From assembly GCA_963783905.1 (NCBI GenBank), contig CAWAPG010000007.1, forward strand, positions 5,281 through 69,280: a stretch of 64,000 nucleotides of DNA, in the 5' to 3' direction. The notes under the pieces are model-generated. The model was not told the DNA's origin and did no database searches. It saw only the letters and a program-made list of their open reading frames with translations. The position numbers and the translations under genes are program-made. Shown piece after piece: positions 1-64,000 of this stretch. The stretch is from an uncultured delta proteobacterium (GTDB taxonomy: Bacteria; Desulfobacterota; Desulfobulbia; Desulfobulbales; BM004). Numbering within the stretch: position 1 is the first letter of the stretch; the number at the start of each line of letters is the position of its first letter.

Positions 1-1
1 T

Positions 2-2404
2 GTCCACAAACGCAAGATCGACAGTACGGGTTACGATCTGGCAATCCAGCGAGAACGCCGGGTTTTCAGGGATATCGCCCCCGATGATCCGGCCGATACC
101 CGTCCTACCGTGGGCATGAACCGTTCACTCCTGGTCAACACCTATTTCCCCTTCTTCAACCGTTTTTTTGCCGAATTGGGTTTCCGCCTTGTACTGCCGG
201 ACGAGATCGATCCCCGCGGCATGGATCGGCAGGGAACAGCATTCTGCTACCCCGTGGCGCTGGCCCATGCATATGCAGCGGGCCTGACGAAACTGGATCC
301 GGATTTCTATTTCATGCCGCTGCTGCGGTCCCTTCCGGTTGCTGGAGCCACAAAAGGCTACTACACCACCTGTGTCTTCGTGCAGGGGGAGCCGTTCTAC
401 CTGCAGACCGCCTTCCCCGAACTGACAAAGGAAAAAATTCTGACCCCGGCGCTTTACCTGTCCGACGGATTTATGGCGACTCTGCCCGCCCTGCGGGAAA
501 TGGCACCCAGGCTGGGCGTGAACCCGGCTGCTATCGAACCGGCTGTGGCAGCGGCTGCCGCGGCCCAGGAAAATTTTTCAACTGACATCAGACAGATGGG
601 CCGTGAAGCTCTGAACGCATTGCGCCGGGAGCCCGATTCTTTCGGAATTGTGCTTTTCGGCCGGCCGTACAACAGCTTTTCAGCGATAGCCAACAAAGGT
701 ATACCGGCCAAGTTCGCCAGCCGTGGATTCAGGATCATTCCGGTGGATATGCTGCCGGCCGGTGATACCGCAGATGAGGTGGTACCCAACATGTACTGGG
801 CCATGGGCCGGATTATCCTGTCCGGCGCCCGCTGGATCAAGGACGATCACCAACTGTTCGGCACCTATATCACCAACTTCTCCTGTGGACCTGATTCCTT
901 TATCATCAGCTACTTCCGGGATCTCATGGGCCGCAAACCTTCCCTGACCCTGGAATTGGACAGCCATACAGCAGACGCCGGCCTGGAAACCCGGATTGAA
1001 GCCTTCCTGGATATTGTTCGCTACTACAGACAGCTGAACCCGGGGAAAAGGAAACGGCAGACCAAACCATTCATTCCTGCCCGGCTGGAGGATTGCAGCA
1101 ACCGTCCCGGCATCAGGACTTCCGATAACGGGTGGCTGCCGCTCACTCATAAAAGCGTAAAGGTCATTCTGCCCTCCATGGGCCGTTTCGGCACCCCCCT
1201 GCTGGCCCGTGCATTCAATCGGATCGGCGTTCGGGCCGAGGCCTTGCCGGCGGCAAATGAACAGACCTTGAAACTGGGACGCGGCAATTCCAGCTGCAAG
1301 GAATGTTTGCCTCTACAGACCACCGTTGGCGCTATGCTCCAATACCTTCATAACAGGCGCAAAAACGAGGTGGTCGCCTATTACATGCCGAATGGTTACG
1401 GACCCTGCCGTTTCGGGCAGTACAATGTTTTTTCGGCACGGGCCATTGCCAAACATCGAATCCCCGATGTTGCGGTCATGTCGCCCACTTCCAAAACCGG
1501 TTACAGAAACCTGGGCGACCGTTTCCTGACTGCTGCCTGGCGGGCTTTGATCATCGGCGATCTGTTCGACGAAATGTGGGCCACCGTGCTTGCCGCAGCC
1601 AAAAACCACGAGGAGGGTCTGGCCCTTCTGGACATGGAATATCAGCGCATTCTGGCAGTAGTCGATCAGGGCTGGCCCACTGTGGCGGCCCGACTTTCCA
1701 AGAGTGCCAAGGCGCTGGCCGGCCTGCAGCTCAGGCGCCCTTATCATGAAATCCCCAAGATATCGCTGGTGGGTGAAATTTATGTCAGGCATGATCCCAT
1801 CTCCCTGCAGAGCTTGATCGAAAGGCTGGCCGATAAAGGGTTTGCGGTGCGGACAGCACCGAACGGAGAATGGATCAAGTATGTCGATTGGCTGGCCAGG
1901 AACCGGATTGAAGGGGAGCGTGATATGGGATTCCACATTCGGTACGCGGTCAAAGAGTACCTGAATTACCGTATCAGGAAGCGGCTGCAACCCTCAAACC
2001 TGTTCTTCGTGGACGGGTATGCCGCGGTGGAGCCGGTGCTAGAGGCCGGCCGCCGCTTCATTTCACCTCATTTCACCGGTGAAGCGATTCTGACCGTCGG
2101 TTCGGCCCTGCATGATATCCTTTATCCTTCCTGCGGGGTTATTTCCATCGGGCCATTCGGCTGTATGCCGTCCAGGGTAGCAGAAGCCGTGCTCAATGAA
2201 AAATTCACCACCGCGGCCAAACGTGACATAATGCGTCACAACGGCACCAGCCATTTTGCAAATATTCTGAACCAAGAGCGCAAACTCCCCTTCATGGCCA
2301 TTGAAACCGACGGCAATCCCTTCCCGCAGCTCATCGAGGCGCGGCTGGAAGCCTTCTGCCTGCAGGCCCGGCGGATAAATGAGATGATGCTCGAGTCCAG
2401 GTAA
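2..2404 (+). CDS. C-terminal ~800 aa of a giant BadF/BadG/BcrA/BcrD-type activase fused to a Cys-rich HgdB/DUF2229-like module. The 5' end lies outside the window.
   Basis: Track ORF 110..2404 begins at an internal Met. The same frame is open back to nt 2 (VHKRKIDSTGYDLAIQRERRVFRDIAPDDPADTRPTVGMNRSLL). It aligns with aa ~620-1423 of the full-length paralogue at 38410..42681 (IHNRKVKTVDHDLVIKRERRVFRDLAPADPTDIRPTVGMNRSLL). Shared blocks: NFSCGPDSF, SLTLELDSHTADAGLETRIEAFLDIVRYY, SCKECLPLQTT, GPCRxGQY, SIGPFGCMPSRVAEAVLNEKF. Confidence 0.85.
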   Translation, partial: VHKRKIDSTGYDLAIQRERRVFRDIAPDDPADTRPTVGMNRSLLVNTYFPFFNRFFAELGFRLVLPDEIDPRGMDRQGTAFCYPVALAHAYAAGLTKLDPDFYFMPLLRSLPVAGATKGYYTTCVFVQGEPFYLQTAFPELTKEKILTPALYLSDGFMATLPALREMAPRLGVNPAAIEPAVAAAAAAQENFSTDIRQMGREALNALRREPDSFGIVLFGRPYNSFSAIANKGIPAKFASRGFRIIPVDMLPAGDTADEVVPNMYWAMGRIILSGARWIKDDHQLFGTYITNFSCGPDSFIISYFRDLMGRKPSLTLELDSHTADAGLETRIEAFLDIVRYYRQLNPGKRKRQTKPFIPARLEDCSNRPGIRTSDNGWLPLTHKSVKVILPSMGRFGTPLLARAFNRIGVRAEALPAANEQTLKLGRGNSSCKECLPLQTTVGAMLQYLHNRRKNEVVAYYMPNGYGPCRFGQYNVFSARAIAKHRIPDVAVMSPTSKTGYRNLGDRFLTAAWRALIIGDLFDEMWATVLAAAKNHEEGLALLDMEYQRILAVVDQGWPTVAARLSKSAKALAGLQLRRPYHEIPKISLVGEIYVRHDPISLQSLIERLADKGFAVRTAPNGEWIKYVDWLARNRIEGERDMGFHIRYAVKEYLNYRIRKRLQPSNLFFVDGYAAVEPVLEAGRRFISPHFTGEAILTVGSALHDILYPSCGVISIGPFGCMPSRVAEAVLNEKFTTAAKRDIMRHNGTSHFANILNQERKLPFMAIETDGNPFPQLIEARLEAFCLQARRINEMMLESR

Positions 2405-2490
2405 AAAGCAGGAGGTGGCGCAACGTGAATTCAACCGCACCAGGAATCTATCTCCTCGGTGCCAAAACTGATCCCGGGGCGTAAAAAGAT

Positions 2491-3060
2491 CTATGTCTTG
2501 CTTTTAGGTTGCAGGTAGATTTGCTGCAGGCGGATAAAATAATCTAATCCGGACCATAAGGTGAGCAGTAGAGAGACATACAGGATAATTCGACCCAGAT
2601 CATGCAGAAACGGCAGCGGCAAAAGACCGAGGGGAAAAATCAAAATGCACAGTGCCGTGTATTGAAAAACGCTTTTGATCTTGCCGAGGCCGCTGGCCGA
2701 AACCACGATGCCGGAGGCTGCAGCCAGACCCCGTAATCCTGTCACCGCCATTTCCCTGGAGATGATCAGCAGGCTGACCCAGGCAGGAATTCTATCCAGG
2801 GGAATGAGCATGATAAGCGGTGTTGCTACAAGCATTTTATCCGCCAGGGGGTCCATCAGCTTGCCCAGGACCGACTCAATGCCGTATTTTCTGGCCAGAT
2901 AGCCATCGGCAAGGTCGGTTAACGCCCCGACAAGAAAAATAATAAAAGCAACAAGGGCTACGCCATCCGTGCTGTCTGGCCGGAGCAGAAACAATAAAAT
3001 CGGCACGATCGCAAATCGGCAGGCGGTCAGAATATTAGGTACTGTGTAGATGCTTTTCAT
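2491..3060 (-). CDS. pgsA: CDP-diacylglycerol--glycerol-3-phosphate 3-phosphatidyltransferase
   Basis: 189 aa polytopic membrane protein with the CDP-alcohol phosphatidyltransferase motif (DLADGYLARKYG...GKLMDPLADK). Confidence 0.85.
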   Translation of the reverse strand: MKSIYTVPNILTACRFAIVPILLFLLRPDSTDGVALVAFIIFLVGALTDLADGYLARKYGIESVLGKLMDPLADKMLVATPLIMLIPLDRIPAWVSLLIISREMAVTGLRGLAAASGIVVSASGLGKIKSVFQYTALCILIFPLGLLPLPFLHDLGRIILYVSLLLTLWSGLDYFIRLQQIYLQPKSKT

Positions 3061-3078
3061 ATTTTTTACGTTTCAGCC

Positions 3079-3663
3079 CTATTGTCTTGTCAGACCACTT
3101 ATTCTGCCTCTGCCGTATTCACGCAGCACTTTTTCAACATACCGCTCTGTTTCAGGGATCTTCGGGATGGAACCTTCCGCCAATACCCTCTTGGGACCGG
3201 CATTATAGGCGGCCAGGCCAAGCTGCAGATCACCCTGGAACAGATCCAGCAATTGCCGTAGATACCGGCTGCCGCCCATTATGTTCTCCCCGGCTTCGAA
3301 CGGGGCGCCAACTTTCATTTCCCTTGCCGTACCGGGCATGAGCTGCATCAACCCCATGGCCCCCTTTTCGGAAACCGCATACGGATTGAAACTAGATTCC
3401 ACCTTGATTATGGCCTTTATCAGTTCAGGGTCCAGGCTGTAACGTTCGGCGGCTGCGCTGATGTGTTCCCCGTAGCGTCCCCGGACTGCAGCATTTCGCA
3501 AGGCCTTATAGCCCGGCACTTGCCTGTAGCGAGGATCAGCGGGCACGTTGGAAAAATGCAGCCTGCCATACTGATCCACAAAGGAGTACATGGCTCCCTC
3601 GGCCCGGGGTAATGGCAGCAATACTATCAGGATGATGAAAAGCAGCGCTGACCGCATAAGCAA
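3079..3663 (-). CDS. Secreted lytic transglycosylase (SLT domain)
   Basis: N-terminal signal peptide. SLT catalytic block VESSFNPYAVSEKGAMGLMQLMPGTA and AYNAGP motif. Confidence 0.8.
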   Translation of the reverse strand: MLMRSALLFIILIVLLPLPRAEGAMYSFVDQYGRLHFSNVPADPRYRQVPGYKALRNAAVRGRYGEHISAAAERYSLDPELIKAIIKVESSFNPYAVSEKGAMGLMQLMPGTAREMKVGAPFEAGENIMGGSRYLRQLLDLFQGDLQLGLAAYNAGPKRVLAEGSIPKIPETERYVEKVLREYGRGRISGLTRQ

Positions 3664-3680
3664 ATACTCAGAAAAATAAA

Positions 3681-4325
3681 TTATTGGGTCCTCTTCTCCC
3701 AGTCGGCCAGAAATTTTTCCATGCCGATGTCCGTGAGCGGATGCTTCGCCAACTGATCAATCACCTTATAAGGGATTGTTGCAATATCAGCACCGATAAG
3801 GGCAGCTTCCATCACATGGACGGGGTTGCGGATACTGGCGACAATGACCTCGGTTTCATAACCGTAATTGCCGAAGATATTCATGATATCAATCACCAGA
3901 TCCATTCCGACCTGGGAGATATCATCCAGCCGGCCAACAAAAGGACTTACAAACGAGGCGCCGGCCTTGGCGGCCATTAATGCCTGGGTAGCCGAAAAAA
4001 TCAGGGTAACATTGGTCCTGATATCCTGGCTGCTTAAAATCTTTACAGCCTTCAAACCTTCTGTGGTCATCGGTATTTTGACCACGATATTCGGATGTAA
4101 GGCCGCCAGCTTTTTCCCCTCTGCAACCATTCCTTCTGCATCGAGACTGACAGCTTCGCCATTAACCGGTCCGTCAACCAGTTCACATATTTCCCGCAGC
4201 AACTCCTCAAAGGGTCTTTTCTCTCTGGCAATAAGAGAGGGATTGGTGGTGACGCCGTCCACCATGCCCAAGGCATTCGCCTTTTCAATCTCTTCGATAT
4301 TCGCCGTATCAATAAAAAATTTCAT
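3681..4325 (-). CDS. tal: Transaldolase / fructose-6-phosphate aldolase (short TalC/Fsa type)
   Basis: [13 protein letters not shown]...TTNPSL...KIP...[11 protein letters not shown]. Start moved to the Met at 4325 (MKFFIDTAN). This Met overlaps the upstream stop as ATGA. The track ORF has a 13-aa N-terminal extension. Confidence 0.85.
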
Positions 4326-4594
4326 TCCTCTGCTCCTTTTTTCTGAAGAAACTTTTCGCAGCATTCATTACTGCAAAAATAATATATTTGTTTTTCATGA
4401 CGCAATCGAATCGCCTGACCCTTTGGAATAAGGGTATGACAAACAGGATCCTCTACCAGGACATCCTGAACCTCACCTCCGCGGTTGCCGGCGCTCCCCT
4501 TTGCATCAACCCCCTTATTCCTGCGGGGATTGGTGAGCAGGCGATAGAGAATATACAGGAGGCAACCGATGATGAGCAGACGCAGCGGCGTCAT
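4322..4594 (-). CDS. Small membrane-anchored YHS/TRASH-type Cys-motif protein
   Basis: N-terminal TM helix followed by [16 protein letters not shown]...[12 protein letters not shown]. Start overlaps the folK stop by 4 nt, and the stop overlaps the tal start. Confidence 0.6.
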
Positions 4595-5133
4595 TCTGAC
4601 ACCTCGTTGTTTAAACGGGACCAGGAAGTTTTTACCACCTGGGACCCCGAACCCTTCTCCGCATGTTTTACCACATATTCCTGCACCATTTCCACCGATG
4701 TTTTCCGGGTGACCGGATGGATCAAATCAGGTTCAATTTCAGCCAGCGGCAGCAGGACAAACAGTCGGGCGGCAATTTTTGGATGCGGCAGAATCACCCT
4801 GGGATCACTACTCATCCTGTCACCCCAGAAAAGAAGATCAAGATCAACCGTCCGGTCTCCGGCCTTGCCGGTGAAATCCCTTTTTCTGCCAAGACTTGCC
4901 TCTACCGCAAGCATTTCCTCCAGCAGTTCCAAGGGCTGCAGAGATGTCTTGAGACTGCCCGCTGCATTAATAAACCAGTTGGTTGATTCCATGTCCACTG
5001 GTTCGGAGCGGTAGGGACTCGAAAGAACAAGCAGTTCCACCCCCTTGACCTCGCCAAGCTTGGTCCAGGCCTGCAGCAGGTTTTCACGGCGGTTGCCCAG
5101 ATTGGAACCCAGGCCGATATAAACGGTAGTCAT
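4591..5133 (-). CDS. folK: 2-amino-4-hydroxy-6-hydroxymethyldihydropteridine diphosphokinase
   Basis: VYIGLGSNLGNRRENL... and DLDLLFWGD...HPR-like blocks typical of HPPK. Confidence 0.85.
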   Translation of the reverse strand: MTTVYIGLGSNLGNRRENLLQAWTKLGEVKGVELLVLSSPYRSEPVDMESTNWFINAAGSLKTSLQPLELLEEMLAVEASLGRKRDFTGKAGDRTVDLDLLFWGDRMSSDPRVILPHPKIAARLFVLLPLAEIEPDLIHPVTRKTSVEMVQEYVVKHAEKGSGSQVVKTSWSRLNNEVSE

Positions 5134-5147
5134 AGATGACGGAACTT

Positions 5148-6317
5148 TTAAAAGCCCGCTTTGGCCATACGGTCAACAGCCTCAACAAGCCTTTCTTTGG
5201 GCACGGTCAGCGTCATACGGACATATCCCTCGCCGGGTGCCCCGAAACCGTTTCCGGGAGTAGCGACAATGCCGCTCTTGTCGAGCAGGAGACCCGCAAA
5301 AGTAGCAGAAGTGTAACCGGATGGAACCTCAAACCAGAGGTAAAAAGTGGCCTTTGGCGGCGAAACGTTTATGCCAAGTTTCCGCAAACCGTCAACCAGG
5401 GTGTCACGACGTTCCGTATAAATTGCTCGCATATCGGCAAGACACTTCTGGTCGCCTTCCAGGGCCTCGATCCCAGCAACCTGTATGGCCTCGAAAATTC
5501 CTGAATCGATATTGCTTTTGATCCTGCCAAGTCCGCCGATAATCCTGGAATTACCTGCAGCCCAGCCAATTCTCCAGCCGGTCATGTTGTATGTCTTTGA
5601 CAGGGAATGGAATTCAATGCCGACATCCATGGCGCCCGGTACTTCCAGAAAACTGGGGGGAACGTAACTGTCAAAGGCCATCTCGGAATAGGCGAAATCA
5701 TGACAGATCATGATATTATGCCTTTCGGCAAAATCTATCACCTCCTGGAAGAAATCCCTGGTTGCTACTGCAGCGGTGGGATTGTTCGGATAATTCAGGA
5801 ACATCATTTTGGCCCTGCTGCATATGTTTTCCGGGATTACGGACAGGTCCGGCAAGAAATTGTTTTCCTGCAGCAGGGGCATTTCATGGGGTATACCGCC
5901 GGCAAATATGGTGGCAATGGCATAAACCGGATAAGCCGGACTGGGGACCAGAACAATATCACCCGGATTGATGAAAGCCAGCGGGATGTGCGCTATTCCC
6001 TCCTTTGAACCGATAAGTGATACCACATCCTGAACAGGATCCAGTTCAACCGCAGCACGCTTTTTGTACCAGCGGCTCACAGCCTTCCGGAACTCATTCA
6101 TGCCCGTGTAGCTTGGGTACCGGTGATAACGGGGCTCCGCGGCAGCCTCGGCCAATTTATCAATTATATTGCCAGGGGTGGGAAGATCCGGATCGCCGAC
6201 CCCGAGATCAATAACATCAACACCACGGGATTTTGCCTCGGCCTTTTTCCTGTCCAGTTCAGCAAAAAGATACGGCGGAAGCTGCTTCAGTCTGTCTGCC
6301 TGTTCAATTGTTATCAT
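5148..6317 (-). CDS. dapL: LL-diaminopimelate aminotransferase (class I/II aminotransferase)
   Basis: 389 aa PLP aminotransferase (LPPYLFAELD..., SLSKTYNMTGWRIGW). It sits directly in a dapB-dapA-dapF-lysA cluster that lacks dapD/dapC/dapE. Confidence 0.7.
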   Translation of the reverse strand: MITIEQADRLKQLPPYLFAELDRKKAEAKSRGVDVIDLGVGDPDLPTPGNIIDKLAEAAAEPRYHRYPSYTGMNEFRKAVSRWYKKRAAVELDPVQDVVSLIGSKEGIAHIPLAFINPGDIVLVPSPAYPVYAIATIFAGGIPHEMPLLQENNFLPDLSVIPENICSRAKMMFLNYPNNPTAAVATRDFFQEVIDFAERHNIMICHDFAYSEMAFDSYVPPSFLEVPGAMDVGIEFHSLSKTYNMTGWRIGWAAGNSRIIGGLGRIKSNIDSGIFEAIQVAGIEALEGDQKCLADMRAIYTERRDTLVDGLRKLGINVSPPKATFYLWFEVPSGYTSATFAGLLLDKSGIVATPGNGFGAPGEGYVRMTLTVPKERLVEAVDRMAKAGF

Positions 6318-6411
6318 TTTAAAATTGCCTGCGCGGGTTATGTTCTAAAAGGGATATGCGGACTATGCCTTAACAGAGCTATTGTGCCGGGATCGTTTGG
6401 CTCGTTTCGGT

Positions 6412-7221
6412 TTAGAGGTCCTGCAGTCCGAGGACATCAAACATGGAATACAACCCATTGGGCTGCTTCACCACCCAGGCTGCGGCCAGGGCCGCACCGC
6501 GGGCAAAATTGTCCCTGCTGTGGGCCCGGTGTGTCAGTTCAAGGCGTTCACCGGCTCCGGCAAAATAGACGGTATGCTCCCCGACAATATCCCCCGCCCT
6601 TATAGTTTGAAGTCCGATCTCCTTATCCGTCCGTTCACCGATTATGCCGTGCCGGGCAAAGACACCGACATTGTCGAGTTCGCGGCCCACCGCCTGGGCC
6701 ATCACTTCGCCCAGTTTCATGGCAGTACCGCTCGGGGCATCCTTTTTCATCCGGTGATGCGCTTCAACGATCTCCATGTCATAGTCATTACCCAGGATAG
6801 AGGCAACCTTGGCAGCCAACTTGAAAAGAACATTGACGCCTACTGCCATATTCGGAGCCTGAACACAGGGAAAATTTTCTGTTAATTCCCCGAGTTCGTT
6901 AAGATTTTCAGGACTCAATCCAGTGGTGCCGATAACCATGGCCCTGTTTTTTTCAGCGGCTTTTCGGGCAATCTGCATGGTGGCGGTATGAAAGGTGAAA
7001 TCAATAATGACATCACCCTGGTCAATGACAGCATCAAGCCCGGCGGCAATCTTGACCCCATTGGTACCGTATCCGCCCAGTTCGCCCATATCCTTTCCCA
7101 CATCAGAGCTCTCAGACCTTTCAAAACCGGCGGCAATCTGCAAGTCGGGATGCTGATTGACCATGTAGCCGATGCGCCTGCCCATGCGCCCGGCCGCGCC
7201 TGCAATGATGACCTTTGTCAT
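6412..7221 (-). CDS. dapB: 4-hydroxy-tetrahydrodipicolinate reductase
   Basis: MTKVIIAGAAGRMG Rossmann N-terminus, EAHHRMKKDAPSGTA motif. Confidence 0.9.
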   Translation of the reverse strand: MTKVIIAGAAGRMGRRIGYMVNQHPDLQIAAGFERSESSDVGKDMGELGGYGTNGVKIAAGLDAVIDQGDVIIDFTFHTATMQIARKAAEKNRAMVIGTTGLSPENLNELGELTENFPCVQAPNMAVGVNVLFKLAAKVASILGNDYDMEIVEAHHRMKKDAPSGTAMKLGEVMAQAVGRELDNVGVFARHGIIGERTDKEIGLQTIRAGDIVGEHTVYFAGAGERLELTHRAHSRDNFARGAALAAAWVVKQPNGLYSMFDVLGLQDL

Positions 7222-7327
7222 GCTTCTCTCCTCTTATCTTAATGCCAATATTTGCGGGCGTCGTAAAGAGCCCGACCTACTGCGGTACAGCACATTTTTG
7301 TTCAGCCGGCATACTTTATTAAAACTG

Positions 7328-8215
7328 CTATATCAGGCCGTAGTCAGCAAGGGCCACTTTCAGCCTGGACAGGGTTTCATCATTCATCGGGTAGAGCGGC
7401 AACCGCGGCGTGCCGGACTTGATTTTCCCCATCAATTCAAGTGATTTTTTTGCCGGTACCGGATTCGTGTCATAAAACATAGCCTTCATCAGCGGGAACA
7501 GCTTGTAATGCTGCTGTTTTGCCCGGTCCAGATCTCCGGCCAGGGCAGCATTCATCATATCCGCCATATCCTTTGGCGCCACATTCGAGACAACGGAAAT
7601 TACTCCGGTTCCGCCGATCAAAACCGTGGCCAATGACGTAAAATCATCTCCGGAAAGGATGGCAAAATCTTTCGGACAAAGCCTGATTACATCGCTGATC
7701 TGGTTCAGATCGCCTGTTGCCTCCTTTATCCCGACAATCGAATCTATTGCAGCCAGCCTTGCAACCGTCCCGGGCAGAATATTGGAGCCGGTCCTGCTCG
7801 GGACGTTGTAGAGGATTATCGGAATATCCACGGCTTCCGCCACCGCTTTATAGTGCCGGTACAACCCTTCCTGGGAAGGCTTATTGTAGTATGGCGACAC
7901 CATCAGAACCCCGTCGACACCGGCCTGTTTTGCATGTTCCGTAAGATCTATGGCCTCAGTTGTGCTGTTCGAGCCTGAGCCGGCCAGTACAGGCACCCTG
8001 CCGTTGACCGTCTTCACGGTTAATCGCACCACCTGATGATGCTCGTCATGGCTCATGGTGGCGGACTCGCCGGTGGTGCCGCAGGGAACGATGCCATGGG
8101 TGCCGTTTGCAATGTGAAATTCAATAAGATCAACCAGCCCCTGTTCATCTACCCGGCCGTCGACAAAGGGAGTTATAATCGCTACGAAAGCTCCTCGGAA
8201 AACACTCATCCTCAC
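7328..8215 (-). CDS. dapA: 4-hydroxy-tetrahydrodipicolinate synthase
   Basis: GAFVAIITPF, GTTGESATMS, YNVPSRTG and the active-site Lys context (IVGIKEATGD). Confidence 0.9.
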   Translation of the reverse strand: MRMSVFRGAFVAIITPFVDGRVDEQGLVDLIEFHIANGTHGIVPCGTTGESATMSHDEHHQVVRLTVKTVNGRVPVLAGSGSNSTTEAIDLTEHAKQAGVDGVLMVSPYYNKPSQEGLYRHYKAVAEAVDIPIILYNVPSRTGSNILPGTVARLAAIDSIVGIKEATGDLNQISDVIRLCPKDFAILSGDDFTSLATVLIGGTGVISVVSNVAPKDMADMMNAALAGDLDRAKQQHYKLFPLMKAMFYDTNPVPAKKSLELMGKIKSGTPRLPLYPMNDETLSRLKVALADYGLI

Positions 8216-8312
8216 ACTCCTCCTTCAGAGATTATTTGAAGTTTTTATTTGAGAATTAACACCTTATCGGGTGAATTTATTTTTTTCCAGTATAAATCAA
8301 CCGGATCGAATC

Positions 8313-9188
8313 TTATTCGTACAGCCCATCCGGTCCCATTGCACCTTCGTAGATTCTATGGACCGGGCCTTCCAGAAATATGCCGGCCCCAGGGTCAAGC
8401 TGCCGTACACCCTCTTTTTCCGTAACGGAAAAATGAATCGTCAGCCGTTCTCCGCCGGAAGTAATGACCGTAACCGGTGGATTTGCATGCTCCAACAGGA
8501 CGGCAACCAGGGCCGAGGCAACCGCTCCGGTGCCGCAGGCCAGGGTCTCTCCTTCCACGCCGCGTTCATAGGTCCTTACCATCAACGTATCATCGGGAAG
8601 CACCTGGATAAAATTCGCATTGGTCCCGGCGGGTTGAAACAATTCATGAAACCTGATCTCCCTGCCCCAGTCAGCCACCGGGATCATGCCGGCGTCGTTG
8701 ACCAAGAGCACCGTATGTGGCACCCCGGTATTAATGAAATGCAGCGTCTGTTCCACTCGGCCAATACTTAAGGGAATATTTAAGCGCAGGTCCTCCGGAG
8801 TGGTTAAACGTATCTTGACCGATTCGCCTGACGCATTGAGAACAAAGGCCTCAATGGCGCCGGCATCGGTTTCAAATCGCATGGCTGCCGGCGCAATATG
8901 CTTCTGATAGGCAAACCTGGCGGCACACCGTGCCCCGTTGCCGCACATCTCAGCCCTGCTGCCATCGCCATTATAAAACAGCCAGCGAAAATCGGCGTTG
9001 GCGGAATTCTCTATCAGAATCAAGCCGTCGGCGCCTACCGAAAATCTCCTTCTGCAGACCAGACGGGCAAATTCAGGCTGGTCAGCTTCAGTGATAATCG
9101 GCTGCCGGTGATCAATAATGATAAAATCATTGCCCGTTCCGCTCATCTTGGCAAATGGAATTGGAAATTGGAGGTCCTTCATATTCAT
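8313..9188 (-). CDS. dapF: Diaminopimelate epimerase
   Basis: FAKMSGTGNDFIIID, EMCGNGARCAA and LACGTGAVAS, the two catalytic Cys blocks. Confidence 0.9.
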   Translation of the reverse strand: MNMKDLQFPIPFAKMSGTGNDFIIIDHRQPIITEADQPEFARLVCRRRFSVGADGLILIENSANADFRWLFYNGDGSRAEMCGNGARCAARFAYQKHIAPAAMRFETDAGAIEAFVLNASGESVKIRLTTPEDLRLNIPLSIGRVEQTLHFINTGVPHTVLLVNDAGMIPVADWGREIRFHELFQPAGTNANFIQVLPDDTLMVRTYERGVEGETLACGTGAVASALVAVLLEHANPPVTVITSGGERLTIHFSVTEKEGVRQLDPGAGIFLEGPVHRIYEGAMGPDGLYE

Positions 9189-9252
9189 TGACCGTGCAAA
9201 ATTCCTCCGGAGTGTTTATCCCTGTTAATACGATGTATAACCTTTCCCAATG

Positions 9253-10524
9253 TTATTCCAGAAAATCGGGGATCGATTCATCCCGGATCAATGTTTCATA
9301 ATTTTCACGGGCGCGGATGATATAATACTGATCATCCTTGACCAGGACCTCCGCCGCCCGCGGCCGGGAATTGTAATTCGAGGACATGGTAAATCCATAG
9401 GCGCCGCTGCTCATGACCGCCATCAGGTCTCCCGGTGCATAAGCCGGCAGATCTCGATCCCTGGCAAGAAAATCGCCGGTTTCACAGATAGGCCCGACCA
9501 CATCCGCCTTTTGCAGTGTTTCGGCGGCTGCCTTGCCGGTTTTGCGGATGATCGGCTGAATATCATGATGGGCGTCATACAGGGTAGGCCGCGCCAGGTC
9601 ATTCATGGCTGCATCCACAATGATGAAATTCTTGGTGGCAGTCTTCTTGGTATAGAGAACCCGGCTTACCAGAACCCCGGCGTTGCTCACTATAACCCGG
9701 CCCGGTTCCAGGATCAAGGTGCAGTCCAGACCGGTCATCTCCTCCTTCAGGGCCCTGGCATACTCCTGGGGATGAGGTGGTTTTTCATCCAGGTAGCGCA
9801 CGCCAAGCCCACCGCCAATATCCAAATATTCTATTGAAATATTTTGAGATTTCAGACGATTTATGAATAATTTCACCTTGTGCAGTGTTTCTGTGAAGGG
9901 TGAAATCTCAGTCAACTGGGAGCCGATATGGCAGCTCACCCCCAGTATTTTGATATTGGACATGTCCCGGGCGCGCAGGTAAACCCTTTCAGCCTCTTCA
10001 ATGGGAATGCCGAACTTGTTTTTTGCCAGGCCGGTTGATATATAGGCATGCGTCTTGGGATCCACATCCGGGTTTATCCGAAAAGAGACCGGGGCAACAA
10101 GCTCCTGCTCCCGGGCTTCCTGCTGGAGTTTTTCCAACTCCTGTTCGGATTCGACGTTAAACATCAGAATGCCTGAAACCAGCCCGTAGCGCAATTCCTC
10201 TTCCGTCTTGCCGACGCCTGAATAGATTATCCGGCGCGGATCTATACCCGCCTTCATGGATCGATAGAGCTCGCCGCCCGAAACAATATCCGCACCTCCG
10301 CCCAGGGTGGAAAACAGGCGCAGAATTGCAAGGTTGGAGCAGGCTTTGACCGCAAAACAGGTCAAGTGGGACAGTTCTCCGAAACTTTTGTCAAAGGTGG
10401 TGAAATGGTGGTTCAGGGTTGCACTGCTGTAAAGGTAAAAAGGGGTGCCAACAGCCTCGGCAATTTCAGCTATGGCTACTGATTCACAGTACAACTCATT
10501 GTCTTTATAAATGAAATGATGCAT
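9253..10524 (-). CDS. lysA: Diaminopimelate decarboxylase
   Basis: 423 aa, FAVKACSN (PLP Lys), DIGGGLGV, CETGD, GAYGFTMSSNYN. Confidence 0.9.
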   Translation of the reverse strand: MHHFIYKDNELYCESVAIAEIAEAVGTPFYLYSSATLNHHFTTFDKSFGELSHLTCFAVKACSNLAILRLFSTLGGGADIVSGGELYRSMKAGIDPRRIIYSGVGKTEEELRYGLVSGILMFNVESEQELEKLQQEAREQELVAPVSFRINPDVDPKTHAYISTGLAKNKFGIPIEEAERVYLRARDMSNIKILGVSCHIGSQLTEISPFTETLHKVKLFINRLKSQNISIEYLDIGGGLGVRYLDEKPPHPQEYARALKEEMTGLDCTLILEPGRVIVSNAGVLVSRVLYTKKTATKNFIIVDAAMNDLARPTLYDAHHDIQPIIRKTGKAAAETLQKADVVGPICETGDFLARDRDLPAYAPGDLMAVMSSGAYGFTMSSNYNSRPRAAEVLVKDDQYYIIRARENYETLIRDESIPDFLE

Positions 10525-10564
10525 TGTTTTCTGTCGCTCACGAATTTAAATATTGTATCTGCCT

Positions 10565-11617
10565 TCACCGCAGGTCCACAACTTCTTCCTCGGAAGGCAA
10601 ACTCTCATTACCCGGCTGCGCTGTGTCAAAAGAGGTCACCGTATAGAACAATTTCATACCGGGGGTCACCGACCGGTCAATATACTGATTCTGCCCGGGT
10701 CCAACTTCGGCGATTAATTCAGGCGTTGCCGCATCCTCTCCCCGGCGGTAGATCCTGTAACCGGCCAGATCATCACCTGCGACCGCAGGCCAGGCAAGTC
10801 TTACCCCGGAAAGAACTTCAATAGCCGCCAGATGTTGGGGCTGCGGGGGCGGGGTCAGATCCCGGGGTATCCCGGATGCAGCCTTGCTGGCACCCCCTGC
10901 CTGCAGGGAATCAGCATGAACAGCTAATGCGCGCACCCGGTACCAATAAAGCCTGTCATTTATCAAGCCGGCATCAAAAAATTCTGGTTCCTGAACCGGT
11001 TCACCATACGGAGCAAAATCCTCTTCATCGCTCCGGCGATAAACCTGGTACAGGACCGGATAGTGCAGCGGCTGTGCGTCGATAGTTTCGGTTACCGGGT
11101 CCCAACGCAGGGCAAGACTCCTGTCCCCGACATCGATCTGCAGACCCTTGGGGGTTTCCGGCGGCACAGTCCAGACAAAGGAAACAACATTGGAATCTCC
11201 ACTTTCATACCACCCGCCGGCCCGGGAGCGCACCTTGTAAAGGTAGTGATACCCGGTTTGCAGGTTTTCCTCGGTATATACCGCGATCCTGGCATCTCCT
11301 GCCGGAGAAAGAGGACCGCCGTCGATCTCCACCGGCTCTTCATACCGGACGGGACATTCCGGGCAGAAATCCTCTTCGGGGATAACCGCCCGATATATCT
11401 CAAAACTTTCAACAGCCTGCAGTTCGTCGCCATTTTCCATCTTGGTAGGATAGGTCCATTTCAGGGTGACACCTTCTTCATCAAGAACATACCGCAGATC
11501 ATTTATTCTAACGGGCACAAGCTTCTGGGGCGGAACCAAAGCCGTTTTCCGGCCGCAGCCGGACAACAGGATCATGAACACCATAACCGTTATTGCTGTA
11601 TAGCCGCGACAGCTCAT
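10565..11617 (-). CDS. Lipoprotein with about three fibronectin-type-III-like repeats
   Basis: Lipobox LLSGCG. Repeated L-x-W-x-P strands (LKWTYP, LRWDPV, LAWPAV) and Y-x-Y-x-V strands (YLYKVRS, YWYRVRA, LFYTVTS). Start overlaps the argH stop. Confidence 0.6.
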   Translation of the reverse strand: MSCRGYTAITVMVFMILLSGCGRKTALVPPQKLVPVRINDLRYVLDEEGVTLKWTYPTKMENGDELQAVESFEIYRAVIPEEDFCPECPVRYEEPVEIDGGPLSPAGDARIAVYTEENLQTGYHYLYKVRSRAGGWYESGDSNVVSFVWTVPPETPKGLQIDVGDRSLALRWDPVTETIDAQPLHYPVLYQVYRRSDEEDFAPYGEPVQEPEFFDAGLINDRLYWYRVRALAVHADSLQAGGASKAASGIPRDLTPPPQPQHLAAIEVLSGVRLAWPAVAGDDLAGYRIYRRGEDAATPELIAEVGPGQNQYIDRSVTPGMKLFYTVTSFDTAQPGNESLPSEEEVVDLR

Positions 11618-13008
11618 ATTCCCAGGTCGTTCTCGGCCTTTTCAATTTCCTGCATCACCGCCGTACCTCCAGTTCCGCCGGTGATATTACGGCTGTTGAC
11701 CGACCCTTCGATCTCCAGAACCGCAAAAACATCTTCACCAACAGCTTCACTGAACTCCTGCAGTTCCTCCAGGGACATATCGGTCAGTTCCTTATCACGG
11801 GCAATGCAATAGGCGACTGCCCGGCCGACTATGGCATGGGCCTGCCGGAAGGGAATATTTTTCCGCACCAGGTACTCGGCCAGGTCGGTTGCGGTCATAA
11901 AGCCCTTTTCCGTGGCCTGGGCCAGAATTTCCCGGTTAAAAGAAAGACCGGACAAAAGTTCAATCATGACTGCCAAGGACTTGCTGACGGTATCCACCGA
12001 ATCAAAGACAGGCTCCTTGTCTTCCTGAAGATCCCGGTTATAGGTCATGGGCAGCCCTTTGAGCACGGTCAGGAGGGCCATCAGATTGCCGACCACCCGG
12101 CCGCTTTTGCCCCGGACAAGCTCCGGCATGTCGGGGTTTTTTTTCTGCGGCATGATACTGCTTCCGGTACAGAACCTGTCGGCAATCTCGACAAAACCAA
12201 ATTCCCGACTCGTCCATAAAACCAGCTCTTCTGAGAACCGGCTCAGGTGAATCTGGATCAGGCTGCAGGCTCCAAGAAATTCAACCATGAAATCCCGGTC
12301 ACCCACAGCATCCATGGAGTTGGCGCTGATCCCGGAAAAACCCAGCTCCCGGGCAACAAAATCCCGGTCAACCGGCAGACTCGTACCGGCAAGGGCGCCG
12401 CTGCCCAGGGGCATGATATTGATCCGCTGCAGGCAATCGTTCAAACGGGCCTTATCCCGGGAAAACATCTCGTAATATGCCAGCAGATGATGTGAAAGCA
12501 GGACGGGCTGGGCTCGCTGCAGATGGGTATAACCCGGCATGATGACCCCGTAATATTCCCGGGCCAGAGAGACGAATCCTTTCTGCAGATCTGCAAGCAG
12601 GGTCATCAAGCGATAACTTTCATCCCGCAGATAAAGCCGCATATCAACCGCGATCTGGTCATTCCGGCTCCGGGCTGTATGGAGCTTTTCCCCGGCTGAG
12701 CCCACTTTATCCACCAGGGCCTTTTCGATATTCATGTGGATGTCTTCCAGTTCCGGCCGGAAGACAAAGGTATTGCCGTCAATTTCAGATTCAATCTCCG
12801 TCAGTCCGTCCAGAATCAGTTCAAGTTCCTCGCCGGTAAGCAGTCCGATCCCGGCCAGCATTTTGGCATGGGCCTTGCTGCCGGCGATATCATACCGGTA
12901 AAGCCGCTTATCAAAATGGATTGAGCCGCTGAATGCTTCCGCTGCCGGGGAGGTTTTTTCCGTAAACCGGCCGCCCCACGGCTTATCAGTTCCTGCTTTT
13001 GTTTTCAT
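11614..13008 (-). CDS. argH: Argininosuccinate lyase
   Basis: PWGGRF N-terminus, fumarate-lyase signature [12 protein letters not shown]. Confidence 0.9.
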
Positions 13009-14200
13009 TTTTCATTAAGGCTCCAATCTGCAGCCGCAGGGCATTAAGTTTGATAAAGCCCGCGGCATCTGCCTGATTATACACCTCATCCTCCTCAAAG
13101 GTGGCAAAACTTTCCCGGTAAAGCGACTGGTCTGACTTGCGCCCCACGGGCATACAGTTGCCCTTGTAAAGTTTCAGCCGAACCGTGCCGCTCACCGTTG
13201 CCTGGGCCTCATCCATGGTTTTCTGCAGCAGCAGCATTTCCGGAGAGAACCAGAAACCGTTATAAACCAGTTCTGAATAACGGGCGACCAGGCTGTCCCG
13301 GATCCGCATGACCTCGCGGTCCATGGTAATTGTTTCCAGATCCCGGTGGGCTGTACGTAGGATCGTGCCGCCGGGAGTTTCATATACCCCGCGTGATTTC
13401 ATGCCGACAAAACGGTTCTCGACCATATCGAGACGGCCGATACCGTTTTCTCCTCCCAGCCGGTTCAATTCCTGGAAAAGACCACCCGGCGACAGGGCTT
13501 TACCGTTGATCGCCACCGGATTACCCCGGACAAATTCAAGCTCTGCATATACCGGTTTATCCGGCGCATCCTCAGGTGCTTTCGTCATCTTGAACATGGA
13601 GGGGTCCGGCTCATTCCAGGGATCTTCCAGAATGCCCCCCTCAAAGCTGACATGAAGCAGATTTTCATCTGAACTGTAAGGCTTCTCCCGGGTCACCGGC
13701 ACCGGTATGTTATGCTCCCTGGCATAATTTATCAGCCGGGTCCGGGAATTCAAATCCCATATACGCCAGGGGGCAATGATCTTCAGATGAGGATTCAAGG
13801 CCATATAGGTCAACTCAAAACGGACCTGGTCATTCCCCTTGCCGGTGGCGCCGTGGCTGACGGCATCGGCTCCTTCAGCGGCGGCCGCTCTGACCTGTTC
13901 CCTGGCAATAAGCGGCCGGGCCAGAGATGTTCCCAAAAGATAGGACCCCTCATAAATGGCATTGGCCCTGAAGGCCGGAAAGATAAAATCTTTGACAAAG
14001 ATCTCTTTGAGATCCGCGATTATAACCTTATCCGCCCCTGTTGCCGTTCCCTTTTCCCGGACCGCCTGCCAGTCTTCATCCTGTCCCAGGTCAGCGGCAA
14101 AGGCCACCACCGGGCAGCCATAGTTTTCCTGCAGCCATTTCAGGATTACCGAGGTATCAAGTCCTCCTGAATAGGCAAGAATTATCTTGTTAACTGTCAT
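12986..14200 (-). CDS. argG: Argininosuccinate synthase
   Basis: [22 protein letters not shown] and SxDxNLLH blocks. 23-nt overlap with argH. Confidence 0.9.
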
Positions 14201-14451
14201 GAATAATCACCCGAAAATCACTATGTTCATATAATTCCTGCAAAAAGTCATCTTGCTTTTTGTTATCTCACGCAGCCTGACCGCAAAAACATACGGGTAA
14301 AACTCGAACCCCGCCTTCACCGGCGATTTTTACCGCACCCGGTTAATTAACTGCTTCGGGGGATAGAACCTGAAGCGTGAAACTGATGATCATCCCCTGT
14401 TTTAGATTCCGGTGCAAGGTATTGTTCATGCACTGTGCAACAAAACCGGGA

Positions 14452-15363
14452 TCAGCCGATATGTTTTTCCAGTATAGCCTTATGGATATGAAGCTTATTT
14501 TCGGCCTGGTCAAAGGCAACACACTGCGGTCCTTCCAGAACCTCCGCCGATATCTCTTCTCCACGGTGAGCGGGCAGACAGTGCAGCACGATGCAGTCCG
14601 GTCTGGCATGGCTTAAAAGTTTAGCATCTACCTGAAAACCTTGAAAAACGCGCAGCCGTTCCTGCTGTTCACTTTCCTGACCCATGCTGGCCCAGACATC
14701 TGTATTGATGACATCAGCCGCCTGTACCGCTTCTACAGGATCGCGCACCACGGAGATCCGTGTTCCTGCAACCTGCTGCGCCACCTGCATAATATCCTCC
14801 CGGGGCTCATACCCCTGCGGACAGGCAAGGATCAGTTCGAATCCCATGGCGGCTGCAGCCTGCACCCAGGTATTGGCCATATTGTTACCGTCACCGACCC
14901 AGGCGATTTTAAGATTTTCCGGCCGGCCCTTTTTTTCGATAATCGTCATCATATCACTTAATACCTGGCAGGGATGAAACAGGTCGGTCAGGGCATTAAT
15001 CACCGGAATCGAGGCATAGCGAGCAAGCTCCGCCACCACTTCCTGGCCGAATGTCCGGACGACCAGGCCGTCCACATACCGTGACATTACCCGGGCCGTA
15101 TCCTTCAAAGGTTCACTTCTGGCCAGTTGGGTCTCTTTTGCCGACAGGAAGATGACCCGCCCCCCCAGGCCATACATGGCGGCCTCGAACGAAACCCTGG
15201 TCCTGGTTGAGGCTTTTTCAAAAATCAGGGCGATGGTTTTGCCGGTCAACTGCTTATGTCTTACGGCGGCGGCAGCTTCCTGCTTCAGGATCATAGCCCT
15301 ATCAATATAAGAGAAAAGCTCTTCCCGGTTGAAGTCGCTGAGCCGTAACAAATGTGTTGCCAT
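14452..15363 (-). CDS. argF: Ornithine carbamoyltransferase
   Basis: FEKASTRTRVSFE, HPCQ, HCLPAHRGEE motifs. Confidence 0.9.
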   Translation of the reverse strand: MATHLLRLSDFNREELFSYIDRAMILKQEAAAAVRHKQLTGKTIALIFEKASTRTRVSFEAAMYGLGGRVIFLSAKETQLARSEPLKDTARVMSRYVDGLVVRTFGQEVVAELARYASIPVINALTDLFHPCQVLSDMMTIIEKKGRPENLKIAWVGDGNNMANTWVQAAAAMGFELILACPQGYEPREDIMQVAQQVAGTRISVVRDPVEAVQAADVINTDVWASMGQESEQQERLRVFQGFQVDAKLLSHARPDCIVLHCLPAHRGEEISAEVLEGPQCVAFDQAENKLHIHKAILEKHIG

Positions 15364-15581
15364 GGTCCTACTCTCAGAAATAGTTAAGGCCCAATTTCCG
15401 TCCCGGCAGGTGCATAAAGAAGACGGAGAAATTGAGCCAAATTAAAAAATTTACTGGATAGCAGCGGTTTTGAAAAGTTTTTTTTACCCGCTATTGGAAT
15501 TTATATCAATATGTTTTTGCGATGTTTTTACGGCGACTACCGCCGGAATTCATCGTAACACCTGGTTGATTGCGGCAGAAA

Positions 15582-16784
15582 TCAGGCAAGCAGTGATAAA
15601 ACCCCGTCAAGTTCCCAGATCAGGATATCAATCTCTTCCCGGCTGACGACCAGCGGCGGAATAAACCGCAGCACGGCATTGCCGGCAAAGTTGATGAGTA
15701 CACCCCGTTCAAAAAGCTTCTGGACAATGGCCTGACCCTGTTCGATCCCGGCCTGGGTCAAAACCAGGCCCTGGATTAAACCCAGGCCCCGCTGACCGCT
15801 GGCAAACTTCGGATGCTTGGCAGCAAGCTGGGACAGCTTTTCGGCCAGGTATTCCCCCTTGTTGCGGACTTCTGAAAAAAAACCATCTGCCAGCATAACC
15901 TTCATGACGGCCACGGCCGCAGCGGCTGATACCGGGTTGCCGCCAAAGGTTGAGGCATGAGAACCGACGGAAAAGGCGGCGCCAATTTTATCGGTGGTCA
16001 GCATGGCGCCTATGGGTAAGCCATTGGCCAGGGCCTTGGCCAGAGTGAGAATATCAGGCACCACTCCCAGCTGTTCGTAGGCAAAGAGGGTGCCGGTTCT
16101 GCCGAGCCCTGTCTGCACCTCGTCAAAAATCAGCAGCAGGCCGTTTTGGTCACAGAGTTTCCGGATTTTTGCCAGATATTCTTTCTGCAGGGGCCGCACC
16201 CCGCTTTCTCCCTGCAAGGGCTCGCAGAGAATCGCACAGGTCCGTAGGGAAATAAGCTTTTCCAGGGCCTCGATATTGCTGAATTCCGCATGCAGAAAGC
16301 CGGACGGCAGGGGCTCAAAACCCTGATGGAATTTGGGCTGTCCCGTTGCGGCAACCGTGGCAAGAGTCCTACCGTGGAAGGAACCGGTAAGCGATATGAT
16401 CTCAAACCGGTCCCGGCTGCTGTATTTCCTGGCCAGTTTGATGGCGGCTTCGTTGGCCTCGGCGCCGCTGTTGCCAAAGAACACTCGGTCGGCAAAGGAA
16501 TGTGCCACCAGGATCTCGGCCAGCTCTGTCTGCGGCTGGGTGTGAAAAAGATTGGAGACATGGACCAATTTGGCGGCCTGCTCGCAGATCGCCCGGGTGA
16601 CCTCCGGATGACAATGCCCCAGACTGCAGACAGCTATGCCGGCAAGGAAATCAAGATACTTTTTGCCGTCAGCATCTTCCAGGACACATCCCTGGCCCTT
16701 GACAAGTACCGTTGGGAACCGGTTGTACGTTGCAATAAACACCTGATTGCTCCTTTTTATCCAGCTGCTGTTTCCGCCGCTCAT
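15582..16784 (-). CDS. argD: Acetylornithine aminotransferase
   Basis: Class III aminotransferase: [36 protein letters not shown]. Confidence 0.85.
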
Positions 16785-17671
16785 AACACAATCTCCGTGC
16801 CGACTCCCTCATCGGTAAACATCTCCAGCAAAATAGCATGTTCCACCCGCCCGTCAATGATATGGGTCTTGGCAACCCCGGCGGCAAGGGCTGATTGACA
16901 GCACTTGATCTTGGGAATCATGCCGCCTGCTATCGCACCTGATGCCAGCATTTCGTCCGCTTCACCGCTGCTTAATGACCCCACCAGCCTGGAATCCTTA
17001 TCAAGCACCCCGACCACATCGGTCAGCAGAATCAGCTTTGCCGCATTAAGGTGTGCCGCCACCGCTCCTGCAACCAGATCAGCATTGATATTATAGGAAA
17101 AATTATCCTCGCCGACACCTACCGGGGCAATCACCGGGATAAAATCCTGCACCTCTAAGGTCTGCAGGATGTGGGGATTGACCTGGGTCACCTCACCCAC
17201 CCGGCCCAGATCAATCAATTCGGGCGGGGCGTCTTCGGTCTGGCTTTTCCGGATTGTCATCTTTTGGGCCCTGATCAGGTCGCCGTCACGGCCGGACAAT
17301 CCCACCGCCCTGCCGCCGTGCTGGTTGATGAGCCCGACTATCTCCTTATTGACCTTGCCCACCAGCACCATTTCCACGACATCCATGGTTTCGGTATCAG
17401 TTATCCGCATGCCCTCGATATAACTGGGCTTGATCTGCATCCGGTCAAGGACCCTGTTTATCTGGGGGCCACCGCCATGGACGATTACGGGATTTATGCC
17501 GATATATTTCATCAGGATAATATCCAGGGCGAAATTTTTTTTCAATTCTTCGTCAACCATGGCATGGCCGCCATACTTGATCACCACGGTCTTATTATAG
17601 AATGCCCTGATATATGGCAGCGATTCTATTAAAATTTTTGCCTTTTCTATCGATTCTTTCATTGGACTCAC
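16781..17671 (-). CDS. argB: Acetylglutamate kinase
   Basis: [27 protein letters not shown] blocks. 4-nt overlap with argD. Confidence 0.9.
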
Positions 17672-18020
17672 CGCTCAATCCTTTACAGTTATGATCCGGC
17701 TTGACTCTCCATAATTGCTGGACATTGGCAGCCGGATGCGGGGAAAGCTCCGTTCGCCGCCGAATACCCTGTAACAAATGCCTGGTTGCCATCGCAACAA
17801 CCTGCGAAAAATAATGGCCTGATTGTCTGTGATATCAGGCGCCCATCTTAATGATTCCTGGATGTTATGTAAAGGTATCTTTGCTTTCGGCCATGTCAGC
17901 CGGTACTCTTTACAATCTATTCAACAAAAAGTATGCTCTCAAGCCAGTATTTAAAAAAGCACAATCGGAAAAAACGCCGTTCTACAAAAACAAATCTCTA
18001 TTATTTTCAGGCGCACAATT

Positions 18021-18593
18021 ATGCGGTTAGTAACTCTTGTCCTCTGTCTTATATGCATCTTCTGTTGGACCCCTGCCTCACGGGCCCAGGGAGAATTGAA
18101 TAATACTCCCATCAGGATTGAAGCCGACCGCATGGTGACATCCCAGGAGGACAGTACTGTTGTTTTCTCAGGAAATGTCCAGGCGAACCAGGCCAACCTC
18201 TTTATCCATGCAGACCAAATGACGGTTCTGTATGCCAAAACCGGAACCTCTGCCGATGATTCCGGCGGCACTGCTGTGAACCCAACCCGCAATATTGAAC
18301 GAATCAAGGCAACCGGCAATGTTAAGATTGTTCAGAAAAACTGGATTGCAACCGGTGACAGCATGGATTTCAATGCCGATGACAGAATTATTACGCTTGC
18401 CGGCAATGCCAAGGCCTGGCAGGACAAAAACATGGTCAGCGGCGAAAAAATCATCCTTTATCTCGATGAGGGCAAAAGTGTCGTGGAGAAGAGCACCCAG
18501 GAAGGCGAACGAGTGAAGGCATTTATCTATCCATCGGCAAATGAACCGGTGACAAACGAAAAAAATGACTCCACGAACCCGGCTGATCATTAA
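18021..18593 (+). CDS. lptA: LPS export periplasmic protein LptA (OstA-like)
   Basis: Signal peptide, OstA-like beta-jellyroll repeats (IEADRM..., ATGNVKI...). Located immediately upstream of lptB-rpoN. Confidence 0.75.
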   Translation: MRLVTLVLCLICIFCWTPASRAQGELNNTPIRIEADRMVTSQEDSTVVFSGNVQANQANLFIHADQMTVLYAKTGTSADDSGGTAVNPTRNIERIKATGNVKIVQKNWIATGDSMDFNADDRIITLAGNAKAWQDKNMVSGEKIILYLDEGKSVVEKSTQEGERVKAFIYPSANEPVTNEKNDSTNPADH

Positions 18594-18617
18594 CAAGATC
18601 TCGCAGATGGTGACGAC

Positions 18618-19340
18618 ATGGCACTCCTCGAAGCCCGTGAAATAGTAAAGCAGTACCATAACCGCAGAGTTGTTGACGGGGTCAGCCTCCGGGTTGAGAA
18701 TGGGTCGGTGGTCGGTCTGCTTGGTCCCAACGGCGCCGGCAAAACCACCTCATTTTATATGATTGCCGGCTTTGTAAGACCCAAAACCGGACGGGTGCTC
18801 CTCGATAATGAGGATATCACCGGTTTGCCTATTCATAAAAGGGCCCAAAGAGGAATTTCCTACCTTGCCCAGGAGCCTTCCATTTTCAAAAAGCTGACAG
18901 TGGAAGAAAATATCAGGATCGTTCTCGAGCCCCTGGGGGTGGATAAAGATGAAATAGAAGACAGAATTAACAGCCTCCTGGAGGATATGAAAATTCAAGC
19001 ACTCGCCGGCAACCGGGCCAATACCCTTTCCGGAGGTGAGAGGCGCCGGGTTGAAATCATGCGGGCTCTGGCCATAAAACCCCGTTTCATTCTCCTTGAT
19101 GAACCCTTTGCCGGCATCGACCCCCTCTCGGTTGCAGACCTGCAGCAGATAATAATCGAGCTCAGGAATAAAGGCCTGGGAATACTCATTTCCGACCATA
19201 ACGTACGCGAAACCCTGTCTGTCTGTGATCATGCCTATATCATCAGCAAAGGCAAAATTCTAACCAGCGGCAATACCGCAGAAATTATCAAAAATGTAGA
19301 GGCCAGAAAAATCTATCTGGGAGAAAATTTCGCATTATGA
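18618..19340 (+). CDS. lptB: LPS export ABC transporter ATP-binding protein
   Basis: Walker A GPNGAGKTT, signature LSGGERRRVEI, Walker B ILLDEP. Conserved lptB-rpoN linkage. Confidence 0.9.
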   Translation: MALLEAREIVKQYHNRRVVDGVSLRVENGSVVGLLGPNGAGKTTSFYMIAGFVRPKTGRVLLDNEDITGLPIHKRAQRGISYLAQEPSIFKKLTVEENIRIVLEPLGVDKDEIEDRINSLLEDMKIQALAGNRANTLSGGERRRVEIMRALAIKPRFILLDEPFAGIDPLSVADLQQIIIELRNKGLGILISDHNVRETLSVCDHAYIISKGKILTSGNTAEIIKNVEARKIYLGENFAL

Positions 19341-19483
19341 TGAAGAATATGCTTGCATGCAAAAAAGGTACCAACTATATTCCTTTTGCGGAAAGTTTAT
19401 TATATTTATTTCTCAAAAAAACTTTTTCCACCCAAAAAAGGTTGAATTGAGTTGAAAATCAGAAAAGGACGACTGTTCAGGAT

Positions 19484-20947
19484 ATGTCTCTTGCTTTAAA
19501 ACAACAGCTTAAACTAACCCAGCAGCTGCTGATGACACCGCAGCTGCAGCAGGCTATCAAGCTGCTGCAGCTTTCCAGGCTGGAACTGGCCGACACCATT
19601 CGCCAAGAAATCGAACAGAATCCTCTGCTGGAAGAGATCAACTCGGGTGATACCGATTATGATATCAGTCCGGATTCCCTCTCGGCCACGGAAGAAACCC
19701 CGGCTGCCTCGGAGTCGGAAAAAACCGGTGAAGTCAACATGGACAATGTGTCTTCCATGCAGGAAATAAACTGGGAGGATGATTATGCCAATTATTATGA
19801 CGCCGGCTTTTCATTCTCCCGGGAAACCCCTGAACGCAACCGATTGACCCAGATTGACTTTTTCACCAAGGAAACCAATCTCCAGTCTCATCTTCAATGG
19901 CAGATGTCCAACGCCGAGCTGAGCGAAGAGCTCGAGGACGCCTGCCTGTTCGTCATCGGCAACTTGAATCATAACGGCTTTCTCGAGGTAAACCTTGAAG
20001 ACATCACCAGAGAAATCGGCTGTAATGAAGATACAGCCAGAAAGGCGATTACCATCATTCAGGATATGGATCCGCCCGGAGTCGCAGCCACCAATGTCCA
20101 GGAATCATTGGTGCTGCAATTAAAACGGCTTGATCTCGAAAATTCCCTGGCCGCGGAAATAATCAAGGATCATCTGCACAGCCTGGAGCTGAAAAACTAC
20201 GGTGCCATTGCCAAGGCCACCAAGAAACCCATAAAGGAGGTCCTGGCGGCGATAGATATTATTACCGGCCTCAATCCCTTTCCCGGCGAGCAATATGCTG
20301 AACGTGACATACACTATATCATTCCGGATGTCTTTGTTCACAAGGTCGGGGATGAATACCTCATAGTTTTAAACGATGAGGGGCTGCCCCGTTTAAAAGT
20401 TTCTTCCGCCTATGAACAGATTGTTGAAGGAGACACGAACGCTTCTGCAGAGACCAAGGCCTACATCAAAGAAAAACTTCGCGATGCGGTCTGGCTCATC
20501 AAAAGCATGCAGCAACGGCAGCGCACCATATACAAGGTTGTGGAAAGTTTGCTTAAATTCCAGAAAGACTTTTTTGAAAAGGGGGTGCAGCATTTGAAAC
20601 CCCTGGTGCTGCGCGATGTGGCGGAAGACATAAGCATGCACGAATCAACGGTCAGCCGCGTGACCACCAACAAGTACATGCATACCCCGCAGGGTATTTA
20701 TGAGCTCAAATATTTCTTTTCCACTGCCATTCCCCAGCAGAACGGAGACGCCCTTGCGGCGGAGAGCATCAGGCAGCGCATTAAGAACATGATTAAAAAT
20801 GAAAACCCGGAAAAACCGCTGACCGACAACGCCATTTCCAAAATCCTGATTCAGGAAAATATCAAGGTCGCCCGCCGGACGGTGGCCAAATACCGGGAGC
20901 AGCTCGGAATCCTGCCGGTCAAGCACAGGCGCCAGCCAAAGATGTAG
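19484..20947 (+). CDS. rpoN: RNA polymerase sigma-54 factor
   Basis: N-terminal Gln/Leu-rich region I (LKQQLKLTQQLLMTPQLQQAIKLLQLS). RpoN box ARRTVAKYR near the C-terminus. Confidence 0.95.
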   Translation: MSLALKQQLKLTQQLLMTPQLQQAIKLLQLSRLELADTIRQEIEQNPLLEEINSGDTDYDISPDSLSATEETPAASESEKTGEVNMDNVSSMQEINWEDDYANYYDAGFSFSRETPERNRLTQIDFFTKETNLQSHLQWQMSNAELSEELEDACLFVIGNLNHNGFLEVNLEDITREIGCNEDTARKAITIIQDMDPPGVAATNVQESLVLQLKRLDLENSLAAEIIKDHLHSLELKNYGAIAKATKKPIKEVLAAIDIITGLNPFPGEQYAERDIHYIIPDVFVHKVGDEYLIVLNDEGLPRLKVSSAYEQIVEGDTNASAETKAYIKEKLRDAVWLIKSMQQRQRTIYKVVESLLKFQKDFFEKGVQHLKPLVLRDVAEDISMHESTVSRVTTNKYMHTPQGIYELKYFFSTAIPQQNGDALAAESIRQRIKNMIKNENPEKPLTDNAISKILIQENIKVARRTVAKYREQLGILPVKHRRQPKM

Positions 20948-20976
20948 ATTTTCCGCCTGAATTCCAGAAACAGCCC

Positions 20977-21579
20977 CTATTCCTGTCTGTCCTGAAGATA
21001 GCTCATTGACCATCCACCCTGTTCCGTCGCCGTTGCTTTGAGAATTACGCCGTTGTCAATCTTTATTGACCTGAAATCCTTAATCGCAAGTCCCTGGAAA
21101 TAAAGGACAAGACAGCGGAGAACAATGAGATGGCTCACCAGCAGCGGATTCTGCGGCCGCCCACCCGTCAGAATCCGGTGCAGACCAGCAACAACCCTCC
21201 GCTGTACCTGTGCCAGAGTTTCACTTCCAGGCAGTTCAAAGGTATGTGGTGCGGCAAGCCAGACGGGGTATTGCGTCCCATACCGCTTTCTGATCTCATC
21301 CTTGGTCAAGCCTTCCCAGTGAGGGATATTAATGTCATCAAACTCGGCCAGGGAAGAGACGGGGATATGGAGCAGTGAGCCAAGAATTGCCGCTGACTGC
21401 GATGTCCGCATCGCCGGCCCGCTGTATATGACGCCAATATTTTCTTGCCGCAGTCGCTCCCCCACCTGTTGTATCTGCTCGACGCCTTCAGCAAGAAGTT
21501 CTTCACTGCTTCTGCCGGCAAAACGGTTTTCCTTGTTGGCGGATGTGACGCCGTGGCGGACCAGGTAGATTGTCGACAT
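20977..21579 (-). CDS. Histidine phosphatase family protein (phosphoglycerate-mutase-like)
   Basis: IYLVRHGVTSAN (RHG motif), 200 aa. Confidence 0.7.
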   Translation of the reverse strand: MSTIYLVRHGVTSANKENRFAGRSSEELLAEGVEQIQQVGERLRQENIGVIYSGPAMRTSQSAAILGSLLHIPVSSLAEFDDINIPHWEGLTKDEIRKRYGTQYPVWLAAPHTFELPGSETLAQVQRRVVAGLHRILTGGRPQNPLLVSHLIVLRCLVLYFQGLAIKDFRSIKIDNGVILKATATEQGGWSMSYLQDRQE

Positions 21580-21665
21580 GTAATTAAAGTGACTCTTTAA
21601 TCATTAAAGAATGAAGATTGGAGTTTAATGGAGGAGAATCTTCAATCTGCAATCTTCAATTATAT

Positions 21666-24600
21666 TTACTGTTCCCGAATCAGATTCAACAATTCCTCAA
21701 CAGAAAATCTGCTGCTGATCGCAGTTTCTGCAAGCAGGCTGTTTGCCAGATCCCTTTTTTCCTGGTGCAGCCTGACAATTTTTTCTTCAATCGTGTCTTT
21801 GGTGATAAGCCGGTAAATGGTTACAGGATGAATCTGGCCTATCCGGTGCGCCCGATCCGACGCCTGGTCCTCCACCGCCGGATTCCACCAGGGATCCATG
21901 TGGATAACATAATCAGCGGCAGTCAGGTTGAGCCCCAGTCCGCCGGCCTTCAGGCTGATAAGGAACAGGTCGCCCCGCCCCGCCTGAAAGGCATCCACCT
22001 CCTCCTTGCGCTGCTTTACCGGAGTTGCCCCATCAAGATAGCGGTACTCTATCTTTTTTGTATCGAGAAATGAGCGAATAATCTGCAAATGACCGACGAA
22101 TTGGCTGAATACCAGGGCCTTATGCCGGTTTTCCAATAATTCATCAACCACCTTCTCAAAGAGAAACAGTTTTGAACTCTGAATATCGGTTTCAGGCATA
22201 ACCAGCTTCGGGTTGCAGCAGGCGCGGCGCAATTTCATAATCTCGGCAAGAATTTTGACCGTATAGACCCTGCCATTGTTTTTCCCGGCAGAAACCGCGG
22301 CCGCACCTTTTTTTCTGCCGCCGCCGGCAGACGGATTCCCGTCAGCGGCAAGATTTTCAATGGCCTGGCGGCGTATAACCTCGTAAAATGCCAGTTCTTC
22401 ACGGTTCATTTCCACCTGGAGGGTGATTTCAGTCCGAGGCGGCAGTTCCTCCAGGACCTGGGTTTTCGTCCGCCGCAGCATGAAGGGTTTGATGAGTTTA
22501 CGCAGCTTTGTTCTGGCTGCCTGGTCCCCAAATCGTTCAATCGGAATGGCAAAACGTTCGTTAAAACTTTTCAGCGACCCCAGCAACCCCGGTACAATGA
22601 AATTAAAGAGATTCCACAACTCACCCAGATGATTTTCAACCGGCGTGCCGGTGGTCAGAAGCTTAAATCTTCCATTGAGCGACATTGCAGCCCGGGACCG
22701 CTTGGTTTCCATATTCTTTATGGCCTGGGCCTCATCAAGGACAATGACCTGCCATTCCTTCCCGGCCAGGAGCTTTGCCTCCTGCTGCAGAAGGGTATAG
22801 CTTGTCACCAGGACATCAAATTCCCGCAGGGACTGAACCAGTTTCTTCCTGTTCCTCTGCCCCATCTGGTGCATGTTCAGAGTCGGGGCAAAACGGTTGG
22901 CCTCCTGCAGCCAGTTCATGCAAACCGAGGTCGGAGCAATGACGAGAATCGGGCCATGGCAGGTTTTTTCCAGGATAATTGCCAGGGCCTGTAATGTTTT
23001 ACCCAATCCCATATCATCTGCCAGGCAGGCACCTCCACCCCAGTGCGCCAACCGTGACAGCCATTTATAGCCTTCAATCTGATAATCACGCAAATCAGCC
23101 CGCAGGGTTGAAGGGACCTCGGCATCAAGCAGCTGCGCCTCCCGGATCAACCGCAACTGTTCTTTCCATGTCTCATCGACTTCCAGGCTGCCCATGTCCT
23201 GGATGATATTTTCCATGGCCATAGCCGCCAGGGGATGAATCCGCAATGTCCGGTCATCCTCCTGCTGTTTCCCATGCAGATCTGCAATATAGGAAAAATC
23301 ATCCAGCCGGCGGCGGAATTCATCGGTGAGGGCCAGAAACTCTCCATTGCCCAAAGGCAGAAACCTTCCAGAATTACTGCGGGCCAGCTCCACGAGTTTT
23401 TTCATGTCGATAACCAGGAACTCGTCAACCGGCAGGGAGCCGCTGACTGCAAACCATGAGAGTCCCCGGGAACCCTTCATTCGGCGTATCTGCAGCCTGA
23501 GTTTGTCCGGCGAGGCGAGCTGCCGAACCGCAACACGTTCGCCTTCCGGCCATTCAATAACAACCTTATCCATGACTTTCTGCAGCTCAAGTAATACCTC
23601 GAGGCAGATATCGGTCTCCTGCAGCAGCCATTCCCGGCCGGTTTCCTCGATCCCCGCCAGGACGGGACAGGCCTCCTCAATTTCCCGGGCCTTTTCCTGC
23701 TCCAGGCCAAGATCCCTCCTGGTCTGGAGCCTCTGCCCGTCAACTTCAGCCATAATATTTTCAGCGCCCTGACCCGGCTTCAGATAAGGGCCCTTGGGTC
23801 CAAAAGGCTTGACAAACATGGTCAGCTTGAAACCTTCACCCAAGGGGACAAGGTGGATATAAATCTGCGGATTGGCCCTTACTCCTTTTATCTGTCCTGT
23901 TTTCCCGTTCAGGGTGTTTATTATTTTCGTATCAACGGCAACCGCCGAATGCACCGTCATAAAAGAAGATAGATTGCCCACGGCGGCCATGATCTGTTTG
24001 CGATGGGAAGCAGGGACCTTCAGACCATGGCGGGAAATGATCCTTGCGATGTCTTTATGCTTTTGGGTGACCTCGATAATTTTAAACCGGGTCGGGGTTT
24101 CCCGGATGACCGAAATCCCCTCTTCAGAAAAATCTTTCAGCAGCTTGACATGCAGCTGATTCTCACTCCTCTGCACCAGCAGCTCCGGCTCTCCCTTGAC
24201 AAACTCTACCGAAATTTCCGGCGATTCCTCGAGAAAGAGCAGGGGATGACCCACCAATGCCGGCAGGGTCTGTTTAAGATCAAAACTGTACGTAACGTTC
24301 TGATTGTTCTGTTCGCGTTTCAGGGTTTTGCGAATCCTTGCGTCATTTTCGGTCATAAAATCAAGATTCCGGCCGGAATAAAGCCTGGAAAGCGCTATCG
24401 GTCTGCCCTTGCTCCAGGCATGATCCGGCCCTAACCTTTGTTCCCTTGCCGCCAGGGATATCAGGCCGTCCCGGTAACCAACCAGCCAGATCATCCGGCA
24501 ATTGCCCGCTGTTTTTTCCGGCCGCGGATCCTGCTCCCCGGCGATGGAGACCAGCGCTTTCAGTCTCCGTTTCCAGGGTTCCTCTAAAACCACGCCATCG

Positions 24601-25991
24601 GCGACGGATGCCATGGCTGTTTTCCGGGTGATATCGGCGGCAAAATCCAGCAGTTTCCGGTCCTGGTCGATTCTACCGATCAGTTCTGCAAACACCATGG
24701 CAATCCATTGAAATTCATTGTCCCGGGCCCGGGCCCATAGAAGCCTGAGACCGTCCCGTCCCAATACTCCGGGACCGGATGCCGACAGTCCGCCGTCCAG
24801 CCAGAATTGCACCAGAATCCCGAATAAAACCGTAATGCTGTTGCCGCTGGTAAAGGCGGAAGGATCCAGCGAGAGGTCGGTGCTGCCGCTATCCTGGGCC
24901 GAGAGAAATTTGTCCAGCATATCGTAGGCGCCCATAAGCATGTTGCCGGGCTGTTGCGTACGCACCGTGTCAATGAATGTTCGTATCCGAACGAAGAAGC
25001 TGTTATCTCCGGTTTTAATTAATGCCAGTATGAAAAAAAGCCCGGCAATACCGGGAAAGAACATCCTTTTTCTGGAACCGATTTTTTTCAACTGCTGCAA
25101 ATCCCGTTCAAACTGAACCAGCGCCTGCTCATTCTCGCCCAGCATGAAATGAATACAGCCGGTCATGCCGCTGGCTGTAAACGATTCCGGATTTTCCCGT
25201 ATGAGTTTGCCAACCTCTGCCAAATTGCCGCGCCACAGGAGAAGACCTGCCAACAGACGATGAAAAGGAAGTCTCTCCTCAGCAGGAATAACCCGCAGGG
25301 TTTCCCCGCTGCGCAGGTAGGAAAAAGGCAATTCGAGAAGGGAAAGGTAGTGGAGGGAATAATTCATCATCTGGCTCAGTATATAGAACTGCAGGGATGG
25401 GGCCTGTTCTCCCAGCCAATTACCATCAAAAGGATTGTTGCAGAAACGTACCACCGGAAAACGTTTGTCCACCTCCTCATCATATTGTTTATCGAGAAGA
25501 AGATGCATATTTTCCAGGTGCACCATATCGCCGGTGTAGAGGCCGATCCGGTATTCACGCATGGCGCGTAAACATCGCTGGGGCCATTTTGACTGGTATT
25601 GCGAAAAGGGGATCTCATCCTGGACTGCTGCGGCCATATAACTGAAATTCCCTGCTGCAGCCGCATCCCTGCTTATTTGCTCAACTACTTCCTGCGGACA
25701 GCGGCCCTCTTTGTCAAGCAGCTCAAGGTCCTGCAGTTTCTTGAGAAAGGGGGCAATATTTGCTGCAGTAAGCCATTCGCCGCTGGGACCCAAGATCCCG
25801 GCCCGCCGCAGGCAGTTGGCAAAGGTTGCGCGGTTAACCGGTTCATAGATTATGGAGGCGAGATGCAGAAGCGACCGTTCAAAAGATGATACGCTTTGAT
25901 AGGCAGCGGGGAAAACGGTTATATTGGACTGCTGTGTTTCAGTTCGCATGAAAATAACAAGATTTCGGCTGAAGACTCTGTCTTGCAGCAC
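21666..25991 (-). CDS. Large SNF2-family DEAD/DEAH-box helicase with a ~900-aa N-terminal extension
   Basis: C-terminal SNF2 motifs DDMGLGKTLQ (I), LDEAQAIKN (II), TGTPVEN (III), QASDRAHRIGQ (VI). The N-terminal 900 aa has no motif I can name. The start could also be the Met 14 codons downstream. Confidence 0.8.
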   Translation of the reverse strand: MLQDRVFSRNLVIFMRTETQQSNITVFPAAYQSVSSFERSLLHLASIIYEPVNRATFANCLRRAGILGPSGEWLTAANIAPFLKKLQDLELLDKEGRCPQEVVEQISRDAAAAGNFSYMAAAVQDEIPFSQYQSKWPQRCLRAMREYRIGLYTGDMVHLENMHLLLDKQYDEEVDKRFPVVRFCNNPFDGNWLGEQAPSLQFYILSQMMNYSLHYLSLLELPFSYLRSGETLRVIPAEERLPFHRLLAGLLLWRGNLAEVGKLIRENPESFTASGMTGCIHFMLGENEQALVQFERDLQQLKKIGSRKRMFFPGIAGLFFILALIKTGDNSFFVRIRTFIDTVRTQQPGNMLMGAYDMLDKFLSAQDSGSTDLSLDPSAFTSGNSITVLFGILVQFWLDGGLSASGPGVLGRDGLRLLWARARDNEFQWIAMVFAELIGRIDQDRKLLDFAADITRKTAMASVADGVVLEEPWKRRLKALVSIAGEQDPRPEKTAGNCRMIWLVGYRDGLISLAAREQRLGPDHAWSKGRPIALSRLYSGRNLDFMTENDARIRKTLKREQNNQNVTYSFDLKQTLPALVGHPLLFLEESPEISVEFVKGEPELLVQRSENQLHVKLLKDFSEEGISVIRETPTRFKIIEVTQKHKDIARIISRHGLKVPASHRKQIMAAVGNLSSFMTVHSAVAVDTKIINTLNGKTGQIKGVRANPQIYIHLVPLGEGFKLTMFVKPFGPKGPYLKPGQGAENIMAEVDGQRLQTRRDLGLEQEKAREIEEACPVLAGIEETGREWLLQETDICLEVLLELQKVMDKVVIEWPEGERVAVRQLASPDKLRLQIRRMKGSRGLSWFAVSGSLPVDEFLVIDMKKLVELARSNSGRFLPLGNGEFLALTDEFRRRLDDFSYIADLHGKQQEDDRTLRIHPLAAMAMENIIQDMGSLEVDETWKEQLRLIREAQLLDAEVPSTLRADLRDYQIEGYKWLSRLAHWGGGACLADDMGLGKTLQALAIILEKTCHGPILVIAPTSVCMNWLQEANRFAPTLNMHQMGQRNRKKLVQSLREFDVLVTSYTLLQQEAKLLAGKEWQVIVLDEAQAIKNMETKRSRAAMSLNGRFKLLTTGTPVENHLGELWNLFNFIVPGLLGSLKSFNERFAIPIERFGDQAARTKLRKLIKPFMLRRTKTQVLEELPPRTEITLQVEMNREELAFYEVIRRQAIENLAADGNPSAGGGRKKGAAAVSAGKNNGRVYTVKILAEIMKLRRACCNPKLVMPETDIQSSKLFLFEKVVDELLENRHKALVFSQFVGHLQIIRSFLDTKKIEYRYLDGATPVKQRKEEVDAFQAGRGDLFLISLKAGGLGLNLTAADYVIHMDPWWNPAVEDQASDRAHRIGQIHPVTIYRLITKDTIEEKIVRLHQEKRDLANSLLAETAISSRFSVEELLNLIREQ

Positions 25992-26020
25992 TACGTCCTG
26001 GACAGCCGTGCGGCAGATCT

Positions 26021-27649
26021 TTACCCTGCAAGCTGTGAAGTAAAATACTCCACTATGCTGTCGACCAGGTCAGGTATGGTAAATTTTTCCGGCTGCACGG
26101 TAACCTGCAAACCGGACTGTTCGGCGGTTTTCGCTGTTATCGGCCCGATTGCGGCAACCGCAACTTCGGACATGAGGTTCCGCATCTCATCCGGAGGCGT
26201 TATATCCAGAAGGGTCACAAAATTCTTAACGGTTGATGAGCTGGTAAATGTCACCATATCAATACTTTTTTCCTGCAGGGCCCTGAGGAGATCATCTTTA
26301 AGCTCTCCGCCGGCGCTGCTTCTGGGGAGGACGTTCTGATACACCGGTACCACGGTGACTTCAGCGCCGGCACCGCCTAAGATTTCCGGCAGGGTTTCCC
26401 GCGCCTTCAGGGCCCTGGGTATCAGGATTCGCAAACCTTTAACCCCGGTGGCAACAAGGGTTTTCGCCAGACCATCCCCGGTAAATTTTTCCGGCAGCAG
26501 ATCCGCCCTGACACCCTTGCAGGCCAGGGCTTCTGCCGTTACTCTGCCGACTGCCGCTATTTTCGGACCCTTGAGGTCCCTGACATCCATGCCCAGTTCA
26601 AGCAATCGTTTGAAGAAATAATCAACGGCATTGATGGAGGTAAACAGGAGCCAATCGTAGGTATCGATTTCCGCCAGAGCCCGATCCAGAATTTCATACG
26701 ATGCCACAGGCTCGAGCGAGATGGTCGGGAATTCAAGACATTCCGCCCCGTAATTTTCAAGGAGATCCACTAGGTCACTGGCCTGCTCCCGTGTCCGGGT
26801 AACCACGATCCGTTTGCCGAACAGGGGTCTCTTTTCATACCAGTTGATGGTATCCCTCAGGTTGACAACCTCGCCGATCACTACTAATGACGGAGGTTTG
26901 ATGTTATATTTTTTCACGATCCCGGCAATGTTTCCCAAGTTGCCCACAACCGTCCGCTGCTCCGCGGTGGAGGCCCATCGCACCACGGCAACCGGCGTTA
27001 GCGGATCACGCCCGTACTTGATAATCTTTTCCGTGATGGTCGGCAGATTTTTAATGCCCATGTAGACCACGATGGTACCGACACCCGTGGCAATTTTATC
27101 CCAGGCAATATTGCTGTTCTCTTTGGCCGGGTCTTCATGGCCGGTCACAAAAGCCACGGTGGAGGTATATTGCCTGTGGGTGATGGGGATCCCGGCATAT
27201 GTTGCCGCGGCGGTAGCCGAGGTAACTCCGGGCACCACTTCAAAAGGAATGCCGGCCTTCACCAGTTCTTCAATCTCTTCTCCGCCCCGGCCGAAAATAA
27301 AAGGATCACCGCCCTTTAACCTGACAACCTTTTTCCCGGCCATGGCCCGGTCAATCAGCATCCGGTTTATTTCATCCTGGGTATGGGTGTGCTTGGCTCC
27401 TCCCCGTTTACCGGCGTAAATAAACTCCGCGTCCCCGGGCACATATTTGAGAAGCTTCTTGCTGGCCAGATAGTCGTAAATCAGGACCTCGGCCTTTTCC
27501 AGCAACTGCTTACCCCGAATTGTAATCAGGCCCGGATCTCCCGGGCCGGCGCCCACGAGATATACCTTTGGAGCGGAATGCTTTCCCTTGTTTTTCCCGG
27601 GCAGGCCGCTGGTTTTATCCTGGTAATTTTCTTTCCGTTCCTGACTCAT
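26021..27649 (-). CDS. cobA/hemD: Fused uroporphyrinogen-III C-methyltransferase / uroporphyrinogen-III synthase
   Basis: N-terminal SUMT block VYLVGAGPGDPGLITIRG...RLKGGDPFIFGRGGEE. The C-terminal ~250 aa is HemD-like. Overlaps hemC by 4 nt. Confidence 0.85.
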   Translation of the reverse strand: MSQERKENYQDKTSGLPGKNKGKHSAPKVYLVGAGPGDPGLITIRGKQLLEKAEVLIYDYLASKKLLKYVPGDAEFIYAGKRGGAKHTHTQDEINRMLIDRAMAGKKVVRLKGGDPFIFGRGGEEIEELVKAGIPFEVVPGVTSATAAATYAGIPITHRQYTSTVAFVTGHEDPAKENSNIAWDKIATGVGTIVVYMGIKNLPTITEKIIKYGRDPLTPVAVVRWASTAEQRTVVGNLGNIAGIVKKYNIKPPSLVVIGEVVNLRDTINWYEKRPLFGKRIVVTRTREQASDLVDLLENYGAECLEFPTISLEPVASYEILDRALAEIDTYDWLLFTSINAVDYFFKRLLELGMDVRDLKGPKIAAVGRVTAEALACKGVRADLLPEKFTGDGLAKTLVATGVKGLRILIPRALKARETLPEILGGAGAEVTVVPVYQNVLPRSSAGGELKDDLLRALQEKSIDMVTFTSSSTVKNFVTLLDITPPDEMRNLMSEVAVAAIGPITAKTAEQSGLQVTVQPEKFTIPDLVDSIVEYFTSQLAG

Positions 27650-28575
27650 GCCTGGCCATACACCTCAGCAAGAATCTCTCTGCCTCCCATATCGAGAATC
27701 CTGTCCGCCAGTTGAACACCCAACTCTCCGGCCTTTTCTTTCGGACCGGCAATCGACTCCTTCAGCACCACTTTGCCGTCAAGCGAGGCAACCAGCCCGG
27801 TCAGTTCTACCCGGCCATTGTTTACTTTGGCATAAGCCCCAATCGGTACCTGGCAGCCTCCTTCAAGCCGAAAAAGAAATCCCCGCTCTGCTGCAACCGC
27901 TATGGTTGTTGTTGCATCATTGAGAAATGAAAGACCCTCCAGCAAATCCGCATCATCCCGGCGCAGTTCCAGGCCAAGGGCGCCCTGCCCCACTGCAGGC
28001 AGCATTTCTTTGGCGGTAAAGTACCCCGTGGCCCGGGAACTCATGCCAAGACGGTTTAAACCGGCTGCAGCCAGAATAATTGCCTGAAACTGTCCTTCAT
28101 CCAGCTTGCGCAGCCTGGTATCGAGGTTGCCGCGCAGGTCGACGATTTCAAGGTCGGGACGGAGGGCGGCAAGCTGTGATTTACGCCGCAGGCTGCTGGT
28201 CCCGACTCTTGCGCCCTGTGGCAGGTCGGTAAATTTTGCATATTTCGTGGCAATAAATGCATCATGGGGATTTTCACGCAGCGGGATAATGCCCAGATGG
28301 AGTTCTTCCGGCAATTCAGATGGGACATCCTTCATGCTGTGGACCGCGAGATCAACATCCCGGCGCAGCAATGCTTCCTCGATCTCCTTGACAAACAGGC
28401 CCTTGCCGCCGACTTTGGCCAACGGTACATCGAGAATCTTATCCCCTTGGGTCACTATTTTTACCAGCTCCACCGTAACCCCGGGATGCTCGGCTTCTAT
28501 CTGTTTTTTGACCCAGGTTGACTGGGTTGTGGCCAAAAGGCTGCCCCGGGTGCCGATCTTTATATGCTTTCTCAT
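27646..28575 (-). CDS. hemC: Hydroxymethylbilane synthase (porphobilinogen deaminase)
   Basis: MRKHIKIGTRGSLLATTQ...RGNLDTRL...GGCQVPIG. Start moved to the Met at 28575. The track ORF's 61-aa N-terminal extension runs through the upstream zinc-ribbon gene. Confidence 0.9.
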   Translation of the reverse strand: MRKHIKIGTRGSLLATTQSTWVKKQIEAEHPGVTVELVKIVTQGDKILDVPLAKVGGKGLFVKEIEEALLRRDVDLAVHSMKDVPSELPEELHLGIIPLRENPHDAFIATKYAKFTDLPQGARVGTSSLRRKSQLAALRPDLEIVDLRGNLDTRLRKLDEGQFQAIILAAAGLNRLGMSSRATGYFTAKEMLPAVGQGALGLELRRDDADLLEGLSFLNDATTTIAVAAERGFLFRLEGGCQVPIGAYAKVNNGRVELTGLVASLDGKVVLKESIAGPKEKAGELGVQLADRILDMGGREILAEVYGQA

Positions 28576-28715
28576 GTAAAAAATCCTTTTCTGGTTATTT
28601 TTGTATTCTGACTTAGAAGCTCCCCGCACCCGCTTGCTAATGCGTAGCGTAACCCGCGGGGAATGCACTCGCTCATCGTTTTCAAGTCTAACGGATGTAT
28701 AGTAACTGCTCCTGC

Positions 28716-28940
28716 TTAATGGCAGGAACTGCAGTTGGAGCTGGAACAACTGGAACAACTGGAGCCGCTTCCCGAACTGCCCGAGGAAGAAGAATCACCG
28801 CTGCTTCGATGGGCAAAAACCGACATCTGCTTTTGCAGGTCTTCGCTTTGGCATTTCGGACATTTCGGCTTGCTGTTGCCCATTACCAGGGCTTCAAATT
28901 CTGCACCGCAGGAACGGCAGATAAAATCAAATAAAGGCAT
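28716..28940 (-). CDS. FmdB-family zinc-ribbon protein with a Ser/Cys-rich tail
   Basis: MPLFDFICRSCGAEFE...PKCPKCQS (CxxC...CxxC) followed by a SSGSSGSGSSCSSCSSSNCSSCH tail. Start set at the Met at 28940. Confidence 0.7.
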   Translation of the reverse strand: MPLFDFICRSCGAEFEALVMGNSKPKCPKCQSEDLQKQMSVFAHRSSGDSSSSGSSGSGSSCSSCSSSNCSSCH

Positions 28941-29205
28941 CTGTTTTTCTCCGAAATCAATAATAAATAAACATGGCAGACCACTTCTCAAGGCTTAATC
29001 CATAGATAAATGATTCAAATTTGCCGGGAAAATTGACCATCACGCAGTATATACCCATTGTGGAAGTATCGTCAAGTTTTAGAAGTACCGGCCCGGTCTT
29101 CCGAAAGTTGATTCCACTTCCCGGGGCATGGCACCTGCATGGGAATACCAGTAATTTCGTTTTCCGGCAGAAGATACTATATTCATTTTTTGTCTGCTCT
29201 CAGGG

Positions 29206-29254
29206 AAAAAAAACAAAAAAAAGCGCGGCCGGTTTTGCCGCACCGCCGCGCTTT
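29206..29254 (-). terminator. Rho-independent terminator downstream of adk
   Basis: On the minus strand, GCGCGGC...GCCGCGC stem followed by TTTTTTTTGTTTTTTTT. Confidence 0.7.
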
Positions 29255-29275
29255 AGATTCCGGACTGCAGTATAT

Positions 29276-29953
29276 TTATTTAAGTTGGCTCATAATCGCC
29301 TCGGAAACCTCCTGAATTGACGGGGAGCCATCGACTGATATCACCTTCGGCCCTTCAAGCTGCTTGAAATAATTGACCGCAGCCATGGTGCCGGTAACCT
29401 CATTATAGTAGATGTCATGCCGCTTATCTATTGCGGAGTCATCCTGGTCATCCGGCCTGGTCTTCAGATCACCGCCGCATACCCTGCAAACCAGCTTACC
29501 GTCCTTTTCCACCGGCTTGATGGCATCAAAGGCGATGTGGTTGGGATGATTATTATCATTAACGCAAAGACGGCGTCCGGTAATCCGCAGCTTGGCGGTT
29601 TCCCTGTCCAGAATGATCTCGATGACATAGTCAAGATTGATGCCTTCCTCGGCCAGGGCCTTGGCCAGGGTTTCCGCCTGTACCCTGTTGCGGGGAAACC
29701 CGTCGAGCAGCCAGCCGTTCTTGCAATCGTCCTCCTTGAGCCGGTCAAGAATCATCGGGATGGTAATCTCATCCGGTACCAGGTCGCCCCTGTCGATATA
29801 TTCTTTGGCTTTTTTACCCAGTTCCGTGCCGCCGCTGATATTCTTCCGGAAAATAGCGCCGGATTCAATATGGGGAATATCATATTTCTTATGGACAATG
29901 GCGCCCTGGGTGCCCTTGCCGCTTCCATTGGGTCCAAATATCAAGATGTTCAT
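29276..29953 (-). CDS. adk: Adenylate kinase (long form)
   Basis: MNILIFGPNGSGKGTQG P-loop, GFPRN, LID region with CRVCGG. Confidence 0.9.
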   Translation of the reverse strand: MNILIFGPNGSGKGTQGAIVHKKYDIPHIESGAIFRKNISGGTELGKKAKEYIDRGDLVPDEITIPMILDRLKEDDCKNGWLLDGFPRNRVQAETLAKALAEEGINLDYVIEIILDRETAKLRITGRRLCVNDNNHPNHIAFDAIKPVEKDGKLVCRVCGGDLKTRPDDQDDSAIDKRHDIYYNEVTGTMAAVNYFKQLEGPKVISVDGSPSIQEVSEAIMSQLK

Positions 29954-30384
29954 GTGTCGCTCCTTTTCCTGAAATTATTCTGTTAATCAAATCCCTTAAC
30001 TGTTTAAAATAAATTACTTAACATGGAATCATCCAACTGAAGCATCATTCATTTTTTGCAAAAGCCACTATATACCATATGAAATTTCCTGCAAATAAAA
30101 TATGGCACCAGCCTGTTTTATGTGTCAGGGGCGAGCAAAAATCTTTATCAGTCCGCAGCGCAAAGCGGGCACTCCGCCCCTTTTACCCTGATTTTGTCCT
30201 ACCCTTTGAATCTGGAATTCCTGGGCCCTTAAATCCTTTCACTTCCGCACTAATTTTTTGACATCAGGGGATAAAGAAGTTATTTCTTGTACCCTTGCAA
30301 CGAAAATAATTGTATATAGCCTTCCGGAAAACATGCTTTGCAGCGCCATAAATTTAACTTTTTTTAAACTCAGGAGTTTTTTGT

Positions 30385-31707
30385 ATGCAGGAGATAAAAA
30401 TCGGTCTCATCGGTTTTGGAACAGTCGGCAGCGGCCTGGCCCAGGTTCTTTACGAACAGCAAACCAGACTGGCCAAAAGGGTCGGTGCTTCCATACGGCT
30501 GGTTAAGGTTGCCGACATCATGGTCGATTCACTGCCGGACCATATCAGCCGGGACGGCAGGGTGACACTTACCAAGGATGCCAATGATATCTTCACCGAC
30601 CCTGAAATCAGTATTGTCGTTGAGCTTATCGGCGGTATCGAACCGGCCAGGACCTTTATATTAAAGGCAATCGAACACGGAAAGCACGTGGTGACCGCCA
30701 ACAAGGCCCTGCTTTCCCGACACGGCAAAGAAATATTCGAAGCCGCGGCAGACAAAGGGGTCGAAGTAGGATTCGAAGCCAGTGTCGGCGGCGGCATCCC
30801 GGTAATCAAGTCACTCAAGGAAGGATTGGTCGGCAACAGGATTCTCTCCATCATGGGTATAATGAACGGTACGGCAAACTACATCCTTACCGAGATGACA
30901 GATCGTGGCATCCCCTTTCAGGAGGTCCTGAAGGATGCCCAGAAAAAGGGCTTTGCCGAGGCGGATCCGACCTATGACATTGAGGGTATCGATACCGCCC
31001 ATAAACTGGTTATACTCATGACCATTGCCTATGGCACCCACATCCATCTTGATCAGGTCACGACCGAGGGCATCTCCCGCATCCAGCCCATTGATATCGA
31101 TTTTGCCAGGGAGTTCGGCTACCGCATCAAGCTGCTTGCCATCAGCCGCAACCATGGCGACCACGTTGAGGCCCGGGTGCATCCCACCATGGTCCCGGAG
31201 GAACACCTCCTGGCAAATATAAACGGGGCCTACAATGCCATCCAATTCATTGGTGACATGGTCGGCAACGTGGTGCTCTACGGGCTCGGTGCCGGCATGA
31301 TGCCGACCGGCTCCGCTGTTGTATCCGATGTTGTCGATATTGCAAGAAATATACTGTCCGACGCAGTGCAGCGTGTCCCGTCCCTTTCCTATCTGCCTGA
31401 AAATTTCACCAGCCGCAAAATCACGCCGCTGGAAGAACTGCGCTGTCCCTATTATTTCCGGATGACCGCCCTGGATAAACCCGGGGTTCTTTCAACGATA
31501 TCAGGCATTCTTGGCAACCACAACATCAGCATTGAGTCGGTTATCCAGAAAGGCAGGGGGCATAAGGAGGCGGTACCCCTGGTCATCCTGACCCATGAAG
31601 CAGCCGAGGCGGCAGTCCAGCAGGCGGTGGCTGAAATTGACGCCCTGGATATCGTGACCGATAAAACCGTAAAGATCCGGATTTTAGCAAACAACGGTGA
31701 AGAGTAA
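30385..31707 (+). CDS. hom: Homoserine dehydrogenase with C-terminal ACT domain
   Basis: IGLIGFGTVGSG Rossmann, VVTANKAL, EASVGGGIP blocks. Good GGAG RBS upstream. Confidence 0.9.
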   Translation: MQEIKIGLIGFGTVGSGLAQVLYEQQTRLAKRVGASIRLVKVADIMVDSLPDHISRDGRVTLTKDANDIFTDPEISIVVELIGGIEPARTFILKAIEHGKHVVTANKALLSRHGKEIFEAAADKGVEVGFEASVGGGIPVIKSLKEGLVGNRILSIMGIMNGTANYILTEMTDRGIPFQEVLKDAQKKGFAEADPTYDIEGIDTAHKLVILMTIAYGTHIHLDQVTTEGISRIQPIDIDFAREFGYRIKLLAISRNHGDHVEARVHPTMVPEEHLLANINGAYNAIQFIGDMVGNVVLYGLGAGMMPTGSAVVSDVVDIARNILSDAVQRVPSLSYLPENFTSRKITPLEELRCPYYFRMTALDKPGVLSTISGILGNHNISIESVIQKGRGHKEAVPLVILTHEAAEAAVQQAVAEIDALDIVTDKTVKIRILANNGEE

Positions 31708-31726
31708 TAACAGATAGAGATCCCTA

Positions 31727-31958
31727 GGCTCCAGGGTTCAAGGGTTCGGGTTATTTCCCGGCAAGCAGGGCCGGTGGAATCTTAAGGCCGGTTTCATCGC
31801 ACCGGCAATAGATAAAAAAATAATTTTCCAGCTGGAAAGGCAAAGTTTTTCCGGATAGGTATCAGACAGAAAATATAAGAGACAGGCAAATAAATCTGAT
31901 ATTGCAGACTAAAAATCTTTTTCCCTTGCAGCCTTGAACCCTCGGACCCTTGAAACCT
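31727..31958. repeat. Imperfect terminal inverted repeats (GGGTTCAAGG core) bracketing an AT-rich ~175-bp spacer. MITE-like or structured intergenic element.
   Basis: Left arm ggctccAGGGTTCAAGGgttcggg (31727-31752). Right arm, read on the opposite strand, aggtttcaagggtccgAGGGTTCAAGGctg (31929-31958). The 11-mer AGGGTTCAAGG is exact in inverted orientation. Confidence 0.5.
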
Positions 31959-31975
31959 TAATGTAAGAATTATCA

Positions 31976-33196
31976 ATGAAGTACATTATTCTTGTGGGTG
32001 ACGGCATGGGCGACATGCCCCTGTCCGAACTGGTCTCCAGGACTCCGCTTGAGACCGCAAATACCCCGGTCATGGACAGTCTCAGCCGGAAAGGAGAACT
32101 GTTCCGGCTGCAAACCATCCCAACCGGTATGCAGCCAGGCAGTGACATCGCCAACCTGTCTCTCCTCGGCTATGAACCGCAGGAATTCTATACCGGGCGG
32201 GCTCCGCTCGAGGCTGCCAGCATGGGGATCGAACTGGCCGAGGGTGAAACCGCATACCGCTGCAACCTGGTGAGCCTGGAAAAAAAGGGGCCCAATTCAA
32301 TCAACATGGTTGATTTCAGTGCCGGCCATATTCCCACCGTTGAATCAAATATTTTAATTACCGGAATCCAGGAGGAACTGGGATCTGACCTTTTCCATTT
32401 TTATCCGGGCATCAGCTATCGGCACCTGATGATAAGCAAAAATAATCTGTCGGATCTTGCAACCGTCCCTCCCCATGACTACATCGGTAAAAATGTAGCA
32501 GAGCACTGGCAACGTTACCTGCAAATTCCGGAACTGCAGCTTTTGCTGAATTCGGCCTGCAGAATCCTTGAAAATCATCCGGTCAACCGGCAGCGCCTGC
32601 AAAAGGGCAAACTCAGCGCCAATGCCATCTGGCTCTGGGGTGAAGGCAAGGCCCCGACCATGCAAACCATGGAGGTCCGGTACGGCCTGCAGGGAAGCCT
32701 GATCTCGGCCGTTGATCTGCTCAAGGGCATCGGTGTCTATGCCGGCCTGGATATTATCAACATAGTGGGGGCTACCGGCTATCTTGATACAAACTATGCG
32801 GGAAAGGCGGCGGCAGCGATTGAAGCGTTGACTCACAAGGATTTTGTCTTTGTCCATGTCGAAGCACCGGATGAGGCGGGACATAAGGGCTCTATCCCGG
32901 AAAAGATTCGTGCCATTGAAGATTTTGATTCCAAGATTGTCAAACCCATTCTGTCCGGATTACAGAGTATGGAGAACAAACCTGATTTCCGCCTTATAGT
33001 CTGTATGGATCACTTTACTCCGATCAGCATAAGAACCCACACGGAAGAACCGGTACCGGTTCTTCTCTATGATTCCCGGGAACAGGGAATCCGCAGCAGA
33101 CTTCCCTATTCAGAAAAAAATGCGAAACAGAGCGGTTTTCTTCTGGCAAGCGGCCGTGATTTTTTCAATAAACTGCTGGAAAGAGAGGCAACATGA
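31976..33196 (+). CDS. Cofactor-independent phosphoglycerate-mutase-like protein (apgM family). Proposed non-orthologous homoserine kinase.
   Basis: 406 aa, MKYIILVGDGMGD, VHVEAPDEAGH metal-site blocks of the alkaline-phosphatase/apgM superfamily. Lies immediately downstream of hom, and no classical thrB is in the window. Confidence 0.7.
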   Translation: MKYIILVGDGMGDMPLSELVSRTPLETANTPVMDSLSRKGELFRLQTIPTGMQPGSDIANLSLLGYEPQEFYTGRAPLEAASMGIELAEGETAYRCNLVSLEKKGPNSINMVDFSAGHIPTVESNILITGIQEELGSDLFHFYPGISYRHLMISKNNLSDLATVPPHDYIGKNVAEHWQRYLQIPELQLLLNSACRILENHPVNRQRLQKGKLSANAIWLWGEGKAPTMQTMEVRYGLQGSLISAVDLLKGIGVYAGLDIINIVGATGYLDTNYAGKAAAAIEALTHKDFVFVHVEAPDEAGHKGSIPEKIRAIEDFDSKIVKPILSGLQSMENKPDFRLIVCMDHFTPISIRTHTEEPVPVLLYDSREQGIRSRLPYSEKNAKQSGFLLASGRDFFNKLLEREAT

Positions 33197-33645
33197 ACCT
33201 GGCCATGCCTGAACCTGTTCACAGGACCGACTGCAGGGTTCTGTATGGCGATACCGATGCTGCGGGGGTTGTTTACTATGCCAATTACCTGCGCTACTTT
33301 GAACAGGGCAGAACCGAATACATGCGCGACCTGGCATTAACCACCTATCGCGAGATAGAAAGTAGTGGTCTGGTGCTGCCGGTAATTGAATGCTATTCCA
33401 GGTACAAGGCACCTGCTGCCTACGACGATCTGCTCACCATCGAAACATCGCTGGCGACATTGAAAAACGTCTCCTGCCGTTTCAATTACCGCATTTACAG
33501 AAATAACGGTGATGAGTCCAGGACTTTACTCGCCAAAGGTTATACGGTTCACGCCGCGGTTAACCGTGATGGCAAGCTGACAAAACTGCCGGCCCGTCTT
33601 TTTGAAAAACTCAACAAAATTATAATTGCATCCCAAAATCCATGA
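33193..33645 (+). CDS. Acyl-CoA thioesterase, 4HBT/YbgC family
   Basis: 150 aa hot-dog fold pattern (RVLYGDTDAAGVVYYANYLRYFE). 4-nt overlap with the upstream gene. Confidence 0.7.
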   Translation: MNLAMPEPVHRTDCRVLYGDTDAAGVVYYANYLRYFEQGRTEYMRDLALTTYREIESSGLVLPVIECYSRYKAPAAYDDLLTIETSLATLKNVSCRFNYRIYRNNGDESRTLLAKGYTVHAAVNRDGKLTKLPARLFEKLNKIIIASQNP

Positions 33646-33877
33646 GCCGCTGCCGACACTTTGGCACGAAAGTATACGGTCGACAATAAAATTGTTTCAC
33701 AGCCGGCAACATGCCGACAATAGTCCCGGATAAAATCCCCGTTAATTTCGTCCCGGTGAATCCGGATATCAGGGTTAAAAAACCTGCCGCTTCCGATTAA
33801 CGCAGGATCAACCCTCGAGTCACAGCGTTTTATCCCGGACAGATTCAGGATATCTTCATAATCCTGCAACAGGCCCC

Positions 33878-33905
33878 TTGACTTTTCCGGCAATTCCTGT
33901 AGTAT
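33878..33905 (+). promoter_or_regulatory. Sigma-70-type promoter for the tRNA gene
   Basis: TTGACT-N16-TAGTAT. The -10 box ends 15 nt before the mature tRNA 5' end. Confidence 0.5.
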
Positions 33906-33920
33906 GTTGCGCTCACATGA

Positions 33921-33997
<77 letters not shown>

Positions 33998-34009
33998 GTT
34001 GATAGACAA

Positions 34010-34041
34010 GGGATTCAGAGATTTTCTGAGTCCCTTTTTTG
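34010..34041 (+). terminator. Rho-independent terminator after the tRNA
   Basis: GGGATTCAGAG-attt-TCTGAGTCCC hairpin followed by TTTTTT. Confidence 0.7.
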
Positions 34042-34175
34042 TGGCATGATACCGGCTGAACAAAATATTGTTTTTCAGAAACCGTATCCCATGTATTATA
34101 ACGGTAATATCACGGCCTAATAGAGGTTATGCCAATACAAACCGGGCAACAAGTTTACGCTGAGCAGGCAGGGCA

Positions 34176-34736
34176 ATGGAAAACAAACCACAATTAACCA
34201 TCCAGACCGGAATATTGGTTGTTTTTTTCTTCATTGTTTCCTTTATCTTTACGACTCCTGTTTATGCGGGTGATGATATCGAACTCGCCGGAGATATAAT
34301 GCGAATATTGCTTCCATTGACTGCAGGCGGCATGACCCTCTATCGTAATGACCGGCAAGGCCTGGTGCAATTTTCCAAATCTTTTCTAACAACAGAGGTT
34401 GCCACGGTTGCCTTGAAATATACTGTTGATACGGACCGCCCCAACGGCGGTTCACACTCTTTCCCCTCAGGCCATACATCCACCGCATTTTCAGGAGCTT
34501 CATTTTTGCAGCGCCGTTATGGGTGGAAATATGGCATCCCGGCCTATGTTGCGGCATCATTCGTCGGCTGGAGCAGATTGGAATCGGAAAACCATTATAT
34601 GAAGGATGTTTTAGCTGGTGCCGTCATAGGGATAATAAGCACCTATATTTTTACTGATGCATATCAAAAAGATGTGGTGGTAACCCCAATTGCTGAGAGC
34701 GGAACCTATGGCCTGCTGCTTAACGCAAAATTCTGA
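34176..34736 (+). CDS. PAP2-family (type 2 phosphatidic acid phosphatase-like) membrane/secreted phosphatase
   Basis: KxxxxxxRP (KYTVDTDRP), PSGH (SFPSGHTSTAF) and SRxxxxxHxxxD (SRLESENHYMKDV) acid-phosphatase motifs. Confidence 0.8.
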   Translation: MENKPQLTIQTGILVVFFFIVSFIFTTPVYAGDDIELAGDIMRILLPLTAGGMTLYRNDRQGLVQFSKSFLTTEVATVALKYTVDTDRPNGGSHSFPSGHTSTAFSGASFLQRRYGWKYGIPAYVAASFVGWSRLESENHYMKDVLAGAVIGIISTYIFTDAYQKDVVVTPIAESGTYGLLLNAKF

Positions 34737-34841
34737 AATCCGGTGAAAAATTATCACCCTAATATCCTCCGGCTGCAAAAAACTTTCCGCCTTTGATTTT
34801 CCGTCCCGCCCGGTTCGGTGGAACAGAAAAAACCGGGTCTC

Positions 34842-34874
34842 AAAAAAATAGGGTGCCCTGTAACGGGCACCCTA
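34842..34874 (-). terminator. Strong hairpin terminator downstream of the cytochrome gene
   Basis: 10-bp perfect stem TAGGGTGCCC / GGGCACCCTA with a 6-nt loop. On the minus strand it is followed by T7. Confidence 0.7.
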
Positions 34875-34902
34875 TTATCTACCGGATTTTTTCCTGCCGG
34901 TT

Positions 34903-37484
34903 TTACCAGCGCTCGGATCCGTGGCAGGCAATACTTGAACAGGTACCGTTGCTGTAACTGCCTACCCTGGTCGTACCGCCGCCGACTGTCGCAGCCGGAT
35001 CCAGTTCGAAACCCGAGGTTTCCAGATTGCTGAAATGACCATTGCCCAGGGTGTCGGTGTTGTGGCAGACCGTACAACTAAACCCTTCACCACCAACATG
35101 CTTGGAATGCCTGCCGGATGAATAGCTGTTGTACTGGGAAGAGCCTGAGCTATGGCAGGAAGTACACTGGGTATCGACTGCTATGATGCCGCTCCACCAG
35201 TCCGGGGTGGTCTGGCCGCCATGACATTTGACGCTGGAGCAGGTGCCGTCCAGATTGTCGGTGGCCGGGCCGCTCTTGGCATCAAAGGTATCCGGGAAAC
35301 CGAGATCAACCTGAGAATTATGCGCCGCCCCCAGATGACAAATCGTACAGTCTCCCCCTACTGAAGCCAGTGCAGTATGTACAGCATGGGCTCCGGCGGT
35401 ATCGGGATAGCTGGTGCCGGATGGTGGCTGGCCGTGACACAGGGTGCAGTCACTGTAGTCGGGACCGGTAGCGGAACCGGTATCCTGGGGCAGCACATCG
35501 GCAATGGCCTGCACCTCGCCCGGGGTCAAATTGCTGAGCATACCCATACCGCCGAGATTGCTGTCGATCGCCGTCTGGATTTCAGCCGCACTACGGCCCG
35601 GCTTGGCGGTTGTTTCCAGCGGTCCGTGGCAGCTGGAACAGTTGGTGCCGTACAGGGCATTACCGTCCGGCGGCAGGGTCGGATCGACCACCGGGGCCGT
35701 CGGCAGTGCATCGGCAATGGCCTGCACCTCGTCCGGGGTCAAGGCACTGAGCATGCCCATACCGCCGCGGTTGCTGTCAATCGCCGCCTGGATTTCAGCC
35801 GCACTACGGCCCGGCTTGGCGGTTGTGTCCAGCAGTCCGTGGCAGCTGGAACAGTTGGTGCCGTACAGGGCAATACCGTCCGGCGGCAGGGTCGGATCGA
35901 CCACCGGGGCCGTCGGCAGTGCATCGGCAATGGCCTGCACCTCGTCCGGGGTCAAGGCACTGAGCATGCCCATACCGCCGCGGTTGCTGTCGATCGCCGC
36001 CTGGATTTCAGCCGCACTACGGCCCGGCTTGGCGGTTGTGTCCAGCAGTCCGTGGCAGCTGGAACAGTTGGTGCCGTACAGGGCAATACCGTCCGGCGGC
36101 AGGGTCGGATCGACCACCGGGGCTGGCGGCAGTGCATCGGCAATGGCCTGCACCTCGCCAGGGGTCAAGGCACTGAGCATGCCCATACCGCCGCGGTTGC
36201 TGTCGATCGCCGCCTGGATTTCAGCCGCACTACGGCCCGGCTTGGCGGTTGTGTCCAGCAGTCCGTGGCAGCTGGAGCAGTTGGTGACATACAGGGCAAT
36301 ACCATCCGGCGGCAGGGTCGGATCGGGGTTGGAGTCGGGGTTGGAGTCGGGGTTGGGACAGGCATACCAGGAGCAGGTGTCTGGGCCGACGGCAATACTT
36401 CGGCTATGGCTGCAACCTCACCCGGGGTCAAAGTATTGAACATCCCCATGCCCCCGTAATTATTGTCAATAGCTGTCTGGATATCAGCGGCGCTGCTTCC
36501 CGGAATTTCGGTGGCGTCAAGGATGCCGTGACAGGCAGAACAGTTATCATGATAGAGGGTCATTCCATCATAGGAATCTGACAGCGGTACCCGCTGGCTG
36601 TAAGAATTTTTAACCATGGCAGCACCGTTTCCCTTAACATTCTGGACCGCCTGGTCGACCATGGCCTGATTGAAGGTGCCGTTGTTCTCCATGCCCTCCA
36701 GGGTGCTGATAACAATAGTTTGCTGCTGTAGTACTACGGCACGGATAAAATCCTGCAGAATAGGCGGACCGGTCATATCCGGATCGTCGGCCAAAGCCGC
36801 TCTAATAGCTGCAAACTCCTCGGGATTCAGCAGATTTTCCATGGCGTTGAGCATGGTGCTGAAAATCTGAAAGTGTTCTGAATCATTGAGTCCGTTCATG
36901 CCGGCCTGGTAGTCACCGGTTACTTCCATATAAGCATTGGCTGCCATGGAGGCCTGGAGAAGCCTAAGATCCTGATCGGTAACTTCATTTGTCTTGTCGG
37001 CCAGGCCGGCCATGGGATCGTCATACAGATCAGAAACAGCAATACTGGTGAAACCGGCATCATTAAATGCAGCGATAAGTTCTGTCGGTGTCATCCCGTT
37101 TGCCAGCAGGGTGGTCAGGGGAGAAACCACCACGGGGCCGACATCATCAGCTGCAACCATACGCCGCAGCATTCCCTGGTAAGGGGCGCCGCCGTGCAGT
37201 CCCGTATTGGGAACCAGTTCGACTATAGAGCCCGGCGTTAAAGGCTGATCAAAACCAAAATTTCCTGCTTCATCCGAAGGTGATGACTGCTGCAGAACAA
37301 TACCGGTGTCACTTTCTATTTCCTGAAAAATCCCCTCGACTATATATGGATCAACGGCTATACCCTGCGTGACGGTACCGCCTGTTGACAAATCCATTGT
37401 CGAGTCGCTGCCGCCGCCACAGGCGGCAAAAAGCACCAGGGGCAGAAGCAAGAATAACCATTTGCGCATAAATTTATGAACCAC
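34903..37484 (-). pseudogene. Multihaem c-type cytochrome lipoprotein (~860-905 aa if continuous), split into two ORFs by a single frame change in the Pro/Thr linker
   Basis: Lipoprotein signal MRKWLFLLLPLVLFAACGGG. A GTG at 37484 sits 6 nt after a GGAGG, and the next ATG is at 37469. Order: a ~330-aa non-haem domain, one diverged and four near-identical monohaem modules (NCS[AS]CHG...GGMGM), then a C-terminal domain with 4 CXXCH plus 2 CX4CH (CSSVKCH, CSSIACH). The downstream ORF (34903..36186) starts mid-repeat. Its frame stays open upstream to 36417 with no plausible start codon. Confidence 0.7.
35473..36324 (-). repeat. Tandem array of 4 x 213 bp (71 aa), each encoding one monohaem cytochrome c module
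   Basis: Antisense track ORFs recur at exactly 213-bp spacing (35526, 35739, 35952, 36165). Copies 35686-35898 and 35899-36111 differ at only a handful of positions by eye. Repeat unit: DPTLPPDGxALYGTNCSSCHGLLDTTAKPGRSAAEIQAAIDSNRGGMGMLSALTPxEVQAIADALPxAPVV. Confidence 0.9.
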
Positions 37485-37641
37485 AATAAACCTCCATGTT
37501 GAATTTATCCATAGCACTGCCTGAAAAATACATGTTGATAATAAAAAAAGTAATTGTAATTTCGTGCAGTTATACCGGTTGATCAATAACCGCAATACCA
37601 CTTTACATGCAGCTGATATCAATAGTAATGATTATTAGACA

Positions 37642-37656
37642 GCAATCCATGTGCCA
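37642..37656 (-). promoter_or_regulatory. Sigma-54 (-24/-12) promoter for the cytochrome lipoprotein gene
   Basis: The minus strand reads TGGCAC-ATGGA-TTGCT, a perfect match to TGGCAC-N5-TTGCW. It lies ~150 nt upstream of the lipoprotein start. Confidence 0.75.
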
Positions 37657-38177
37657 TACTGCAATTTCAACAACATTAGAAAAATCATCTTCCTGATATT
37701 ATTTATAAAAATAGTTTTAATTAGGGAATAAGACCTTTCGGAAGGCGTAGATTATATTGGAGGAATTTTTTGATGGGGCAGGATTTACAGCCTCGGGTGT
37801 TAAGTCGGCTCCATTCCTTATGAACACAGGGATAACTTCTGTTTTACTCTCTCATACTTCACATTGTTTCATCCGGTTTAAAAAAGAAACAGACAAGGAG
37901 CTCAACCTGAAAAATAATCATAACTTATTGTTTTTATGTGATAAATGTTAACGGGCGGTCCTTGCCCTGCAGCTGTCGGCTCAATGTGTATGAAATTCAC
38001 TGCAGTTTGTAAAAAAAATTAAACCCGTGGGTTTCATTCAAAGAAAAACCGCTGCGAACCATTCAAATGGAAACGAGCCCGGATTTGTCCAAATACCAAA
38101 TTTATGCAAACCGGAACCAGATATTATTTGTGTCCATCTGCATGATATCTGATTCCAGTAGATTTACTTGATTTTCT

Positions 38178-38192
38178 TGGCTATAATGGTGC
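38178..38192 (+). promoter_or_regulatory. Candidate promoter for the giant activase gene: sigma-54-like TGGCTA-N5-GTGC overlapping a perfect TATAAT box
   Basis: TGGCTATAATGGTGC has the GG-N10-GC spacing. The same bases contain TATAAT, with a weak TAGATT 17 nt upstream. It lies ~218 nt upstream of the ATG at 38410. The two readings cannot be separated by eye. Confidence 0.3.
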
Positions 38193-38409
38193 TAAAGAAA
38201 ACCGCGCTTCAATTTCAGTGAAGTAAATATTAGCCCAATATACCCTTTATAATCAGGATGTTTCCTGCTGAATCCAGCAGATTGGGCCTGATAAATGATC
38301 TTGTCTGCAAACAAAAAACAAATGCTTTTCACCATGAAATATGCAACATTCCTTCTGTCATCGTTTACTGGACATTTAATGTAATTCCCTATAATTTCCT
38401 GAAAATCCC

Positions 38410-41400
38410 ATGAAATCCATTGGTATATGTGCCGGCGCCTCAACCATCTCCATGGTTGGGCTGGAACGAAACAATACGGATACAAAAATTGTTTATTCCA
38501 GATTCCAGGCCCATGACGGCAACCCGAAAAAAGTTCTGCGCCAACTGCTGGGCGAAATAGAAAATATCCGTGAATGCAGGATCGGCGTCACCGGACGCAA
38601 GTTCAGAAATATGCTTAATTTTTCCAGCATTTCCGAACCGGAGGCCGTGGAGTTGGCCGCGAACTTCATTCTGCCGGCGGATCATCCCTATAGAGTGGTG
38701 ATCAGTGCCGGCGGGGAAACTACCATGGTTTACCACCTGGATGACGACGGCAGGGTGAATGAAATTCACACCGGCAACAAATGCGCTTCAGGCACGGGAG
38801 AATTTTTTCTGCAGCAGCTGGGCCGTATGTCCATCACCCTGGCCGAGGTGGCTGAAATGCAGCTGCCTGAAAGGCCGTACAAAGTTTCCGGCCGTTGTTC
38901 AGTATTCTGCAAAAGCGACTGCACCCATGCCTTGAACAAGGGAGTTGCCAAAGATCGGGTGGTTGCCGGCCTGTCGGGCATGATGTCGGGCAAGGTTCTC
39001 GAACTGCTGAAAAAACTGCCCAAAGATTCCGCGATGCTGGTCGGCGGCTGTGCCGGTAATCAGGCCATGGTTCGATACCTGCTGGACGCCATACCCGACC
39101 TGTACATTCCGGAGCATGCTTTTGTTTTCGAGGCCCTGGGAGCAGCCCTCTGGGCGCTTGATAACGATGCCAGGCCTTTCCTTACCCTGGATGATATTTT
39201 TGTCAGCCGCCGGTCAGGTCTGGCGGTGCTTGAACCTCTAGCCGCGGCCCAAAAACTGGTGAATTACAAATTCCAGGAGCGCTCCACCGCCCTTGAAGGA
39301 GATGCGGTCATTCTCGGTTTGGACGTTGGTTCCACTACCACTAAAGGCGTCTTGATGCGCCGCCGTGACAAATCAATCGTTGCCGCCGAATATTTACGGA
39401 CCAACGGCGATCCTGTCGGCGCCTCCAGAAACGTCTATAAAAGCCTGGCTGAACAGTTGCAGGTGCCGGTGTCTATCGAGGGTCTGGGTGTGACCGGTTC
39501 GGGGCGGCAGATTGCCGGACTGCACGCGCTGACCGATGGGGTGATCAATGAGATTGTGGCCCATGCAACCGCAGCGGTTCATTTTGATCCGGAAGTTGAC
39601 ACCATTTTTGAGATCGGCGGCCAGGATGCAAAATACACTTATATCACGAACGGCGTACCCAGCGATTATGCCATGAACGAGGCATGCAGCGCCGGTACCG
39701 GATCTTTTCTGGAAGAGGCGGCCAGGGAGAGCCTCGGACTGGATGTGACCGAAATCGGTTCCTCCGCCTTGCGGGCCCAGGAGCCTCCCAACTTCAGTGA
39801 TCAGTGCGCCGCCTTTATCGGTTCGGACATCAAGCGGGCGGTGCAGGAAAATGTGGCTTTGGAGGATATTGTGGCCGGCCTGGTTTACTCCATAGGCATG
39901 AACTATAACAACCGGGTCAAGGGCAACCGGCCCGTGGGTAAAAAAGTATTTGTCCAGGGCGGTGTCTGTTATAATAAGGCCGTACCCGCCGCCTTGGCAG
40001 CACTCACCGGAAAAAACGTAATAGTGCCCTCGGAAGCGGGACTCATGGGAGCCTTTGGCGTGGCCCTGGAAGTGGAACGGCGGATGGAGCAGGGACTGCT
40101 CCAGTCGCAGCAGTACGATCTGCGTGAATTGATGGAACGCCGGGTTGAATACGGCGAATCCTTTCAATGCGGCGGGGGCAAAGAGTGCGACCGCGGTTGT
40201 GAAATCTCCCGCATCAGGATCAACGGCAAGGTCTATCCTTTCGGCGGCATCTGCAACCGCTATGACAATCTTATCCACAACCGCAAGGTGAAAACTGTTG
40301 ACCATGACCTGGTGATCAAGAGGGAGCGCCGCGTTTTCCGCGACCTGGCCCCTGCCGATCCTACCGATATCAGGCCCACGGTAGGCATGAACCGCTCCCT
40401 GCTGCTCAACACCTATTTTCCGTTTTTCAACTGTTTTTTTGCGGAACTGGGGTTCCGCCTCACCCTGCCCGACAGGCAGGATCCCAGAGGCGTCGACCAG
40501 CAGGGCTCCGCGTTCTGCTACCCGGTGGAAATAGCGCATAACTATGCAGCTGCGCTGCTGGCGGAAAAACCCGATTTCATCTTTTTGCCCCAGGTGCGGA
40601 GCCTGCCGGTTAACGAACCGGACAAGCTCGCCTGCACCTGTGTATTGGTTCAGGGTGAGCCGTATTATCTGCGCACCGCCTTTCCACCCTTTGCAACCAA
40701 TGACAATGTTATTACCGGGGTATTGACATTTTCGAGTGACCACAGCAAAGACCGGCAAGCATTCCGACATATTGCCATGCAGTTGGGCGCCGACCCTGCC
40801 AAGATGGACGCGGCCCTGCAGGCTGCCGCCGCCGAGCAGAAAAAATTCACCGATGACATCCGGGAAATCGGGCGGCAGGGGCTGGCCGCCATCACCCGGG
40901 ACCCCGAGAAATTCGGGGTGGTTCTCTTTGGCCGGCCGTACAACAGTTTTACCGCTGTAGCCAATAAGGGTATTCCGGCCAAGTTCGCCAGCCGCGACAT
41001 CACCATAATACCTTTTGACATGCTTCCCTTCTGGAACGAAAAGCTGGCCCCTGACAACAATATGTATTGGGCCATGGGACAGCTCATTCTCAAGGGCGCC
41101 CGCTACGTGGAGAAACATCCGCAGCTGTACGGCGCCTACATCACCAATTTTTCCTGCGGTCCGGACTCTTTTATTGTCAGTTTTTTCCGGGATATCATGG
41201 GCCGCAAGCCTTCGCTGACCCTGGAACTTGACAGTCATACAGCAGACGCCGGACTTGAAACCAGAATTGAGGCGTTTCTTGACATCGTCCGCTACTATCG
41301 GGAAATCCAGAAAAACAGACCGCGGACATATTTCCCCGGAAAGGATTTCCGACCGGCAGTGATTGCAGAACAAAACGGCACTACTGGAGTGCGGACCTCG

Positions 41401-42681
41401 GATAACCGCTGGATGCCGCTGACCGACCCGGCGGTGCGGCTGCTGGTGCCGGCCATGAGCCGATACGCAACTCCCCTGCTGGCCGCTGCTTTCAAACGGG
41501 TGGGGATCAAGGCCGAAGTACTGCTGCCGGCCGATGAGGACGTACTCAAGCTGGGACGCGGTCATGCCTCCTGCAAGGAGTGTTTGCCTTTACAGACAAC
41601 TCTGGGTTCGCTGCTGCATTATGTCCGACAACGCAAACATAACGATGTGCTGATCTATTACATGGCCAGTTCCGACGGGCCTTGCCGACTTGGCCAGTAT
41701 CATGTTTACACCAAAAGGGTATTGGAAAAACTGCAGATCCCGGATGTTGCCATGTTCACACCCACCTCGACAAACGGGTACTGCAACCTGGGAGACAATT
41801 TCCTGCGTGCTGCCTGGCGGGCCATAGTGATCGGCGACTTGTTTGACGAGATGTGGGCTGCGGTCCTTGCAGGAGCCAGTAACCGCGAGCGTGGTTTGGC
41901 TGTTTTCCATGAAGAGTATCAAGCCATTCTGCATGTTATTGACAGGCGCTGGCCGACCATTGCCGCCCAGCTGTCTCGCAGTGCGGCCCGCTTGCGCCGC
42001 ATAGAACTGAAAAAACCATTTGCGCAGATTCCCAAAATTTCGTTGATCGGCGAAATGTATGTACGGCACGATCCGATTTCCCTGCAGAATATGATCGAAC
42101 GTCTGGCAGAAAGGGGGTTCATGGTACGCACCGCACCGGTGAGCGAATACATAAAATATGTTGATTGGCTGATCAAAAACAACATTGAGGGCGAACGTAC
42201 GAGGGGATTTGCTATAAGGGGATATGTAAAAAAATATTTAGACAATGCGATCCGCAGGAGACTTGCGCCCGCGGGCCTTTTTTTTCATAACGGCGGCGCC
42301 CCGGTGGAGCCGATCATTGCCGCGGCCCAGAAATACATTTCCCCCTATTTCAACCTGGAGTCTATCCTCACCGTAGGTTCAGCCTTCCATGATATCCTGC
42401 ACCCCTCCTGCGGCATCATCTCAATCGGGCCCTTCGGCTGCATGCCCTCCAGAGTCGCGGAGGCGGTGCTCAATGAAAAATTTACCACCACCGAAAAAAA
42501 GGCTATGCTGCATAATGGTGCCGGCACCCCCTGGTCGCCCATACTCGACCGGGAAAAGAAATTGCCCTTTCTCGCCATTGAAACCGACGGCAACCCTTTT
42601 CCGCAGCTCATTGAGGCGCGTTTGGAGGCCTTTTGCATGCAGGCTGAAAGACTCAATGAAAAGATGCTGACCTGCCAGTAA
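38410..42681 (+). CDS. Giant (1423 aa) fusion of two BadF/BadG/BcrA/BcrD-type ATPase (activase) domains and a Cys-rich HgdB/DUF2229-like domain
   Basis: ATPase 1 starts at the N-terminus (SIGICAGASTIS...NKCASGTGEFF...FCKSDCTHA). ATPase 2 follows (VILGLDVGSTTTKGVLM...EIGGQDAKY...ACSAGTGSFLEE...CAAFIGSD). The C-terminal 800 aa has conserved Cys blocks (FCYPV, CTCVLVQGEP, NFSCGPDSF, SCKECLPLQTT, GPCRLGQY, SCGIISIGPFGCMPSR). Confidence 0.85.
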   Translation: MKSIGICAGASTISMVGLERNNTDTKIVYSRFQAHDGNPKKVLRQLLGEIENIRECRIGVTGRKFRNMLNFSSISEPEAVELAANFILPADHPYRVVISAGGETTMVYHLDDDGRVNEIHTGNKCASGTGEFFLQQLGRMSITLAEVAEMQLPERPYKVSGRCSVFCKSDCTHALNKGVAKDRVVAGLSGMMSGKVLELLKKLPKDSAMLVGGCAGNQAMVRYLLDAIPDLYIPEHAFVFEALGAALWALDNDARPFLTLDDIFVSRRSGLAVLEPLAAAQKLVNYKFQERSTALEGDAVILGLDVGSTTTKGVLMRRRDKSIVAAEYLRTNGDPVGASRNVYKSLAEQLQVPVSIEGLGVTGSGRQIAGLHALTDGVINEIVAHATAAVHFDPEVDTIFEIGGQDAKYTYITNGVPSDYAMNEACSAGTGSFLEEAARESLGLDVTEIGSSALRAQEPPNFSDQCAAFIGSDIKRAVQENVALEDIVAGLVYSIGMNYNNRVKGNRPVGKKVFVQGGVCYNKAVPAALAALTGKNVIVPSEAGLMGAFGVALEVERRMEQGLLQSQQYDLRELMERRVEYGESFQCGGGKECDRGCEISRIRINGKVYPFGGICNRYDNLIHNRKVKTVDHDLVIKRERRVFRDLAPADPTDIRPTVGMNRSLLLNTYFPFFNCFFAELGFRLTLPDRQDPRGVDQQGSAFCYPVEIAHNYAAALLAEKPDFIFLPQVRSLPVNEPDKLACTCVLVQGEPYYLRTAFPPFATNDNVITGVLTFSSDHSKDRQAFRHIAMQLGADPAKMDAALQAAAAEQKKFTDDIREIGRQGLAAITRDPEKFGVVLFGRPYNSFTAVANKGIPAKFASRDITIIPFDMLPFWNEKLAPDNNMYWAMGQLILKGARYVEKHPQLYGAYITNFSCGPDSFIVSFFRDIMGRKPSLTLELDSHTADAGLETRIEAFLDIVRYYREIQKNRPRTYFPGKDFRPAVIAEQNGTTGVRTSDNRWMPLTDPAVRLLVPAMSRYATPLLAAAFKRVGIKAEVLLPADEDVLKLGRGHASCKECLPLQTTLGSLLHYVRQRKHNDVLIYYMASSDGPCRLGQYHVYTKRVLEKLQIPDVAMFTPTSTNGYCNLGDNFLRAAWRAIVIGDLFDEMWAAVLAGASNRERGLAVFHEEYQAILHVIDRRWPTIAAQLSRSAARLRRIELKKPFAQIPKISLIGEMYVRHDPISLQNMIERLAERGFMVRTAPVSEYIKYVDWLIKNNIEGERTRGFAIRGYVKKYLDNAIRRRLAPAGLFFHNGGAPVEPIIAAAQKYISPYFNLESILTVGSAFHDILHPSCGIISIGPFGCMPSRVAEAVLNEKFTTTEKKAMLHNGAGTPWSPILDREKKLPFLAIETDGNPFPQLIEARLEAFCMQAERLNEKMLTCQ

Positions 42682-42772
42682 GGATAATGCAATGATATCT
42701 GTTTGCCGGTGTTGATGCTGCTTAACATAATAATTTTCAAAAAAATAATTAATGAAACCAGGAGGAAAAGAT

Positions 42773-43381
42773 ATGGGACGCAAATTGATCATCAGCAGCG
42801 TATTGGTACTTTTTTGCATGTCATTGTTAACAAGTTGTGCAACAATTCCCGAGGAGCACAAAGGGGCGGCAACCGGTGCCGGTATTGGAGCGGCCACAGG
42901 AGCTGTCGCCGGAGCAATACTTGGAGATGATACGAAAAGCGCGGTTCTCGGTGCCCTGGCCGGTGCCCTTGTAGGCGGCGCCATCGGTCATTATGCCTAT
43001 GACCAGAAGCGCAGCCGGGAAGAAACCCTGCAAACATACAACTACAAACCAAACTATGGAACCGTGCTCACCCTGGAAGATGTATCTTCTGTCCCCACGG
43101 CTGTTTACCCGGGTGAGACCGTGGAGCTCAAAATGACCTATGCGATTCTGAATCCATCGCCCGATGTCCGGACAGCCATCAAAGAAACCAGGGTAATTAC
43201 CCATAACGGTAATCTGGTCGGCAATCCGGAAGTTCAGGTAACCCGTACCGACGGCACCTATACTTCCACAATCCCACTGCATCTTCCCGCTGATGCTGAA
43301 AAAGGCACCTATGTTGTCAGAAGTGAAATCCAGAGCAGTAATGCCAAGGATTCAAGGGAATTTACCTTTACCGTGATCTGA
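42773..43381 (+). CDS. Lipoprotein with N-terminal glycine-zipper segment
   Basis: AGGAGG RBS 6 nt before the ATG at 42773. Lipobox LLTSCAT. Glycine zipper GAATGAGIGAATGAVAGAILG...GALAGALVGGAIG. Beta-rich C-terminal domain. Confidence 0.65.
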   Translation: MGRKLIISSVLVLFCMSLLTSCATIPEEHKGAATGAGIGAATGAVAGAILGDDTKSAVLGALAGALVGGAIGHYAYDQKRSREETLQTYNYKPNYGTVLTLEDVSSVPTAVYPGETVELKMTYAILNPSPDVRTAIKETRVITHNGNLVGNPEVQVTRTDGTYTSTIPLHLPADAEKGTYVVRSEIQSSNAKDSREFTFTVI

Positions 43382-43616
43382 TATAATTCTGGAGGAGATA
43401 TCCCGGTTTACTGGAGAAGGAAAGATCGATCGGCCAAGTATTCTGTTATCCGGAAATATTAAAACCGTTGACCAGCAAATATTTCTACCTGCCGGTGCGG
43501 ATAGCAATATTTTTTTAGTGCATTTTCCCTATAATCAGTGCGGCTCATCTTTGAAATCGTCCATTTTTATTGACACCCCGCCGGAAGATAATTACCTGTT
43601 TTCCACGGCGGGTTTA

Positions 43617-43648
43617 GAGCGGTCCTTGCAGGTCCGCTCCATTTTTTT
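43617..43648 (+). terminator. Rho-independent terminator after the activase/lipoprotein pair
   Basis: GAGCGG-N11-CCGCTC hairpin followed by CATTTTTTT. Confidence 0.5.
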
Positions 43649-43754
43649 GCACCAGCCCGACAACTATCTTTTTTGTAAGCCTCATCACCAGGGGGCAAAA
43701 CAACAGTTCGCCGTAATTTGAAATGGTATATTTACAGCTTTCCCGGATGACCAT

Positions 43755-44885
43755 ATGACAAAACGTATTATTATCATTGTCCTGTTTTTGCTCCTTGTGG
43801 TCGGTGTTATTGCCGGCATCAAATATCTGCAGATACGCACCTTGATCGATCAGGGCGGCGGTGCTGCCCAACCCCCGGCAACGGTCACCAGCGCCGTGGC
43901 GGAAAACCAGAAATGGGAAAAGACCTTCAGGACAGTGGGTTCCCTTGAAGCGGTCCAGGGAGTCATGGTGGCACCAGAACTATCGGGTAAAGTAACAAAA
44001 ATAGCCTTTAACGCAGGGGACATGGTCGAAGCCGGCGACCTGCTGGTGCAGCTGGACATCAATACGGAGAAGGCTCAGCTGCGGGCGGCTGAGGCATCGG
44101 CGTCTCTGGCCCAGATGAATCTGCAGAGGACTTCCGAGGTCCTTGCCGATAACGGGGTCTCCCGCTCCGAATATGACAAGGCCGAAGCCTCCTACAAGGA
44201 AGCCGCGGCCCAGGTCGATACCATAAAGGCCGCCATTGCCAAAAAAACGATCAGGGCGCCGTTTGCCGGGCGCCTCGGCATCCGGCTGGTAAATCTGGGG
44301 CAGATCATCAGCGAAGGCGAATCCATTGTATCCCTGCAGAGCCTTGATCCTCTCTTCGTCAATTTTCAACTGCCGCAGCAGCAGCTGAACCGTGTCAAAG
44401 TAGACTATCCGGTGCGGCTGACCTCCAATGCCGTACCCGACGGAATAATGACCGGCACCATCACCACCATCAGTCCCGAGATTGACAGCGTTACCAGGAA
44501 CTTCCACCTCCAGGCCACGGTGGAGAACAGCCAGGAAGTTCTGCGCCCGGGCATGTTTGTCGAGGCCGCCGTTGTGCTGCCCGATGAGGAGGAAATCCTG
44601 GCCATACCTTCCACGGCCATTCTCTATGCGCCTTACAGCGACTCGGTTTTCGTCATCGAAGAAAGCAAGGCGAAAGAGGGGGAAAAAGCGGGCAAGGTTC
44701 TGCGCCAGCAGTTTGTCCGGCTCGGGGAGAGACGCGGTGATTATGTGGCGGTGACCTCCGGGCTTAAGGAAGGTGAAACCGTGGTCAGCACCGGGGTTTT
44801 TAAATTTCGCAACGGCCAGTCAGCCGTGATCGACAACAGCTTGAACCCTGAATTTAAACTGGAGCCACATCCCGTTAACAAATGA
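43755..44885 (+). CDS. RND efflux periplasmic adaptor (membrane fusion protein)
   Basis: N-terminal TM anchor, coiled-coil hairpin (QLRAAEASASLAQMNLQR...YKEAAAQVDTIKAAIAKKTIRAPFAGRLG). 4-nt overlap with the permease gene. Confidence 0.85.
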   Translation: MTKRIIIIVLFLLLVVGVIAGIKYLQIRTLIDQGGGAAQPPATVTSAVAENQKWEKTFRTVGSLEAVQGVMVAPELSGKVTKIAFNAGDMVEAGDLLVQLDINTEKAQLRAAEASASLAQMNLQRTSEVLADNGVSRSEYDKAEASYKEAAAQVDTIKAAIAKKTIRAPFAGRLGIRLVNLGQIISEGESIVSLQSLDPLFVNFQLPQQQLNRVKVDYPVRLTSNAVPDGIMTGTITTISPEIDSVTRNFHLQATVENSQEVLRPGMFVEAAVVLPDEEEILAIPSTAILYAPYSDSVFVIEESKAKEGEKAGKVLRQQFVRLGERRGDYVAVTSGLKEGETVVSTGVFKFRNGQSAVIDNSLNPEFKLEPHPVNK

Positions 44886-47800
44886 AATTTACCGACCTCT
44901 TCATCCGCCGGCCGGTCCTGGCCATGGTGGTCAGTCTGGTCATCATCATCGCCGGGCTGCAGGCCATCCGCTCCCTCAATGTCCGCCAGTATCCCCGCAG
45001 CGAGAATGCGACGGTGACGGTCACCACCGTCTATGTCGGCGCCAGCGCCGACCTGGTGCGCGGCTTTATCACCACCCCCCTGGAACGGGCCATCGCCGCG
45101 GCCGACGGCATCGACTACATCGAATCGCAGAGCACCCTGGGGCTCTCCACCATCAATGTCCGCCTGAAACTCAACTACGACGCGACCAAGGCCCTGGCCG
45201 AGATCAGCTCCAAGGTGGACCAGGTGCGCAACGATCTGCCGCCGGAGGCCGAGGTGCCGATCATCAACATCGAGTCGGCGGACAGCCGGTTCGCCTCGGC
45301 CTATCTCAGCTTCACCTCCGATATTCTCAAACAGAACGAGATCACCGATTATCTGGTCCGCGTCGTCCAGCCCCGGCTTTCCGCCCTGGCCGGCGTGCAG
45401 CGGGCCGATATCCTCGGGGCCCGCACCTTTGCCATGCGCATCTGGCTCAAACCCGAACGGATGGCCGCCTATCAACATCAGTCCGGTCGCAGGTGCGCCA
45501 GGCCCTGGCCGCCAACAACTTTCTTTCCGCCGTCGGCCAGACCAAGGGGGCGCTGATCCAGGTCAACCTCACCGCCAACACCGACCTGCGTTCGGTGCGG
45601 GAATTCAAGCAGCTGGTCATCCGGGAACAGGACGGCGCCATCGTCCGGCTCGGAGGATATCGCCGAGGTGGTCCTGGGGGCCGAGGATTATAACACCGAG
45701 GTCCATTTTTCCGGTCAGACCGCGGTATTCATGGGTATCTGGCCGCTGCCCAACGCCAACTCCCTGGATGTCATCAGCCGGGTGCGGACCGAGATGGCAT
45801 CCATCCAGAAGGAGCTGCCCACCGGCATGCAGGCCCGGGTCGCCTACGACGCCACCGATTATATCAAGAATGCCATCCACGAGGTGCTCAAGACCCTGGG
45901 CGACACCCTGCTCATCGTCGTGGTCATCATCTTTCTCTTTCTCGGCTCCTTCCGCTCGGTGTTCATCCCGGTGGTGGCCATTCCCATGTCGCTGATCGGC
46001 GCCGTCTTTCTGATGCAGGTCTTCGGCTTCACCATCAACCTGCTGACCCTGCTGGCCATCGTCCTTTCCGTCGGGCTGGTGGTGGATGACGCCATCGTCG
46101 TGGTGGAGAACGTCGAGCGGCATCTGCGGCTCGGCGAATCGCCGCTCGATGCAGCTCTGCTGGGCGCCCGCGAACTGGTCGGTCCGATCATCGCCATGAC
46201 CATCACCCTGGCCGCGGTCTATGCCCCCATCGGGCTGCAGGGCGGGCTCACCGGCTCGCTTTTCCGCGAATTCGCCTTTACCCTGGCCGGCGCCGTGACC
46301 ATTTCCGGGGTGGTGGCCCTGACCCTGTCGCCGATGATGTCCGCCAACCTGCTGAAGCCGGGGCCTGGCGGAACACGGCCTGGCCGGCAGAATCTCCCGG
46401 GATTTCGACCGGTTCAGGGCGAACCTACGGCCGCTGGCTGGATTTCACCCTCCGCACCCGGCCGGCGGTCTACCTGGTCTGGATCGTGCTCAGTCTTGCG
46501 GTCATCCCCATGTTCACCATGTCGGCCAAGGAACTTGCCCCCACCGAGGACCAGGGGGTCATTTTCGGCATCGTCGATGCCGCGGCCAATTCCACCCTCG
46601 ACCAGACCAGCATCTACGCCGCGGCGGCCAACCGCGCCTTTCTCAGCGTGCCGGAGACACAGTTCACCTTCCAGGTCACCTTCCCGTCCTCCGGTTTCGG
46701 CGGCATGGTGGTCAAACCCTGGGACGAGCGGCAGCGCACCATTTTCCAGATCCTGCCCGAGGTGCAGCAGCAAACTGCACGCCATTCCCGGCATCCGGAT
46801 GTTTCCGGTAACCCCGCCGGCCCTGCCGGGCGGCGGCCAGTTTCCGGTGGAATTCGTTCTTGCCTCCACCGCCGATGAGGACCAGATCCTGGACCTGGCC
46901 AAACAGATCCAGCAGAAGGCCATGGACAGCGGCATGTTCGCCTTCCCGCCGATCATCGACGTCAAGATCGACCAGCCCCAGGCCGAGATTGATATCGACC
47001 GGGACAAGGTGGCCGATCTCGGACCTCAACCTGGAGCAGGTCGGGGGCGATCTCGGTTCCATGCTGGGCGGCAATTACGTCAACCGCTTCAACATTGCCG
47101 GCCGCAGCTACAAGGTTATCCCCCAGATCCAGCGGGTTGACCGGCTCAACCCGGATCAGCTGAAGGATATCTATGTCACCGGCCCGGCCGGTCAGCTGGT
47201 GCCGCTCAGCACCGTGGCCACCCTGCACAGAACCACCGTGCCCCGCTCGCTGAACCGCTTCCAGCAGCTCAATGCCGTCAAGATCAGCGGCGTGGCGATC
47301 CGCCCCCTGGACGAGGCCCTGCGATTTCTGGAGGACGAGGCCGCCAAGATCCTGCCCAAGGGCTATGTCATCGACTATACCGGCGAATCGCGCCAGCTGC
47401 GCAGCGAAGGCAACACGTTCCTGCCGACCTTCGCCCTGGCGGTTGTCCTGATCTTTCTGGTGCTGGCCGCCCAGTTCAACAGCTTCCGCGACCCCTTCGT
47501 CATCCTGGCCGGCTCGGTGCCGCTGGCCATGTTCGGCGCCCTGATCTTCACCTTCCTGAAGATGCCGGACCCCAATATTCCCTTCTGGACCCACGGGCTG
47601 GACCACCACCCTCAACATCTACTCCCAGGTCGGGCTGGTGACCCTGGTCGGGCTGGTCTCGAAAAACGGCATCCTGATCGTCGAGTTCGCCAACAAGCTG
47701 CAGGAAAGGGGCAAATCCAAGCTCGAGGCGGTCCGGGAGGCGGCCATGAACACGGCTGCGACCGATCCTGATGACCAGCGCCGCCACCATTGCCGGCCAT

Positions 47801-47989
47801 TTTCCCCTGACCCTGGTCACCGGCGCCGGCGCCGCGGCCAGAAATTCCATCGGTCTGGTGCTGGTCGGGGGTATGGCCATCGGCACCTTCTTCACCCTGT
47901 TCGTGGTGCCGTCGATCTATATGCTGGTGGCCCGGGAGCATACCGCCGATTCCTCCCCGGAAGGATCAGCCGCTGCTCAGGATTCTTGA
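44882..47989 (+). pseudogene. RND (AcrB/MdtB-like) efflux permease broken into about 10 in-frame segments by frame changes
   Basis: Canonical N-terminus MKFTDLFIRRPVLAMVVSLVIIIAG and C-terminus PILMTSAATIAGHFPL...VVPSIYML. Colinear RND sequence can be followed only by hopping frames near 45470, 45490, 45651, 46368, 46428, 46775, 47022, 47596 and 47752. Confidence 0.8.
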
Positions 47990-48054
47990 GAAAAAGCGGT
48001 AATAACCACCCTCTCTCCAACACCGGAACATCAGAACATTGGCAGACCGCATTA

Positions 48055-49140
48055 CTACAGTTCAAGCTCCCTTTTTCCGGCCTCTGCATAGATCCGGATC
48101 GTTTTAGGAACAAATAAGTTGTTTTCAGGTTTGTTGGAGTCATAATCGACATTTATGCCGCCGATATAAAAAGATCGACTGCCGCTTTCCAGGAGAAGCG
48201 AATCAAATATATCGGCCCCCAGTCCAAGAAGCTTTTCAGCGGCGACGGCCATGGGATGGGCACCGGCAGCTATCTCGTCAAGATAGGGGGCAAGGGCCCT
48301 TTCCGTTTCCCTCATTTCAAAATCCTTGAAGTCCGGCGGTTTCCTGCCGTTGCCCCGTTCACCATGCCTTTTCAGGATCGCCGCCACCAGGCCGCAGGAA
48401 GAACTGGGCTGCCGCATGCCGTATCTGTCCGTCAGGCCCAGGGTATATTGCGAGTCGCAGCCGACATGGGTGGCGTGGAATACTACGGTCCAGGGGTTGC
48501 CGCGCAGTTCGGGAACGTGATGGGAGGGCGGCCCCAGGCTTTCAATACCCCGCCCCGCCGGGTATGCCCCGAATGCATTGAGGTCAAACCAGCCGCAGCT
48601 TCTGCCGCACCCCATAAGCAGGAACCCCAGTTGGTCCTGATTGTCGTCCCGGCAAAAACATTTTATTCCCAGGGCATTCTCGCCAAGGCGTATACCTTCA
48701 TTGTCAAGATGCTTCTTTAATATCGGGACAAACTCTCCGTATGAATAAAGAAAATCACGATTTTTCTTTACCGCAAAGGCCGACCTGATCTTTTCCATCA
48801 GACTGTTTATATCCGTCGGCTTGCCGAGAAAATCAACCGCACCCAGCCGGGCGGCTTCGTTTATGGTGGATTCGGTGCCGTAACCGCTGAGGACAATGGT
48901 CTGAATATCGGGATAGTTTTTTTTGACCTGCCGCAAGACCTCCATGCCGTCCATCCCCGGCATCTTGAGGTCAAGAATCATGACATCCGGTGCATTTTTC
49001 TCTATAAGCTCCAGGGCCTTTTTGCCGCCAAACGCAGTCTCGGCGGCGACACCCCGGGAGTCAAGCCGTTCGGATAATGCCCGGGCAAAGGTTTCTTCAT
49101 CATCAACCAGCAGCACCTTAATTTTTCTGTTGTCCGCCAT
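48055..49140 (-). CDS. Response regulator: canonical receiver domain fused to a ~240-aa Cys/His-rich domain of unknown function
   Basis: Receiver: VLLVDDE...ILDLKMPGMDG...VLSGYG...FLGKP. C-terminal part: IKCFCRDD, GCGRSCGWF, FHATHVGCDS, SSSCGLVAAILKRH. Start set at MADNRKIK (49140). Confidence 0.75.
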   Translation of the reverse strand: MADNRKIKVLLVDDEETFARALSERLDSRGVAAETAFGGKKALELIEKNAPDVMILDLKMPGMDGMEVLRQVKKNYPDIQTIVLSGYGTESTINEAARLGAVDFLGKPTDINSLMEKIRSAFAVKKNRDFLYSYGEFVPILKKHLDNEGIRLGENALGIKCFCRDDNQDQLGFLLMGCGRSCGWFDLNAFGAYPAGRGIESLGPPSHHVPELRGNPWTVVFHATHVGCDSQYTLGLTDRYGMRQPSSSCGLVAAILKRHGERGNGRKPPDFKDFEMRETERALAPYLDEIAAGAHPMAVAAEKLLGLGADIFDSLLLESGSRSFYIGGINVDYDSNKPENNLFVPKTIRIYAEAGKRELEL

Positions 49141-49202
49141 GCCGATCTCCCGCATCCTGCGACACCTGTTTCATGCCGGTGCAATTACTCTGTCATCATC
49201 CT

Positions 49203-50693
49203 TCAGGACACCGGAATATATACCTGCATCCCCATTATAGGCCAGATAAACTGTACAGCCAGCCAGGTGACCACCATGAGCAGAATGCTGGCCGGAATGC
49301 CGTAGAAAAAGAATTCACCCGGGGTGAACTGTTTTGAGGTATAGGCAATGGCATTGGGCGCCGCACCCACCAGGAGCAGAAAGGGCATACCGGCCACAAT
49401 CAGGGCTGAAAATACGATTACCTCGCCGGCCACCCCGAGATACGGCGCTATGACCAGGGCCACCGGCAGGGAGATGGCGATGGCCGCCACGTTCATGATG
49501 AAATTCGTCATAATCATAACGAAAAATGCCATACCGAGGATGAAGACGATGGCCGGAGCGTTCTTGAACATGGTGAGCCAGTTGATGGCCATCCACTTGG
49601 CCGCTCCGGTTTCCCACAGACAGAAACCGATGGACATGGCGCCGGCAAAAAGCAGAATAATATTCCATGGCATTTCTTCCAGGTCGTCAATATCGAGAAT
49701 GTTGACCGCAAAGAACAGAATGGTTGAACAGAGAAGAATCCCTGTTTTGTGAAGGTTTGTCATGGCGGGAATAAACGATTTGCCGGAAATGACGATGATT
49801 GTCGCGATAACTATGATTATTGCCAGAATCTCCTTGCCCGACCAGGCTCCAAGTTCCCGGTACATTCTTTTGGCCTTTTCCTTGAGCCCGGGGATGGACA
49901 CCTTTTCAGGTCTGCAGGTAAACATGAAAAATCCCCAGAGAAGAAAAGTCATGCCCCAGCCGATGGGCGCCATATAGTAAGAAAGCTCGAAAAAGCTTAT
50001 ATCAGTGCCGGTAATATCCTTGTAAAATCCGAGGGCCACGGCGCCGCGGGCCGCACCGAGCAGGGTTATGATGCTGCCGGCGCCTGCAACATAGGCCATG
50101 CCGATAAAAAGTCCCTTGCCGAATTTTGTCGGTCCTGTCTGGTCCGTATACATTGAATAAATGGCCATCAGCAGTGGAAACATGGTGGCCGCAACCGCCG
50201 TATGGGCCATTATATGGGTCAGGGCGGTCGTAAGCACGAAACTGCCCAGGTAAATCATGCTCGTTTTTTCACCAACAATGGAGAGCATTTTATAGGCGAT
50301 TCTTTTCGTCAGCCCGGTCTTGGTGAAAACCATGCCGATCACAATGGAGCCGAAAATAAAAAGAACCGATGGATCCATGAAATCCGTGAAGGCAACCTTG
50401 GCAGGCCGGATGAAAAATAAGGCCTGCAGGGTACCGATTGTCAAACTGGTTACCCCGATGGGCACAACCTCAAATACCCACCATATTGCGGCGATAAGAA
50501 AAACGGCAATGGCCCCTTTTCCTTCTTTGGTGAGAATAAACTGCTCCCCAAGGGGATCGACCGCAGCAGGCCACATGGGTGAATAATAGACCCCCAGAAA
50601 CGTGATCACGCCTGCCAGTAAAAAGAATATTCTTTTCCAATTAATGGGCCTTCTTTCCGTTGCCAACCTTACTTCCGGATTTGCATTAGACAT
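49203..50693 (-). CDS. SLC13/DASS-family anion permease (ArsB/NhaD superfamily)
   Basis: 496 aa polytopic protein with the two-fold DASS layout. Confidence 0.7.
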   Translation of the reverse strand: MSNANPEVRLATERRPINWKRIFFLLAGVITFLGVYYSPMWPAAVDPLGEQFILTKEGKGAIAVFLIAAIWWVFEVVPIGVTSLTIGTLQALFFIRPAKVAFTDFMDPSVLFIFGSIVIGMVFTKTGLTKRIAYKMLSIVGEKTSMIYLGSFVLTTALTHIMAHTAVAATMFPLLMAIYSMYTDQTGPTKFGKGLFIGMAYVAGAGSIITLLGAARGAVALGFYKDITGTDISFFELSYYMAPIGWGMTFLLWGFFMFTCRPEKVSIPGLKEKAKRMYRELGAWSGKEILAIIIVIATIIVISGKSFIPAMTNLHKTGILLCSTILFFAVNILDIDDLEEMPWNIILLFAGAMSIGFCLWETGAAKWMAINWLTMFKNAPAIVFILGMAFFVMIMTNFIMNVAAIAISLPVALVIAPYLGVAGEVIVFSALIVAGMPFLLLVGAAPNAIAYTSKQFTPGEFFFYGIPASILLMVVTWLAVQFIWPIMGMQVYIPVS

Positions 50694-50738
50694 AGTCCCT
50701 AATCCTCATCTTTTTTTGACAGCATTTTTCTCGCCAAA

Positions 50739-51263
50739 TTACAGATTGCACTTTTCACAGACGGCCTTGAAAATTTCCTTCAGGCGGATAACCCCGATAA
50801 CGCGATCCTCATCCGTAACAGGCAAAACCGTATCTTTTGTATTTATCATAATGAGCAGTGCCATTAGGACAGGATCGCTTCCTTTGAGGCTATGCTTTAT
50901 CGGTGACATGAAGTCACGAATGAGTATGTTCGTCCTCTTTTTGCACTCCATGAAAAATGATTCTTCCCAGATATACGTCAGATCAGGGAATTCAGATTTT
51001 TTCCCGGCAAATTTTTTAACCATGGATCCATCCTGCAATCGTGGGTTCAGGCTCTGCAGTATATTCTGCAGGGTGGCATGTCCTATGAGCTGATTCCGGT
51101 CATTTAAAACCAGAAGTTCTGCATATGTGATACGGTCATCTTCAACAGAGGTATAGGATGTAATCACCGCAACAGCTTCGTGGAGGGTATTGTTTTCCTT
51201 GAGATGCGGATACTTGTCGAGTGGTATAACCAGGTCTCTTACAACCGGATTGTCGGAACCCAT
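50739..51263 (-). CDS. CBS-pair domain protein
   Basis: 174 aa, two CBS-like repeats (LHEAVAVIT...LLVLNDRNQLIGHATLQNIL and VLMALLIMINTKDTVLPVTDEDRVIGVIRLKEIF). Confidence 0.7.
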   Translation of the reverse strand: MGSDNPVVRDLVIPLDKYPHLKENNTLHEAVAVITSYTSVEDDRITYAELLVLNDRNQLIGHATLQNILQSLNPRLQDGSMVKKFAGKKSEFPDLTYIWEESFFMECKKRTNILIRDFMSPIKHSLKGSDPVLMALLIMINTKDTVLPVTDEDRVIGVIRLKEIFKAVCEKCNL

Positions 51264-51432
51264 TTTTTTCTCCTTGTAATTTTGTTGATACTGATACCCT
51301 GGGAGCGCCCGATTTATTCTTGCCTGGGGACGGAATATAGATACATTTCTCCTGTTCCGGGCAGATGTCTCTGCCAGCCCGGCCTTGATTTGCGAGGCTT
51401 TCCGGCACGAAAGGCTCTATTGTATGGTTAGG

Positions 51433-51873
51433 TTACCATGTTTTACTTTTAATGATTTTCCTGACTTCTTCCTGCCGCCCTTTTTCCACCACGAGCATTC
51501 TTTTATGTTTGGCCTCGCCGATCTTTTCGAGCAATTCGTTCAGATCGACCGGTTTTTCCAGAAAATCCTCCGCCCCCAGCTTCATTGCCTCGATGCCGCT
51601 TTTTACTGTTGCATGACCGGTCAACATGATGATCTCCAGGTCCGGACGTTTTTCCTTGATTCGTCTCAGGGTTTCAATGCCATCGATACCGGGCATGGCA
51701 AGATCAACGACTATCGCGTCAAAATTCTGGTCCTCGACCTGCTTTAACGCGTCTTCTCCGCTTGTCACGGCATCGACCTTGAGCCCTCTGGTTTTCAACC
51801 GCTGTGAAAGCGCATCCAGAAACTGTTCCTCGTCATCGACCAGCAGTACATTTGCTTCTAATTTTTCCGTCAT
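51433..51873 (-). CDS. Single-domain response regulator (CheY-like)
   Basis: VLLVDDE, VVDLAMPGIDG, MLTGH, LEKP: all canonical receiver residues. Confidence 0.85.
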   Translation of the reverse strand: MTEKLEANVLLVDDEEQFLDALSQRLKTRGLKVDAVTSGEDALKQVEDQNFDAIVVDLAMPGIDGIETLRRIKEKRPDLEIIMLTGHATVKSGIEAMKLGAEDFLEKPVDLNELLEKIGEAKHKRMLVVEKGRQEEVRKIIKSKTW

Positions 51874-51896
51874 CTCAGCACCTGATATTTTAATTC

Positions 51897-52349
51897 TTAT
51901 TTTTTTCTTTCCTTGAGATATTCGCGCGCACTCCCATACTCACCTGCTTCCGCAAAGGCTGCCGCAGCCATGGTATCCTCAATTTTATCCCGGTATGCCG
52001 CCTTGATGCGATTCACCAGGACCTCGATGTCGACCGGCTTTTTCAGGTAGTCAAAAACCCCGATACGCCTTGATTCCTCTTCATCCCTATCCGTTCCGTG
52101 CCCCGTTAAGATGATAACCCGGATTTTGGGGAATTTCCTGGTTACCTGCCGGAGGACCTCCATGCCGTCAATTCCAGGCATTTTCAAATCAAGAACCATC
52201 ACATCCGGCTCCTTGTCATCCACAAAGCTCAGTGCCTGTTCGCCATTATAGACGGTCTCGTTCTCAAGATCACGCATTTGCAAACGTTCGGATAATGTTT
52301 CGACAAATTTCTGCTCGTCATCAACTAGAAGTACTTTCATTTCTTTCAT
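51897..52349 (-). CDS. Single-domain response regulator with conserved C-terminal AAFAEAGEY tail
   Basis: Start set at MKEMKVLLVDDE (ATG 52349, AGGAGAA RBS). LDLKMPGIDG, ILTGH, LKKP. Tail: DTMAAAAFAEAGEYGSAREYLKERKK. Confidence 0.85.
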   Translation of the reverse strand: MKEMKVLLVDDEQKFVETLSERLQMRDLENETVYNGEQALSFVDDKEPDVMVLDLKMPGIDGMEVLRQVTRKFPKIRVIILTGHGTDRDEEESRRIGVFDYLKKPVDIEVLVNRIKAAYRDKIEDTMAAAAFAEAGEYGSAREYLKERKK

Positions 52350-52380
52350 GGCATTCTCCTTTTCGTCCCGGCATATATTC

Positions 52381-52893
52381 TCAGCCATTGTTTCTTTTAT
52401 TGCTGCCTTCCCGGTGAATTTTTTGCGCCGTCTCATATTCTCCTGCCTCGGCAAAGGCCGCTGCCACCATTGTATCTTCAAAAACATTCAGCAGTGCCGG
52501 TTTGCGGCAAGCTCGCACGCGGGCTTTTCTCCTTTGTAAAGCGCTTTTTATTTTTTTTCGCAGCGAGTCGATTTCAAAAGGAACGGTTATGTCATCATAT
52601 GCCCCCTGCCGCATGCCCTCCATGGCAAGAGAAATATTTGCAGGATCACTTAAGAGAATCACCTCGGTTTCCGGCTGATTTAACTTCAGACGGGCAAGAA
52701 CCTGCATGGCATCATGTCCTTGGTGCCTTATATCCAAAAGAGCCAGGTCAACTTCATGTTTTGTGCACATCTCCAATGCCTCATTCTTACCGACCGCGGT
52801 TATGACTGAAGCCTTCAGACGCTTGAGGGTCTCGGATAAATTCTGCAGGAAAAAAGAATCTTCCGCAACAAGTAGAACTGTCGAATGCATCAC
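52381..52893 (-). CDS. Atypical receiver-domain protein (conserved Lys replaced) with the same C-terminal AAFAEAGEY tail
   Basis: LLVAEDS, LLDIRHQGHD, ILLSD, and ITVPF where K-P is expected. Tail: DTMVAAAFAEAGEYETAQKI. Confidence 0.75.
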   Translation of the reverse strand: MMHSTVLLVAEDSFFLQNLSETLKRLKASVITAVGKNEALEMCTKHEVDLALLDIRHQGHDAMQVLARLKLNQPETEVILLSDPANISLAMEGMRQGAYDDITVPFEIDSLRKKIKSALQRRKARVRACRKPALLNVFEDTMVAAAFAEAGEYETAQKIHREGSNKRNNG

Positions 52894-52964
52894 ATCACCT
52901 TAACAGTTAATTTCTTTACCACGCCTGCACCCCATGGTTTGCCTGAAAGACACCGCAGAAGAAC

Positions 52965-53255
52965 TTAAATCAAAACGGTGCCATATATCACCTGGACACC
53001 TTTCAGGCCGAGACTTTCACACATAGCGGCATTAAAATCATTTCCGCTGCTCCGCGCCGGTTCCATAAGTTCGACCGCCTCTTTATGAAGACCTGATTCT
53101 GCAAAGGCAGCCGCCATGAAAACTCTATTCAACCAGCTTAACTCACGGGACAACTTGATTTCAGGAAGCATTTCTCTGGCAGTGTCCCATTCACCGGCCT
53201 CGGCATAAGTTGCCGCCATCATATTCTTCAGGAATGCTTGGAATATATTTTTCAT
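52965..53255 (-). CDS. Small (96 aa) protein carrying two copies of the AxxAEAGE tail motif. First gene behind the sigma-54 promoter.
   Basis: AGGAGG RBS immediately upstream of the ATG at 53255. MMAATYAEAGEWDTAREML and FMAAAFAESGLHKEAVELM. The track ORF start (53333) falls inside the -24/-12 promoter and is rejected. Confidence 0.65.
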   Translation of the reverse strand: MKNIFQAFLKNMMAATYAEAGEWDTAREMLPEIKLSRELSWLNRVFMAAAFAESGLHKEAVELMEPARSSGNDFNAAMCESLGLKGVQVIYGTVLI

Positions 53256-53327
53256 TGTGGACCTCCTTGGTTTAGCACCGGTTACACTGCTTTCAGGTTC
53301 GTTTTGATATTTATATAGCAAGGCCTG

Positions 53328-53342
53328 TGCCATTTTTATATT
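53328..53342 (-). promoter_or_regulatory. Sigma-54 (-24/-12) promoter
   Basis: The minus strand reads TGGCAC-AGGCC-TTGCT, a perfect consensus, ~73 nt upstream of the ATG at 53255. Confidence 0.8.
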
Positions 53343-53360
53343 TTTAATAATATCAATATA

Positions 53361-53373
53361 TTATAGATTCAGC
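53361..53373. promoter_or_regulatory. Candidate IHF site just upstream of the sigma-54 promoter
   Basis: TATCAATATATTA matches WATCAANNNNTTR within an AT-rich tract. Confidence 0.3.
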
Positions 53374-53615
53374 ATGAAATGAAACATTTATTCGCATAAA
53401 CCAAAACGATACAAAACAGAACGATAATTTTGGGCCATGGTGCTTAAGTAAAAATACTTTTTTCTTTTATTTCAGAATGTTAAAGAGAAAAAAGGACTAA
53501 AATGGTGGCAGGATGCTAAAGTGTCTCATATTGAAACGTATTGACACACATTGCCGCTCCGATTCTGGCGCCCCAAGGAAAAGCGCTGAATGCCGGATTA
53601 CACCGCGGTGCAGCG

Positions 53616-54296
53616 TTATGCAATTTCAATGGAGGATACTAAGATGGCAAACACCTGGTTTCCCCCGGGCAGGATTCTTTGAGAATGTTCAGCCCTCAGC
53701 TTCTGCAGAATGTCGGGAAGAACCTCTCGCCATTCATTGTCCACCGGCGATTTCTTCATTTCCCCCACAAAATTAACTACAACCTCAACTGCTGCCCCCT
53801 GCCGGGAGATCTCAACCAGGATTCGTCCTTCCTTATCCAGTGAAGCCAAAGCCGGCCAGACGATGCAAAAAAGCGCAAATTGCAGCAGGGCGGGATCGTT
53901 GAAAATTACCGGTGCATCATCACCAAATACAGCGTCCAGATTCACCTGTTTCTGCCAGGCAAATCGGCGCAGAAGGTATATTGCCTCCTGCAAAACTTCA
54001 GTTACGCTGAATGAAGAAAGGGGTTGGTCCATACGGTGGGCGAAGCCACTGAGAAAACGGCACATTTCCGCTGCCTGAGCAATACGCTGATTGACTCCGG
54101 CAATATTTTCCTGCAGTCGCTCCCTCTTGATCGGCTTCTCCGGTTCTTCCAGCAAAATCAGGTCTTCAATCAGGCCGTTTAATTCTTTGATAATCGCCAG
54201 ATGGTTTTTAAACTCATGGGAAAGCCCCGCCATCAATTTACCGACAAAGGCTAACTGCATCTCTCTGAGATGGCCCTGTTGCTGCGATTGCATCAC
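53616..54296 (-). CDS. Soluble HisKA-containing protein with a degenerate or absent ATP-binding domain
   Basis: H-box LMAGLSHEFKNHLAII. In the C-terminal ~110 aa I cannot find N, G1 (DxGxG) or G2 (GxGxG) boxes. No TM segments. 4-nt overlap with the upstream receiver gene. Confidence 0.65.
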   Translation of the reverse strand: MMQSQQQGHLREMQLAFVGKLMAGLSHEFKNHLAIIKELNGLIEDLILLEEPEKPIKRERLQENIAGVNQRIAQAAEMCRFLSGFAHRMDQPLSSFSVTEVLQEAIYLLRRFAWQKQVNLDAVFGDDAPVIFNDPALLQFALFCIVWPALASLDKEGRILVEISRQGAAVEVVVNFVGEMKKSPVDNEWREVLPDILQKLRAEHSQRILPGGNQVFAILVSSIEIA

Positions 54297-54697
54297 TCTT
54301 CTCCTCTCTTTTGGGAAGCCTGCCGTTTTGCCATGGCCTGATTGATCTTGGCGGTAAGCTCTATAATATCCGCCGGCTTCATCATGCAGTCAAAAGCACC
54401 ATGCTTTTCACTGCCGATCCCGGATAACGGCACCCCTGCTCCATGCCCGGTTAACATGATTACCTCAATATCAGGATTATATTTTTTTATTTCCCTGAGT
54501 GTTTCCATGCCATCCATGCGCGGCATTTTTAAATCGAGCAGAACAACGTCAGGAATGTTTTTGGCATGGATACGGGCGAGTGCATCCTCGGTACAGTAGA
54601 CAGCCGCCGTTTCAAAGCCTCTGATGCTCAACCGTTCCGCCAGAGTTGAGGCAAAATCCTTCTCATCGTCAACTATCAGAACCTTTATTTTCGCCAT
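54293..54697 (-). CDS. Single-domain response regulator
   Basis: VLIVDDE, LLDLKMPRMDG, MLTGH, MMKP. Confidence 0.85.
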   Translation of the reverse strand: MAKIKVLIVDDEKDFASTLAERLSIRGFETAAVYCTEDALARIHAKNIPDVVLLDLKMPRMDGMETLREIKKYNPDIEVIMLTGHGAGVPLSGIGSEKHGAFDCMMKPADIIELTAKINQAMAKRQASQKRGEE

Positions 54698-56438
54698 CTC
54701 GATCCCTCCGCCTCATTTTCATTATTTTAATCGGCAGGCTTACGGTAAAAGTAGTGCCTTCCCCCGCGCTGCTGCGCACGGAGATTTGTCCACCGAGCTT
54801 TTTAACCAGGCCGTAAGTAATGAACAGCCCGAGCCCGGTGCCTCTTTTCTCGCCGCTGTCTTTTGTGGTAAAAAACGGTTCAAAAATATGGCTTCTGATT
54901 TCCCGGGGTATGCCCTTGCCAGTATCAACTATATCAACTTCCATTGTATCTTGATCCTGCAACTTGGTCGTAACGGTAATCACCCCGTCTTTTTCAATGG
55001 CCTCAATCGCGTTATTGAGAAGATTAAGAAATATCTGCTGCAGCTGGCCACGGTCACTTTCTATGACAGGCAGGGACTCACCGAAGTTCAAATCAATGTG
55101 AATACCCCGATAAAGGGCTTCCTTGTCGAGAAAACTCAACACTTCACGCATGAGGCTGTTGATATCTATGGGTTCCAGCGTAACATCCATGCGGCGGGCA
55201 AAACCCAGGAGCCGGTGGGTGATGACCTTGCAGCGTTCCACCGCCTCGGATGCACCATTAATTTCCGAAGATATTTTATCCTTGTATTTAAAATCTTCAG
55301 AAATTTCGAGCAGATCCATGATCAACCCGGTTTTTGTACTGATAATCGCCAGAGGGTTGTTAATTTCATGGGCCACTCCGGCGGCGAGACGCCCTATGGA
55401 CGCCAACTTGCTTGTATGTTCAATTTCTACCAGCATGGATTCCCGCTTTTCGTCTGCTTCACGAATTCGGCCGACAATATGTCTGGTGATCTGCAGAATA
55501 ACAAGTATTGCGAATACGGTGCTGATCGAAACAATAAAAAGCAGTTGGGCCTTGAAAAAAGACCACTCTCGCCCATAGAGATAGCCCTGCTTTAATAAAA
55601 CAAGCGCCCACGGGGTCCCTTCGAGATGCGAGACGGCCTTTAATACATCATCGTTCCTTAAACCTGATTCTTCAGAAACCGTGACGCCGATACGGTTTCC
55701 GGGAAGATCAGCCGGATATGGGCTCAGCGGAGGGCCGTAATACCGTGATGAAGACTGCAGCAGATGCTCTCCATTCCTGCTGACCAGAAAGATATCGGAC
55801 AAGGCGGCCGTGTCGGTTTTTTCGATATATTTATCAAGGGTCGCAGCATCGATACTGGTCCGGAACACCCAGTTCCGTCCTGTATCAGGGGTGATGCCGC
55901 TGACCGCAATACAAAAATGAGGCACCTTGCGATACCCCATCTCGACCTTGCCGATGAATGTTTTGTTCGCTGTAACGAGCCTAAAACATTCGCGGTTACT
56001 GTAGTCTTTGCCTTTAAGCTCGTAAGGGCCCGCGTATGCTCTCTGAATTCCTTTATCATCGATAATACCCAGATCAACCACGCCGGGATAATTTGACTTG
56101 AGCCGGTGATACAGCTTATTCAGGTTGTCCTGGTCGGTCAACTCTTCAAAAGTTTGACCGCTGGCTGTATAAACAAGTACCGTCTGGAGTTCCGACAAAA
56201 AAGTTTCAATGGTTCTTTTCGCACTTTCTGCGTTCCAGCGCAAATTAGCCAGTACCAAGGCACGATACTCGTAGTAGCTCAACCAGGTGATCATAAGCAG
56301 GGGGATCAAGAAGGTTGCAGTCATTACGAGAAACAGGGTCCGGCGCAAACGTCTGTATCGCCGTGGTGATTTTGCAATTTTATAATTTTCGGCAACATCA
56401 CGGAAAACCCTTTTTAGCCATCCCGAATCTTTTTTCAT
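54669..56438 (-). CDS. Membrane sensor histidine kinase with a periplasmic Cache-like domain
   Basis: Two TM segments bracket a ~250-aa extracytoplasmic domain. H-box AAGVAHEINNPL. N box LLNNAIEA. G1 DTGKGI. G2 GTGLGL. Confidence 0.85.
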   Translation of the reverse strand: MKKDSGWLKRVFRDVAENYKIAKSPRRYRRLRRTLFLVMTATFLIPLLMITWLSYYEYRALVLANLRWNAESAKRTIETFLSELQTVLVYTASGQTFEELTDQDNLNKLYHRLKSNYPGVVDLGIIDDKGIQRAYAGPYELKGKDYSNRECFRLVTANKTFIGKVEMGYRKVPHFCIAVSGITPDTGRNWVFRTSIDAATLDKYIEKTDTAALSDIFLVSRNGEHLLQSSSRYYGPPLSPYPADLPGNRIGVTVSEESGLRNDDVLKAVSHLEGTPWALVLLKQGYLYGREWSFFKAQLLFIVSISTVFAILVILQITRHIVGRIREADEKRESMLVEIEHTSKLASIGRLAAGVAHEINNPLAIISTKTGLIMDLLEISEDFKYKDKISSEINGASEAVERCKVITHRLLGFARRMDVTLEPIDINSLMREVLSFLDKEALYRGIHIDLNFGESLPVIESDRGQLQQIFLNLLNNAIEAIEKDGVITVTTKLQDQDTMEVDIVDTGKGIPREIRSHIFEPFFTTKDSGEKRGTGLGLFITYGLVKKLGGQISVRSSAGEGTTFTVSLPIKIMKMRRRDRDGENKGSDS

Positions 56439-56788
56439 GACTGTCCCCCGGGTTTACTGGCGCCGGGCAGAATTATTCCCGGCTTAAGAGTATTTGCAGA
56501 AACAAAATCCAAAGCCCGCTGATAAGGACCGATGATCCCGTCAACAACCTTTATTTTTTTCCATGTAAGATACTGGTGATAAGTCTCTTCGATACCACCG
56601 CAAATGACGAGGGAAACGTTTTCCTTGATAGCCAGGCTGCAAATATCTTCGCCAGAAATATTCGGGAGCAGGACAACTCTCGGCGCACCCATATTATTTT
56701 CGTCGTCCATCTCAATTACGAGAATTTCCGCAGTCTGATCGAATCGGGGAGCAACTTCGTTTTTTTGTATTGCTATTAATATCTTCAT
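56435..56788 (-). CDS. NifB/NifX-family (dinitrogenase FeMo-cofactor-binding domain) small protein
   Basis: MKILIAIQKNEVAPRFDQTAEILVIE...VICGGI pattern typical of the family. 4-nt overlap with the kinase gene. Confidence 0.6.
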   Translation of the reverse strand: MKILIAIQKNEVAPRFDQTAEILVIEMDDENNMGAPRVVLLPNISGEDICSLAIKENVSLVICGGIEETYHQYLTWKKIKVVDGIIGPYQRALDFVSANTLKPGIILPGASKPGGQS

Positions 56789-56845
56789 ACCCCTCCTACT
56801 TGCCCTTACAAGTCAAATGAATCAATTGCAGAAAAGTCAAACATA

Positions 56846-58288
56846 TCAACCCAGGCCGTGGCGTTTTATTTTTCTCCATAACTTGCTGCGTGACCAGCCA
56901 AGGAGTTCGGCCGCTCTGGAGCGGTTTCCTCCTGTTTTAGTCAAGGCATTCAGTATCATGCCTTTTTCCATCTCCCCCCACCCTCCGTGTGAGGGTACGG
57001 TAAAGGTAGTTGTCAGGGCGGGAGAATCCGACGAGGTCTCCGCATTTCCCAGGGACGCTGACCCGACACGGGATGAAGACGAAGATGAGATCCGTGTTTC
57101 TGTAAGCATGGTTTTGGGCAAATGCTCCGGCCCAACGGTTTCTTCCGAACAAACATTAACCGCATACTCGACAATATTTCTCAATTCTCTGATATTTCCC
57201 GGATAGCGGTATGCGGCTAAAACCTCAAGACATGCCGGGCTGAACCCCTTGGTTGTTTTGTTCAGGTTGCCTCTGATCTCTCTGAAATAATGATCGAGAA
57301 GGAGCCGGAAATCATCTTCCCGTTCCCGCAGCGGCGGCAGATGGAGACGGAGGACATTGAGCCGGTAATACAGGTCTTCGCGGAAATTGCCCAGCTTGAC
57401 AAGTTCTCCCAAATCCCGATGGGTGGCTGCTATAATGCGCACATCAACGCTGACTTTTTTTGATCCTCCGACAGGAAAGAACTCTTTATCATCCAGAACG
57501 GTGAGTATTTTCACCTGGAGCGGCAATGACAAATCCCCGATTTCCGTGAGGAACAGCGTGCCCCCATGGGCCAGGCGAAACATGCCGGGCTTATCCTTAT
57601 CAGCTCCGGTAAAGGCCCCCCGGACATGGCCGAACAGCTCCGATTCCAGGAGGGATTCCGGTAGAGCGCCGCAGTTGACTTTAATAAAGGGATAGCGTGC
57701 TCTTTTTGATGCTTTATGGATGGCCTCGGCAACCAGATCCTTGCCGGTGCCGGTCTCGCCGGTTATCAGCACCGAGGCATCCGTTCTTGCCGTTATGGGA
57801 AGCAGTTCAAAAATTTCCTGCATTTTCCGGCTCTGCCCTATAATCTTCTCCGGCCCGGAAAAACCGTGGATTTTATCATCAAGATCTTTAAGCAGGGAAA
57901 TATCTTCCAGGATGACCATAACCCCAACCTTTTCGCCGGTCGTGAGCTTTAAAGGGGATATGGTGAAGCGGATAGGCACTTTTTTGCGGCCCTGATTGAT
58001 AATATCCCCTTCAAGGGTCATTGTCTCGTCAGATTCTAGGGCCTTGCCCACGGGGTCACCCTTGTTTATCAGGTTGCTGCGGATGATATTTTCGCCATAA
58101 ACACCGGCAACCGCCTCGCGGTTGTAACCGGTCAAAGCCTCGAGAAAATGGTTGATTGTAATGATCCTACGGGCCTGATCCATAAAAAGCACCCCCATTG
58201 TCATGGAGTCCAGGAAAGCCATAAAATCGAGTTTACTCATCAGAGAAGATTCGGGCCGGAAGGACGTCCCCCTTTTTTTCTTCGACAT
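56846..58288 (-). CDS. Sigma-54-dependent transcriptional activator (PAS sensor, AAA+, Fis-type HTH). No receiver domain.
   Basis: PAS-like N-terminus. Walker A GETGTGKD. GAFTGA loop. ESELFGH. C-terminal HTH NRSRAAELLGWSRSKLWRKIKRHGL. Confidence 0.9.
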   Translation of the reverse strand: MSKKKRGTSFRPESSLMSKLDFMAFLDSMTMGVLFMDQARRIITINHFLEALTGYNREAVAGVYGENIIRSNLINKGDPVGKALESDETMTLEGDIINQGRKKVPIRFTISPLKLTTGEKVGVMVILEDISLLKDLDDKIHGFSGPEKIIGQSRKMQEIFELLPITARTDASVLITGETGTGKDLVAEAIHKASKRARYPFIKVNCGALPESLLESELFGHVRGAFTGADKDKPGMFRLAHGGTLFLTEIGDLSLPLQVKILTVLDDKEFFPVGGSKKVSVDVRIIAATHRDLGELVKLGNFREDLYYRLNVLRLHLPPLREREDDFRLLLDHYFREIRGNLNKTTKGFSPACLEVLAAYRYPGNIRELRNIVEYAVNVCSEETVGPEHLPKTMLTETRISSSSSSRVGSASLGNAETSSDSPALTTTFTVPSHGGWGEMEKGMILNALTKTGGNRSRAAELLGWSRSKLWRKIKRHGLG

Positions 58289-58850
58289 AGCCTTCCCTCA
58301 CAGAAAGATTCACCGGTGGTGCCCATTTCAATTTCAAACTGGTCTTTTGCCGGTCCAGGCAAATGCTTCCACCCGTATTGTTTTGACACAAAATAATACA
58401 TCCCGGGGAATGCATGCCTTTTAATCCGGGCCATTGCCCATACTGACGTTTATTTTTTATCCGTATTTCTACCTGCAAATGTATCATTTTGTTTTAATAC
58501 TCGCCAGTGCTATTATCAAAAAAAATCAAGACCATCTCATATTGCATAATTTAGTTATCTAAACAGGCAGTTACATTCAAAAGAGAGTAAATGCATCGGG
58601 GTCCAGAGATGTCTCCGATTCAGAAAAGGAACCTCCAGCTTAACCAGTGGCTGGAGCAACCAGGCCGGATAATGCTGGAATACCAGTTTGAACCTATCAT
58701 TTTCTATTTAATTTTTTGGCGTTGAGATGAACTTTTTCAGGTGCTAGATTTCTGAACACATCAAAATAAAACATGGAACGGATTTGCCGGTGGCGGAGCA
58801 AATGTTCCAAATGTTATCTGCGGAAAACATTAATTTGTGGAGAGCTTAAC

Positions 58851-59045
58851 ATGGCAGAAGGTATCACCCCTCAAACTGTTATTTCAGCGGAAGAAGCCCT
58901 GCGCACCGAGATCATACTGAACCAGGCGCTCATCGATATCTTAATCGGCAAGGGATTTATTTCTGAAAACGAACTGCTCAACAGTATACGGAAGATTAAA
59001 AAAGAACGGGATATTCTTGCTGAGAACCTGGAAATCTCCTCCTGA
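58851..59045 (+). CDS. Small (64 aa) hypothetical protein
   Basis: GGAGAG RBS 7 nt before the ATG at 58851. Helical, charged sequence with no recognisable motif. Confidence 0.35.
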   Translation: MAEGITPQTVISAEEALRTEIILNQALIDILIGKGFISENELLNSIRKIKKERDILAENLEISS

Positions 59046-59084
59046 ACTTTGACACGGCACTGCACCACACCTGCCGCGCCGATA

Positions 59085-59278
59085 TCACTGCAGAGACAGC
59101 AGATAGGAACGCAGGTTTGCCCTTTCATTGGTCAGACCGAGTTTTTCATGATCCTTTTGCGATGAAAATCCACCCCGCCGGGAGAAATAGTCAGCAGTTC
59201 GGCAATCTCTTTGCTCGACTTGCCTTCCCACACCAGGACGGCAACATCGATTTCTCTCGGGGCAAGAAGCCGGTGCAT
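59085..59278 (-). pseudogene. Stand-alone GerE/LuxR-type HTH mini-gene interrupted by a 1-nt frame change in an A5 run
   Basis: Minus strand: MHRLLAPREIDVAVLVWEGKSSKEIAELLTISPGGVDFHRKRIMK then stop. The next frame continues KLGLTNERANLRSYLLSLQ*. Together they give a complete LuxR-type HTH (L-x-REIDV...G-x-S-x-KEIA..L.IS..V..HR..I..KLG). Confidence 0.6.
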
Positions 59279-59468
59279 GGATGTCAGTCAACTGATAGGA
59301 ACGGAGCGGTGGTAATATAAAGCATAAGGCAGAAAACTCCGGTTTCAGATAGTGTTCGCAGAAAGGAACCGGAGTTTTTTATAGTATCATCCTTGGAATC
59401 TGGTTACAGTATAATCCTATTCGACACTTCACTGGTTCCGGAAAAATCTAACCCTCCGATATTAAAAA

Positions 59469-60017
59469 ATGCATAAAATTCTTTTATCTCTCTTCATCCT
59501 GGCGCTTCCGCTAGTGTTTAGCGGTTGTGCCGCTAAAAACAGCAAAGGCATGAAACCTCTCGAAACCGTTAACTTTGTTGATCTGGACCGTTATGGGGGC
59601 CGATGGTATGAAATTGCCAGATACCCCAACAGATTCCAGAAAGGATGCGTCGGCAGCAGGGCGACCTATACCCGGCGTGACGACGGCGGCATAGCCGTGG
59701 TCAACCAATGTTATGACAGGTCATTTGCCGGCAAGCTGCGCACGGCTGAAGGAAAGGCATGGGTCGTGGATAAAGAGACAAATGCCAGGCTGAAGGTTTC
59801 TTTCTTCTGGCCCTTTGCCGGCGATTACTGGATAATCGATCTTGGCAGAGATTATGAATATGCTGTGGTCGGACATCCCGACAGAAAATACCTCTGGATT
59901 CTGGCCCGCACACCTGTAATGGATGAAAAAGAGTATCAATCCATCCTGAAACGCCTGCAAATGCAGGGATATGACACGACAAAACTTATCAGAACAGAAC
60001 AGCAAAGCGGAGATTAA
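59469..60017 (+). CDS. blc: Bacterial lipocalin (outer-membrane lipoprotein Blc)
   Basis: Lipobox VFSGCA. FDLDRYGGRWYEIARYPNRFQKGC lipocalin signature. Confidence 0.85.
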   Translation: MHKILLSLFILALPLVFSGCAAKNSKGMKPLETVNFVDLDRYGGRWYEIARYPNRFQKGCVGSRATYTRRDDGGIAVVNQCYDRSFAGKLRTAEGKAWVVDKETNARLKVSFFWPFAGDYWIIDLGRDYEYAVVGHPDRKYLWILARTPVMDEKEYQSILKRLQMQGYDTTKLIRTEQQSGD

Positions 60018-60022
60018 AATTT

Positions 60023-60424
60023 ATGACGCTGAACGAATATTTCCAAAAATTCTCAGGCAGGGGAATCCTGGCAACTGCGGATGCAGAGGGACGGGTCGAT
60101 GCCGCCGTTTACTCAAAACCGCATATTCTTGCAGACAACACCCTTGCCTTTATCATGCGGGATCACCTGACCCACCATAATACCGGTGAAAATCCATATG
60201 CCGTTTACCTTTTTATGGAGGATGGTCCTCATCACAAGGGAATCCGCCTCTTTTTAAAAAAGAGCCGGGAGGATACCGATCCGGATCTGATCGCCAAAAT
60301 GACGAGACGTCACTTGTCCCCGGCGGAGGACAAGGCCAAGGGGCCCAAATTCCTGGTTTATTTCAGTCTGGAGAAAATACTGCCCCTGATCGGCAGCGGT
60401 GAAGCCGGTATCAAGGTGTCATAA
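60023..60424 (+). CDS. Pyridoxamine 5'-phosphate oxidase-like (FMN-binding split-barrel) protein
   Basis: 133 aa. GILATADAEGRVDAAVYSKP resembles the N-terminal strand pattern of the family. Assignment by eye only. Confidence 0.45.
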   Translation: MTLNEYFQKFSGRGILATADAEGRVDAAVYSKPHILADNTLAFIMRDHLTHHNTGENPYAVYLFMEDGPHHKGIRLFLKKSREDTDPDLIAKMTRRHLSPAEDKAKGPKFLVYFSLEKILPLIGSGEAGIKVS

Positions 60425-60459
60425 TGGGCTATTGCCATCCCCCTTGTTTTACGGGTACT

Positions 60460-61036
60460 AAACAACCACCTACTTGAAGTAGGTGGGTTTAACAGCGCGG
60501 ACTTAAAGTCCAGCAATACCGGCAGGCTCACGCAGCCGGTTTAAGGCTCAACCTCAAATCCATCATTGGGATCACGTTCAAAATGATGAGCGAGATATTC
60601 CTTTATCATTACCTTGGTAAGTTCACCGGCTGTTACGCAAAAGTAGCCTCGTGCCCAAAAATGACGGCCCCAATAACGCTTCTTTACATGAGGAAACTCT
60701 TCAAATATCTTCCGAGATGTTCGCCCTTTCACCCTTTTCATTATGTCAGATGGAGACATATTCGGCGGGGCAGAAACCAAGATATGAACATGATCTTTAC
60801 TTACAACACCTCGCAATATCTGAATTTCAAAATACTCACAGGTTTGACGAACAAGATCACGAACTCGATCTGCCAAGTCGCCTTGAAGCATATGATAACG
60901 ATATTTGGTTACCCATACAAAATGATATTCTATTTTGTACTTGGTGTGACTACTCTGTCGGTATTCCATGCCAGAAAGTATAATTCAACAGCTAGCTTAA
61001 AGCTACCCGCCTAAAAGGCGGGGGTTTAAACCTTTA
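60460..61036 (-). mobile_element. IS200/IS605-family insertion sequence (tnpA only) with subterminal hairpins
   Basis: Single Y1 transposase gene flanked by hairpins CCACCTAC-ttgaa-GTAGGTGG (60466-60486) and CCCGCC-taaaa-GGCGGG (61006-61022). Each hairpin is followed by G(G)TTTAA. The exact ends were not determined. Confidence 0.7.
60541..60969 (-). CDS. tnpA: IS200/IS605-family Y1 (HUH) transposase TnpA
   Basis: YHFVWVTKYR, HUH motif DHVHILVS, catalytic Tyr context FWARGYF. Confidence 0.9.
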   Translation of the reverse strand: MEYRQSSHTKYKIEYHFVWVTKYRYHMLQGDLADRVRDLVRQTCEYFEIQILRGVVSKDHVHILVSAPPNMSPSDIMKRVKGRTSRKIFEEFPHVKKRYWGRHFWARGYFCVTAGELTKVMIKEYLAHHFERDPNDGFEVEP

Positions 61037-61105
61037 AATGCGGACGAATTAAATGTAAAATAAGAACTGTTTGATTACCAGATTAACCTGACACGAGGAG
61101 CAATC

Positions 61106-61321
61106 ATGAAAACCTGCAGCCTGAACGACTTTATGGCCGAGATCAACCCCTGGCTTGACAAGGACTATATCAAAGAGGCACACCTGGACGACAACGGGCA
61201 TTTTATCCTGATGTTCAGGGACGGCATGCGAAATGTTTACCATATTGACGACTGCAACGAGGCCCAGATCAAAAAGGTTCTCAAAGACCTGAAAGGCAAA
61301 GGTATTCCCGTCAAGGAGTAA
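61106..61321 (+). CDS. Small hypothetical protein (71 aa)
   Basis: GAGGAG RBS just upstream. No recognisable motif. Confidence 0.4.
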   Translation: MKTCSLNDFMAEINPWLDKDYIKEAHLDDNGHFILMFRDGMRNVYHIDDCNEAQIKKVLKDLKGKGIPVKE

Positions 61322-61329
61322 TCCGCGGT

Positions 61330-62769
61330 TCAGCTGTTTTGCGCCGCCTGCCTGACAATTTTTTCCGCCAGGTCCTGAAACACCAGATTATGAAAGATCA
61401 GGGTTGAATACCAGTAAAGTCTGCCAAGTATACCCCGCGGATAAAAATGCGCCGTCTGGATCAACCTGTCATCCTCAACAATAAACTCCAGCCAGGCTTT
61501 GCCCGGAAGCTTCATCTGGGCCAGAAGCAGGAGTCTTTTGTTGGGTTTGATATCAGCCACTTTCCAAAAATCAAGGGCATCGCCGATGCGAAGCTCACCA
61601 CTTGCACGCCGGCCGCGGTTGAGGCCGTACCCGCCGGTCATTTTATCAATGGCTCCCCTGAGCTGCCAGAGCACATTATACTTATACCACCCTCTTCTAC
61701 CACCGATGGTGAGAGCCGCCTGGAAAACCTTTTCGGGTGAGACGTTGCTGAATTCAATCACGCGTCGGTCCCGGATTATGGCACTGGAAGGATCATCCTG
61801 GTGAATAATATCGCAAACCTCCCCGCCGCTGGAGTCACACCACCGGCTTATGACCTGTTCATCCTCTATTTCCTTTATGGCCCGCCGTACTGAATCTTCA
61901 AAGGACATGGGCTTAATTTCCGGAAAATATCGCGCTGCATTTTCATTCTGCTTTACTGTTTCAGATTTCAGGCCCTCTACCAGGGCTGCCGCTATTCTAT
62001 AGGGAATCGGGGTTAGAAATATGAGCCAGTAGGATGAAAGTTTCGGCGTTAAAACCGGCAGTGGGAAAATGAATCGTTTCAGTCCCATAACCCGGGCAGC
62101 GGCCAGCATCATATCCTTGAAACTCATGGTGTCGGAGCCGACATCAACGATGATATTCTCGCCGGGATCATGCCGGATGGCGGCAGTGAGATAGGACAGC
62201 ACATCATCGACGGCAATTGGCTGGGTCCTGGTGTTCACCCACCTGGGCGTAACCATTACGGGCAGCTTCTGCACCAGGTTCCGAAGAATCTCGAAACTTA
62301 TGCTGCCGGCCCCGATAATAGCACCTGCCCGGATCCAAATGGTGACAATCTCGTTCTGCCGGGTGGATAGCACCTCGCCGGTCTCAATTCTGCTTAACAG
62401 GTGTTTGCTGGCAGTATCCTTGACCCCGAGTCCACCCAGATAGACAATCTTCTTCACCCCGGCGTTGATGCAGGCATCCCTGAAATTTTCAGCGCTTTTC
62501 CGGTCAAGTTCACTGAAATCTTTATCAGCCCCCATGGAGTGAATAAGATAGAAGGCTACATCAATATTTTCCAGGGCCCGGGCGAGTTTTTCCTGGTCGA
62601 ATGTGTCCCCTTCGACAATTTCAACCTTCTGCCTCACCTGTTCCCGCACTTTCATGACATTTCTGACAAAGATGCGGACCTGGAATTCCCGATACGCCAG
62701 AAGCTTATTCTTCAGCCTTCTGCCGATATATCCTGTTGCTCCTGTAATCAGTACCCTGGTTCGATTCAT
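61330..62769 (-). CDS. NAD(P)-binding SDR/NmrA-like oxidoreductase with a C-terminal DUF2867-like domain
   Basis: VLITGATGYIGRRL Rossmann motif. 479 aa two-domain layout. Confidence 0.6.
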   Translation of the reverse strand: MNRTRVLITGATGYIGRRLKNKLLAYREFQVRIFVRNVMKVREQVRQKVEIVEGDTFDQEKLARALENIDVAFYLIHSMGADKDFSELDRKSAENFRDACINAGVKKIVYLGGLGVKDTASKHLLSRIETGEVLSTRQNEIVTIWIRAGAIIGAGSISFEILRNLVQKLPVMVTPRWVNTRTQPIAVDDVLSYLTAAIRHDPGENIIVDVGSDTMSFKDMMLAAARVMGLKRFIFPLPVLTPKLSSYWLIFLTPIPYRIAAALVEGLKSETVKQNENAARYFPEIKPMSFEDSVRRAIKEIEDEQVISRWCDSSGGEVCDIIHQDDPSSAIIRDRRVIEFSNVSPEKVFQAALTIGGRRGWYKYNVLWQLRGAIDKMTGGYGLNRGRRASGELRIGDALDFWKVADIKPNKRLLLLAQMKLPGKAWLEFIVEDDRLIQTAHFYPRGILGRLYWYSTLIFHNLVFQDLAEKIVRQAAQNS

Positions 62770-62792
62770 ATAATCCCGTAAATCAATAAGGA

Positions 62793-63788
62793 TCAGGCAC
62801 GGTTCCTGAGCTTGAGCTCAATAGGGTGCGGGTGGAGGTAATACTGGATTTTCAGATATTCCTGGTCATATTTTCGCACATAATGATTGACCAGGGCTAT
62901 CGGGACAATCAAGGGGGTATAATTCAGGCGGTACTGTTCAATGATTTCCTGAAGTTCCTCTTTTTCATCCCGGTTCAAGAGCTTTTTGAAATACCCCGCC
63001 ATATGCTGCAGGACATTGACATTTTTTTTAATTGTTGCCGACAGAGACAGGGCCTGCATCAGCATGGCTTCATATTTTTCATACAGCGGATCCAGCGGCA
63101 TTTCCTTCATCCCGGCAACAAGGCGGCCCATGTCCCTGTAATACTGCAGGCTGTGGGACATTATCTGCAGCTTGTGTGCGGTATGAAAGGCAACAATATT
63201 ACTCCTGCTCTTTTTCTGTTCCACGACCTGCCGCCACCGTTTGAGAGCAAAGATTCGCTCGATGAAATTCTCCCGCAGGGCCGCATCATGCAGCCTGCCT
63301 TCCTCTTCAACCGGGAGAAGGGGAAACCGGGCCATAAAAGCCCGGGCAAAAAGCCCCACCCCCCTGTTGCTTCCCGGATGCCCCTTTTCCGTATAAACCT
63401 TGACGCGCTCCATGCCGCTGCTCGGAGATTTACTCTTGAAAATGAAGCCGCAGAGGTTTTCAGCTGCAAGTTCATCCACCCTTTTCCGGGCCCAACTGCT
63501 CATGGTGCCGGTGCAATCCCGGCCGGTTTTTGAGGTCAGCAATCGCGGTGACTCAGGATCACCCACCAACCGCAGCGTTTCGCGTGGGATGCCGAAACCC
63601 GCCTCAACTTCGGGACATACATCCACGAAGGTAAAATAGCGGCCCAGGGTATCGGTAATATACCGGTCATGGCTGTGGCCCCCGTTGTAGCGCACTTCCT
63701 TGCCAAGGAGGCATGAACTGACCCCTATTTTTATTGTTTCCTGCATAGCGTAATAATCCTTGAAAACGGGAAAAAGTTCCTCATCCAA
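62793..63788 (-). CDS. ybgA: YbgA-like DUF523 + DUF1722 fusion protein
   Basis: N-terminal IGVSSCLLGKEVRYNGGH (DUF523) and a C-terminal helical DUF1722-like half (HTAHKLQIMSHS...). Confidence 0.65.
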   Translation of the reverse strand: MDEELFPVFKDYYAMQETIKIGVSSCLLGKEVRYNGGHSHDRYITDTLGRYFTFVDVCPEVEAGFGIPRETLRLVGDPESPRLLTSKTGRDCTGTMSSWARKRVDELAAENLCGFIFKSKSPSSGMERVKVYTEKGHPGSNRGVGLFARAFMARFPLLPVEEEGRLHDAALRENFIERIFALKRWRQVVEQKKSRSNIVAFHTAHKLQIMSHSLQYYRDMGRLVAGMKEMPLDPLYEKYEAMLMQALSLSATIKKNVNVLQHMAGYFKKLLNRDEKEELQEIIEQYRLNYTPLIVPIALVNHYVRKYDQEYLKIQYYLHPHPIELKLRNRA

Positions 63789-64000
63789 TGAGAGTTTTCA
63801 AGGTACTATTCTTTTACTGAATTACCAAAAGGAAAATTTTGTTTTCACCCTATTGCCGTTCACTTTTGGGCAGCAATCACTCATAATCTTTTGTTCTTCC
63901 CCTCCAACTGATTGGAAATTTTGCATTTTAAAACTTGTAGTTGCCTTTATTTCTGGTATAAAATCTTCTGTTTATGGAGAAATATCATGAAAGTTAAAGT

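What the first reader, a model, noticed from the sequence alone, without database searches (positions are those of the whole stretch)
34903..37484. Modular cytochrome c lipoprotein with five monohaem modules plus a Geobacter-type CX4CH...CXXCH domain
When reconstructed across the frame change, the protein has these parts in order:
- a lipoprotein signal peptide;
- a ~330-aa non-haem domain;
- one diverged and four near-identical class-I-like monohaem modules (CXXCH with a GGMGM Met-ligand candidate);
- a C-terminal region with CTLCH, CTICH, CSSVKCH, CTSCH, CTVCH and CSSIACH.

That totals 9 CXXCH and 2 CX4CH sites. The paired CX4CH...CXXCH spacing is the motif originally noted in Geobacter sulfurreducens multihaem proteins. 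I do not recognise a chain of identical small cytochrome modules tethered to such a domain, under sigma-54 control, as a characterised protein.
Basis: partly seen in the sequence, partly recalled or inferred. Interest (0 to 1): 0.6.

Follow-up and report, generated by a model that had tools for sequence, protein, structure and literature searches.

The report
PgcA-like tethered-haem lipoprotein cytochrome
This minus-strand gene encodes an 11-haem "haems-on-a-string" surface lipoprotein of the kind first described as PgcA in Geobacter, so it is a new member of a known class; in this assembly one missing base splits it.

Summary
One minus-strand gene (34903-37484) encodes, across a 1-nt frame break, these parts in order:
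- a lipoprotein signal (Cys22);
- a ~280-aa haem-free domain;
- five monohaem class-I modules;
- a C-terminal domain with six haem sites.
That totals 9 CXXCH and 2 CX4CH. The C-terminal domain scores 51.9 bits on TIGR01904 (cut-off 27).

It is not an unrecognised kind of protein. The modules match crystal structures of PgcA domains I/II from Geobacter sulfurreducens (E 4e-15), with the same His-to-Met spacing. PgcA is the founding "haem-tethered redox string": a lipoprotein with monohaem domains on Pro/Thr linkers that reduces Fe(III)/Mn(IV) oxides. More than 90 intact proteins share this exact three-part architecture, with 0-9 modules.

Points specific to this gene:
- The hexahaem end is a tandem duplication of the trihaem cap that ends Geobacteraceae PgcA-like proteins.
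- An exact sigma-54 promoter is conserved in five orthologous loci, with a one-mismatch version in a sixth. Desulfuromonadales relatives carry GEMM-I riboswitches instead.
- One module was recently triplicated.

The frame break is one lost G at CCGGATCC. Reads could not be checked, so assembly error and real pseudogene remain open.

The parts
37642..37656 (-). Sigma-54 (-24/-12) promoter TGGCACATGGATTGC, about 160 nt upstream of the start codon
   Evidence: Exact match to TGGCAC-N5-TTGC, with 0.19 expected per window. Identical in L036. It is the only conserved island in the otherwise unalignable upstream region of L038. Exact again upstream of the same-order orthologues L043 and L045, and one mismatch in L044. 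rpoN is present in the genome.
37485..37641 (-). 5' untranslated leader with GGAGG ribosome-binding site at 37495-37491; no riboswitch
   Evidence: Sequence read. Rfam scan at E<=1 found nothing in 34000-38600. Relatives L037, L039 and L008 carry GEMM-I-type riboswitches at this position.
37419..37484 (-). Start codon GTG 37484, Sec/lipoprotein signal peptide and lipobox (LFAA-C), Cys22 followed by GGG
   Evidence: Translations. The lipobox Cys falls at residue 22 in most of 120 homologues.
36579..37418 (-). Haem-free N-terminal domain (~280 aa): beta-sandwich followed by a helical bundle
   Evidence: AlphaFold2 model with pLDDT 92 and pTM 0.88; strands at residues 19-99, helices at 101-277. 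No PDB neighbour at E<0.1 and no Pfam model. The profile finds 497 representative clusters, many without haem motifs. It occupies the position of PgcA's 'secretion domain', but sequence homology to it is inconclusive.
36384..36578 (-). Monohaem module 1 (CSACH ... GGMGM), the diverged copy
   Evidence: Pfam PF13442 stretch. It is 67% nt identical to the other modules and 91.5% to module 1 of the nearest orthologue.
36325..36383 (-). Pro/Thr-rich linker ending in (PT)6, built on a 12-nt repeat
   Evidence: (PT)x linkers are the hallmark of PgcA (PMC11520253).
36323..36324 (-). Frame break: one base missing (ACC CCG AT CCG; orthologue has ACC CCG GAT CCG)
   Evidence: All homologues examined are uninterrupted.
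35473..36324 (-). Four tandem 213-nt units encoding monohaem modules 2-5 (CSSCH ... GGMGM) with Pro-rich linkers (ALPxAPVVDPTLPPDG)
   Evidence: Tandem repeat of period 213, 3.9 copies. Unit borders are 36112-36324, 35899-36111, 35686-35898 and 35473-35685. Identities: W3-W4 99.5%, W2-W3 96%, W5 about 87%. phmmer matches to PgcA domain I (8qj6, E 4e-15) and domain II (8qjg, E 1e-13).
34906..35472 (-). C-terminal hexahaem domain: two trihaem units [CXXCH..HxxH..CXXCH..H..CX4CH] with six conserved distal His
   Evidence: TIGR01904 at 51.9 bits, cut-off 27. Six haem sites and His31, 34, 53, 124 and 148 are invariant in 28 homologues; a sixth His in the HSKH motif (about position 127) is conserved with shifted spacing. 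Each half matches the C-terminal trihaem cap of Geobacteraceae and betaproteobacterial PgcA-like proteins: hhalign 98.5% (E 2.5e-15) and 95.1% (E 3e-8).
34903..34905 (-). Stop codon
34837..34876 (-). Intrinsic terminator: 12-bp stem (7 G-C pairs), 6-nt loop, T-run
   Evidence: It is the only terminator-like site found in 34600-38450, so the gene is monocistronic.

Best explanation
The locus is a single monocistronic gene: sigma-54 promoter, leader, CDS 37484->34903, terminator. It encodes a PgcA-type 'haem-tethered redox string' with 11 c-type haems.

**Shown here**
- A lipoprotein signal with Cys22.
- A well-folded haem-free N-terminal domain.
- Five His/Met monohaem domains homologous to the crystallised PgcA domains I/II, joined by Pro/Thr-rich linkers.
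- A C-terminal hexahaem domain, predicted all bis-His, that is a tandem duplicate of the trihaem cap ending Geobacteraceae PgcA-like proteins.
- The same three-part architecture in many intact proteins, with variable module number.

**Inferred by analogy with PgcA**
- After Sec export, lipidation and haem attachment, the protein is placed on or released from the outer surface.
- Its loosely tethered monohaem beads collect electrons from envelope or outer-membrane cytochromes. They pass them by tethered diffusion to the compact, lower-potential hexahaem end.
- The hexahaem end touches and reduces insoluble acceptors such as Fe(III)/Mn(IV) oxides, or a partner cell.
- Module number, changed by unequal recombination between repeats, would set the reach.

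**Regulation and state of the gene**
- In this Desulfobulbales-type lineage expression depends on sigma-54 and an unidentified enhancer-binding protein. Geobacter and Desulfuromonadales relatives use a cyclic-dinucleotide riboswitch instead.
- In this assembly one missing base at the first linker/module junction splits the frame. I put roughly 55-60% on an assembly error and 35-40% on a real, recent inactivation.
- If the break is real, only the N-domain plus module 1 would be made as an exported protein.
For: **Identity of the modules**
- phmmer against the PDB matches PgcA domain I (8qj6, E 4.1e-15) and domain II (8qjg, E 1.1e-13).
- The His-to-Met distance of 27 residues equals His274-Met301 of PgcA (PMC11520253).
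- Pfam PF13442 matches five times.

**Linkers and lipobox**
- Seen directly.

**C-terminal domain**
- TIGR01904 scores 51.9 bits against a cut-off of 27.
- Haem sites and distal His are invariant across 28 homologues.
- Both halves match the trihaem cap of PgcA-like proteins.

**Link to bona fide PgcA**
- The Pelotalea chapellei protein L008 has the PgcA N-domain (PDB 9i0d, E 6e-29), six such modules, PT linkers, the trihaem cap and a GEMM-I riboswitch.

**Shared regulation with pgcA inside this family**
- There are two tandem GEMM-I riboswitches upstream of the Geopsychrobacter member.
- There is a c-di-GMP-I-GGC riboswitch upstream of P0017.
- pgcA itself is GEMM-controlled (PMC5732950, PMC7962754).

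**Sigma-54 promoter**
-.

**Architecture is widespread and intact elsewhere**
-.

**Genome context**
- The genome is rich in multihaem cytochromes: 34 ORFs have at least 3 CXXCH.
- The transcription unit has an intact promoter and terminator.

**PgcA function and mechanism**
- PMC5732950, PMC10570954 and PMC11520253.
Against: - There is no expression, haem-attachment or localisation data for this protein or any member of its subfamily.
- Homology of the N-terminal domain to PgcA's secretion domain is weak. hhalign gave 79% with six Geobacteraceae sequences but 3.7% (E 0.012) with 44 sequences. hmmsearch against the PDB found nothing.
- PgcA's own mineral-contacting domain III (8QK0) was not detectably related to the C-terminal domain.
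- No outer-membrane conduit or other conserved partner lies next to the gene in any genome examined.
- The gene is absent from the 12 other same-genus and 6 same-family genomes searched.
- The gene is frame-shifted as assembled.
- The AlphaFold2 model of the hexahaem domain was poor (pLDDT 58), so its haem packing is not modelled.
Confidence: 0.72

Rival explanations
1. The gene is a genuine pseudogene in this organism. A real 1-nt deletion truncates the protein after module 1, so the tethered chain and hexahaem cap are no longer made. This rival concerns the gene's state, not its kind.
For: - The frame break is in the assembled sequence.
- The downstream frame has no start codon or signal peptide of its own.
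- The gene is dispensable in the lineage: it is absent from 18 same-genus and same-family genomes.
Against: - There is only one lesion in 2.6 kb and no stop codon in the restored frame.
- The promoter, ribosome-binding site and terminator are intact.
- Modules W3 and W4 differ by a single synonymous base.
This suggests the assembly carries indel errors.
- The break sits at the edge of a near-identical tandem array, where polishing is hardest.
Confidence: 0.38
2. The protein stays in the periplasm, anchored to the inner leaflet of the outer membrane. There it works as a periplasmic electron shuttle or wire between inner-membrane quinol oxidases and outer-membrane conduits, rather than outside the cell.
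For: - PgcA trapped in the periplasm by a lipobox mutation can replace the periplasmic cytochromes PpcA-E in G. sulfurreducens (cited in PMC11520253 and PMC10570954).
- No dedicated surface-export gene lies next to this gene.
- A stretched chain of five tethered modules would span a periplasm-sized gap.
Against: - Native PgcA is extracellular, and its lipobox is needed to get it there (PMC5732950, PMC10570954).
- The lipobox Cys followed by GGG is near-universally conserved in this family.
- The N-domain family also carries non-redox cargo such as beta-propellers. That fits a surface-display module better than a periplasmic redox role.
Confidence: 0.2
3. The string works in the opposite direction. 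It takes electrons into the cell from Fe(II), a cathode-like mineral or a syntrophic partner, with the His/Met modules serving as higher-potential acceptors.
For: - His/Met haems usually have higher potentials than bis-His haems. PgcA domains I/II are His/Met (PMC10570954).
- The same module and trihaem cap occur in betaproteobacterial MAGs (L001-L009), a group with many iron oxidisers.
Against: - The only characterised member acts as a metal-oxide reductase.
- Its His/Met domains are unusually low-potential and hand electrons to the bis-His domain (PMC10570954, PMC11520253).
- Most family members come from Desulfuromonadales and Desulfobulbales anaerobes.
Confidence: 0.1
4. The frame change is programmed. 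The full-length protein would be made by -1 ribosomal slippage of tRNA-Pro on C CCC G, or expression would switch on and off by slipped-strand mutation in the linker repeat.
For: - A -1 slip on ACC-CCG gives exactly the orthologous ...TPDPTL... junction.
- The site lies inside a 12-nt repeat.
Against: - None of more than 150 homologues carries the shift.
- There is no X XXY YYZ heptamer, and I identified no stimulatory structure.
- The runs are only C4 and G1-2, far shorter than known phase-variable tracts.
Confidence: 0.04

Closest known systems
PgcA (GSU1761) of Geobacter sulfurreducens, the trihaem 'haem-tethered redox string' (PDB 8QJ6, 8QJG, 8QK0; N-domain 9I0D/9I0E)
   Same: - A lipoprotein with a lipobox Cys and a haem-free N-terminal domain.
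- Small (~65-aa) His/Met class-I monohaem domains, about 50% identical to PgcA domains I/II, with identical His-Met spacing.
- Pro/Thr-rich flexible linkers.
- A bis-His haem region at the C-terminal end.
- A monocistronic gene with a long regulatory leader. Family members in Geopsychrobacter and another Desulfuromonadales genome even share the GEMM-I riboswitch.
   Different: - 11 haems instead of 3.
- Five His/Met modules instead of two.
- The C-terminus is a compact hexahaem TIGR01904 domain, not a single bis-His haem. It has no detectable similarity to 8QK0.
- The N-domain is larger (about 280 versus 195 aa), with an all-helical second half, and is only doubtfully related in sequence.
- Control is by a sigma-54 promoter rather than a riboswitch.
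- Most linkers are 'APVVDPTLPPDG' rather than pure (PT)x.
PgcA-like strings of Geobacteraceae, e.g. Pelotalea chapellei c-type cytochrome (L008:2117-4462; P0275)
   Same: The order of parts is the same: lipobox, N-domain, a run of monohaem modules on PT linkers, and a C-terminal CXXCH/CXXCH/CXnCH cap ending ...CHGxExW. The cap is homologous to each half of this protein's C-terminal domain (hhalign 98.5% and 95.1%).
   Different: - One trihaem cap instead of two.
- A true PgcA-type N-domain (9i0d, E 6e-29).
- Long PT/PV linkers between all modules.
- A GEMM-I riboswitch upstream.
TIGR01904 (GSu_C4xC__C2xCH) CxxxxCH/CxxCH domain cytochromes of Geobacter sulfurreducens
   Same: The C-terminal domain passes the curated model (51.9 bits against 27) and has the paired CX4CH...CXXCH spacing.
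   Different: TIGR01904 only names a motif-bearing domain. No function or structure is attached to it. It says nothing about the tethered monohaem chain or the N-domain.
OmcF / cytochrome c6-like monohaem cytochromes (structural relatives of PgcA domains)
   Same: The small class-I fold with CXXCH in the first helix and a distal Met.
   Different: Those are single-domain, higher-potential proteins. They are not chained on linkers or fused to a multihaem cap.

Membership tests
PgcA-type haem-tethered redox strings | Sec signal peptide with lipobox Cys (lipoprotein) | tested here: met
   The signal reads M-VHKFMRKWLFLLLPLVLFAA-C22-GGG from GTG 37484. The Cys aligns with the lipobox Cys of homologues, mostly at residue 22.
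PgcA-type haem-tethered redox strings | Two or more monohaem class-I c-type domains homologous to PgcA domains I/II, with His/Met ligation | tested here: met
   phmmer matches 8qj6 (E 4.1e-15) and 8qjg (E 1.1e-13). There are five modules. Met lies 27 residues after the haem His in all five, as for His274/Met301 in PgcA (PMC11520253).
PgcA-type haem-tethered redox strings | Haem domains separated by low-complexity Pro/Thr-rich flexible linkers | tested here: met
   A (PT)6 linker joins modules 1 and 2. Pro-rich ALPxAPVVDPTLPPDG joins the others. Flexibility itself was not measured.
PgcA-type haem-tethered redox strings | Haem-free N-terminal 'secretion' domain homologous to PgcA residues 58-252 (PDB 9I0D) | tested here: inconclusive
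   A haem-free domain sits in the same position. hhalign to PgcA-type N-domains gave 79% (E 1.6e-5) with 6 sequences, 22% with 9i0d placed first, and 3.7% (E 0.012) with 44 sequences; a reversed control gave E 0.34. hmmsearch against the PDB found nothing. 9I0D did not appear among the Foldseek matches; whether it is in that library I could not tell.
PgcA-type haem-tethered redox strings | Bis-His, acceptor-facing haem domain at the C-terminal end | tested here: inconclusive
   There are six haem sites with six conserved candidate distal His. The domain is homologous to the C-terminal cap of Geobacteraceae PgcA-like proteins. No similarity to PgcA domain III (8QK0) was detected. Ligation and mineral contact are untested.
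PgcA-type haem-tethered redox strings | Extracellular location and role in Fe(III)/Mn(IV) oxide reduction | not testable with these tools
   This needs fractionation and genetics. Known only for G. sulfurreducens PgcA (PMC5732950).
PgcA-type haem-tethered redox strings | GEMM-I (cyclic dinucleotide) riboswitch in the leader (a feature of pgcA, not strictly defining) | tested here: not met
   There is no Rfam match at E<=1 in 34000-38600. The riboswitch is present upstream of family members L037 (two copies), L039 and L008.
TIGR01904 CxxxxCH/CxxCH domain c-type cytochrome | Score at or above the curated cut-off of the NCBIfam model | tested here: met
   The score is 51.9 bits against a cut-off of 27, in three stretches. 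A six-frame search of the genome gives 33.5 bits at this locus.
Sigma-54-dependent transcription unit | -24 GG / -12 GC element matching TGGCAC-N5-TTGC at a suitable distance upstream | tested here: met
   An exact match lies at 37642-37656(-), with 0.19 expected per window. Exact matches occur in orthologous loci L036, L038, L043 and L045, and a one-mismatch match in L044.
Sigma-54-dependent transcription unit | rpoN present in the genome | tested here: met
   TIGR02395 scores 435 bits (cut-off 277) at C7:24794-26212, which is window 19514-20932.
Sigma-54-dependent transcription unit | Cognate enhancer-binding protein and upstream activator sites | not tested
   No enhancer-binding protein gene is adjacent. 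The one repeat search of the upstream region was rejected for a format error and not repeated.
Di-haem cytochrome c peroxidase (NF040606) | Score at or above the curated cut-off | tested here: not met
   The score is 50.7 bits against a cut-off of 150. The matches are only to the repeated class-I modules.

The most novel reading that the evidence does not exclude
This subfamily combines the large helical N-domain, n His/Met beads and a duplicated trihaem cap. It could be a distinct, uncharacterised long-reach extracellular reductase of Desulfobulbales-type sulfur bacteria. In that reading it is switched on by a sigma-54 enhancer-binding protein in response to an environmental cue rather than by cyclic dinucleotides. 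Its reach would be tuned by rapid gain and loss of modules, and the linker-junction frameshift would be a real on/off variant in the population.
Probability: 0.1. Interest if true: 0.55.

Novelty: new member of a known kind. Interest (0 to 1): 0.33.

Why it matters
- Tethered-haem strings are a recently recognised way to move electrons over tens of nanometres with few haems. Only the 3-haem PgcA has been studied.
- This locus and its relatives show that the design scales: 0-9 beads plus a one- or two-unit trihaem cap.
- The design also occurs outside Geobacter, in Desulfobulbales-type genomes.
- The same protein family has been rewired between riboswitch control and sigma-54 control.
- That gives concrete constructs and promoters to test. 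It does not open a new category.

Tried and rejected
- **Reads.** Error versus real mutation stays open.
- **Genome-wide frameshift estimate.** I counted same-strand overlapping open frames. This gave 350 candidates and could not separate ordinary adjacent genes from broken ones, so I dropped it.
- **Fetching G. sulfurreducens PgcA.** A 101-genome family search also missed it. I used the Pelotalea PgcA-like protein and the PDB chains instead.
- **N-domain fold.** Foldseek against the PDB found nothing below E 0.17, only generic CnaB/transthyretin-like sandwiches.
- **C-terminal domain fold.** The AlphaFold2 model had pLDDT 58, so I did not fold-search it.
- **PDB profile searches.** The N-domain profile found nothing. 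The trihaem-cap profile gave only a weak NrfB match.
- **Riboswitch in the window.** None found.
- **Upstream activator sites.** The inverted-repeat search failed on a format error and was not repeated.
- **Synteny in the same genus.** The neighbouring PAP2 gene is found in only 1 of 12 genomes. Absence of the cytochrome there says little about recent transfer.
- **Peroxidase, cbb3 CcoP, MoxG and DmsE readings.** All score far below their curated cut-offs.
Full report
**What is in the sequence**

The feature is one gene on the minus strand.
- ORF listing gives 36165..37622(-) and 34903..36186(-).
- Reading both frames across 36100-36480 shows the upstream frame running through PVPTPTPTPTPTP and then into out-of-frame repeat sequence. 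The other frame carries ...DPTLPPDG... and everything downstream.
- Joining the frames at the (PT) linker gives an 855-aa protein counted from ATG 37469. Counted from GTG 37484 it is 860 aa.
- GTG 37484 is the better start. GGAGG lies at 37495-37491 with a 6-nt spacer, and this start puts the lipobox Cys at residue 22, as in most homologues.
- Tandem Repeats Finder reports a 213-nt unit, 3.9 copies and 96% matches at 35489-36325, plus a 12-nt repeat under the PT linker.
- An exact TGGCAC-N5-TTGC lies at 37642-37656(-), with 0.19 expected per window.
- A 12-bp-stem terminator lies 27 nt after the stop codon.
- The unit is therefore promoter, about 160-nt leader, CDS and terminator.

**Domains**

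- Pfam matches Cytochrome_CBB3 (a class-I cytochrome c family) in five stretches at 91 bits.
- NCBIfam TIGR01904 (the CxxxxCH/CxxCH domain) scores 51.9 bits against a cut-off of 27.
- All enzyme-type families (peroxidase, CcoP, MoxG, DmsE, NrfH) score far below their cut-offs.

**Closest characterised relative**

- A sequence search of the PDB matched the modules to two 'lipoprotein cytochrome c' chains: 8qj6 (E 4e-15) and 8qjg (E 1e-13).
- These are domains I and II of PgcA from Geobacter sulfurreducens (PMC11520253).
- PgcA has these properties:
  - It is a lipoprotein with a haem-free N-terminal 'secretion' domain.
  - It carries three monohaem domains on (PT)x linkers.
  - It is extracellular and needed for Fe(III)- and Mn(IV)-oxide reduction.
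  - It was shown by SAXS and NMR to be a set of independently tumbling beads that exchange electrons by tethered diffusion.
  - Its bis-His domain III contacts the mineral.
  - Sources: PMC5732950, PMC10570954, PMC11520253.
- In the alignment the distal ligand Met301 of PgcA lies 27 residues after His274. This corresponds to the first Met of GGMGM, also 27 residues after the haem His, in all five modules here.
- The same papers state that PgcA homologues with 3-14 haems and mixed mono- and multihaem domains exist. The kind of protein is therefore already described.

**The family**

- A search with the joined protein found 157 relatives. BLAST dissection of the 120 listed shows that more than 90 share the whole plan: lipobox, about 270-aa N-domain, 0-9 monohaem modules, and a roughly 190-aa C-terminal domain.
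- Named sources include Geopsychrobacter electrodiphilus, Geothermobacter hydrogeniphilus, Desulfuromonas carbonis and Desulfobulbaceae MAGs. Many are annotated only as 'CxxxxCH/CxxCH domain-containing protein'.
- All are uninterrupted.
- The nearest relative (P0001, 77% identity, a metagenome contig) has four modules rather than five.

**C-terminal domain**

- An alignment of 28 diverse C-terminal domains has all six haem sites invariant.
- His31, 34, 53, 124 and 148 are also invariant, and a sixth His in the HSKH motif is conserved. That is enough for six bis-His haems.
- The pattern is two copies of CXXCH..HxxH..CXXCH..H..CX4CH.
- PgcA-like proteins of Geobacteraceae and of betaproteobacterial MAGs end in a single such trihaem unit (...SCxNSCHGxExW).
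- A profile comparison matches that unit to the second half of the domain here at 98.5% (E 2.5e-15) and to the first half at 95.1% (E 3e-8).
- The hexahaem end is therefore a duplicated cap.
- Neither the cap nor the domain shows similarity to PgcA domain III or to any solved structure beyond a weak NrfB match.
- The AlphaFold2 model without haems was poor (pLDDT 58).

**N-terminal domain**

- With a 24-sequence alignment AlphaFold2 gives a confident model (pLDDT 92, pTM 0.88). It has a beta-sandwich at residues 19-99 and a helical bundle at residues 101-277.
- Foldseek against the PDB finds nothing significant.
- PgcA's own N-domain is in the PDB as 9I0D/9I0E. The Pelotalea chapellei PgcA-like protein matches it at E 6e-29.
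- My profile-profile tests between that domain family and this one were unstable:
  - 79% probability with six sequences;
  - 22% and then 3.7% (E 0.012) with more sequences;
  - E 0.34 for a reversed control.
- hmmsearch of the N-domain profile against the PDB found nothing.
- The alignments always pair the sandwich and the (S/T)PLTT motif. I call this homology inconclusive.
- An exhaustive profile search found 497 representative clusters with this N-domain, 158 of them at E<=1e-30. Most of the more distant ones have no haem motif and carry other cargo, such as beta-propeller repeats or a cupredoxin.
- This fits a general lipoprotein anchoring or export module.

**Regulation**

The window has no riboswitch. 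The sigma-54 element is supported by comparison:
- It is identical in the closest orthologous locus L036.
- It is the only conserved island in the otherwise unalignable upstream region of L038, whose protein is 56% identical.
- Exact TGGCAC-N5-TTGC sites lie 173 and 216 nt upstream of two further same-order orthologues. A one-mismatch site lies upstream of a third.
- An exact site is expected about 6e-4 times per 600 nt.
- rpoN is present in the genome, inside this window at 19514-20932.

By contrast:
- The Geopsychrobacter member has two tandem c-di-GMP-I (GEMM-I) riboswitches.
- Another Desulfuromonadales-type member has a c-di-GMP-I-GGC riboswitch.
- The Pelotalea PgcA-like gene has one GEMM-I riboswitch.
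- pgcA itself is driven by a GEMM riboswitch that responds to cyclic AMP-GMP (PMC5732950).

This shared control ties the family functionally to pgcA. It also shows a switch of regulatory input in the Desulfobulbales-type branch.

No conserved neighbouring genes were seen in five loci.

**Repeat history**

Pairwise DNA identities show the following:
- Module 1 pairs with module 1 of the relative (91.5%).
- The last module pairs with the relative's last (91%).
- Modules 2-4 all pair with the relative's third (92-93%).
- Modules 3 and 4 differ by one synonymous base.
- The relative's second module has no counterpart here.

So the array was remodelled by unequal recombination very recently.

**The frame break**

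- The relative reads ACC CCG GAT CCG at the linker/module junction. The window lacks one G.
- No homologue has the shift, so it is not a conserved programmed event.
- For an assembly error:
  - it is a single lesion in an otherwise clean gene with intact signals;
  - it lies at the edge of a near-identical tandem array;
  - another gene in this window shows many frame alternations (note e1-3188054).
- For a real mutation: the gene is accessory, being absent from 18 same-genus and same-family genomes and present in 4 of 42 other same-order genomes.
- I put about 55-60% on error.

**Verdict**

- The protein belongs to a described class, the PgcA-type haem-tethered redox strings, of which it is a larger, uncharacterised member.
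- The genome is rich in multihaem cytochromes: 34 ORFs with at least 3 CXXCH, including a cluster at C1:280-338 kb. This fits an extracellular electron-transfer role. Location, direction of electron flow and partners remain inferences.

Noticed in passing
window 19514-20932 (+): The genome's rpoN (sigma-54) gene lies in this same window, about 17 kb from the cytochrome gene (TIGR02395, 435 bits).
   Followed up: partly
proteins P0169-P0274: The haem-free N-terminal domain defines a family of about 500 clusters with no Pfam model. Most of the more distant members have no haem motif. Of nine such members scanned against Pfam, one carries SBBP beta-propeller repeats, one a cupredoxin domain, and seven match nothing. 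Many are roughly 800-aa or 350-aa lipoproteins.
   Followed up: partly
genome contig C1:280000-338000; C1:321815-323629: This is a dense cluster of multihaem cytochrome ORFs with 19, 14, 12, 10, 10, 7 and 5 CXXCH. The 605-aa ORF has 14 CXXCH plus 1 CX4CH, and its C-terminus is a paralogue of the hexahaem domain (phmmer E 5e-37).
   Followed up: partly
L037:7636-7851; L039:3569-3645; L008:2022-2097: GEMM-I-type riboswitches lie upstream of PgcA-like and family genes. There are two in tandem in Geopsychrobacter electrodiphilus, a c-di-GMP-I-GGC variant in another genome, and one in Pelotalea chapellei.
   Followed up: yes
L001-L009 (betaproteobacterial MAGs): The same monohaem module (up to 70% identical to PgcA domain I) and the same trihaem cap occur in betaproteobacterial MAG proteins. 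Their N-termini are different, and some begin with an extra CXXCH region.
   Followed up: no
window 44845-48048 (+): This is the RND-type gene flagged by another note. Long open stretches alternate among all three frames across about 3 kb. I saw no common sequence motif at the listed switch points. It is relevant as a sign that the assembly may contain indel errors.
   Followed up: partly
L046 and L047 (G139:C1:2072797-2074810): A complete same-order genome has two adjacent genes (open frames of 464 and 508 aa). Each matches only the first ~170 residues of the N-domain (sandwich plus first helices).
   Followed up: no
window 35200-36600: The module array is 61-67% G+C against about 50% for the genome and 51% for the N-domain part of the same gene. 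This probably reflects Pro/Ala/Gly-rich coding, but a foreign origin of the repeats was not excluded.
   Followed up: no

Follow-up and report, generated by a model that had tools for sequence, protein, structure and literature searches.

The locus described here occupies positions 48055 to 58288 of the window, by which we mean the whole 64-kb stretch of DNA that was analysed. Its 12 co-directional genes, arranged in two blocks, form a self-contained unit that combines regulation with cargo and is conserved in uncultured Desulfobulbales. Block 1 encodes, in order, a sigma-54 activator, a NifX/orange-protein-like protein, a dCache histidine kinase, the receiver REC1, and a kinase-core paralog termed HPtL. 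Block 2 encodes p96, the receivers REC2t, REC3t, and REC4, a CBS protein, a DASS-fold permease, and REC-LCIB, in which a receiver is joined to a carbonic-anhydrase-like domain of the LCIB type. All features given below lie on the minus strand. The preliminary description of this DNA spoke of 13 genes and six receiver domains; we find 12 and five, to which its own lists also sum. Its open reading frames are all at the positions it gave, and its domain assignments agree with Pfam except for the C-terminal domain of 48055-49140. Its overall label, a sigma-54-wired, receiver-rich locus driving a CBS/DASS/receiver-fusion operon, is supported, and there is indeed no DNA-binding response regulator among the genes of the locus. 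Three features stand out as unusual: the fusion of a receiver to LCIB, the replacement of both SNT motifs in a DASS permease, and a TPR-like motif that p96 has in common with two receiver tails.

The first gene of block 1 (56846..58288) encodes a 480-aa sigma-54 enhancer-binding protein (EBP), in which Pfam identifies PAS (aa 32-131), Sigma54_activat (AAA+; 149-315), and HTH_8 (439-476) domains and, as previously noted, no receiver. The sequence of its PAS domain contains no Cys. The Walker A motif GETGTGK is at 57740-57760 and GAFTGA at 57602-57619. EBP orthologs head the block in L001, L002, L003, L009, L011, L013, and L016 (L numbers denote the loci compared). OrpR of sulfate reducers is likewise a PAS-containing EBP without a receiver (PMC8359166). 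The genes of block 1 are spaced by +57, -4, -29, and -4 nt, exactly as first reported. The second (56435..56788) encodes a 117-aa Nitro_FeMo-Co protein (PF02579, 27 bits versus a cut-off of 26.3) with an NCBIfam match to the MrpORP C-terminal domain; the gene ends 4 nt inside that of the kinase, a coupling kept in L001, L002, and L003. The 589-aa membrane histidine kinase (54669..56438; Pfam dCache_1, HisKA, and HATPase_c) is laid out as TM, periplasmic dCache_1, TM, DHp, and ATPase domain. Its H-box is AHEINNPL (55350-55373), and its ATPase domain is intact, with the N box, G1 (DTGKGI), and G2 (GTGLGL). The gene for REC1 (54293..54697; 134 aa), by Pfam and alignment a canonical single-domain receiver with Asp55, shares 29 nt with the kinase gene and 4 nt with the HPtL gene.

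The 226-aa HPtL (53616..54296) has only a weak HisKA match in Pfam, where no HATPase_c match is found. In the ortholog alignment, its DHp domain carries the invariant H-box SHEFKNHL (54198-54221; His27), and the N-box Asn, G1, and G2 of its ATPase-like domain are lost. NCBIfam matches to AtoS (3e-12), ZraS, and CckA span aa 10-178; HPtL aligns with the PDB entries ZraS 9jfj and CckA 5idj, and the DHp domains of HPtL and the adjacent kinase are similar. On these grounds HPtL is a putative His-phosphotransferase (ChpT/Spo0B-like) or phosphatase; ChpT and Spo0B similarly keep the H-box His and have lost the ATP-binding boxes. Because HPtL has the former without the latter, the series of kinase, receiver, His protein, and receivers conforms to an ordinary phosphorelay plan. 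The architecture, earlier considered unrecognisable, thus matches the Spo0 and CckA-ChpT-CtrA/CpdR phosphorelays, which combine a kinase, a single-domain receiver, a DHp protein whose ATPase domain is dead, and several receivers.

In the relay that we propose, the kinase would sense a periplasmic ligand, phosphate would pass from REC1 to His27 of HPtL, and HPtL would pass it on to the paralogous terminal receivers REC3t, REC4, and REC-LCIB. Pairwise identity among the four canonical receivers is 45-50%, and all of them have the helix-1 pattern DDE..F...LS.RL. It is possible, though in our opinion rather doubtful, that HPtL is instead a dedicated receiver phosphatase or a NifL-like regulator that acts on the receiver-less activator by protein-protein contact. 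HPtL retains H-E-x-x-N, the HisKA phosphatase motif, in the ortholog alignment and could drain the receivers instead of feeding them. Moreover, its gene is always accompanied by those of the kinase and REC1 in the loci compared, and an activator lacking a receiver needs some protein-protein input. The gene order of kinase, receiver, DHp-only protein, and several paralogous receivers is, however, the pattern of a relay. The invariance of the HPtL His also speaks for phosphotransfer, but both roles would require it. We also counted for the relay reading that L005, the sole locus without HPtL, has an LCIB protein without a receiver.

Block 2 lies behind a sigma-54 promoter, TGGCACAGGCCTTGCT (53317..53332), 61 nt upstream of the p96 ATG (77 nt when counted from the first base of the promoter). 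The preliminary description correctly reported an exact TGGCAC-N5-TTGCT match but placed it about 10 nt off, at 53328-53342. Exact TGGCAC-N5-TTGC sites number two in the 64-kb window versus 0.16 expected, and 3 of 100 shuffles reach two. The -24/-12 element is conserved in orthologous loci, with TGGCAY-N5-TTGC at the corresponding position in L001, L002, L005, L006 (twice), L009, L011, L016, and L019. Farther upstream are two enhancer-like sites. The distal one, the imperfect palindrome GTGTCAATACGTTTCAATATGAGACAC (53521..53547), precedes the -24 element by about 205 nt; its equivalent in L001 is the perfect palindrome CTGTTTCAA-N11-TTGAAACAG. The proximal one (53395..53418), 75-85 nt ahead of the -24 element, is a tandem array in which GTTTY recurs every 10 nt. 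TGTTTC is the sole hexamer common to all 10 upstream regions; 8 of the 10 have a tandem copy 75-104 nt ahead of the -24 element, and L003 and L016 have single GTTTY copies in its place. Promoter and TGTTTC-repeat sites are thus both conserved upstream of the p96 gene. The activator may bind the TGTTTC sites and so switch on block 2. Its GAFTGA and Walker A motifs were counted for sigma-54 control of this block; the retention of TGTTTC sites in L005, where the recognition helix of the activator differs, counts against the pairing of activator and TGTTTC.

The first gene of block 2 is the 96-aa open reading frame already reported; it spans 52965-53255 and has an AAGGAGG ribosome-binding site. 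Its product, p96, contains two TPR-like helix-turn-helix motifs, AATYAEAGEWDTA (53178-53216) and AAAFAESGLHKEA (53076-53114), and a conserved C-terminal LGLxGV..YGTV. Pfam TPR matches are weak and under the cut-offs; the AF2 model has two helical hairpins, but with a pLDDT of 64. The search for p96 homologs found 29 clusters, and those with a taxon name are all Desulfobulbaceae or Thermodesulfobacteriota. REC2t (52381..52893), a pseudo-receiver, is the atypical receiver that had been noticed in this block: by Pfam and alignments, it retains Asp54 but not the conserved Lys (TVPF), and its acidic pair differs from ortholog to ortholog. Its C-terminal tail bears the p96 motif (AAAFAEAGEYETA, 52426-52464), as does the tail of REC3t (AAAFAEAGEYGSA, 51927-51965), a canonical receiver with Asp54 (51897..52349; Pfam, alignment). 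The start of REC3t is likely at 52349; a longer reading frame from 52487 overlaps REC2t, and REC3t orthologs are 148-153 aa long. The p96 protein and the receiver tails may form an adaptor or feedback complex acting on transcription. REC4 (51433..51873; Asp57), canonical by Pfam and ortholog alignment, is the best-conserved receiver, with orthologs 72-91% identical, and has a conserved helical C-terminal extension ending in KSK(S/T)W (51436-51510).

The stand-alone CBS protein (50739..51263; 174 aa) has one CBS domain in Pfam and is probably a CBS pair, since aa 9-72 weakly match CbpB in NCBIfam, which hints at a second domain. Its gene is directly upstream of the permease gene in every locus that has a permease and is not cut at that point, and its product may gate the permease. 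The latter, a 496-aa protein of the DASS/SLC13 fold (49203..50693; Pfam Na_sulph_symp/CitMHS), matches VcINDY (1.6e-19, with residue-level alignments) and NaDC3 over its full length, and scores 176.8 against TIGR00785, under the cut-off of 198.6. In DASS carriers, the SNT motifs hold the two carboxylates and make up the sites Na1 and Na2 (PMC7553777). Here both are replaced, by AHT (50187-50210) and MNV (49476-49499), each invariant in all permease orthologs. The initial guess that the cargo is sulfate or dicarboxylate uptake thus finds no specific support.

REC-LCIB (48055..49140; Pfam, PDB matches) begins with a canonical receiver (about 48784-49116; Asp57). The remainder (about 48058-48759), previously described as an unknown Cys/His-rich or novel output domain, is by its sequence an algal-type LCIB β/θ carbonic-anhydrase-like domain (LCIB_C_CA, PF18599; 51 bits versus a cut-off of 25; E 1.5e-13), and phmmer and profile searches match LCIB structures in the PDB (3e-9). 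Its motifs are CFCRDDNQD (48634-48660), SHHVP (48511-48525), HATHVGCD (48454-48477), and SSCGL (48388-48402). A full Cys-Asp-His-Cys set, the predicted zinc site, is present together with a further His and Arg; C163, D165, H208, H225, R239, and C249 are invariant down to relatives of 22-30% identity. The residue after the zinc Cys is Arg, as at the same position of PDB 5b60, the PtLCIB4 S47R mutant. Around the putative zinc site, the AF2 model is of low quality (pLDDT <50 for 188-209 and 229-249), and Foldseek returned receiver matches only. The family to which REC-LCIB belongs is nearly always receiver-fused, and we found no description of such a fusion in the literature. Chlamydomonas LCIB/LCIC have no measurable CA activity in vitro (PMC5876011, PMC10096703), an inactivity explained in the literature by a widening of the intersubunit cleft, whereby a His and an Arg become disordered (PMC5876011). 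This account makes control through dimer geometry plausible; phosphorylation might alter the dimer geometry of REC-LCIB and gate an active site at the subunit interface.

Locus comparison, a check that the preliminary description had proposed, shows that the block is co-conserved as a unit. It is colinear in at least five diverged Desulfobulbales lineages with unrelated flanks (the window, L001, L002/L010, L009/L013-L015, and L011), with protein identities from 32% to 91%. In other loci it is shuffled or reduced, and L019 has the same components rearranged in one sigma-54 operon. The LCIB gene adjoins the DASS gene in nearly all loci, and in L003, L012, and L019 the REC-LCIB gene directly adjoins the kinase-REC1-HPtL genes. 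L003 has REC-LCIB and the relay genes and neither a CBS nor a DASS gene within 21 kb, so that the tie between enzyme and permease is not a strict one. Next after the block comes a CitMHS gene in L002, L013-L015, and L019, and an Mrp Na+/H+ antiporter in L005. On the 6.4-kb contig of L018, where no signalling genes are seen, an unfused LCIB has the DASS gene on one side and a CitMHS permease on the other. This link of a permease to a CA-type protein without signalling genes, together with the replaced SNT motifs, points more to inorganic carbon or another non-canonical anion.

The reading that we favour, tentatively, is that the relay controls uptake or conversion of an anion by REC-LCIB and the permease. 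Enzyme and permease would act jointly on this anion, for which inorganic carbon (CO2/HCO3-) is the likeliest candidate. In algae, LCIB has been suggested to trap inorganic carbon by hydrating CO2 (PMC10096703). Against this reading, no bicarbonate transporter of the DASS family is known to us. Taken together, the dCache kinase, sigma-54 activator, and anion carrier recall DctB/DctD-dctA. An organic-anion system of the Dct kind, whose kinase senses a di- or tricarboxylate and whose activator induces a DASS carboxylate permease, is nevertheless unlikely. The full-length matches to VcINDY and NaDC3 and the CitMHS neighbours of several loci agree with it; the invariant AHT and MNV do not, nor does the activator, since DctD is defined by the receiver that the latter lacks. 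Such a system, in which the CA would merely supply or remove bicarbonate for carboxylation or decarboxylation of the imported acid, also leaves a phospho-gated CA and the DASS-LCIB-CitMHS trio of L018 unexplained.

We consider it more improbable still that the LCIB domain is a sensor. In that reading the zinc site of REC-LCIB would bind CO2/HCO3- (or else a ligand based on metal or sulfur), and the protein would adjust how phosphate moves through the relay, for instance by serving as a regulated phosphate sink; the whole locus would be a signalling device that responds to CO2/bicarbonate. In its favour, the linkage of REC-LCIB to the kinase-REC1-HPtL genes is tighter than its linkage to the permease, L003 does without CBS and DASS, and the Chlamydomonas proteins are catalytically silent in vitro (PMC5876011). 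However, the invariance of the full catalytic set suggests selection for chemistry, and unfused LCIB proteins stand beside the permease in L018, where no relay is visible, and in L005.

Some β-CA-fold enzymes hydrolyse COS or CS2. Uptake of sulfur oxyanions (sulfate, thiosulfate, or sulfite), as the preliminary description suggested, with the β-CA-fold domain acting on COS/CS2 or only binding zinc, would suit Desulfobulbales hosts and the DASS members that are candidate sulfate carriers of sulfate reducers (PMC5840216), but is very improbable, as neither sat, apr, dsr, nor other sulfur genes occur within the block or next to it at any locus compared, the SNT motifs are absent, and no specific tie of LCIB proteins to sulfur chemistry is known.

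Finally, although missing from the list of a terminator scan, a weak hairpin followed by a T-run (GGTGGTTATTACCGCTTTTT, 47991..48010), read from the sequence, lies 45 nt past the stop codon of the REC-LCIB gene, the last of the block, and is a possible end of the transcript.

The locus at 48055-58288 comprises 12 consecutive minus-strand genes, as determined by ORF listing, translation and Pfam searches of the window. The first block contains, in order of transcription, the gene of a sigma-54 activator (EBP; 56846-58288), which consists of a PAS domain, an AAA+ sigma-54 interaction domain and an HTH_8 domain without a receiver; the gene of a 117-residue Nitro_FeMo-Co protein (NifX-like; 56435-56788); that of a dCache_1 membrane histidine kinase with intact HisKA and HATPase_c domains (54669-56438); that of a single-domain receiver (REC1; 54293-54697); and that of a 226-residue protein (HPtL; 53616-54296), to which Pfam assigns only a weak HisKA match. 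The second block encodes p96, a protein of 96 residues (52965-53255); the receivers REC2t (52381-52893), REC3t (51897-52349) and REC4 (51433-51873); a CBS protein (50739-51263); a DASS/CitMHS-type permease (49203-50693); and REC-LCIB (48055-49140), in which a receiver is joined to a C-terminal domain. The preliminary description had counted 13 genes and six receiver domains, whereas the count of receivers here is five; no conserved ORF was found for a 13th gene, and an 86-residue ORF at 47892-48152 has no Pfam match. The block 1 intergenic distances reported there (+57, -4, -29 and -4 nt) are exact, and the one receiver it singled out as atypical is REC2t, in which another residue takes the place of the conserved Lys and the acidic pair is not constant across orthologs.

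The kinase, whose gene is translationally coupled to that of the NifX/orange-protein-like protein, carries the H-box HEINNPL, an N box, and DTGKGI and GTGLGL motifs, its ATP-binding boxes being intact. REC1, the gene of which overlaps both of its neighbors, has a complete set of catalytic residues (DD, Asp55, Thr and Lys). The protein initially characterized as HisKA-only is in fact recognizable: about 170 residues of HPtL can be aligned to the AtoS, ZraS and CckA cores, and its DHp domain is visibly paralogous to that of the adjacent kinase. The H-box His of HPtL is invariant (SHE(F/L)KNHL); the N-box Asn, G1 and G2 are missing from all orthologs, and no HATPase_c domain was found in HPtL by Pfam. 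A DHp domain combined with an ATPase-like domain devoid of ATP-binding boxes is the make-up of ChpT and Spo0B.

As in the CckA-ChpT-CtrA/CpdR and Spo0 (KinA-Spo0F-Spo0B-Spo0A) systems, a kinase and an intermediate receiver are accompanied here by a His-phosphotransfer-type protein, i.e., a DHp protein with a dead ATPase, followed by more than one terminal receiver, single-domain receivers included. Kinase cores of the CckA type are among the matches of HPtL, and REC1 stands alone as a protein, as does Spo0F, whereas CckA is a hybrid kinase. Unlike either system, the locus has no DNA-binding terminal regulator, its putative terminal outputs being a carbonic-anhydrase-like enzyme, two receivers with TPR-like tails, and REC4, which bears a conserved helical extension ending in ...KSK(S/T)W. 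The four canonical receivers share 45-50% mutual identity and the same helix-1 pattern and are thus compatible with a common phosphodonor. In its signature residues, the locus is consistent with a multi-step His-Asp-His-Asp phosphorelay. A role for HPtL other than phosphotransfer, either as a phosphatase or in a NifL-like partnership with the activator, might be suggested by the retention of H-E-x-x-N but appears somewhat unlikely.

The C-terminal domain of REC-LCIB, which the first reading of the locus had left as unknown, matches the Pfam profile LCIB_C_CA (PF18599) well above the curated threshold (51 bits against a cut-off of 25, E = 1.5e-13). Solved structures of the LCIB family (9w05, 9vzj, 6kfs, PtLCIB4 5b5y/5b60 and CrLCIB 5k5w) were matched at 1.4e-5 by phmmer and at 3e-9 by a profile of the clade. 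C163-R-D165 of REC-LCIB is aligned to C46-S47-D48 of PtLCIB4; with respect to PtLCIB4 and 9w05, H225 corresponds to the His of HVG, C249 to the Cys of CCG, and C163 and D165 to LC(S/R)DE. The predicted Cys/His/Cys zinc-ligand set and the aspartate of Cys-x-Asp are all present in the alignment, and C163, D165, H208, H225, R239 and C249 are invariant down to relatives of 22-30% identity. H208 and R239, which are candidates for the second-shell pair, are separated by 31 residues, and the second-shell residues His162 and Arg194 of CrLCIB by 32 (PMC5876011). The clade is isolated. The nearest metagenomic relatives outside it are only 22-30% identical, and an exhaustive HMM search of 1.84 billion representatives yielded two clusters below 1e-30, the next at 5.5e-29, and 168 clusters below 1e-3 in all. 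The AF2 model of REC-LCIB has a pLDDT of 77 overall and below 50 around the putative zinc site, and the top hits of a Foldseek comparison of the full-length model with the PDB all fell on the receiver domain, being uninformative on the C-terminal domain; the fold is therefore supported by sequence and not by the model.

Response regulators with enzymatic outputs include CheB, PleD, RssB and PorX, and REC-LCIB resembles them in that its receiver would gate a catalytic domain, here a putative one. If REC-LCIB is active, carbonic anhydrase joins this short list, and the fusion represents a natural on/off switch for an LCIB-type enzyme, which is of interest because the activity of algal LCIB is still disputed. 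Some members of the family are inactive in vitro, and for CrLCIB/LCIC a cleft between the subunits that is wider than usual has been held responsible (PMC5876011). REC-LCIB shares with LCIB/LCIC of Chlamydomonas and PtLCIB4 of Phaeodactylum (PDB 5k5w, 5b5x, 5b5y, 6kfs, 9w05) not only the Pfam family but also invariant Cys-x-Asp, His-His-x-Pro, His-x-Gly, Arg and Cys-Gly motifs. Algal LCIB is proposed to trap CO2 as bicarbonate beside Ci transporters (PMC10096703). Unlike in algae, the host here is a bacterium, presumably an anaerobic one because its family is that of sulfate reducers, and the domain is fused to a receiver. No report of a receiver-carbonic anhydrase fusion, and nothing relevant on bacterial LCIB or a PtLCIB4 S47R mutant, was found in the literature searched, the coverage of which was incomplete.

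The permease matches the DASS profile PF00939 (E = 3.4e-38) and, over its full length, VcINDY (1.6e-19); it also aligns full-length with human NaDC3, has the PPNAI-type motif in common with VcINDY/SLC13 proteins, and scores 176.8 against TIGR00785, under the cut-off of 198.6. In contrast to VcINDY/SLC13, both of its SNT motifs are replaced at the aligned positions, by AHT and MNV, which are invariant in all orthologs, and a stand-alone CBS partner is always adjacent. In DASS proteins, the SNT motifs bind the carboxylates of the substrate and make up the Na1 and Na2 sites (PMC7553777). With the two Ser-Asn-Thr motifs absent, the permease does not classify as a canonical DASS Na+ symporter. Fusions of anion transporter and carbonic anhydrase genes exist in the SulP family; here a carbonic-anhydrase-type gene is likewise genetically coupled to an anion carrier, although the carrier is of the DASS and not the SulP type. 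The association of LCIB with a DASS protein devoid of canonical substrate and Na+ motifs singles out a concrete candidate for a new class of carrier for anions, of which bicarbonate may be one.

The p96 protein contains two copies of the motif M-A-A-x-(F/Y)-A-E-(A/S)-G-(E/L)-x-x-x-A, and REC2t and REC3t contain one each; a motif scan found it nowhere else in the window. The motif fits TPR positions 8-20, the Pfam matches to TPR_4, TPR_14 and TPR_12 (E 0.001-0.006) all being below the cut-offs, and AF2 models p96 as two hairpins at low confidence (pLDDT 64). The motif defines a small, sharply delimited family (29 homolog clusters for p96) whose members occur together with sigma-54 promoters and with HTH proteins of the Fis type. 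In the related locus L006, the module is present a second time, in inverted orientation, at 7547-9277 (minus strand), with a sigma-54 promoter and GTTTC repeats, p96, and REC2t-like and REC3t-like genes; this copy terminates in a stand-alone 109-residue Fis-like HTH_8 protein, and the HTH of this protein is 54% identical to that of the window activator. The recurrence with Fis-like HTH proteins in L006 and in another related locus, L019, hints at a role of p96 and the tails in transcription.

A sigma-54 element, TGGCACAGGCCTTGCT, is located at 53317-53332 (minus strand), 61 nt before the p96 ATG, its first base lying 77 nt before. The element had been recognized in the preliminary description but misplaced at 53328-53342. 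Against an expectation of 0.16, the window contains two exact copies of TGGCAC-N5-TTGC, a count reached in 3 of 100 shuffles. The -24/-12 promoter of the TGGCACAGGCCTTGCT type is conserved in nine other upstream regions, and every locus examined has TGGCAY-N5-TTGC ahead of p96, 61-130 nt from its start, the L003 copy being weaker. The sole hexamer common to all ten upstream regions is TGTTTC. Eight of these regions have it as a tandem repeat with a 10-nt period, 75-104 nt ahead of the -24 element, where L003 and L016 have single copies; a second repeat site is found farther upstream, at about 180-230 nt from the -24 element, and in L001 forms a perfect palindrome, CTGTTTCAA-N11-TTGAAACAG. Such positions are those expected for enhancer sites, and the repeats are candidate sites of the activator, which has an AAA+ Walker A, a GAFTGA motif and the HTH_8 DNA-binding domain. 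In the variant locus L005, the repeats are retained upstream of p96 (5437-5895) despite a classical REC-AAA+ activator (4045-5436) with a different recognition helix (ISRKSLYDKINRHGI), which makes the identity of the repeat-reading protein uncertain.

Between the two blocks, no convincing intrinsic terminator was found (fold z-score -0.57). Scans for terminators (16 sites against 14.1 expected) and sigma-70 promoters (20 against 13.7 +/- 4.1) were at chance level, and a search of the leader and spacers for riboswitches and known RNAs gave no Rfam match at E <= 0.1. The REC4-CBS spacer (51264-51432, minus strand) is long in every locus (135-215 nt) and contains a partly conserved CCCGGAACAGGAGA segment, together with a CCGGGC...GCCCGG hairpin in the window copy; it could be an internal control element.

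The plan of the locus, which the preliminary description did not recognize as that of a described system, is of known kinds, namely a PAS-type sigma-54 regulon as in OrpR and a relay of the ChpT/Spo0B type; the locus is therefore not categorically new. OrpR (DVU2106), considered here with the orp operons of Desulfovibrio vulgaris, is a receiver-less PAS-AAA+-HTH activator with adjacent orange-protein/Nitro_FeMo-Co genes and sigma-54 promoters; it senses redox through three conserved PAS cysteines holding a 4Fe-4S cluster and has the DNA site GGGCGYRTTTTGCGCCC (PMC8359166). The activator described here is likewise a PAS-AAA+-HTH protein without a receiver, encoded beside a Nitro_FeMo-Co-family gene. 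However, OrpR-like Fe-S redox sensing can be rejected, there being no Cys within activator residues 1-145 (PAS), and the TGTTTC repeats are unlike GGGCGYRTTTTGCGCCC, so that the DNA site is not of the OrpR type. The literature that was searched, the coverage of which was incomplete, seems to contain no description of the receiver-LCIB fusion, of the p96/tail family or of the CBS-partnered AHT/MNV clade of DASS proteins.

We propose that the activator would bind the TGTTTC sites and open the sigma-54 promoter, and that the dCache kinase would feed a His-Asp-His-Asp relay leading via REC1 and HPtL to REC3t, REC4 and REC-LCIB. Phosphorylation may then re-set the REC-LCIB dimer and so gate its active site, which in the LCIB family is located at the subunit interface, and the enzyme may cooperate with the CBS-gated permease in anion uptake or conversion. 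The architecture taken by itself, i.e., a sigma-54 operon with a phosphorelay and a carbonic-anhydrase-type output, is quite probable; the entire scheme, with inorganic carbon as the favored substrate, has a little less than an even chance of being correct. Inorganic carbon is favored because proteins of the LCIB type hydrate or trap CO2 in the carbon-concentrating mechanisms of algae (PMC10096703), because LCIB adjoins DASS/CitMHS even without visible signaling genes (locus L018), and because the carrier lacks carboxylate and Na+ motifs. More speculatively, the locus would be a regulated inorganic-carbon acquisition module, with the first phosphorylation-switched carbonic anhydrase and the first DASS-fold, CBS-gated carrier linked to bicarbonate or CO2, both under a ChpT-like relay and a sigma-54 switch, and with a new TPR-like tail adaptor (p96, REC2t and REC3t) feeding back on transcription. 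In this extended form, we consider the proposal unlikely as it stands.

Several features recall the DctB/DctD-dctA system of C4-dicarboxylate uptake, namely the periplasmic double-Cache kinase, the sigma-54 activator, the upstream repeats and the anion-carrier cargo, and the locus could accordingly be a Dct-like carboxylate system. Classical DctB/DctD membership is rejected, the activator having no Response_reg domain: where DctD has a receiver, it has a PAS domain. Moreover, a relay and four extra receivers are interposed here, and the carrier, unlike DctA, has the DASS fold without SNT motifs. Both the missing SNT motifs and the missing activator receiver make a Dct-like system distinctly unlikely. 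The classical pair of a kinase and a REC-AAA+ protein does occur in the L005 variant. Should the enzyme be inactive and the permease carry an ordinary carboxylate, the locus would amount to an elaborate Dct-like regulon.

The genes of the proposed LCIB module are clearly co-conserved, contrary to the outcome by which the preliminary description could have been refuted. Long contigs for the neighborhood comparison were reached via homologs of REC-LCIB, the last protein of the locus, and of p96. All 12 genes stand in the order of the window in L001 (a 913-kb ENA contig), L002/L010, L009/L013-L015 and L011, with protein identities to the window from 32% (HPtL) up to 91% (REC4) and with unrelated flanks (CopD, PntB, MscS and others); L016/L017 have the same gene order as far as the contig end. 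In L019/L020, every component is found within one sigma-54 operon of altered order, to which a CitMHS permease and a small HTH_8 protein of the Fis type are added. In L003/L004, REC-LCIB precedes EBP-NifX-kinase-REC1-HPtL-REC3t-REC4, and p96, REC2t, CBS and DASS are lacking. L005/L007 have a classical kinase and REC-AAA+ activator in place of block 1, an LCIB without a receiver and a following Mrp antiporter, and L018 has just DASS, an unfused LCIB and CitMHS on a 6.4-kb contig. The position of REC-LCIB with the kinase in L003, L012 and L019, and the absence of a permease from L003, would suit an LCIB protein that serves as a CO2/bicarbonate sensor feeding the relay, a role that we regard as quite improbable. 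Uptake of a sulfur oxyanion, in line with the sulfate import considered in the preliminary description, is very improbable, no sulfur-gene context being present at any locus.

The module is rare: a scan of 185,579 species genomes yielded seven related loci, and the LCIB clade comprises about 54 clusters among 5.8 billion proteins. Five of the seven loci are from Desulfobulbales by name or synteny (one of these labeled 'Pseudomonadota'), and two are short contigs labeled Acidobacteriota and Leptospira, which are suspected to be misbinned. The lineage of the hosts is important in sediment sulfur and carbon cycling.

Individual loci show further peculiarities. The order in L019 (1-19293; also in L020) is p96, REC2t, HTH_8 (103 residues), REC-LCIB, kinase, REC1, HPtL, REC3t, REC4, CBS, DASS, CitMHS; L019 has, in addition, a divergent second EBP-NifX-kinase-REC copy that appears to be decaying, its kinase and receiver being in fragments. 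The DASS gene is seemingly split or frameshifted in L009 (7878-9583) and L015 (10728-12445), with two tblastn segments and gene calls of 448 and 144 residues; it is intact in L013 and L014, which are near-identical to the L009/L015 lineage, and either misassembly or recent pseudogene formation probably accounts for the split.

The surroundings of the locus in the window include, about 2.3 kb upstream, an IS200-type Y1 transposase (60541-60969, minus strand), with a lipocalin gene (59469-60017, plus strand) in between. Convergent with the end of the locus is an AcrB-type RND pump gene (44882-48117, plus strand), downstream of an HlyD-type fusion protein (43755-44885, plus strand). The AcrB-type gene is broken into at least four ORFs (profile positions 2-197, 263-493, 731-910 and 923-960) in a region whose G+C content is 64%, compared with about 51% over the window. 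Either successive sequencing errors have disrupted the frame, or the gene is a pseudogene that has decayed or is of foreign origin. The second exact TGGCAC-N5-TTGC of the window (37642-37656, minus strand) precedes a pair of cytochrome c genes, at 36165-37622 and, multihaem, at 34903-36186, by 20 nt; a further sigma-54 promoter is probable here. The stretch from the cytochrome genes to the RND cluster encodes a 1423-residue protein (38410-42681, plus strand) that combines a DUF2229 domain (CoA-enzyme-activase type) with two ATPase modules of the BadF/BcrA type.

Follow-up and report, generated by a model that had tools for sequence, protein, structure and literature searches.

A short TPR-like module shared by two receivers and a small protein beside a DASS transporter gene of an uncultured Desulfobulbales bacterium

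Closest described systems and the locus

TPRs (Pfam clan CL0020, including TPR_4, TPR_12, and TPR_14, and the designed CTPR) are 34-residue helix-turn-helix units with small residues at positions 8 and 20 and large hydrophobic ones at 7, 11, and 24, and their usual role is protein–protein interaction; they normally occur in arrays of at least three units, and one such hairpin on its own would probably not be stably folded. The polar landmark proteins FimV and HubP end in a short, helical TPR-like hairpin (C-terminal domain TIGR03504) whose pattern is A-[YF]-x-E-x-G-[DE]-x-x-x-A-R. TPR surfaces also act on single-domain receivers in phosphorelays: the Rap/NprR-type (RRNPP) TPR regulators, large proteins with many repeats, bind the body of receiver domains such as Spo0F. 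In addition, microProteins of the Id/HLH and LITTLE ZIPPER types, a concept from eukaryotic transcription factors, consist of an interaction domain only and titrate larger partners. Single-domain receivers are, to our knowledge, the least understood two-component outputs because they have no obvious effector domain. A conserved module of about 30 residues on two such receivers, as described here, offers a concrete handle on their binding partners.

The DASS sulfate transporter of sulfate reducers belongs to one conserved gene cluster (PMC11887813). As outlined in that paper's section on the cluster, a DASS transporter, Cache-domain kinases, several two-component proteins, and CBS proteins occur together, and the locus studied here matches the cluster in these respects, whereas the same section mentions neither receiver tails nor a small protein. 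We analyzed this locus within the window, i.e., the whole 64-kb stretch of DNA (Table 1). The likely role of the locus is to control the DASS sulfate transporter next to it, and its gene order suggests a phosphorelay that would run from the dCache kinase to a receiver, then to the kinase-like protein, and finally to the terminal receivers. The 226-aa kinase-like protein, which is syntenic in loci L001, L003, and L128, matched NCBIfam kinase DHp/CA models below their curated cut-offs; it is a candidate phosphotransferase. The small gene starts at the ATG at 53255, with AAGGAGG 7 nt upstream, and its predicted sigma-54 promoter has an equivalent 64–78 nt ahead of the orthologs of this gene in L001, L003, L128, L032, and L016.

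Table 1. Features of the locus and their positions in the window
Feature	Position	Strand	Basis
Receiver–LCIB_C_CA fusion (REC-LCIB), without motif	48055-49155	-	Pfam / NCBIfam
DASS anion symporter	49203-50693	-	Pfam / NCBIfam
CBS protein	50739-51263	-	Pfam / NCBIfam
Third receiver without motif	51433-51873	-	Pfam / NCBIfam
Canonical single-domain receiver gene, 150 aa	51897..52349	-	Pfam Response_reg E=7e-28
TPR-like tail of the canonical receiver, IEDTMAAAAFAEAGEYGSAREYLKERKK	51900..51986	-	HMM 53.6 bits
Atypical receiver gene, 169 aa from ATG at 52890	52381..52890	-	Pfam Response_reg E=3.3e-15
TPR-like tail of the atypical receiver, VFEDTMVAAAFAEAGEYETAQKIHREGSNKRNNG, 34 residues	52384..52485	-	HMM 54.4 bits
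96-aa two-TPR protein gene	52965..53255	-	ORF with Shine-Dalgarno sequence
Small-protein C-terminal part: helix 74-81 and ESLGLKGVxxxYGTV hairpin	52968..53033	-	Conservation, AF2
TPR-like unit 2, residues 41-74, F51 at TPR position 11	53034..53135	-	34 residues after unit 1
TPR-like unit 1, residues 7-40, Y17 at TPR position 11	53136..53237	-	HMM 57.6 bits
Predicted sigma-54 type promoter TGGCACAGGCCTTGCT	53317..53332	-	Exact consensus match; 62 nt upstream of the small gene's ATG
Kinase-like protein, 226 aa, H-box kept, without recognisable ATPase domain	53616..54296	-	Sub-threshold HisKA, no HATPase_c
Receiver without motif, 134 aa	54293-54697	-	Pfam
dCache histidine kinase	54669-56438	-	Pfam
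NifX-like protein	56435-56788	-	Pfam
Sigma-54 activator, PAS domain, without receiver	56846-58288	-	Pfam of syntenic orthologs and local phmmer label

The motif and its carrier proteins

As the preliminary description of this DNA had stated, the motif (A[AT][FY]AE[AS]G) occurs in four copies across three adjacent genes. All copies lie on the minus strand: MMAATYAEAGEWDTAREML and FMAAAFAESGLHKEAVELM in the 96-aa protein, DTMVAAAFAEAGEYETAQKI in the atypical receiver, and DTMAAAAFAEAGEYGSAREYL in the canonical receiver. No further copy was found in the 64 kb by a six-frame regular-expression scan, and the motif HMM, which scored the four copies at 52–58 bits, found nothing else in the window that reached 12 bits. 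The back-translated pattern GCNRCNTWYGCNGARKCNGG matched the window four times, versus an average of 0.00 across 100 shuffles that preserved dinucleotides. The earlier statement that both receivers end with the motif holds for the canonical receiver, in which only KERKK and the stop codon follow; the atypical receiver continues for 11 residues beyond it. The other three receivers of the locus lack the motif, in agreement with the same description. One further candidate copy, IYAEAGKRELEL at the C-terminal end of the REC-LCIB fusion (48076-48090), was rejected as weak and not conserved, the L001 ortholog having IYENANKTEFNF instead. For five of the six pairs of copies, third-codon identity at identical residues was approximately 40–50%, the remaining pair having 7/9; this argues against recent duplication or gene conversion, which we rejected given that synonymous positions look largely randomized in the five pairs. 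The copies are old, and it is their protein sequence that is conserved.

The motif corresponds to one true TPR-like helix-turn-helix unit. With the signature M-x-A-x-x-[FY]-A-E-A-G-E-[FYWH]-x-T-A-R, it carries the small residue Ala at TPR positions 8 and 20, an aromatic F/Y at 11, and the turn Gly at 15, all invariant or nearly so, and hhalign placed it on consensus TPR positions 9–24. Tandem copies are 34 residues apart in 28 of the 29 small-protein homologs and 33–36 residues apart in most other two-copy proteins, and a manual count for P0270 gave 34 + 34. Matches to Pfam TPR_4, TPR_14, and TPR_12 coincide exactly with the motif but stay below threshold, the best (TPR_4) reaching 19.9 bits against a curated cut-off of 27 and the others scoring lower. 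The module differs from ordinary TPRs in its nearly fixed FAEAGE core, in its restricted gene neighborhoods, and in occurring singly at a chain end or in sets of 2–4 units, sometimes far apart on linkers: each receiver tail has one unit and the 96-aa protein two, rather than three or more stacked repeats per chain, and the copies of multi-copy Usp-like proteins sit on long linkers without the 34-residue period.

Foldseek with the AF2 model of the small protein (pLDDT 63.8) returned nothing significant (best E 0.59, TM ~0.3), and the top neighbors were nearly all TPR proteins, with NprR among the non-significant ones. The only NCBIfam matches to the small protein were TIGR03504 and PPR; TIGR03504 scored 13.7 bits (E = 0.049) against a cut-off of 30.65, and since this score falls short and the carrier proteins and taxa differ from those of FimV and HubP, the small protein is not a member. 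The preliminary description knew of no named receiver-tail module of this kind, in agreement with these searches: the Pfam TPR matches were sub-threshold, NCBIfam gave nothing above cut-off for the motif proteins, a PDB sequence search with the motif profile gave only a 10-residue chance match, and a full-text search of the literature for FAEAGE, as well as literature searches on TauE/Usp/sigma-54 loci and on receiver–Lon fusions, yielded nothing relevant to the module.

Homologs of the 96-aa protein fell into 29 clusters, mostly of 96–99 aa, every one labelled "hypothetical" and with no Pfam family. Conservation in the family alignment was highest in the motif cores, where A14, A18, E19, A20, G21, E22, W23, and A26 of unit 1 and A48, A52, E53, and A60 of unit 2 are invariant; AF2 placed helices at residues 2–19 and 23–29 in unit 1 and at 41–53 and 57–64 in unit 2. 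The protein had been thought to consist of little other than the motif, but the two TPR units are followed by a predicted helix and a conserved C-terminal LGLxGVxxxYG hairpin, in which G83 and G86 are invariant and L82, L84, and G92 nearly invariant across the family. AF2 modeled this part at low confidence as a helix at 74–81 and strands at 88–90 and 93–95, and on this model the helix could cap the TPR pair.

The canonical receiver matched PF00072 at 97.4 bits, with the DD, D, T, and K residues present and a (beta-alpha)5 fold in AF2. The atypical receiver also matched the fold (56.7 bits) but lacks the full catalytic residue set: VAED replaces VDDE (first pocket Asp to Ala) and TVPF replaces KKPV (conserved Lys to Val), and these altered pocket residues are also present in its orthologs. 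In the AF2 model of the canonical receiver, alpha5 (107–133) runs into motif helix A, and a turn then connects to a short helix B at 140–145 (tail pLDDT ~50); together with the fit of the TPR register, this bears out the earlier reading of a single TPR-like helix-turn-helix appended to the receiver fold. Among the 120 matches listed for the canonical receiver, most of them at least 73% identical, 108 have the tail by regular expression. The tails of both receivers, which the module supplies as their final 29–34 residues, are retained in orthologs at L001, L003, L128, and L130, and they persist where the small protein is only ~50% identical.

Because alpha5 participates in receiver-domain dimerization and the tail prolongs this helix, the tail might serve self-association or intramolecular contacts only, either as a four-helix bundle upon phosphorylation-driven homodimerization or as an autoinhibitory fold-back on the alpha4-beta5-alpha5 face, with no cross-talk with the small protein. 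Such a role would accommodate the tailed receivers of L092 and L046, for which the sequence at hand holds no small motif protein, and the double-receiver proteins P0258 and P0262, which bear a single tail; nevertheless, we consider it doubtful, as the small protein and the two tailed receivers remain tightly syntenic despite the divergence of the former, and as the module makes up most of the free-standing tiny proteins described below, where there is nothing to dimerize or autoinhibit.

Distribution and gene neighborhoods of the module

The motif proved far more widespread than the preliminary description had supposed. Searches returned 2031 clusters at E ≤ 10, 1143 representatives of 50% identity clusters at E ≤ 1e-3, mainly from Nitrospirota and Thermodesulfobacteriota, and 137 at E ≤ 1e-10. 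The module thus defines a large unannotated family whose sampled members have no Pfam family, and which holds hundreds of tiny proteins of ~55 residues that are called "hypothetical" or missed by annotation pipelines. It is not restricted to receiver tails: the 84 motif-bearing genes in 42 sampled loci comprised 33 Usp-like proteins (motif N-terminal or inserted), 29 tiny proteins, 11 receivers with C-terminal tails, and 9 small proteins of 81–135 aa. The module is therefore mobile between protein architectures. In the tiny proteins (48–80 aa), a disordered basic linker leads into a conserved element at the C-terminus, ..RKELRAD or ..TMRASSPP. As for the Usp-like domain, one of the seven proteins sampled passed the Pfam cut-off for Usp (PF00582) and one more matched weakly; a local profile built from 33 such domains matched nearly all of the loci's tandem Usp proteins at E values of 2e-17 to 2e-5, including two proteins with a Pfam Usp label.

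Motif-bearing genes cluster together: two or three lie within 8 kb in 29 of the 42 sampled loci versus 0 of 76 control loci. Their neighbors include anion transporters of the TauE or DASS type, sigma-54 two-component systems, and receiver–Lon proteases, with TauE near motif genes in 26/42 loci (0/76 controls), sigma-54 AAA in 21/42 (1/76), Usp in 18/42 (0/76), and REC-Lon in 8/42 (0/76). These contrasts make it extremely improbable that the motif is a chance match in Ala-rich, low-complexity sequence or an ordinary, scattered TPR fragment without meaning. It is true that approximately half of the genome matches to the strict pattern are ordinary TPR arrays or junk frames (e.g., LAAAYAEAGEFDKAV in large Planctomycetes and Acidobacteria TPR proteins), and that Pfam TPR models match the motif weakly; however, the enrichment of TauE, sigma-54 AAA, and Usp genes, the shuffles of the window, the representatives at E ≤ 1e-10, and the conserved placement at chain ends effectively rule this reading out.

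Since the module marks TauE/DASS, sigma-54, and receiver–Lon loci in sulfate reducers and Nitrospirota, it provides a lead into the regulation of sulfate and sulfite transport, which concerns organisms that drive the anaerobic sulfur cycle.

Proposed docking and alternative partners

The order of a small protein followed by two tailed receivers recurs in the window, L001, L003, L016, L032, L034, L128, and L130, and is kept in L020, where the small protein has one copy of the motif. There are always two tailed receivers, whether the small protein has 1, 2, or 3 copies of the motif; a stoichiometry of two motifs to two tails was thus rejected, as the three-copy P0270 and P0271 and the one-copy protein of L020 still adjoin two tailed receivers.

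From the clustering of motif genes, we infer that docking between motif-bearing proteins is the best explanation, and the idea fits the presence of several such genes per locus. For the locus described here, we give an even chance to a specific form of it, in which the receiver tails and the small protein dock via their modules, with phosphorylation possibly acting as a gate. As a single TPR hairpin is unlikely to be stable alone, we propose that the tails would stack on the TPR units of the small protein or on each other, forming a short TPR array from separate chains, and that this stacking might tether or sequester both receivers. The tail is an extension of alpha5, part of the alpha4-beta5-alpha5 face, so phosphorylation could gate its docking. 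In such an arrangement, unlike in the Rap/NprR systems, the TPR unit belongs to the receiver and the proposed partner is a 96-aa mini-protein. A TPR array assembled from separate chains, if true, would be of interest to protein designers and to the bacterial microprotein field. Aromatic residues at TPR position 17 showed no significant co-variation between co-located copies (18 of 61 pairs agreed versus 15 expected, p = 0.21). Many Usp-like proteins have motif copies separated by long linkers, so independent binding units fit these as well as stacking does.

Alternatively, the module could be a handle for a common, motif-less partner, in which case this shared partner, rather than mutual binding, would account for the clustering of motif proteins. 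The receiver–Lon protease is the best candidate, with the module as a degron or adaptor tag; the kinase and the sigma-54 activator are alternatives. A REC-AAA-Lon_C gene adjoins a tiny motif gene in 3/3 contexts from the protein look-up, and REC-Lon lies within 700 bp, in varying orientations, of 9 of 23 evaluable tiny motif genes versus 2 of 34 large motif proteins. At L006 and L007, an 84-aa two-motif protein and REC-Lon are the only motif-module genes, and the second, C-terminal element of the tiny proteins, set apart by its linker, is of a kind that an adaptor or substrate might have. Together with the 8 of 42 motif loci that contain REC-Lon, these associations lend the common partner some plausibility, but we hold it to be unlikely overall: tblastn found no Lon homolog in the 64-kb window, no Lon was present in the fetched flanks of L001 and L003 (+/-8 kb) or of L016, L020, L032, L034, and L128, and the strict 34-residue spacing within chains shows that the units stack like ordinary TPRs.

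Docking between modules might also be combined with proteolysis. In this more speculative scheme, which we regard as improbable as a whole, FAEAGE would be a split-TPR docking code by which receiver, Usp-like, and microprotein hairpins assemble a TPR array that phosphorylation (through alpha5) and receiver-gated Lon remodel. If true, Lon would remove tiny competitors, and the code would constitute an unrecognized post-translational layer coupling phosphorelays to TauE/DASS anion transport, sulfate uptake included, in Nitrospirota and Thermodesulfobacteriota.

For the most part, the tiny proteins (48–80 aa) and the 96-aa protein are made up of the interaction module carried by larger signaling proteins encoded next to them, and in this respect they may be likened, by analogy only, to microProteins. 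We rejected the idea that the tiny proteins are leader peptides or upstream ORFs of transporter operons because the same stretch also appears joined in frame to receiver and Usp-like domains, and because its protein-level conservation extends across phyla.

Motif copies and their TPR anatomy

The preliminary description had placed four copies of a short motif (core A[AT][FY]AE[AS]G) in three consecutive minus-strand genes and had found none in the other three receivers of the locus, and sequence inspection with a six-frame scan bore out both statements. The back-translated core occurred four times in the window versus 0.00 expected occurrences (100 shuffles), with no further copy in any frame across the 64 kb. 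A motif HMM gave 52-58 bits for the four copies and <12 bits for everything else in the window; that the motif reflects chance is extremely improbable. Third-codon positions were largely randomised between copies, indicating old, protein-level conservation. The receiver-LCIB fusion closes with a weak resemblance to the motif, IYAEAGKRELEL, which was rejected because it was not conserved in the ortholog.

Coordinates of features in the window and in loci fetched from other genomes (L handles)
Feature	Sequence	Position	Strand	Remarks
Small TPR protein gene (96 aa)	Window	52965-53255	-	ATG at 53255; AAGGAGG 7 nt upstream of ATG
Atypical receiver gene	Window	52381-52890	-	Motif-bearing
Canonical receiver gene	Window	51897-52349	-	Motif-bearing
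Sigma-54 promoter	Window	53317-53332	-	Exact consensus TGGCAC-N5-TTGCT; 62 nt upstream of small TPR gene
Second sigma-54 site	Window	37641-37656	-	Exact consensus; just upstream of 485-aa ORF
485-aa ORF	Window	36165-37622
Terminal hairpin, small TPR protein	Window	52968-53033	-
Small TPR protein with terminal hairpin	L020	7801-7998
226-aa kinase-like protein gene	Window	53616-54296	-	Between a receiver and terminal receivers
Third receiver gene	Window	51433-51873	-	No TPR tail
Receiver-LCIB_C_CA fusion gene	Window	48055-49155	-	Adjoins DASS transporter
G+C-rich region	Window	~44000-48000	+	G+C 0.60-0.64 vs 0.46-0.52 in adjacent sequence
Apparent RND-type ORFs	Window	45668-47140, 46860-47771, 47638-48117		Overlapping, different frames
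~83-aa membrane protein gene	L004	7796-8047
REC-Lon	L004	4725-6651		Split, two genes
REC-Lon	L005	7222-9237
REC-Lon	L006	7388-9388
DASS, 392-aa protein and DsrC-family genes	L128	4596-6188		Three-TPR locus variant

The proposal of a TPR-like helix-turn-helix unit after the receiver fold was upheld by register, 34-residue spacing and AF2 models, the last with low confidence at the tail. The small TPR protein family comprises 29 clusters of homologs, most with a length of 96-99 aa; every one is "hypothetical" and lacks a Pfam domain, and the named homologs come from Desulfobulbaceae or Thermodesulfobacteriota. In this family, the invariant columns coincide with the motif cores: A14, A18-W23 and A26 of copy 1, and A48, A52, E53 and A60 of copy 2. 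If F/Y is taken as TPR position 11, positions 8 and 20 are occupied by the invariant alanines and position 15 by the glycine; these are classic TPR helix-packing positions. In 28 of the 29 family members the two copies have a spacing of exactly 34 residues, the three-copy relative P0270 shows 34 + 34 (manual count), and the atypical receiver tail is exactly 34 residues long (residue count). Pfam TPR_4, TPR_14 and TPR_12 matched exactly the motif stretches, but below threshold, and hhalign aligned the motif to positions 9-24 of the consensus TPR. The AF2 models, of low confidence in the regions that matter, predicted for the small protein a helix-turn-helix at each copy and, after these, one more helix (residues 74-81) plus a beta hairpin; in the receiver, alpha5 (107-133) continued directly into motif helix A, after which came a turn and then a short, low-confidence helix B. 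Foldseek gave no significant neighbour, its top-ranked entries being almost entirely TPR proteins.

By the logic of its sequence, the module is a TPR. It passed neither the curated TPR models nor the FimV C-terminal model (TIGR03504), and no solved structural relative was found by sequence. The earlier remark that no module of this kind has been named stood, as literature on it was not found and curated models were not passed. It differs from TPR as known in being a single unit that serves as a portable tag. Small TPR proteins with one, two or three repeats (including P0270, P0271 and P0273) also share a conserved terminal LGLxG[VA]xxxY/F-G hairpin, whose sequence suggests a separate binding or beta-augmentation element.

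Carriers of the module and their gene neighbourhoods

The module is conserved, TPR-like and mobile, and its carriers are encoded together. A motif profile search returned 2031 clusters at E<=10, and an exhaustive profile search of 1.84 billion representatives returned 1143 at E<=1e-3, 137 of them at E<=1e-10. The best single-copy matches were tiny proteins of 48-70 aa (MKxLxxKFExxMxAxTFAEAGE[HFY]ETAR, then a basic tail), with F at residue 17 in 74 of 102, as in the window protein. Multi-copy matches were small-protein versions with two or three copies and Usp-like proteins whose N-terminal part holds 1-4 copies on linkers. When one genome per species was scanned for the pattern, at least 120 loci were obtained, with canonical motifs in 42 among the matches listed, almost all from genomes titled as Nitrospirota or Thermodesulfobacteriota ("Deltaproteobacteria"); the non-canonical remainder were ordinary TPR arrays or junk frames. 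The motif was not confined to receiver C-termini and small proteins, the distribution envisaged earlier: among the 84 motif genes of these 42 listed loci, 33 have it inserted in a Usp-like domain or placed N-terminal to one, 29 encode tiny proteins (80 aa or less), 11 a receiver C-terminal tail, 9 small proteins of 81-135 aa and 2 other architectures. Pfam confirmed receiver identity in 3/3 sampled proteins and part of the Usp relatedness; further confirmation of the latter came from a local profile, which matched tandem Usp proteins of these loci with E values mostly of 2e-17 to 2e-5.

The tiny motif proteins (P0035-P0114) have a second conserved C-terminal element, ..DRP..RP..RKELRAD or ..KR.DKTMRASSPPRQ, after a basic, probably disordered linker; [LM][RN]A lies within the last 12 residues of 61 of 102. 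Judged from sequence, this element may provide an additional site for binding, or may mark the proteins for degradation.

Two or three motif genes lay within an 8-kb block in 29 of the 42 canonical loci among the matches listed, versus 0 of 76 control loci. Neighbours in the same comparison, labelled from local phmmer seeds except where Pfam is stated, were receivers (29/42 vs 2/76), TauE (26/42 vs 0/76), histidine kinases (25/42 vs 5/76), sigma-54 AAA proteins (21/42 vs 1/76), Usp (18/42 vs 0/76), an 83-aa membrane protein (16/42 vs 0/76), REC-Lon (8/42 vs 0/76) and DASS (5/42 vs 0/76), an enrichment that is partly taxonomic because the control loci come from other phyla. Typically, the tiny motif protein comes first and is followed by the motif-Usp-like protein, the 83-aa membrane protein, TauE and tandem Usp, often with a divergent kinase and sigma-54 regulator. 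The membrane protein almost always lies between the motif-Usp-like gene and TauE, and in L040, L065, L075 and L114 a motif copy precedes it or is fused to it. The REC-Lon proteins are ~670-aa Lon proteases in which an inserted receiver separates the LonA N-terminal helical segment from the AAA module; they occur also in L025, L037, L076, L082, L121, L123 and L127, their genes very often lie immediately beside tiny motif genes, and no literature on receiver-inserted Lon proteases was found.

Possible docking between carriers

On three grounds, we infer that TPR units of separate chains would stack on each other. The strict 34-residue period indicates that units stack within one chain, and a lone TPR hairpin is unlikely to be stable. 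In the window locus, moreover, the tails lie at the extreme C-termini and the first unit of the small protein begins at residue 7, so that the geometry would plausibly allow end-to-end continuation. Docking could be gated by phosphorylation, since the tail is a prolongation of alpha5. Alternatively, the tail's role might be limited to homodimerisation or autoinhibition, which we consider unlikely. The main rival, a somewhat unlikely one, is that the carriers share a partner without the motif, for which the receiver-gated Lon protease would be the foremost candidate. The REC-Lon gene directly adjoins the tiny motif gene in 3/3 protein-derived contexts and lies within 700 bp of 9 of 23 evaluable tiny motif genes, but no Lon homolog was found in the 64-kb window or in the fetched flanks of orthologous tailed-receiver loci. 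Stacking between chains, possibly with phosphorylation-gated docking, appears to be the best explanation, held with as much confidence as doubt; that a TPR array from separate chains is remodelled by phosphorylation and REC-Lon protease is doubtful.

Locus order and other genes in the window

The locus is syntenic in L001, L003, L128, L130, L016, L032 and L034, and L020 is a one-copy variant. The order is a sigma-54 activator (PAS domain, no receiver), a NifX-like protein, a dCache kinase, a receiver, a kinase-like protein without ATPase domain, the small TPR protein, the atypical and the second tailed receiver, a receiver without the motif, and a CBS protein and DASS transporter, with the receiver-LCIB fusion in some loci. 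An equivalent of the sigma-54 site upstream of the small TPR gene is kept in five orthologous loci, and the conserved lysine is absent from the atypical receiver throughout. The window cluster corresponds to one reported for sulfate reducers in PMC11887813, where Cache kinases, two-component systems and CBS proteins accompany a DASS sulfate transporter; receiver tails are not mentioned in the section of that paper devoted to the cluster.

The 226-aa kinase-like protein keeps an H-box (SHEFKNH), but neither N nor G boxes of HATPase_c are recognisable in it; it is a candidate ChpT/Spo0B-like phosphotransferase in a multi-step relay. The third receiver has its own conserved C-terminal extension (..VVEKxRQEEVxKIxKSKxW, with a final Trp), nearly identical in L001, L003 and L128. 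LCIB_C_CA (beta-carbonic-anhydrase-like), fused to a receiver here and in L001, is an unusual output domain for a response regulator. In L128, the DASS gene is followed by a gene for a 392-aa protein without Pfam match and then by a DsrC-family gene, which ties the cluster to dissimilatory sulfur metabolism. Within the G+C-rich region, an apparent RND-type multidrug-efflux transporter gene spreads over several ORFs (translation judged by eye); the gene could be frameshifted or a pseudogene, the assembly could be at fault, or the DNA could have been acquired.
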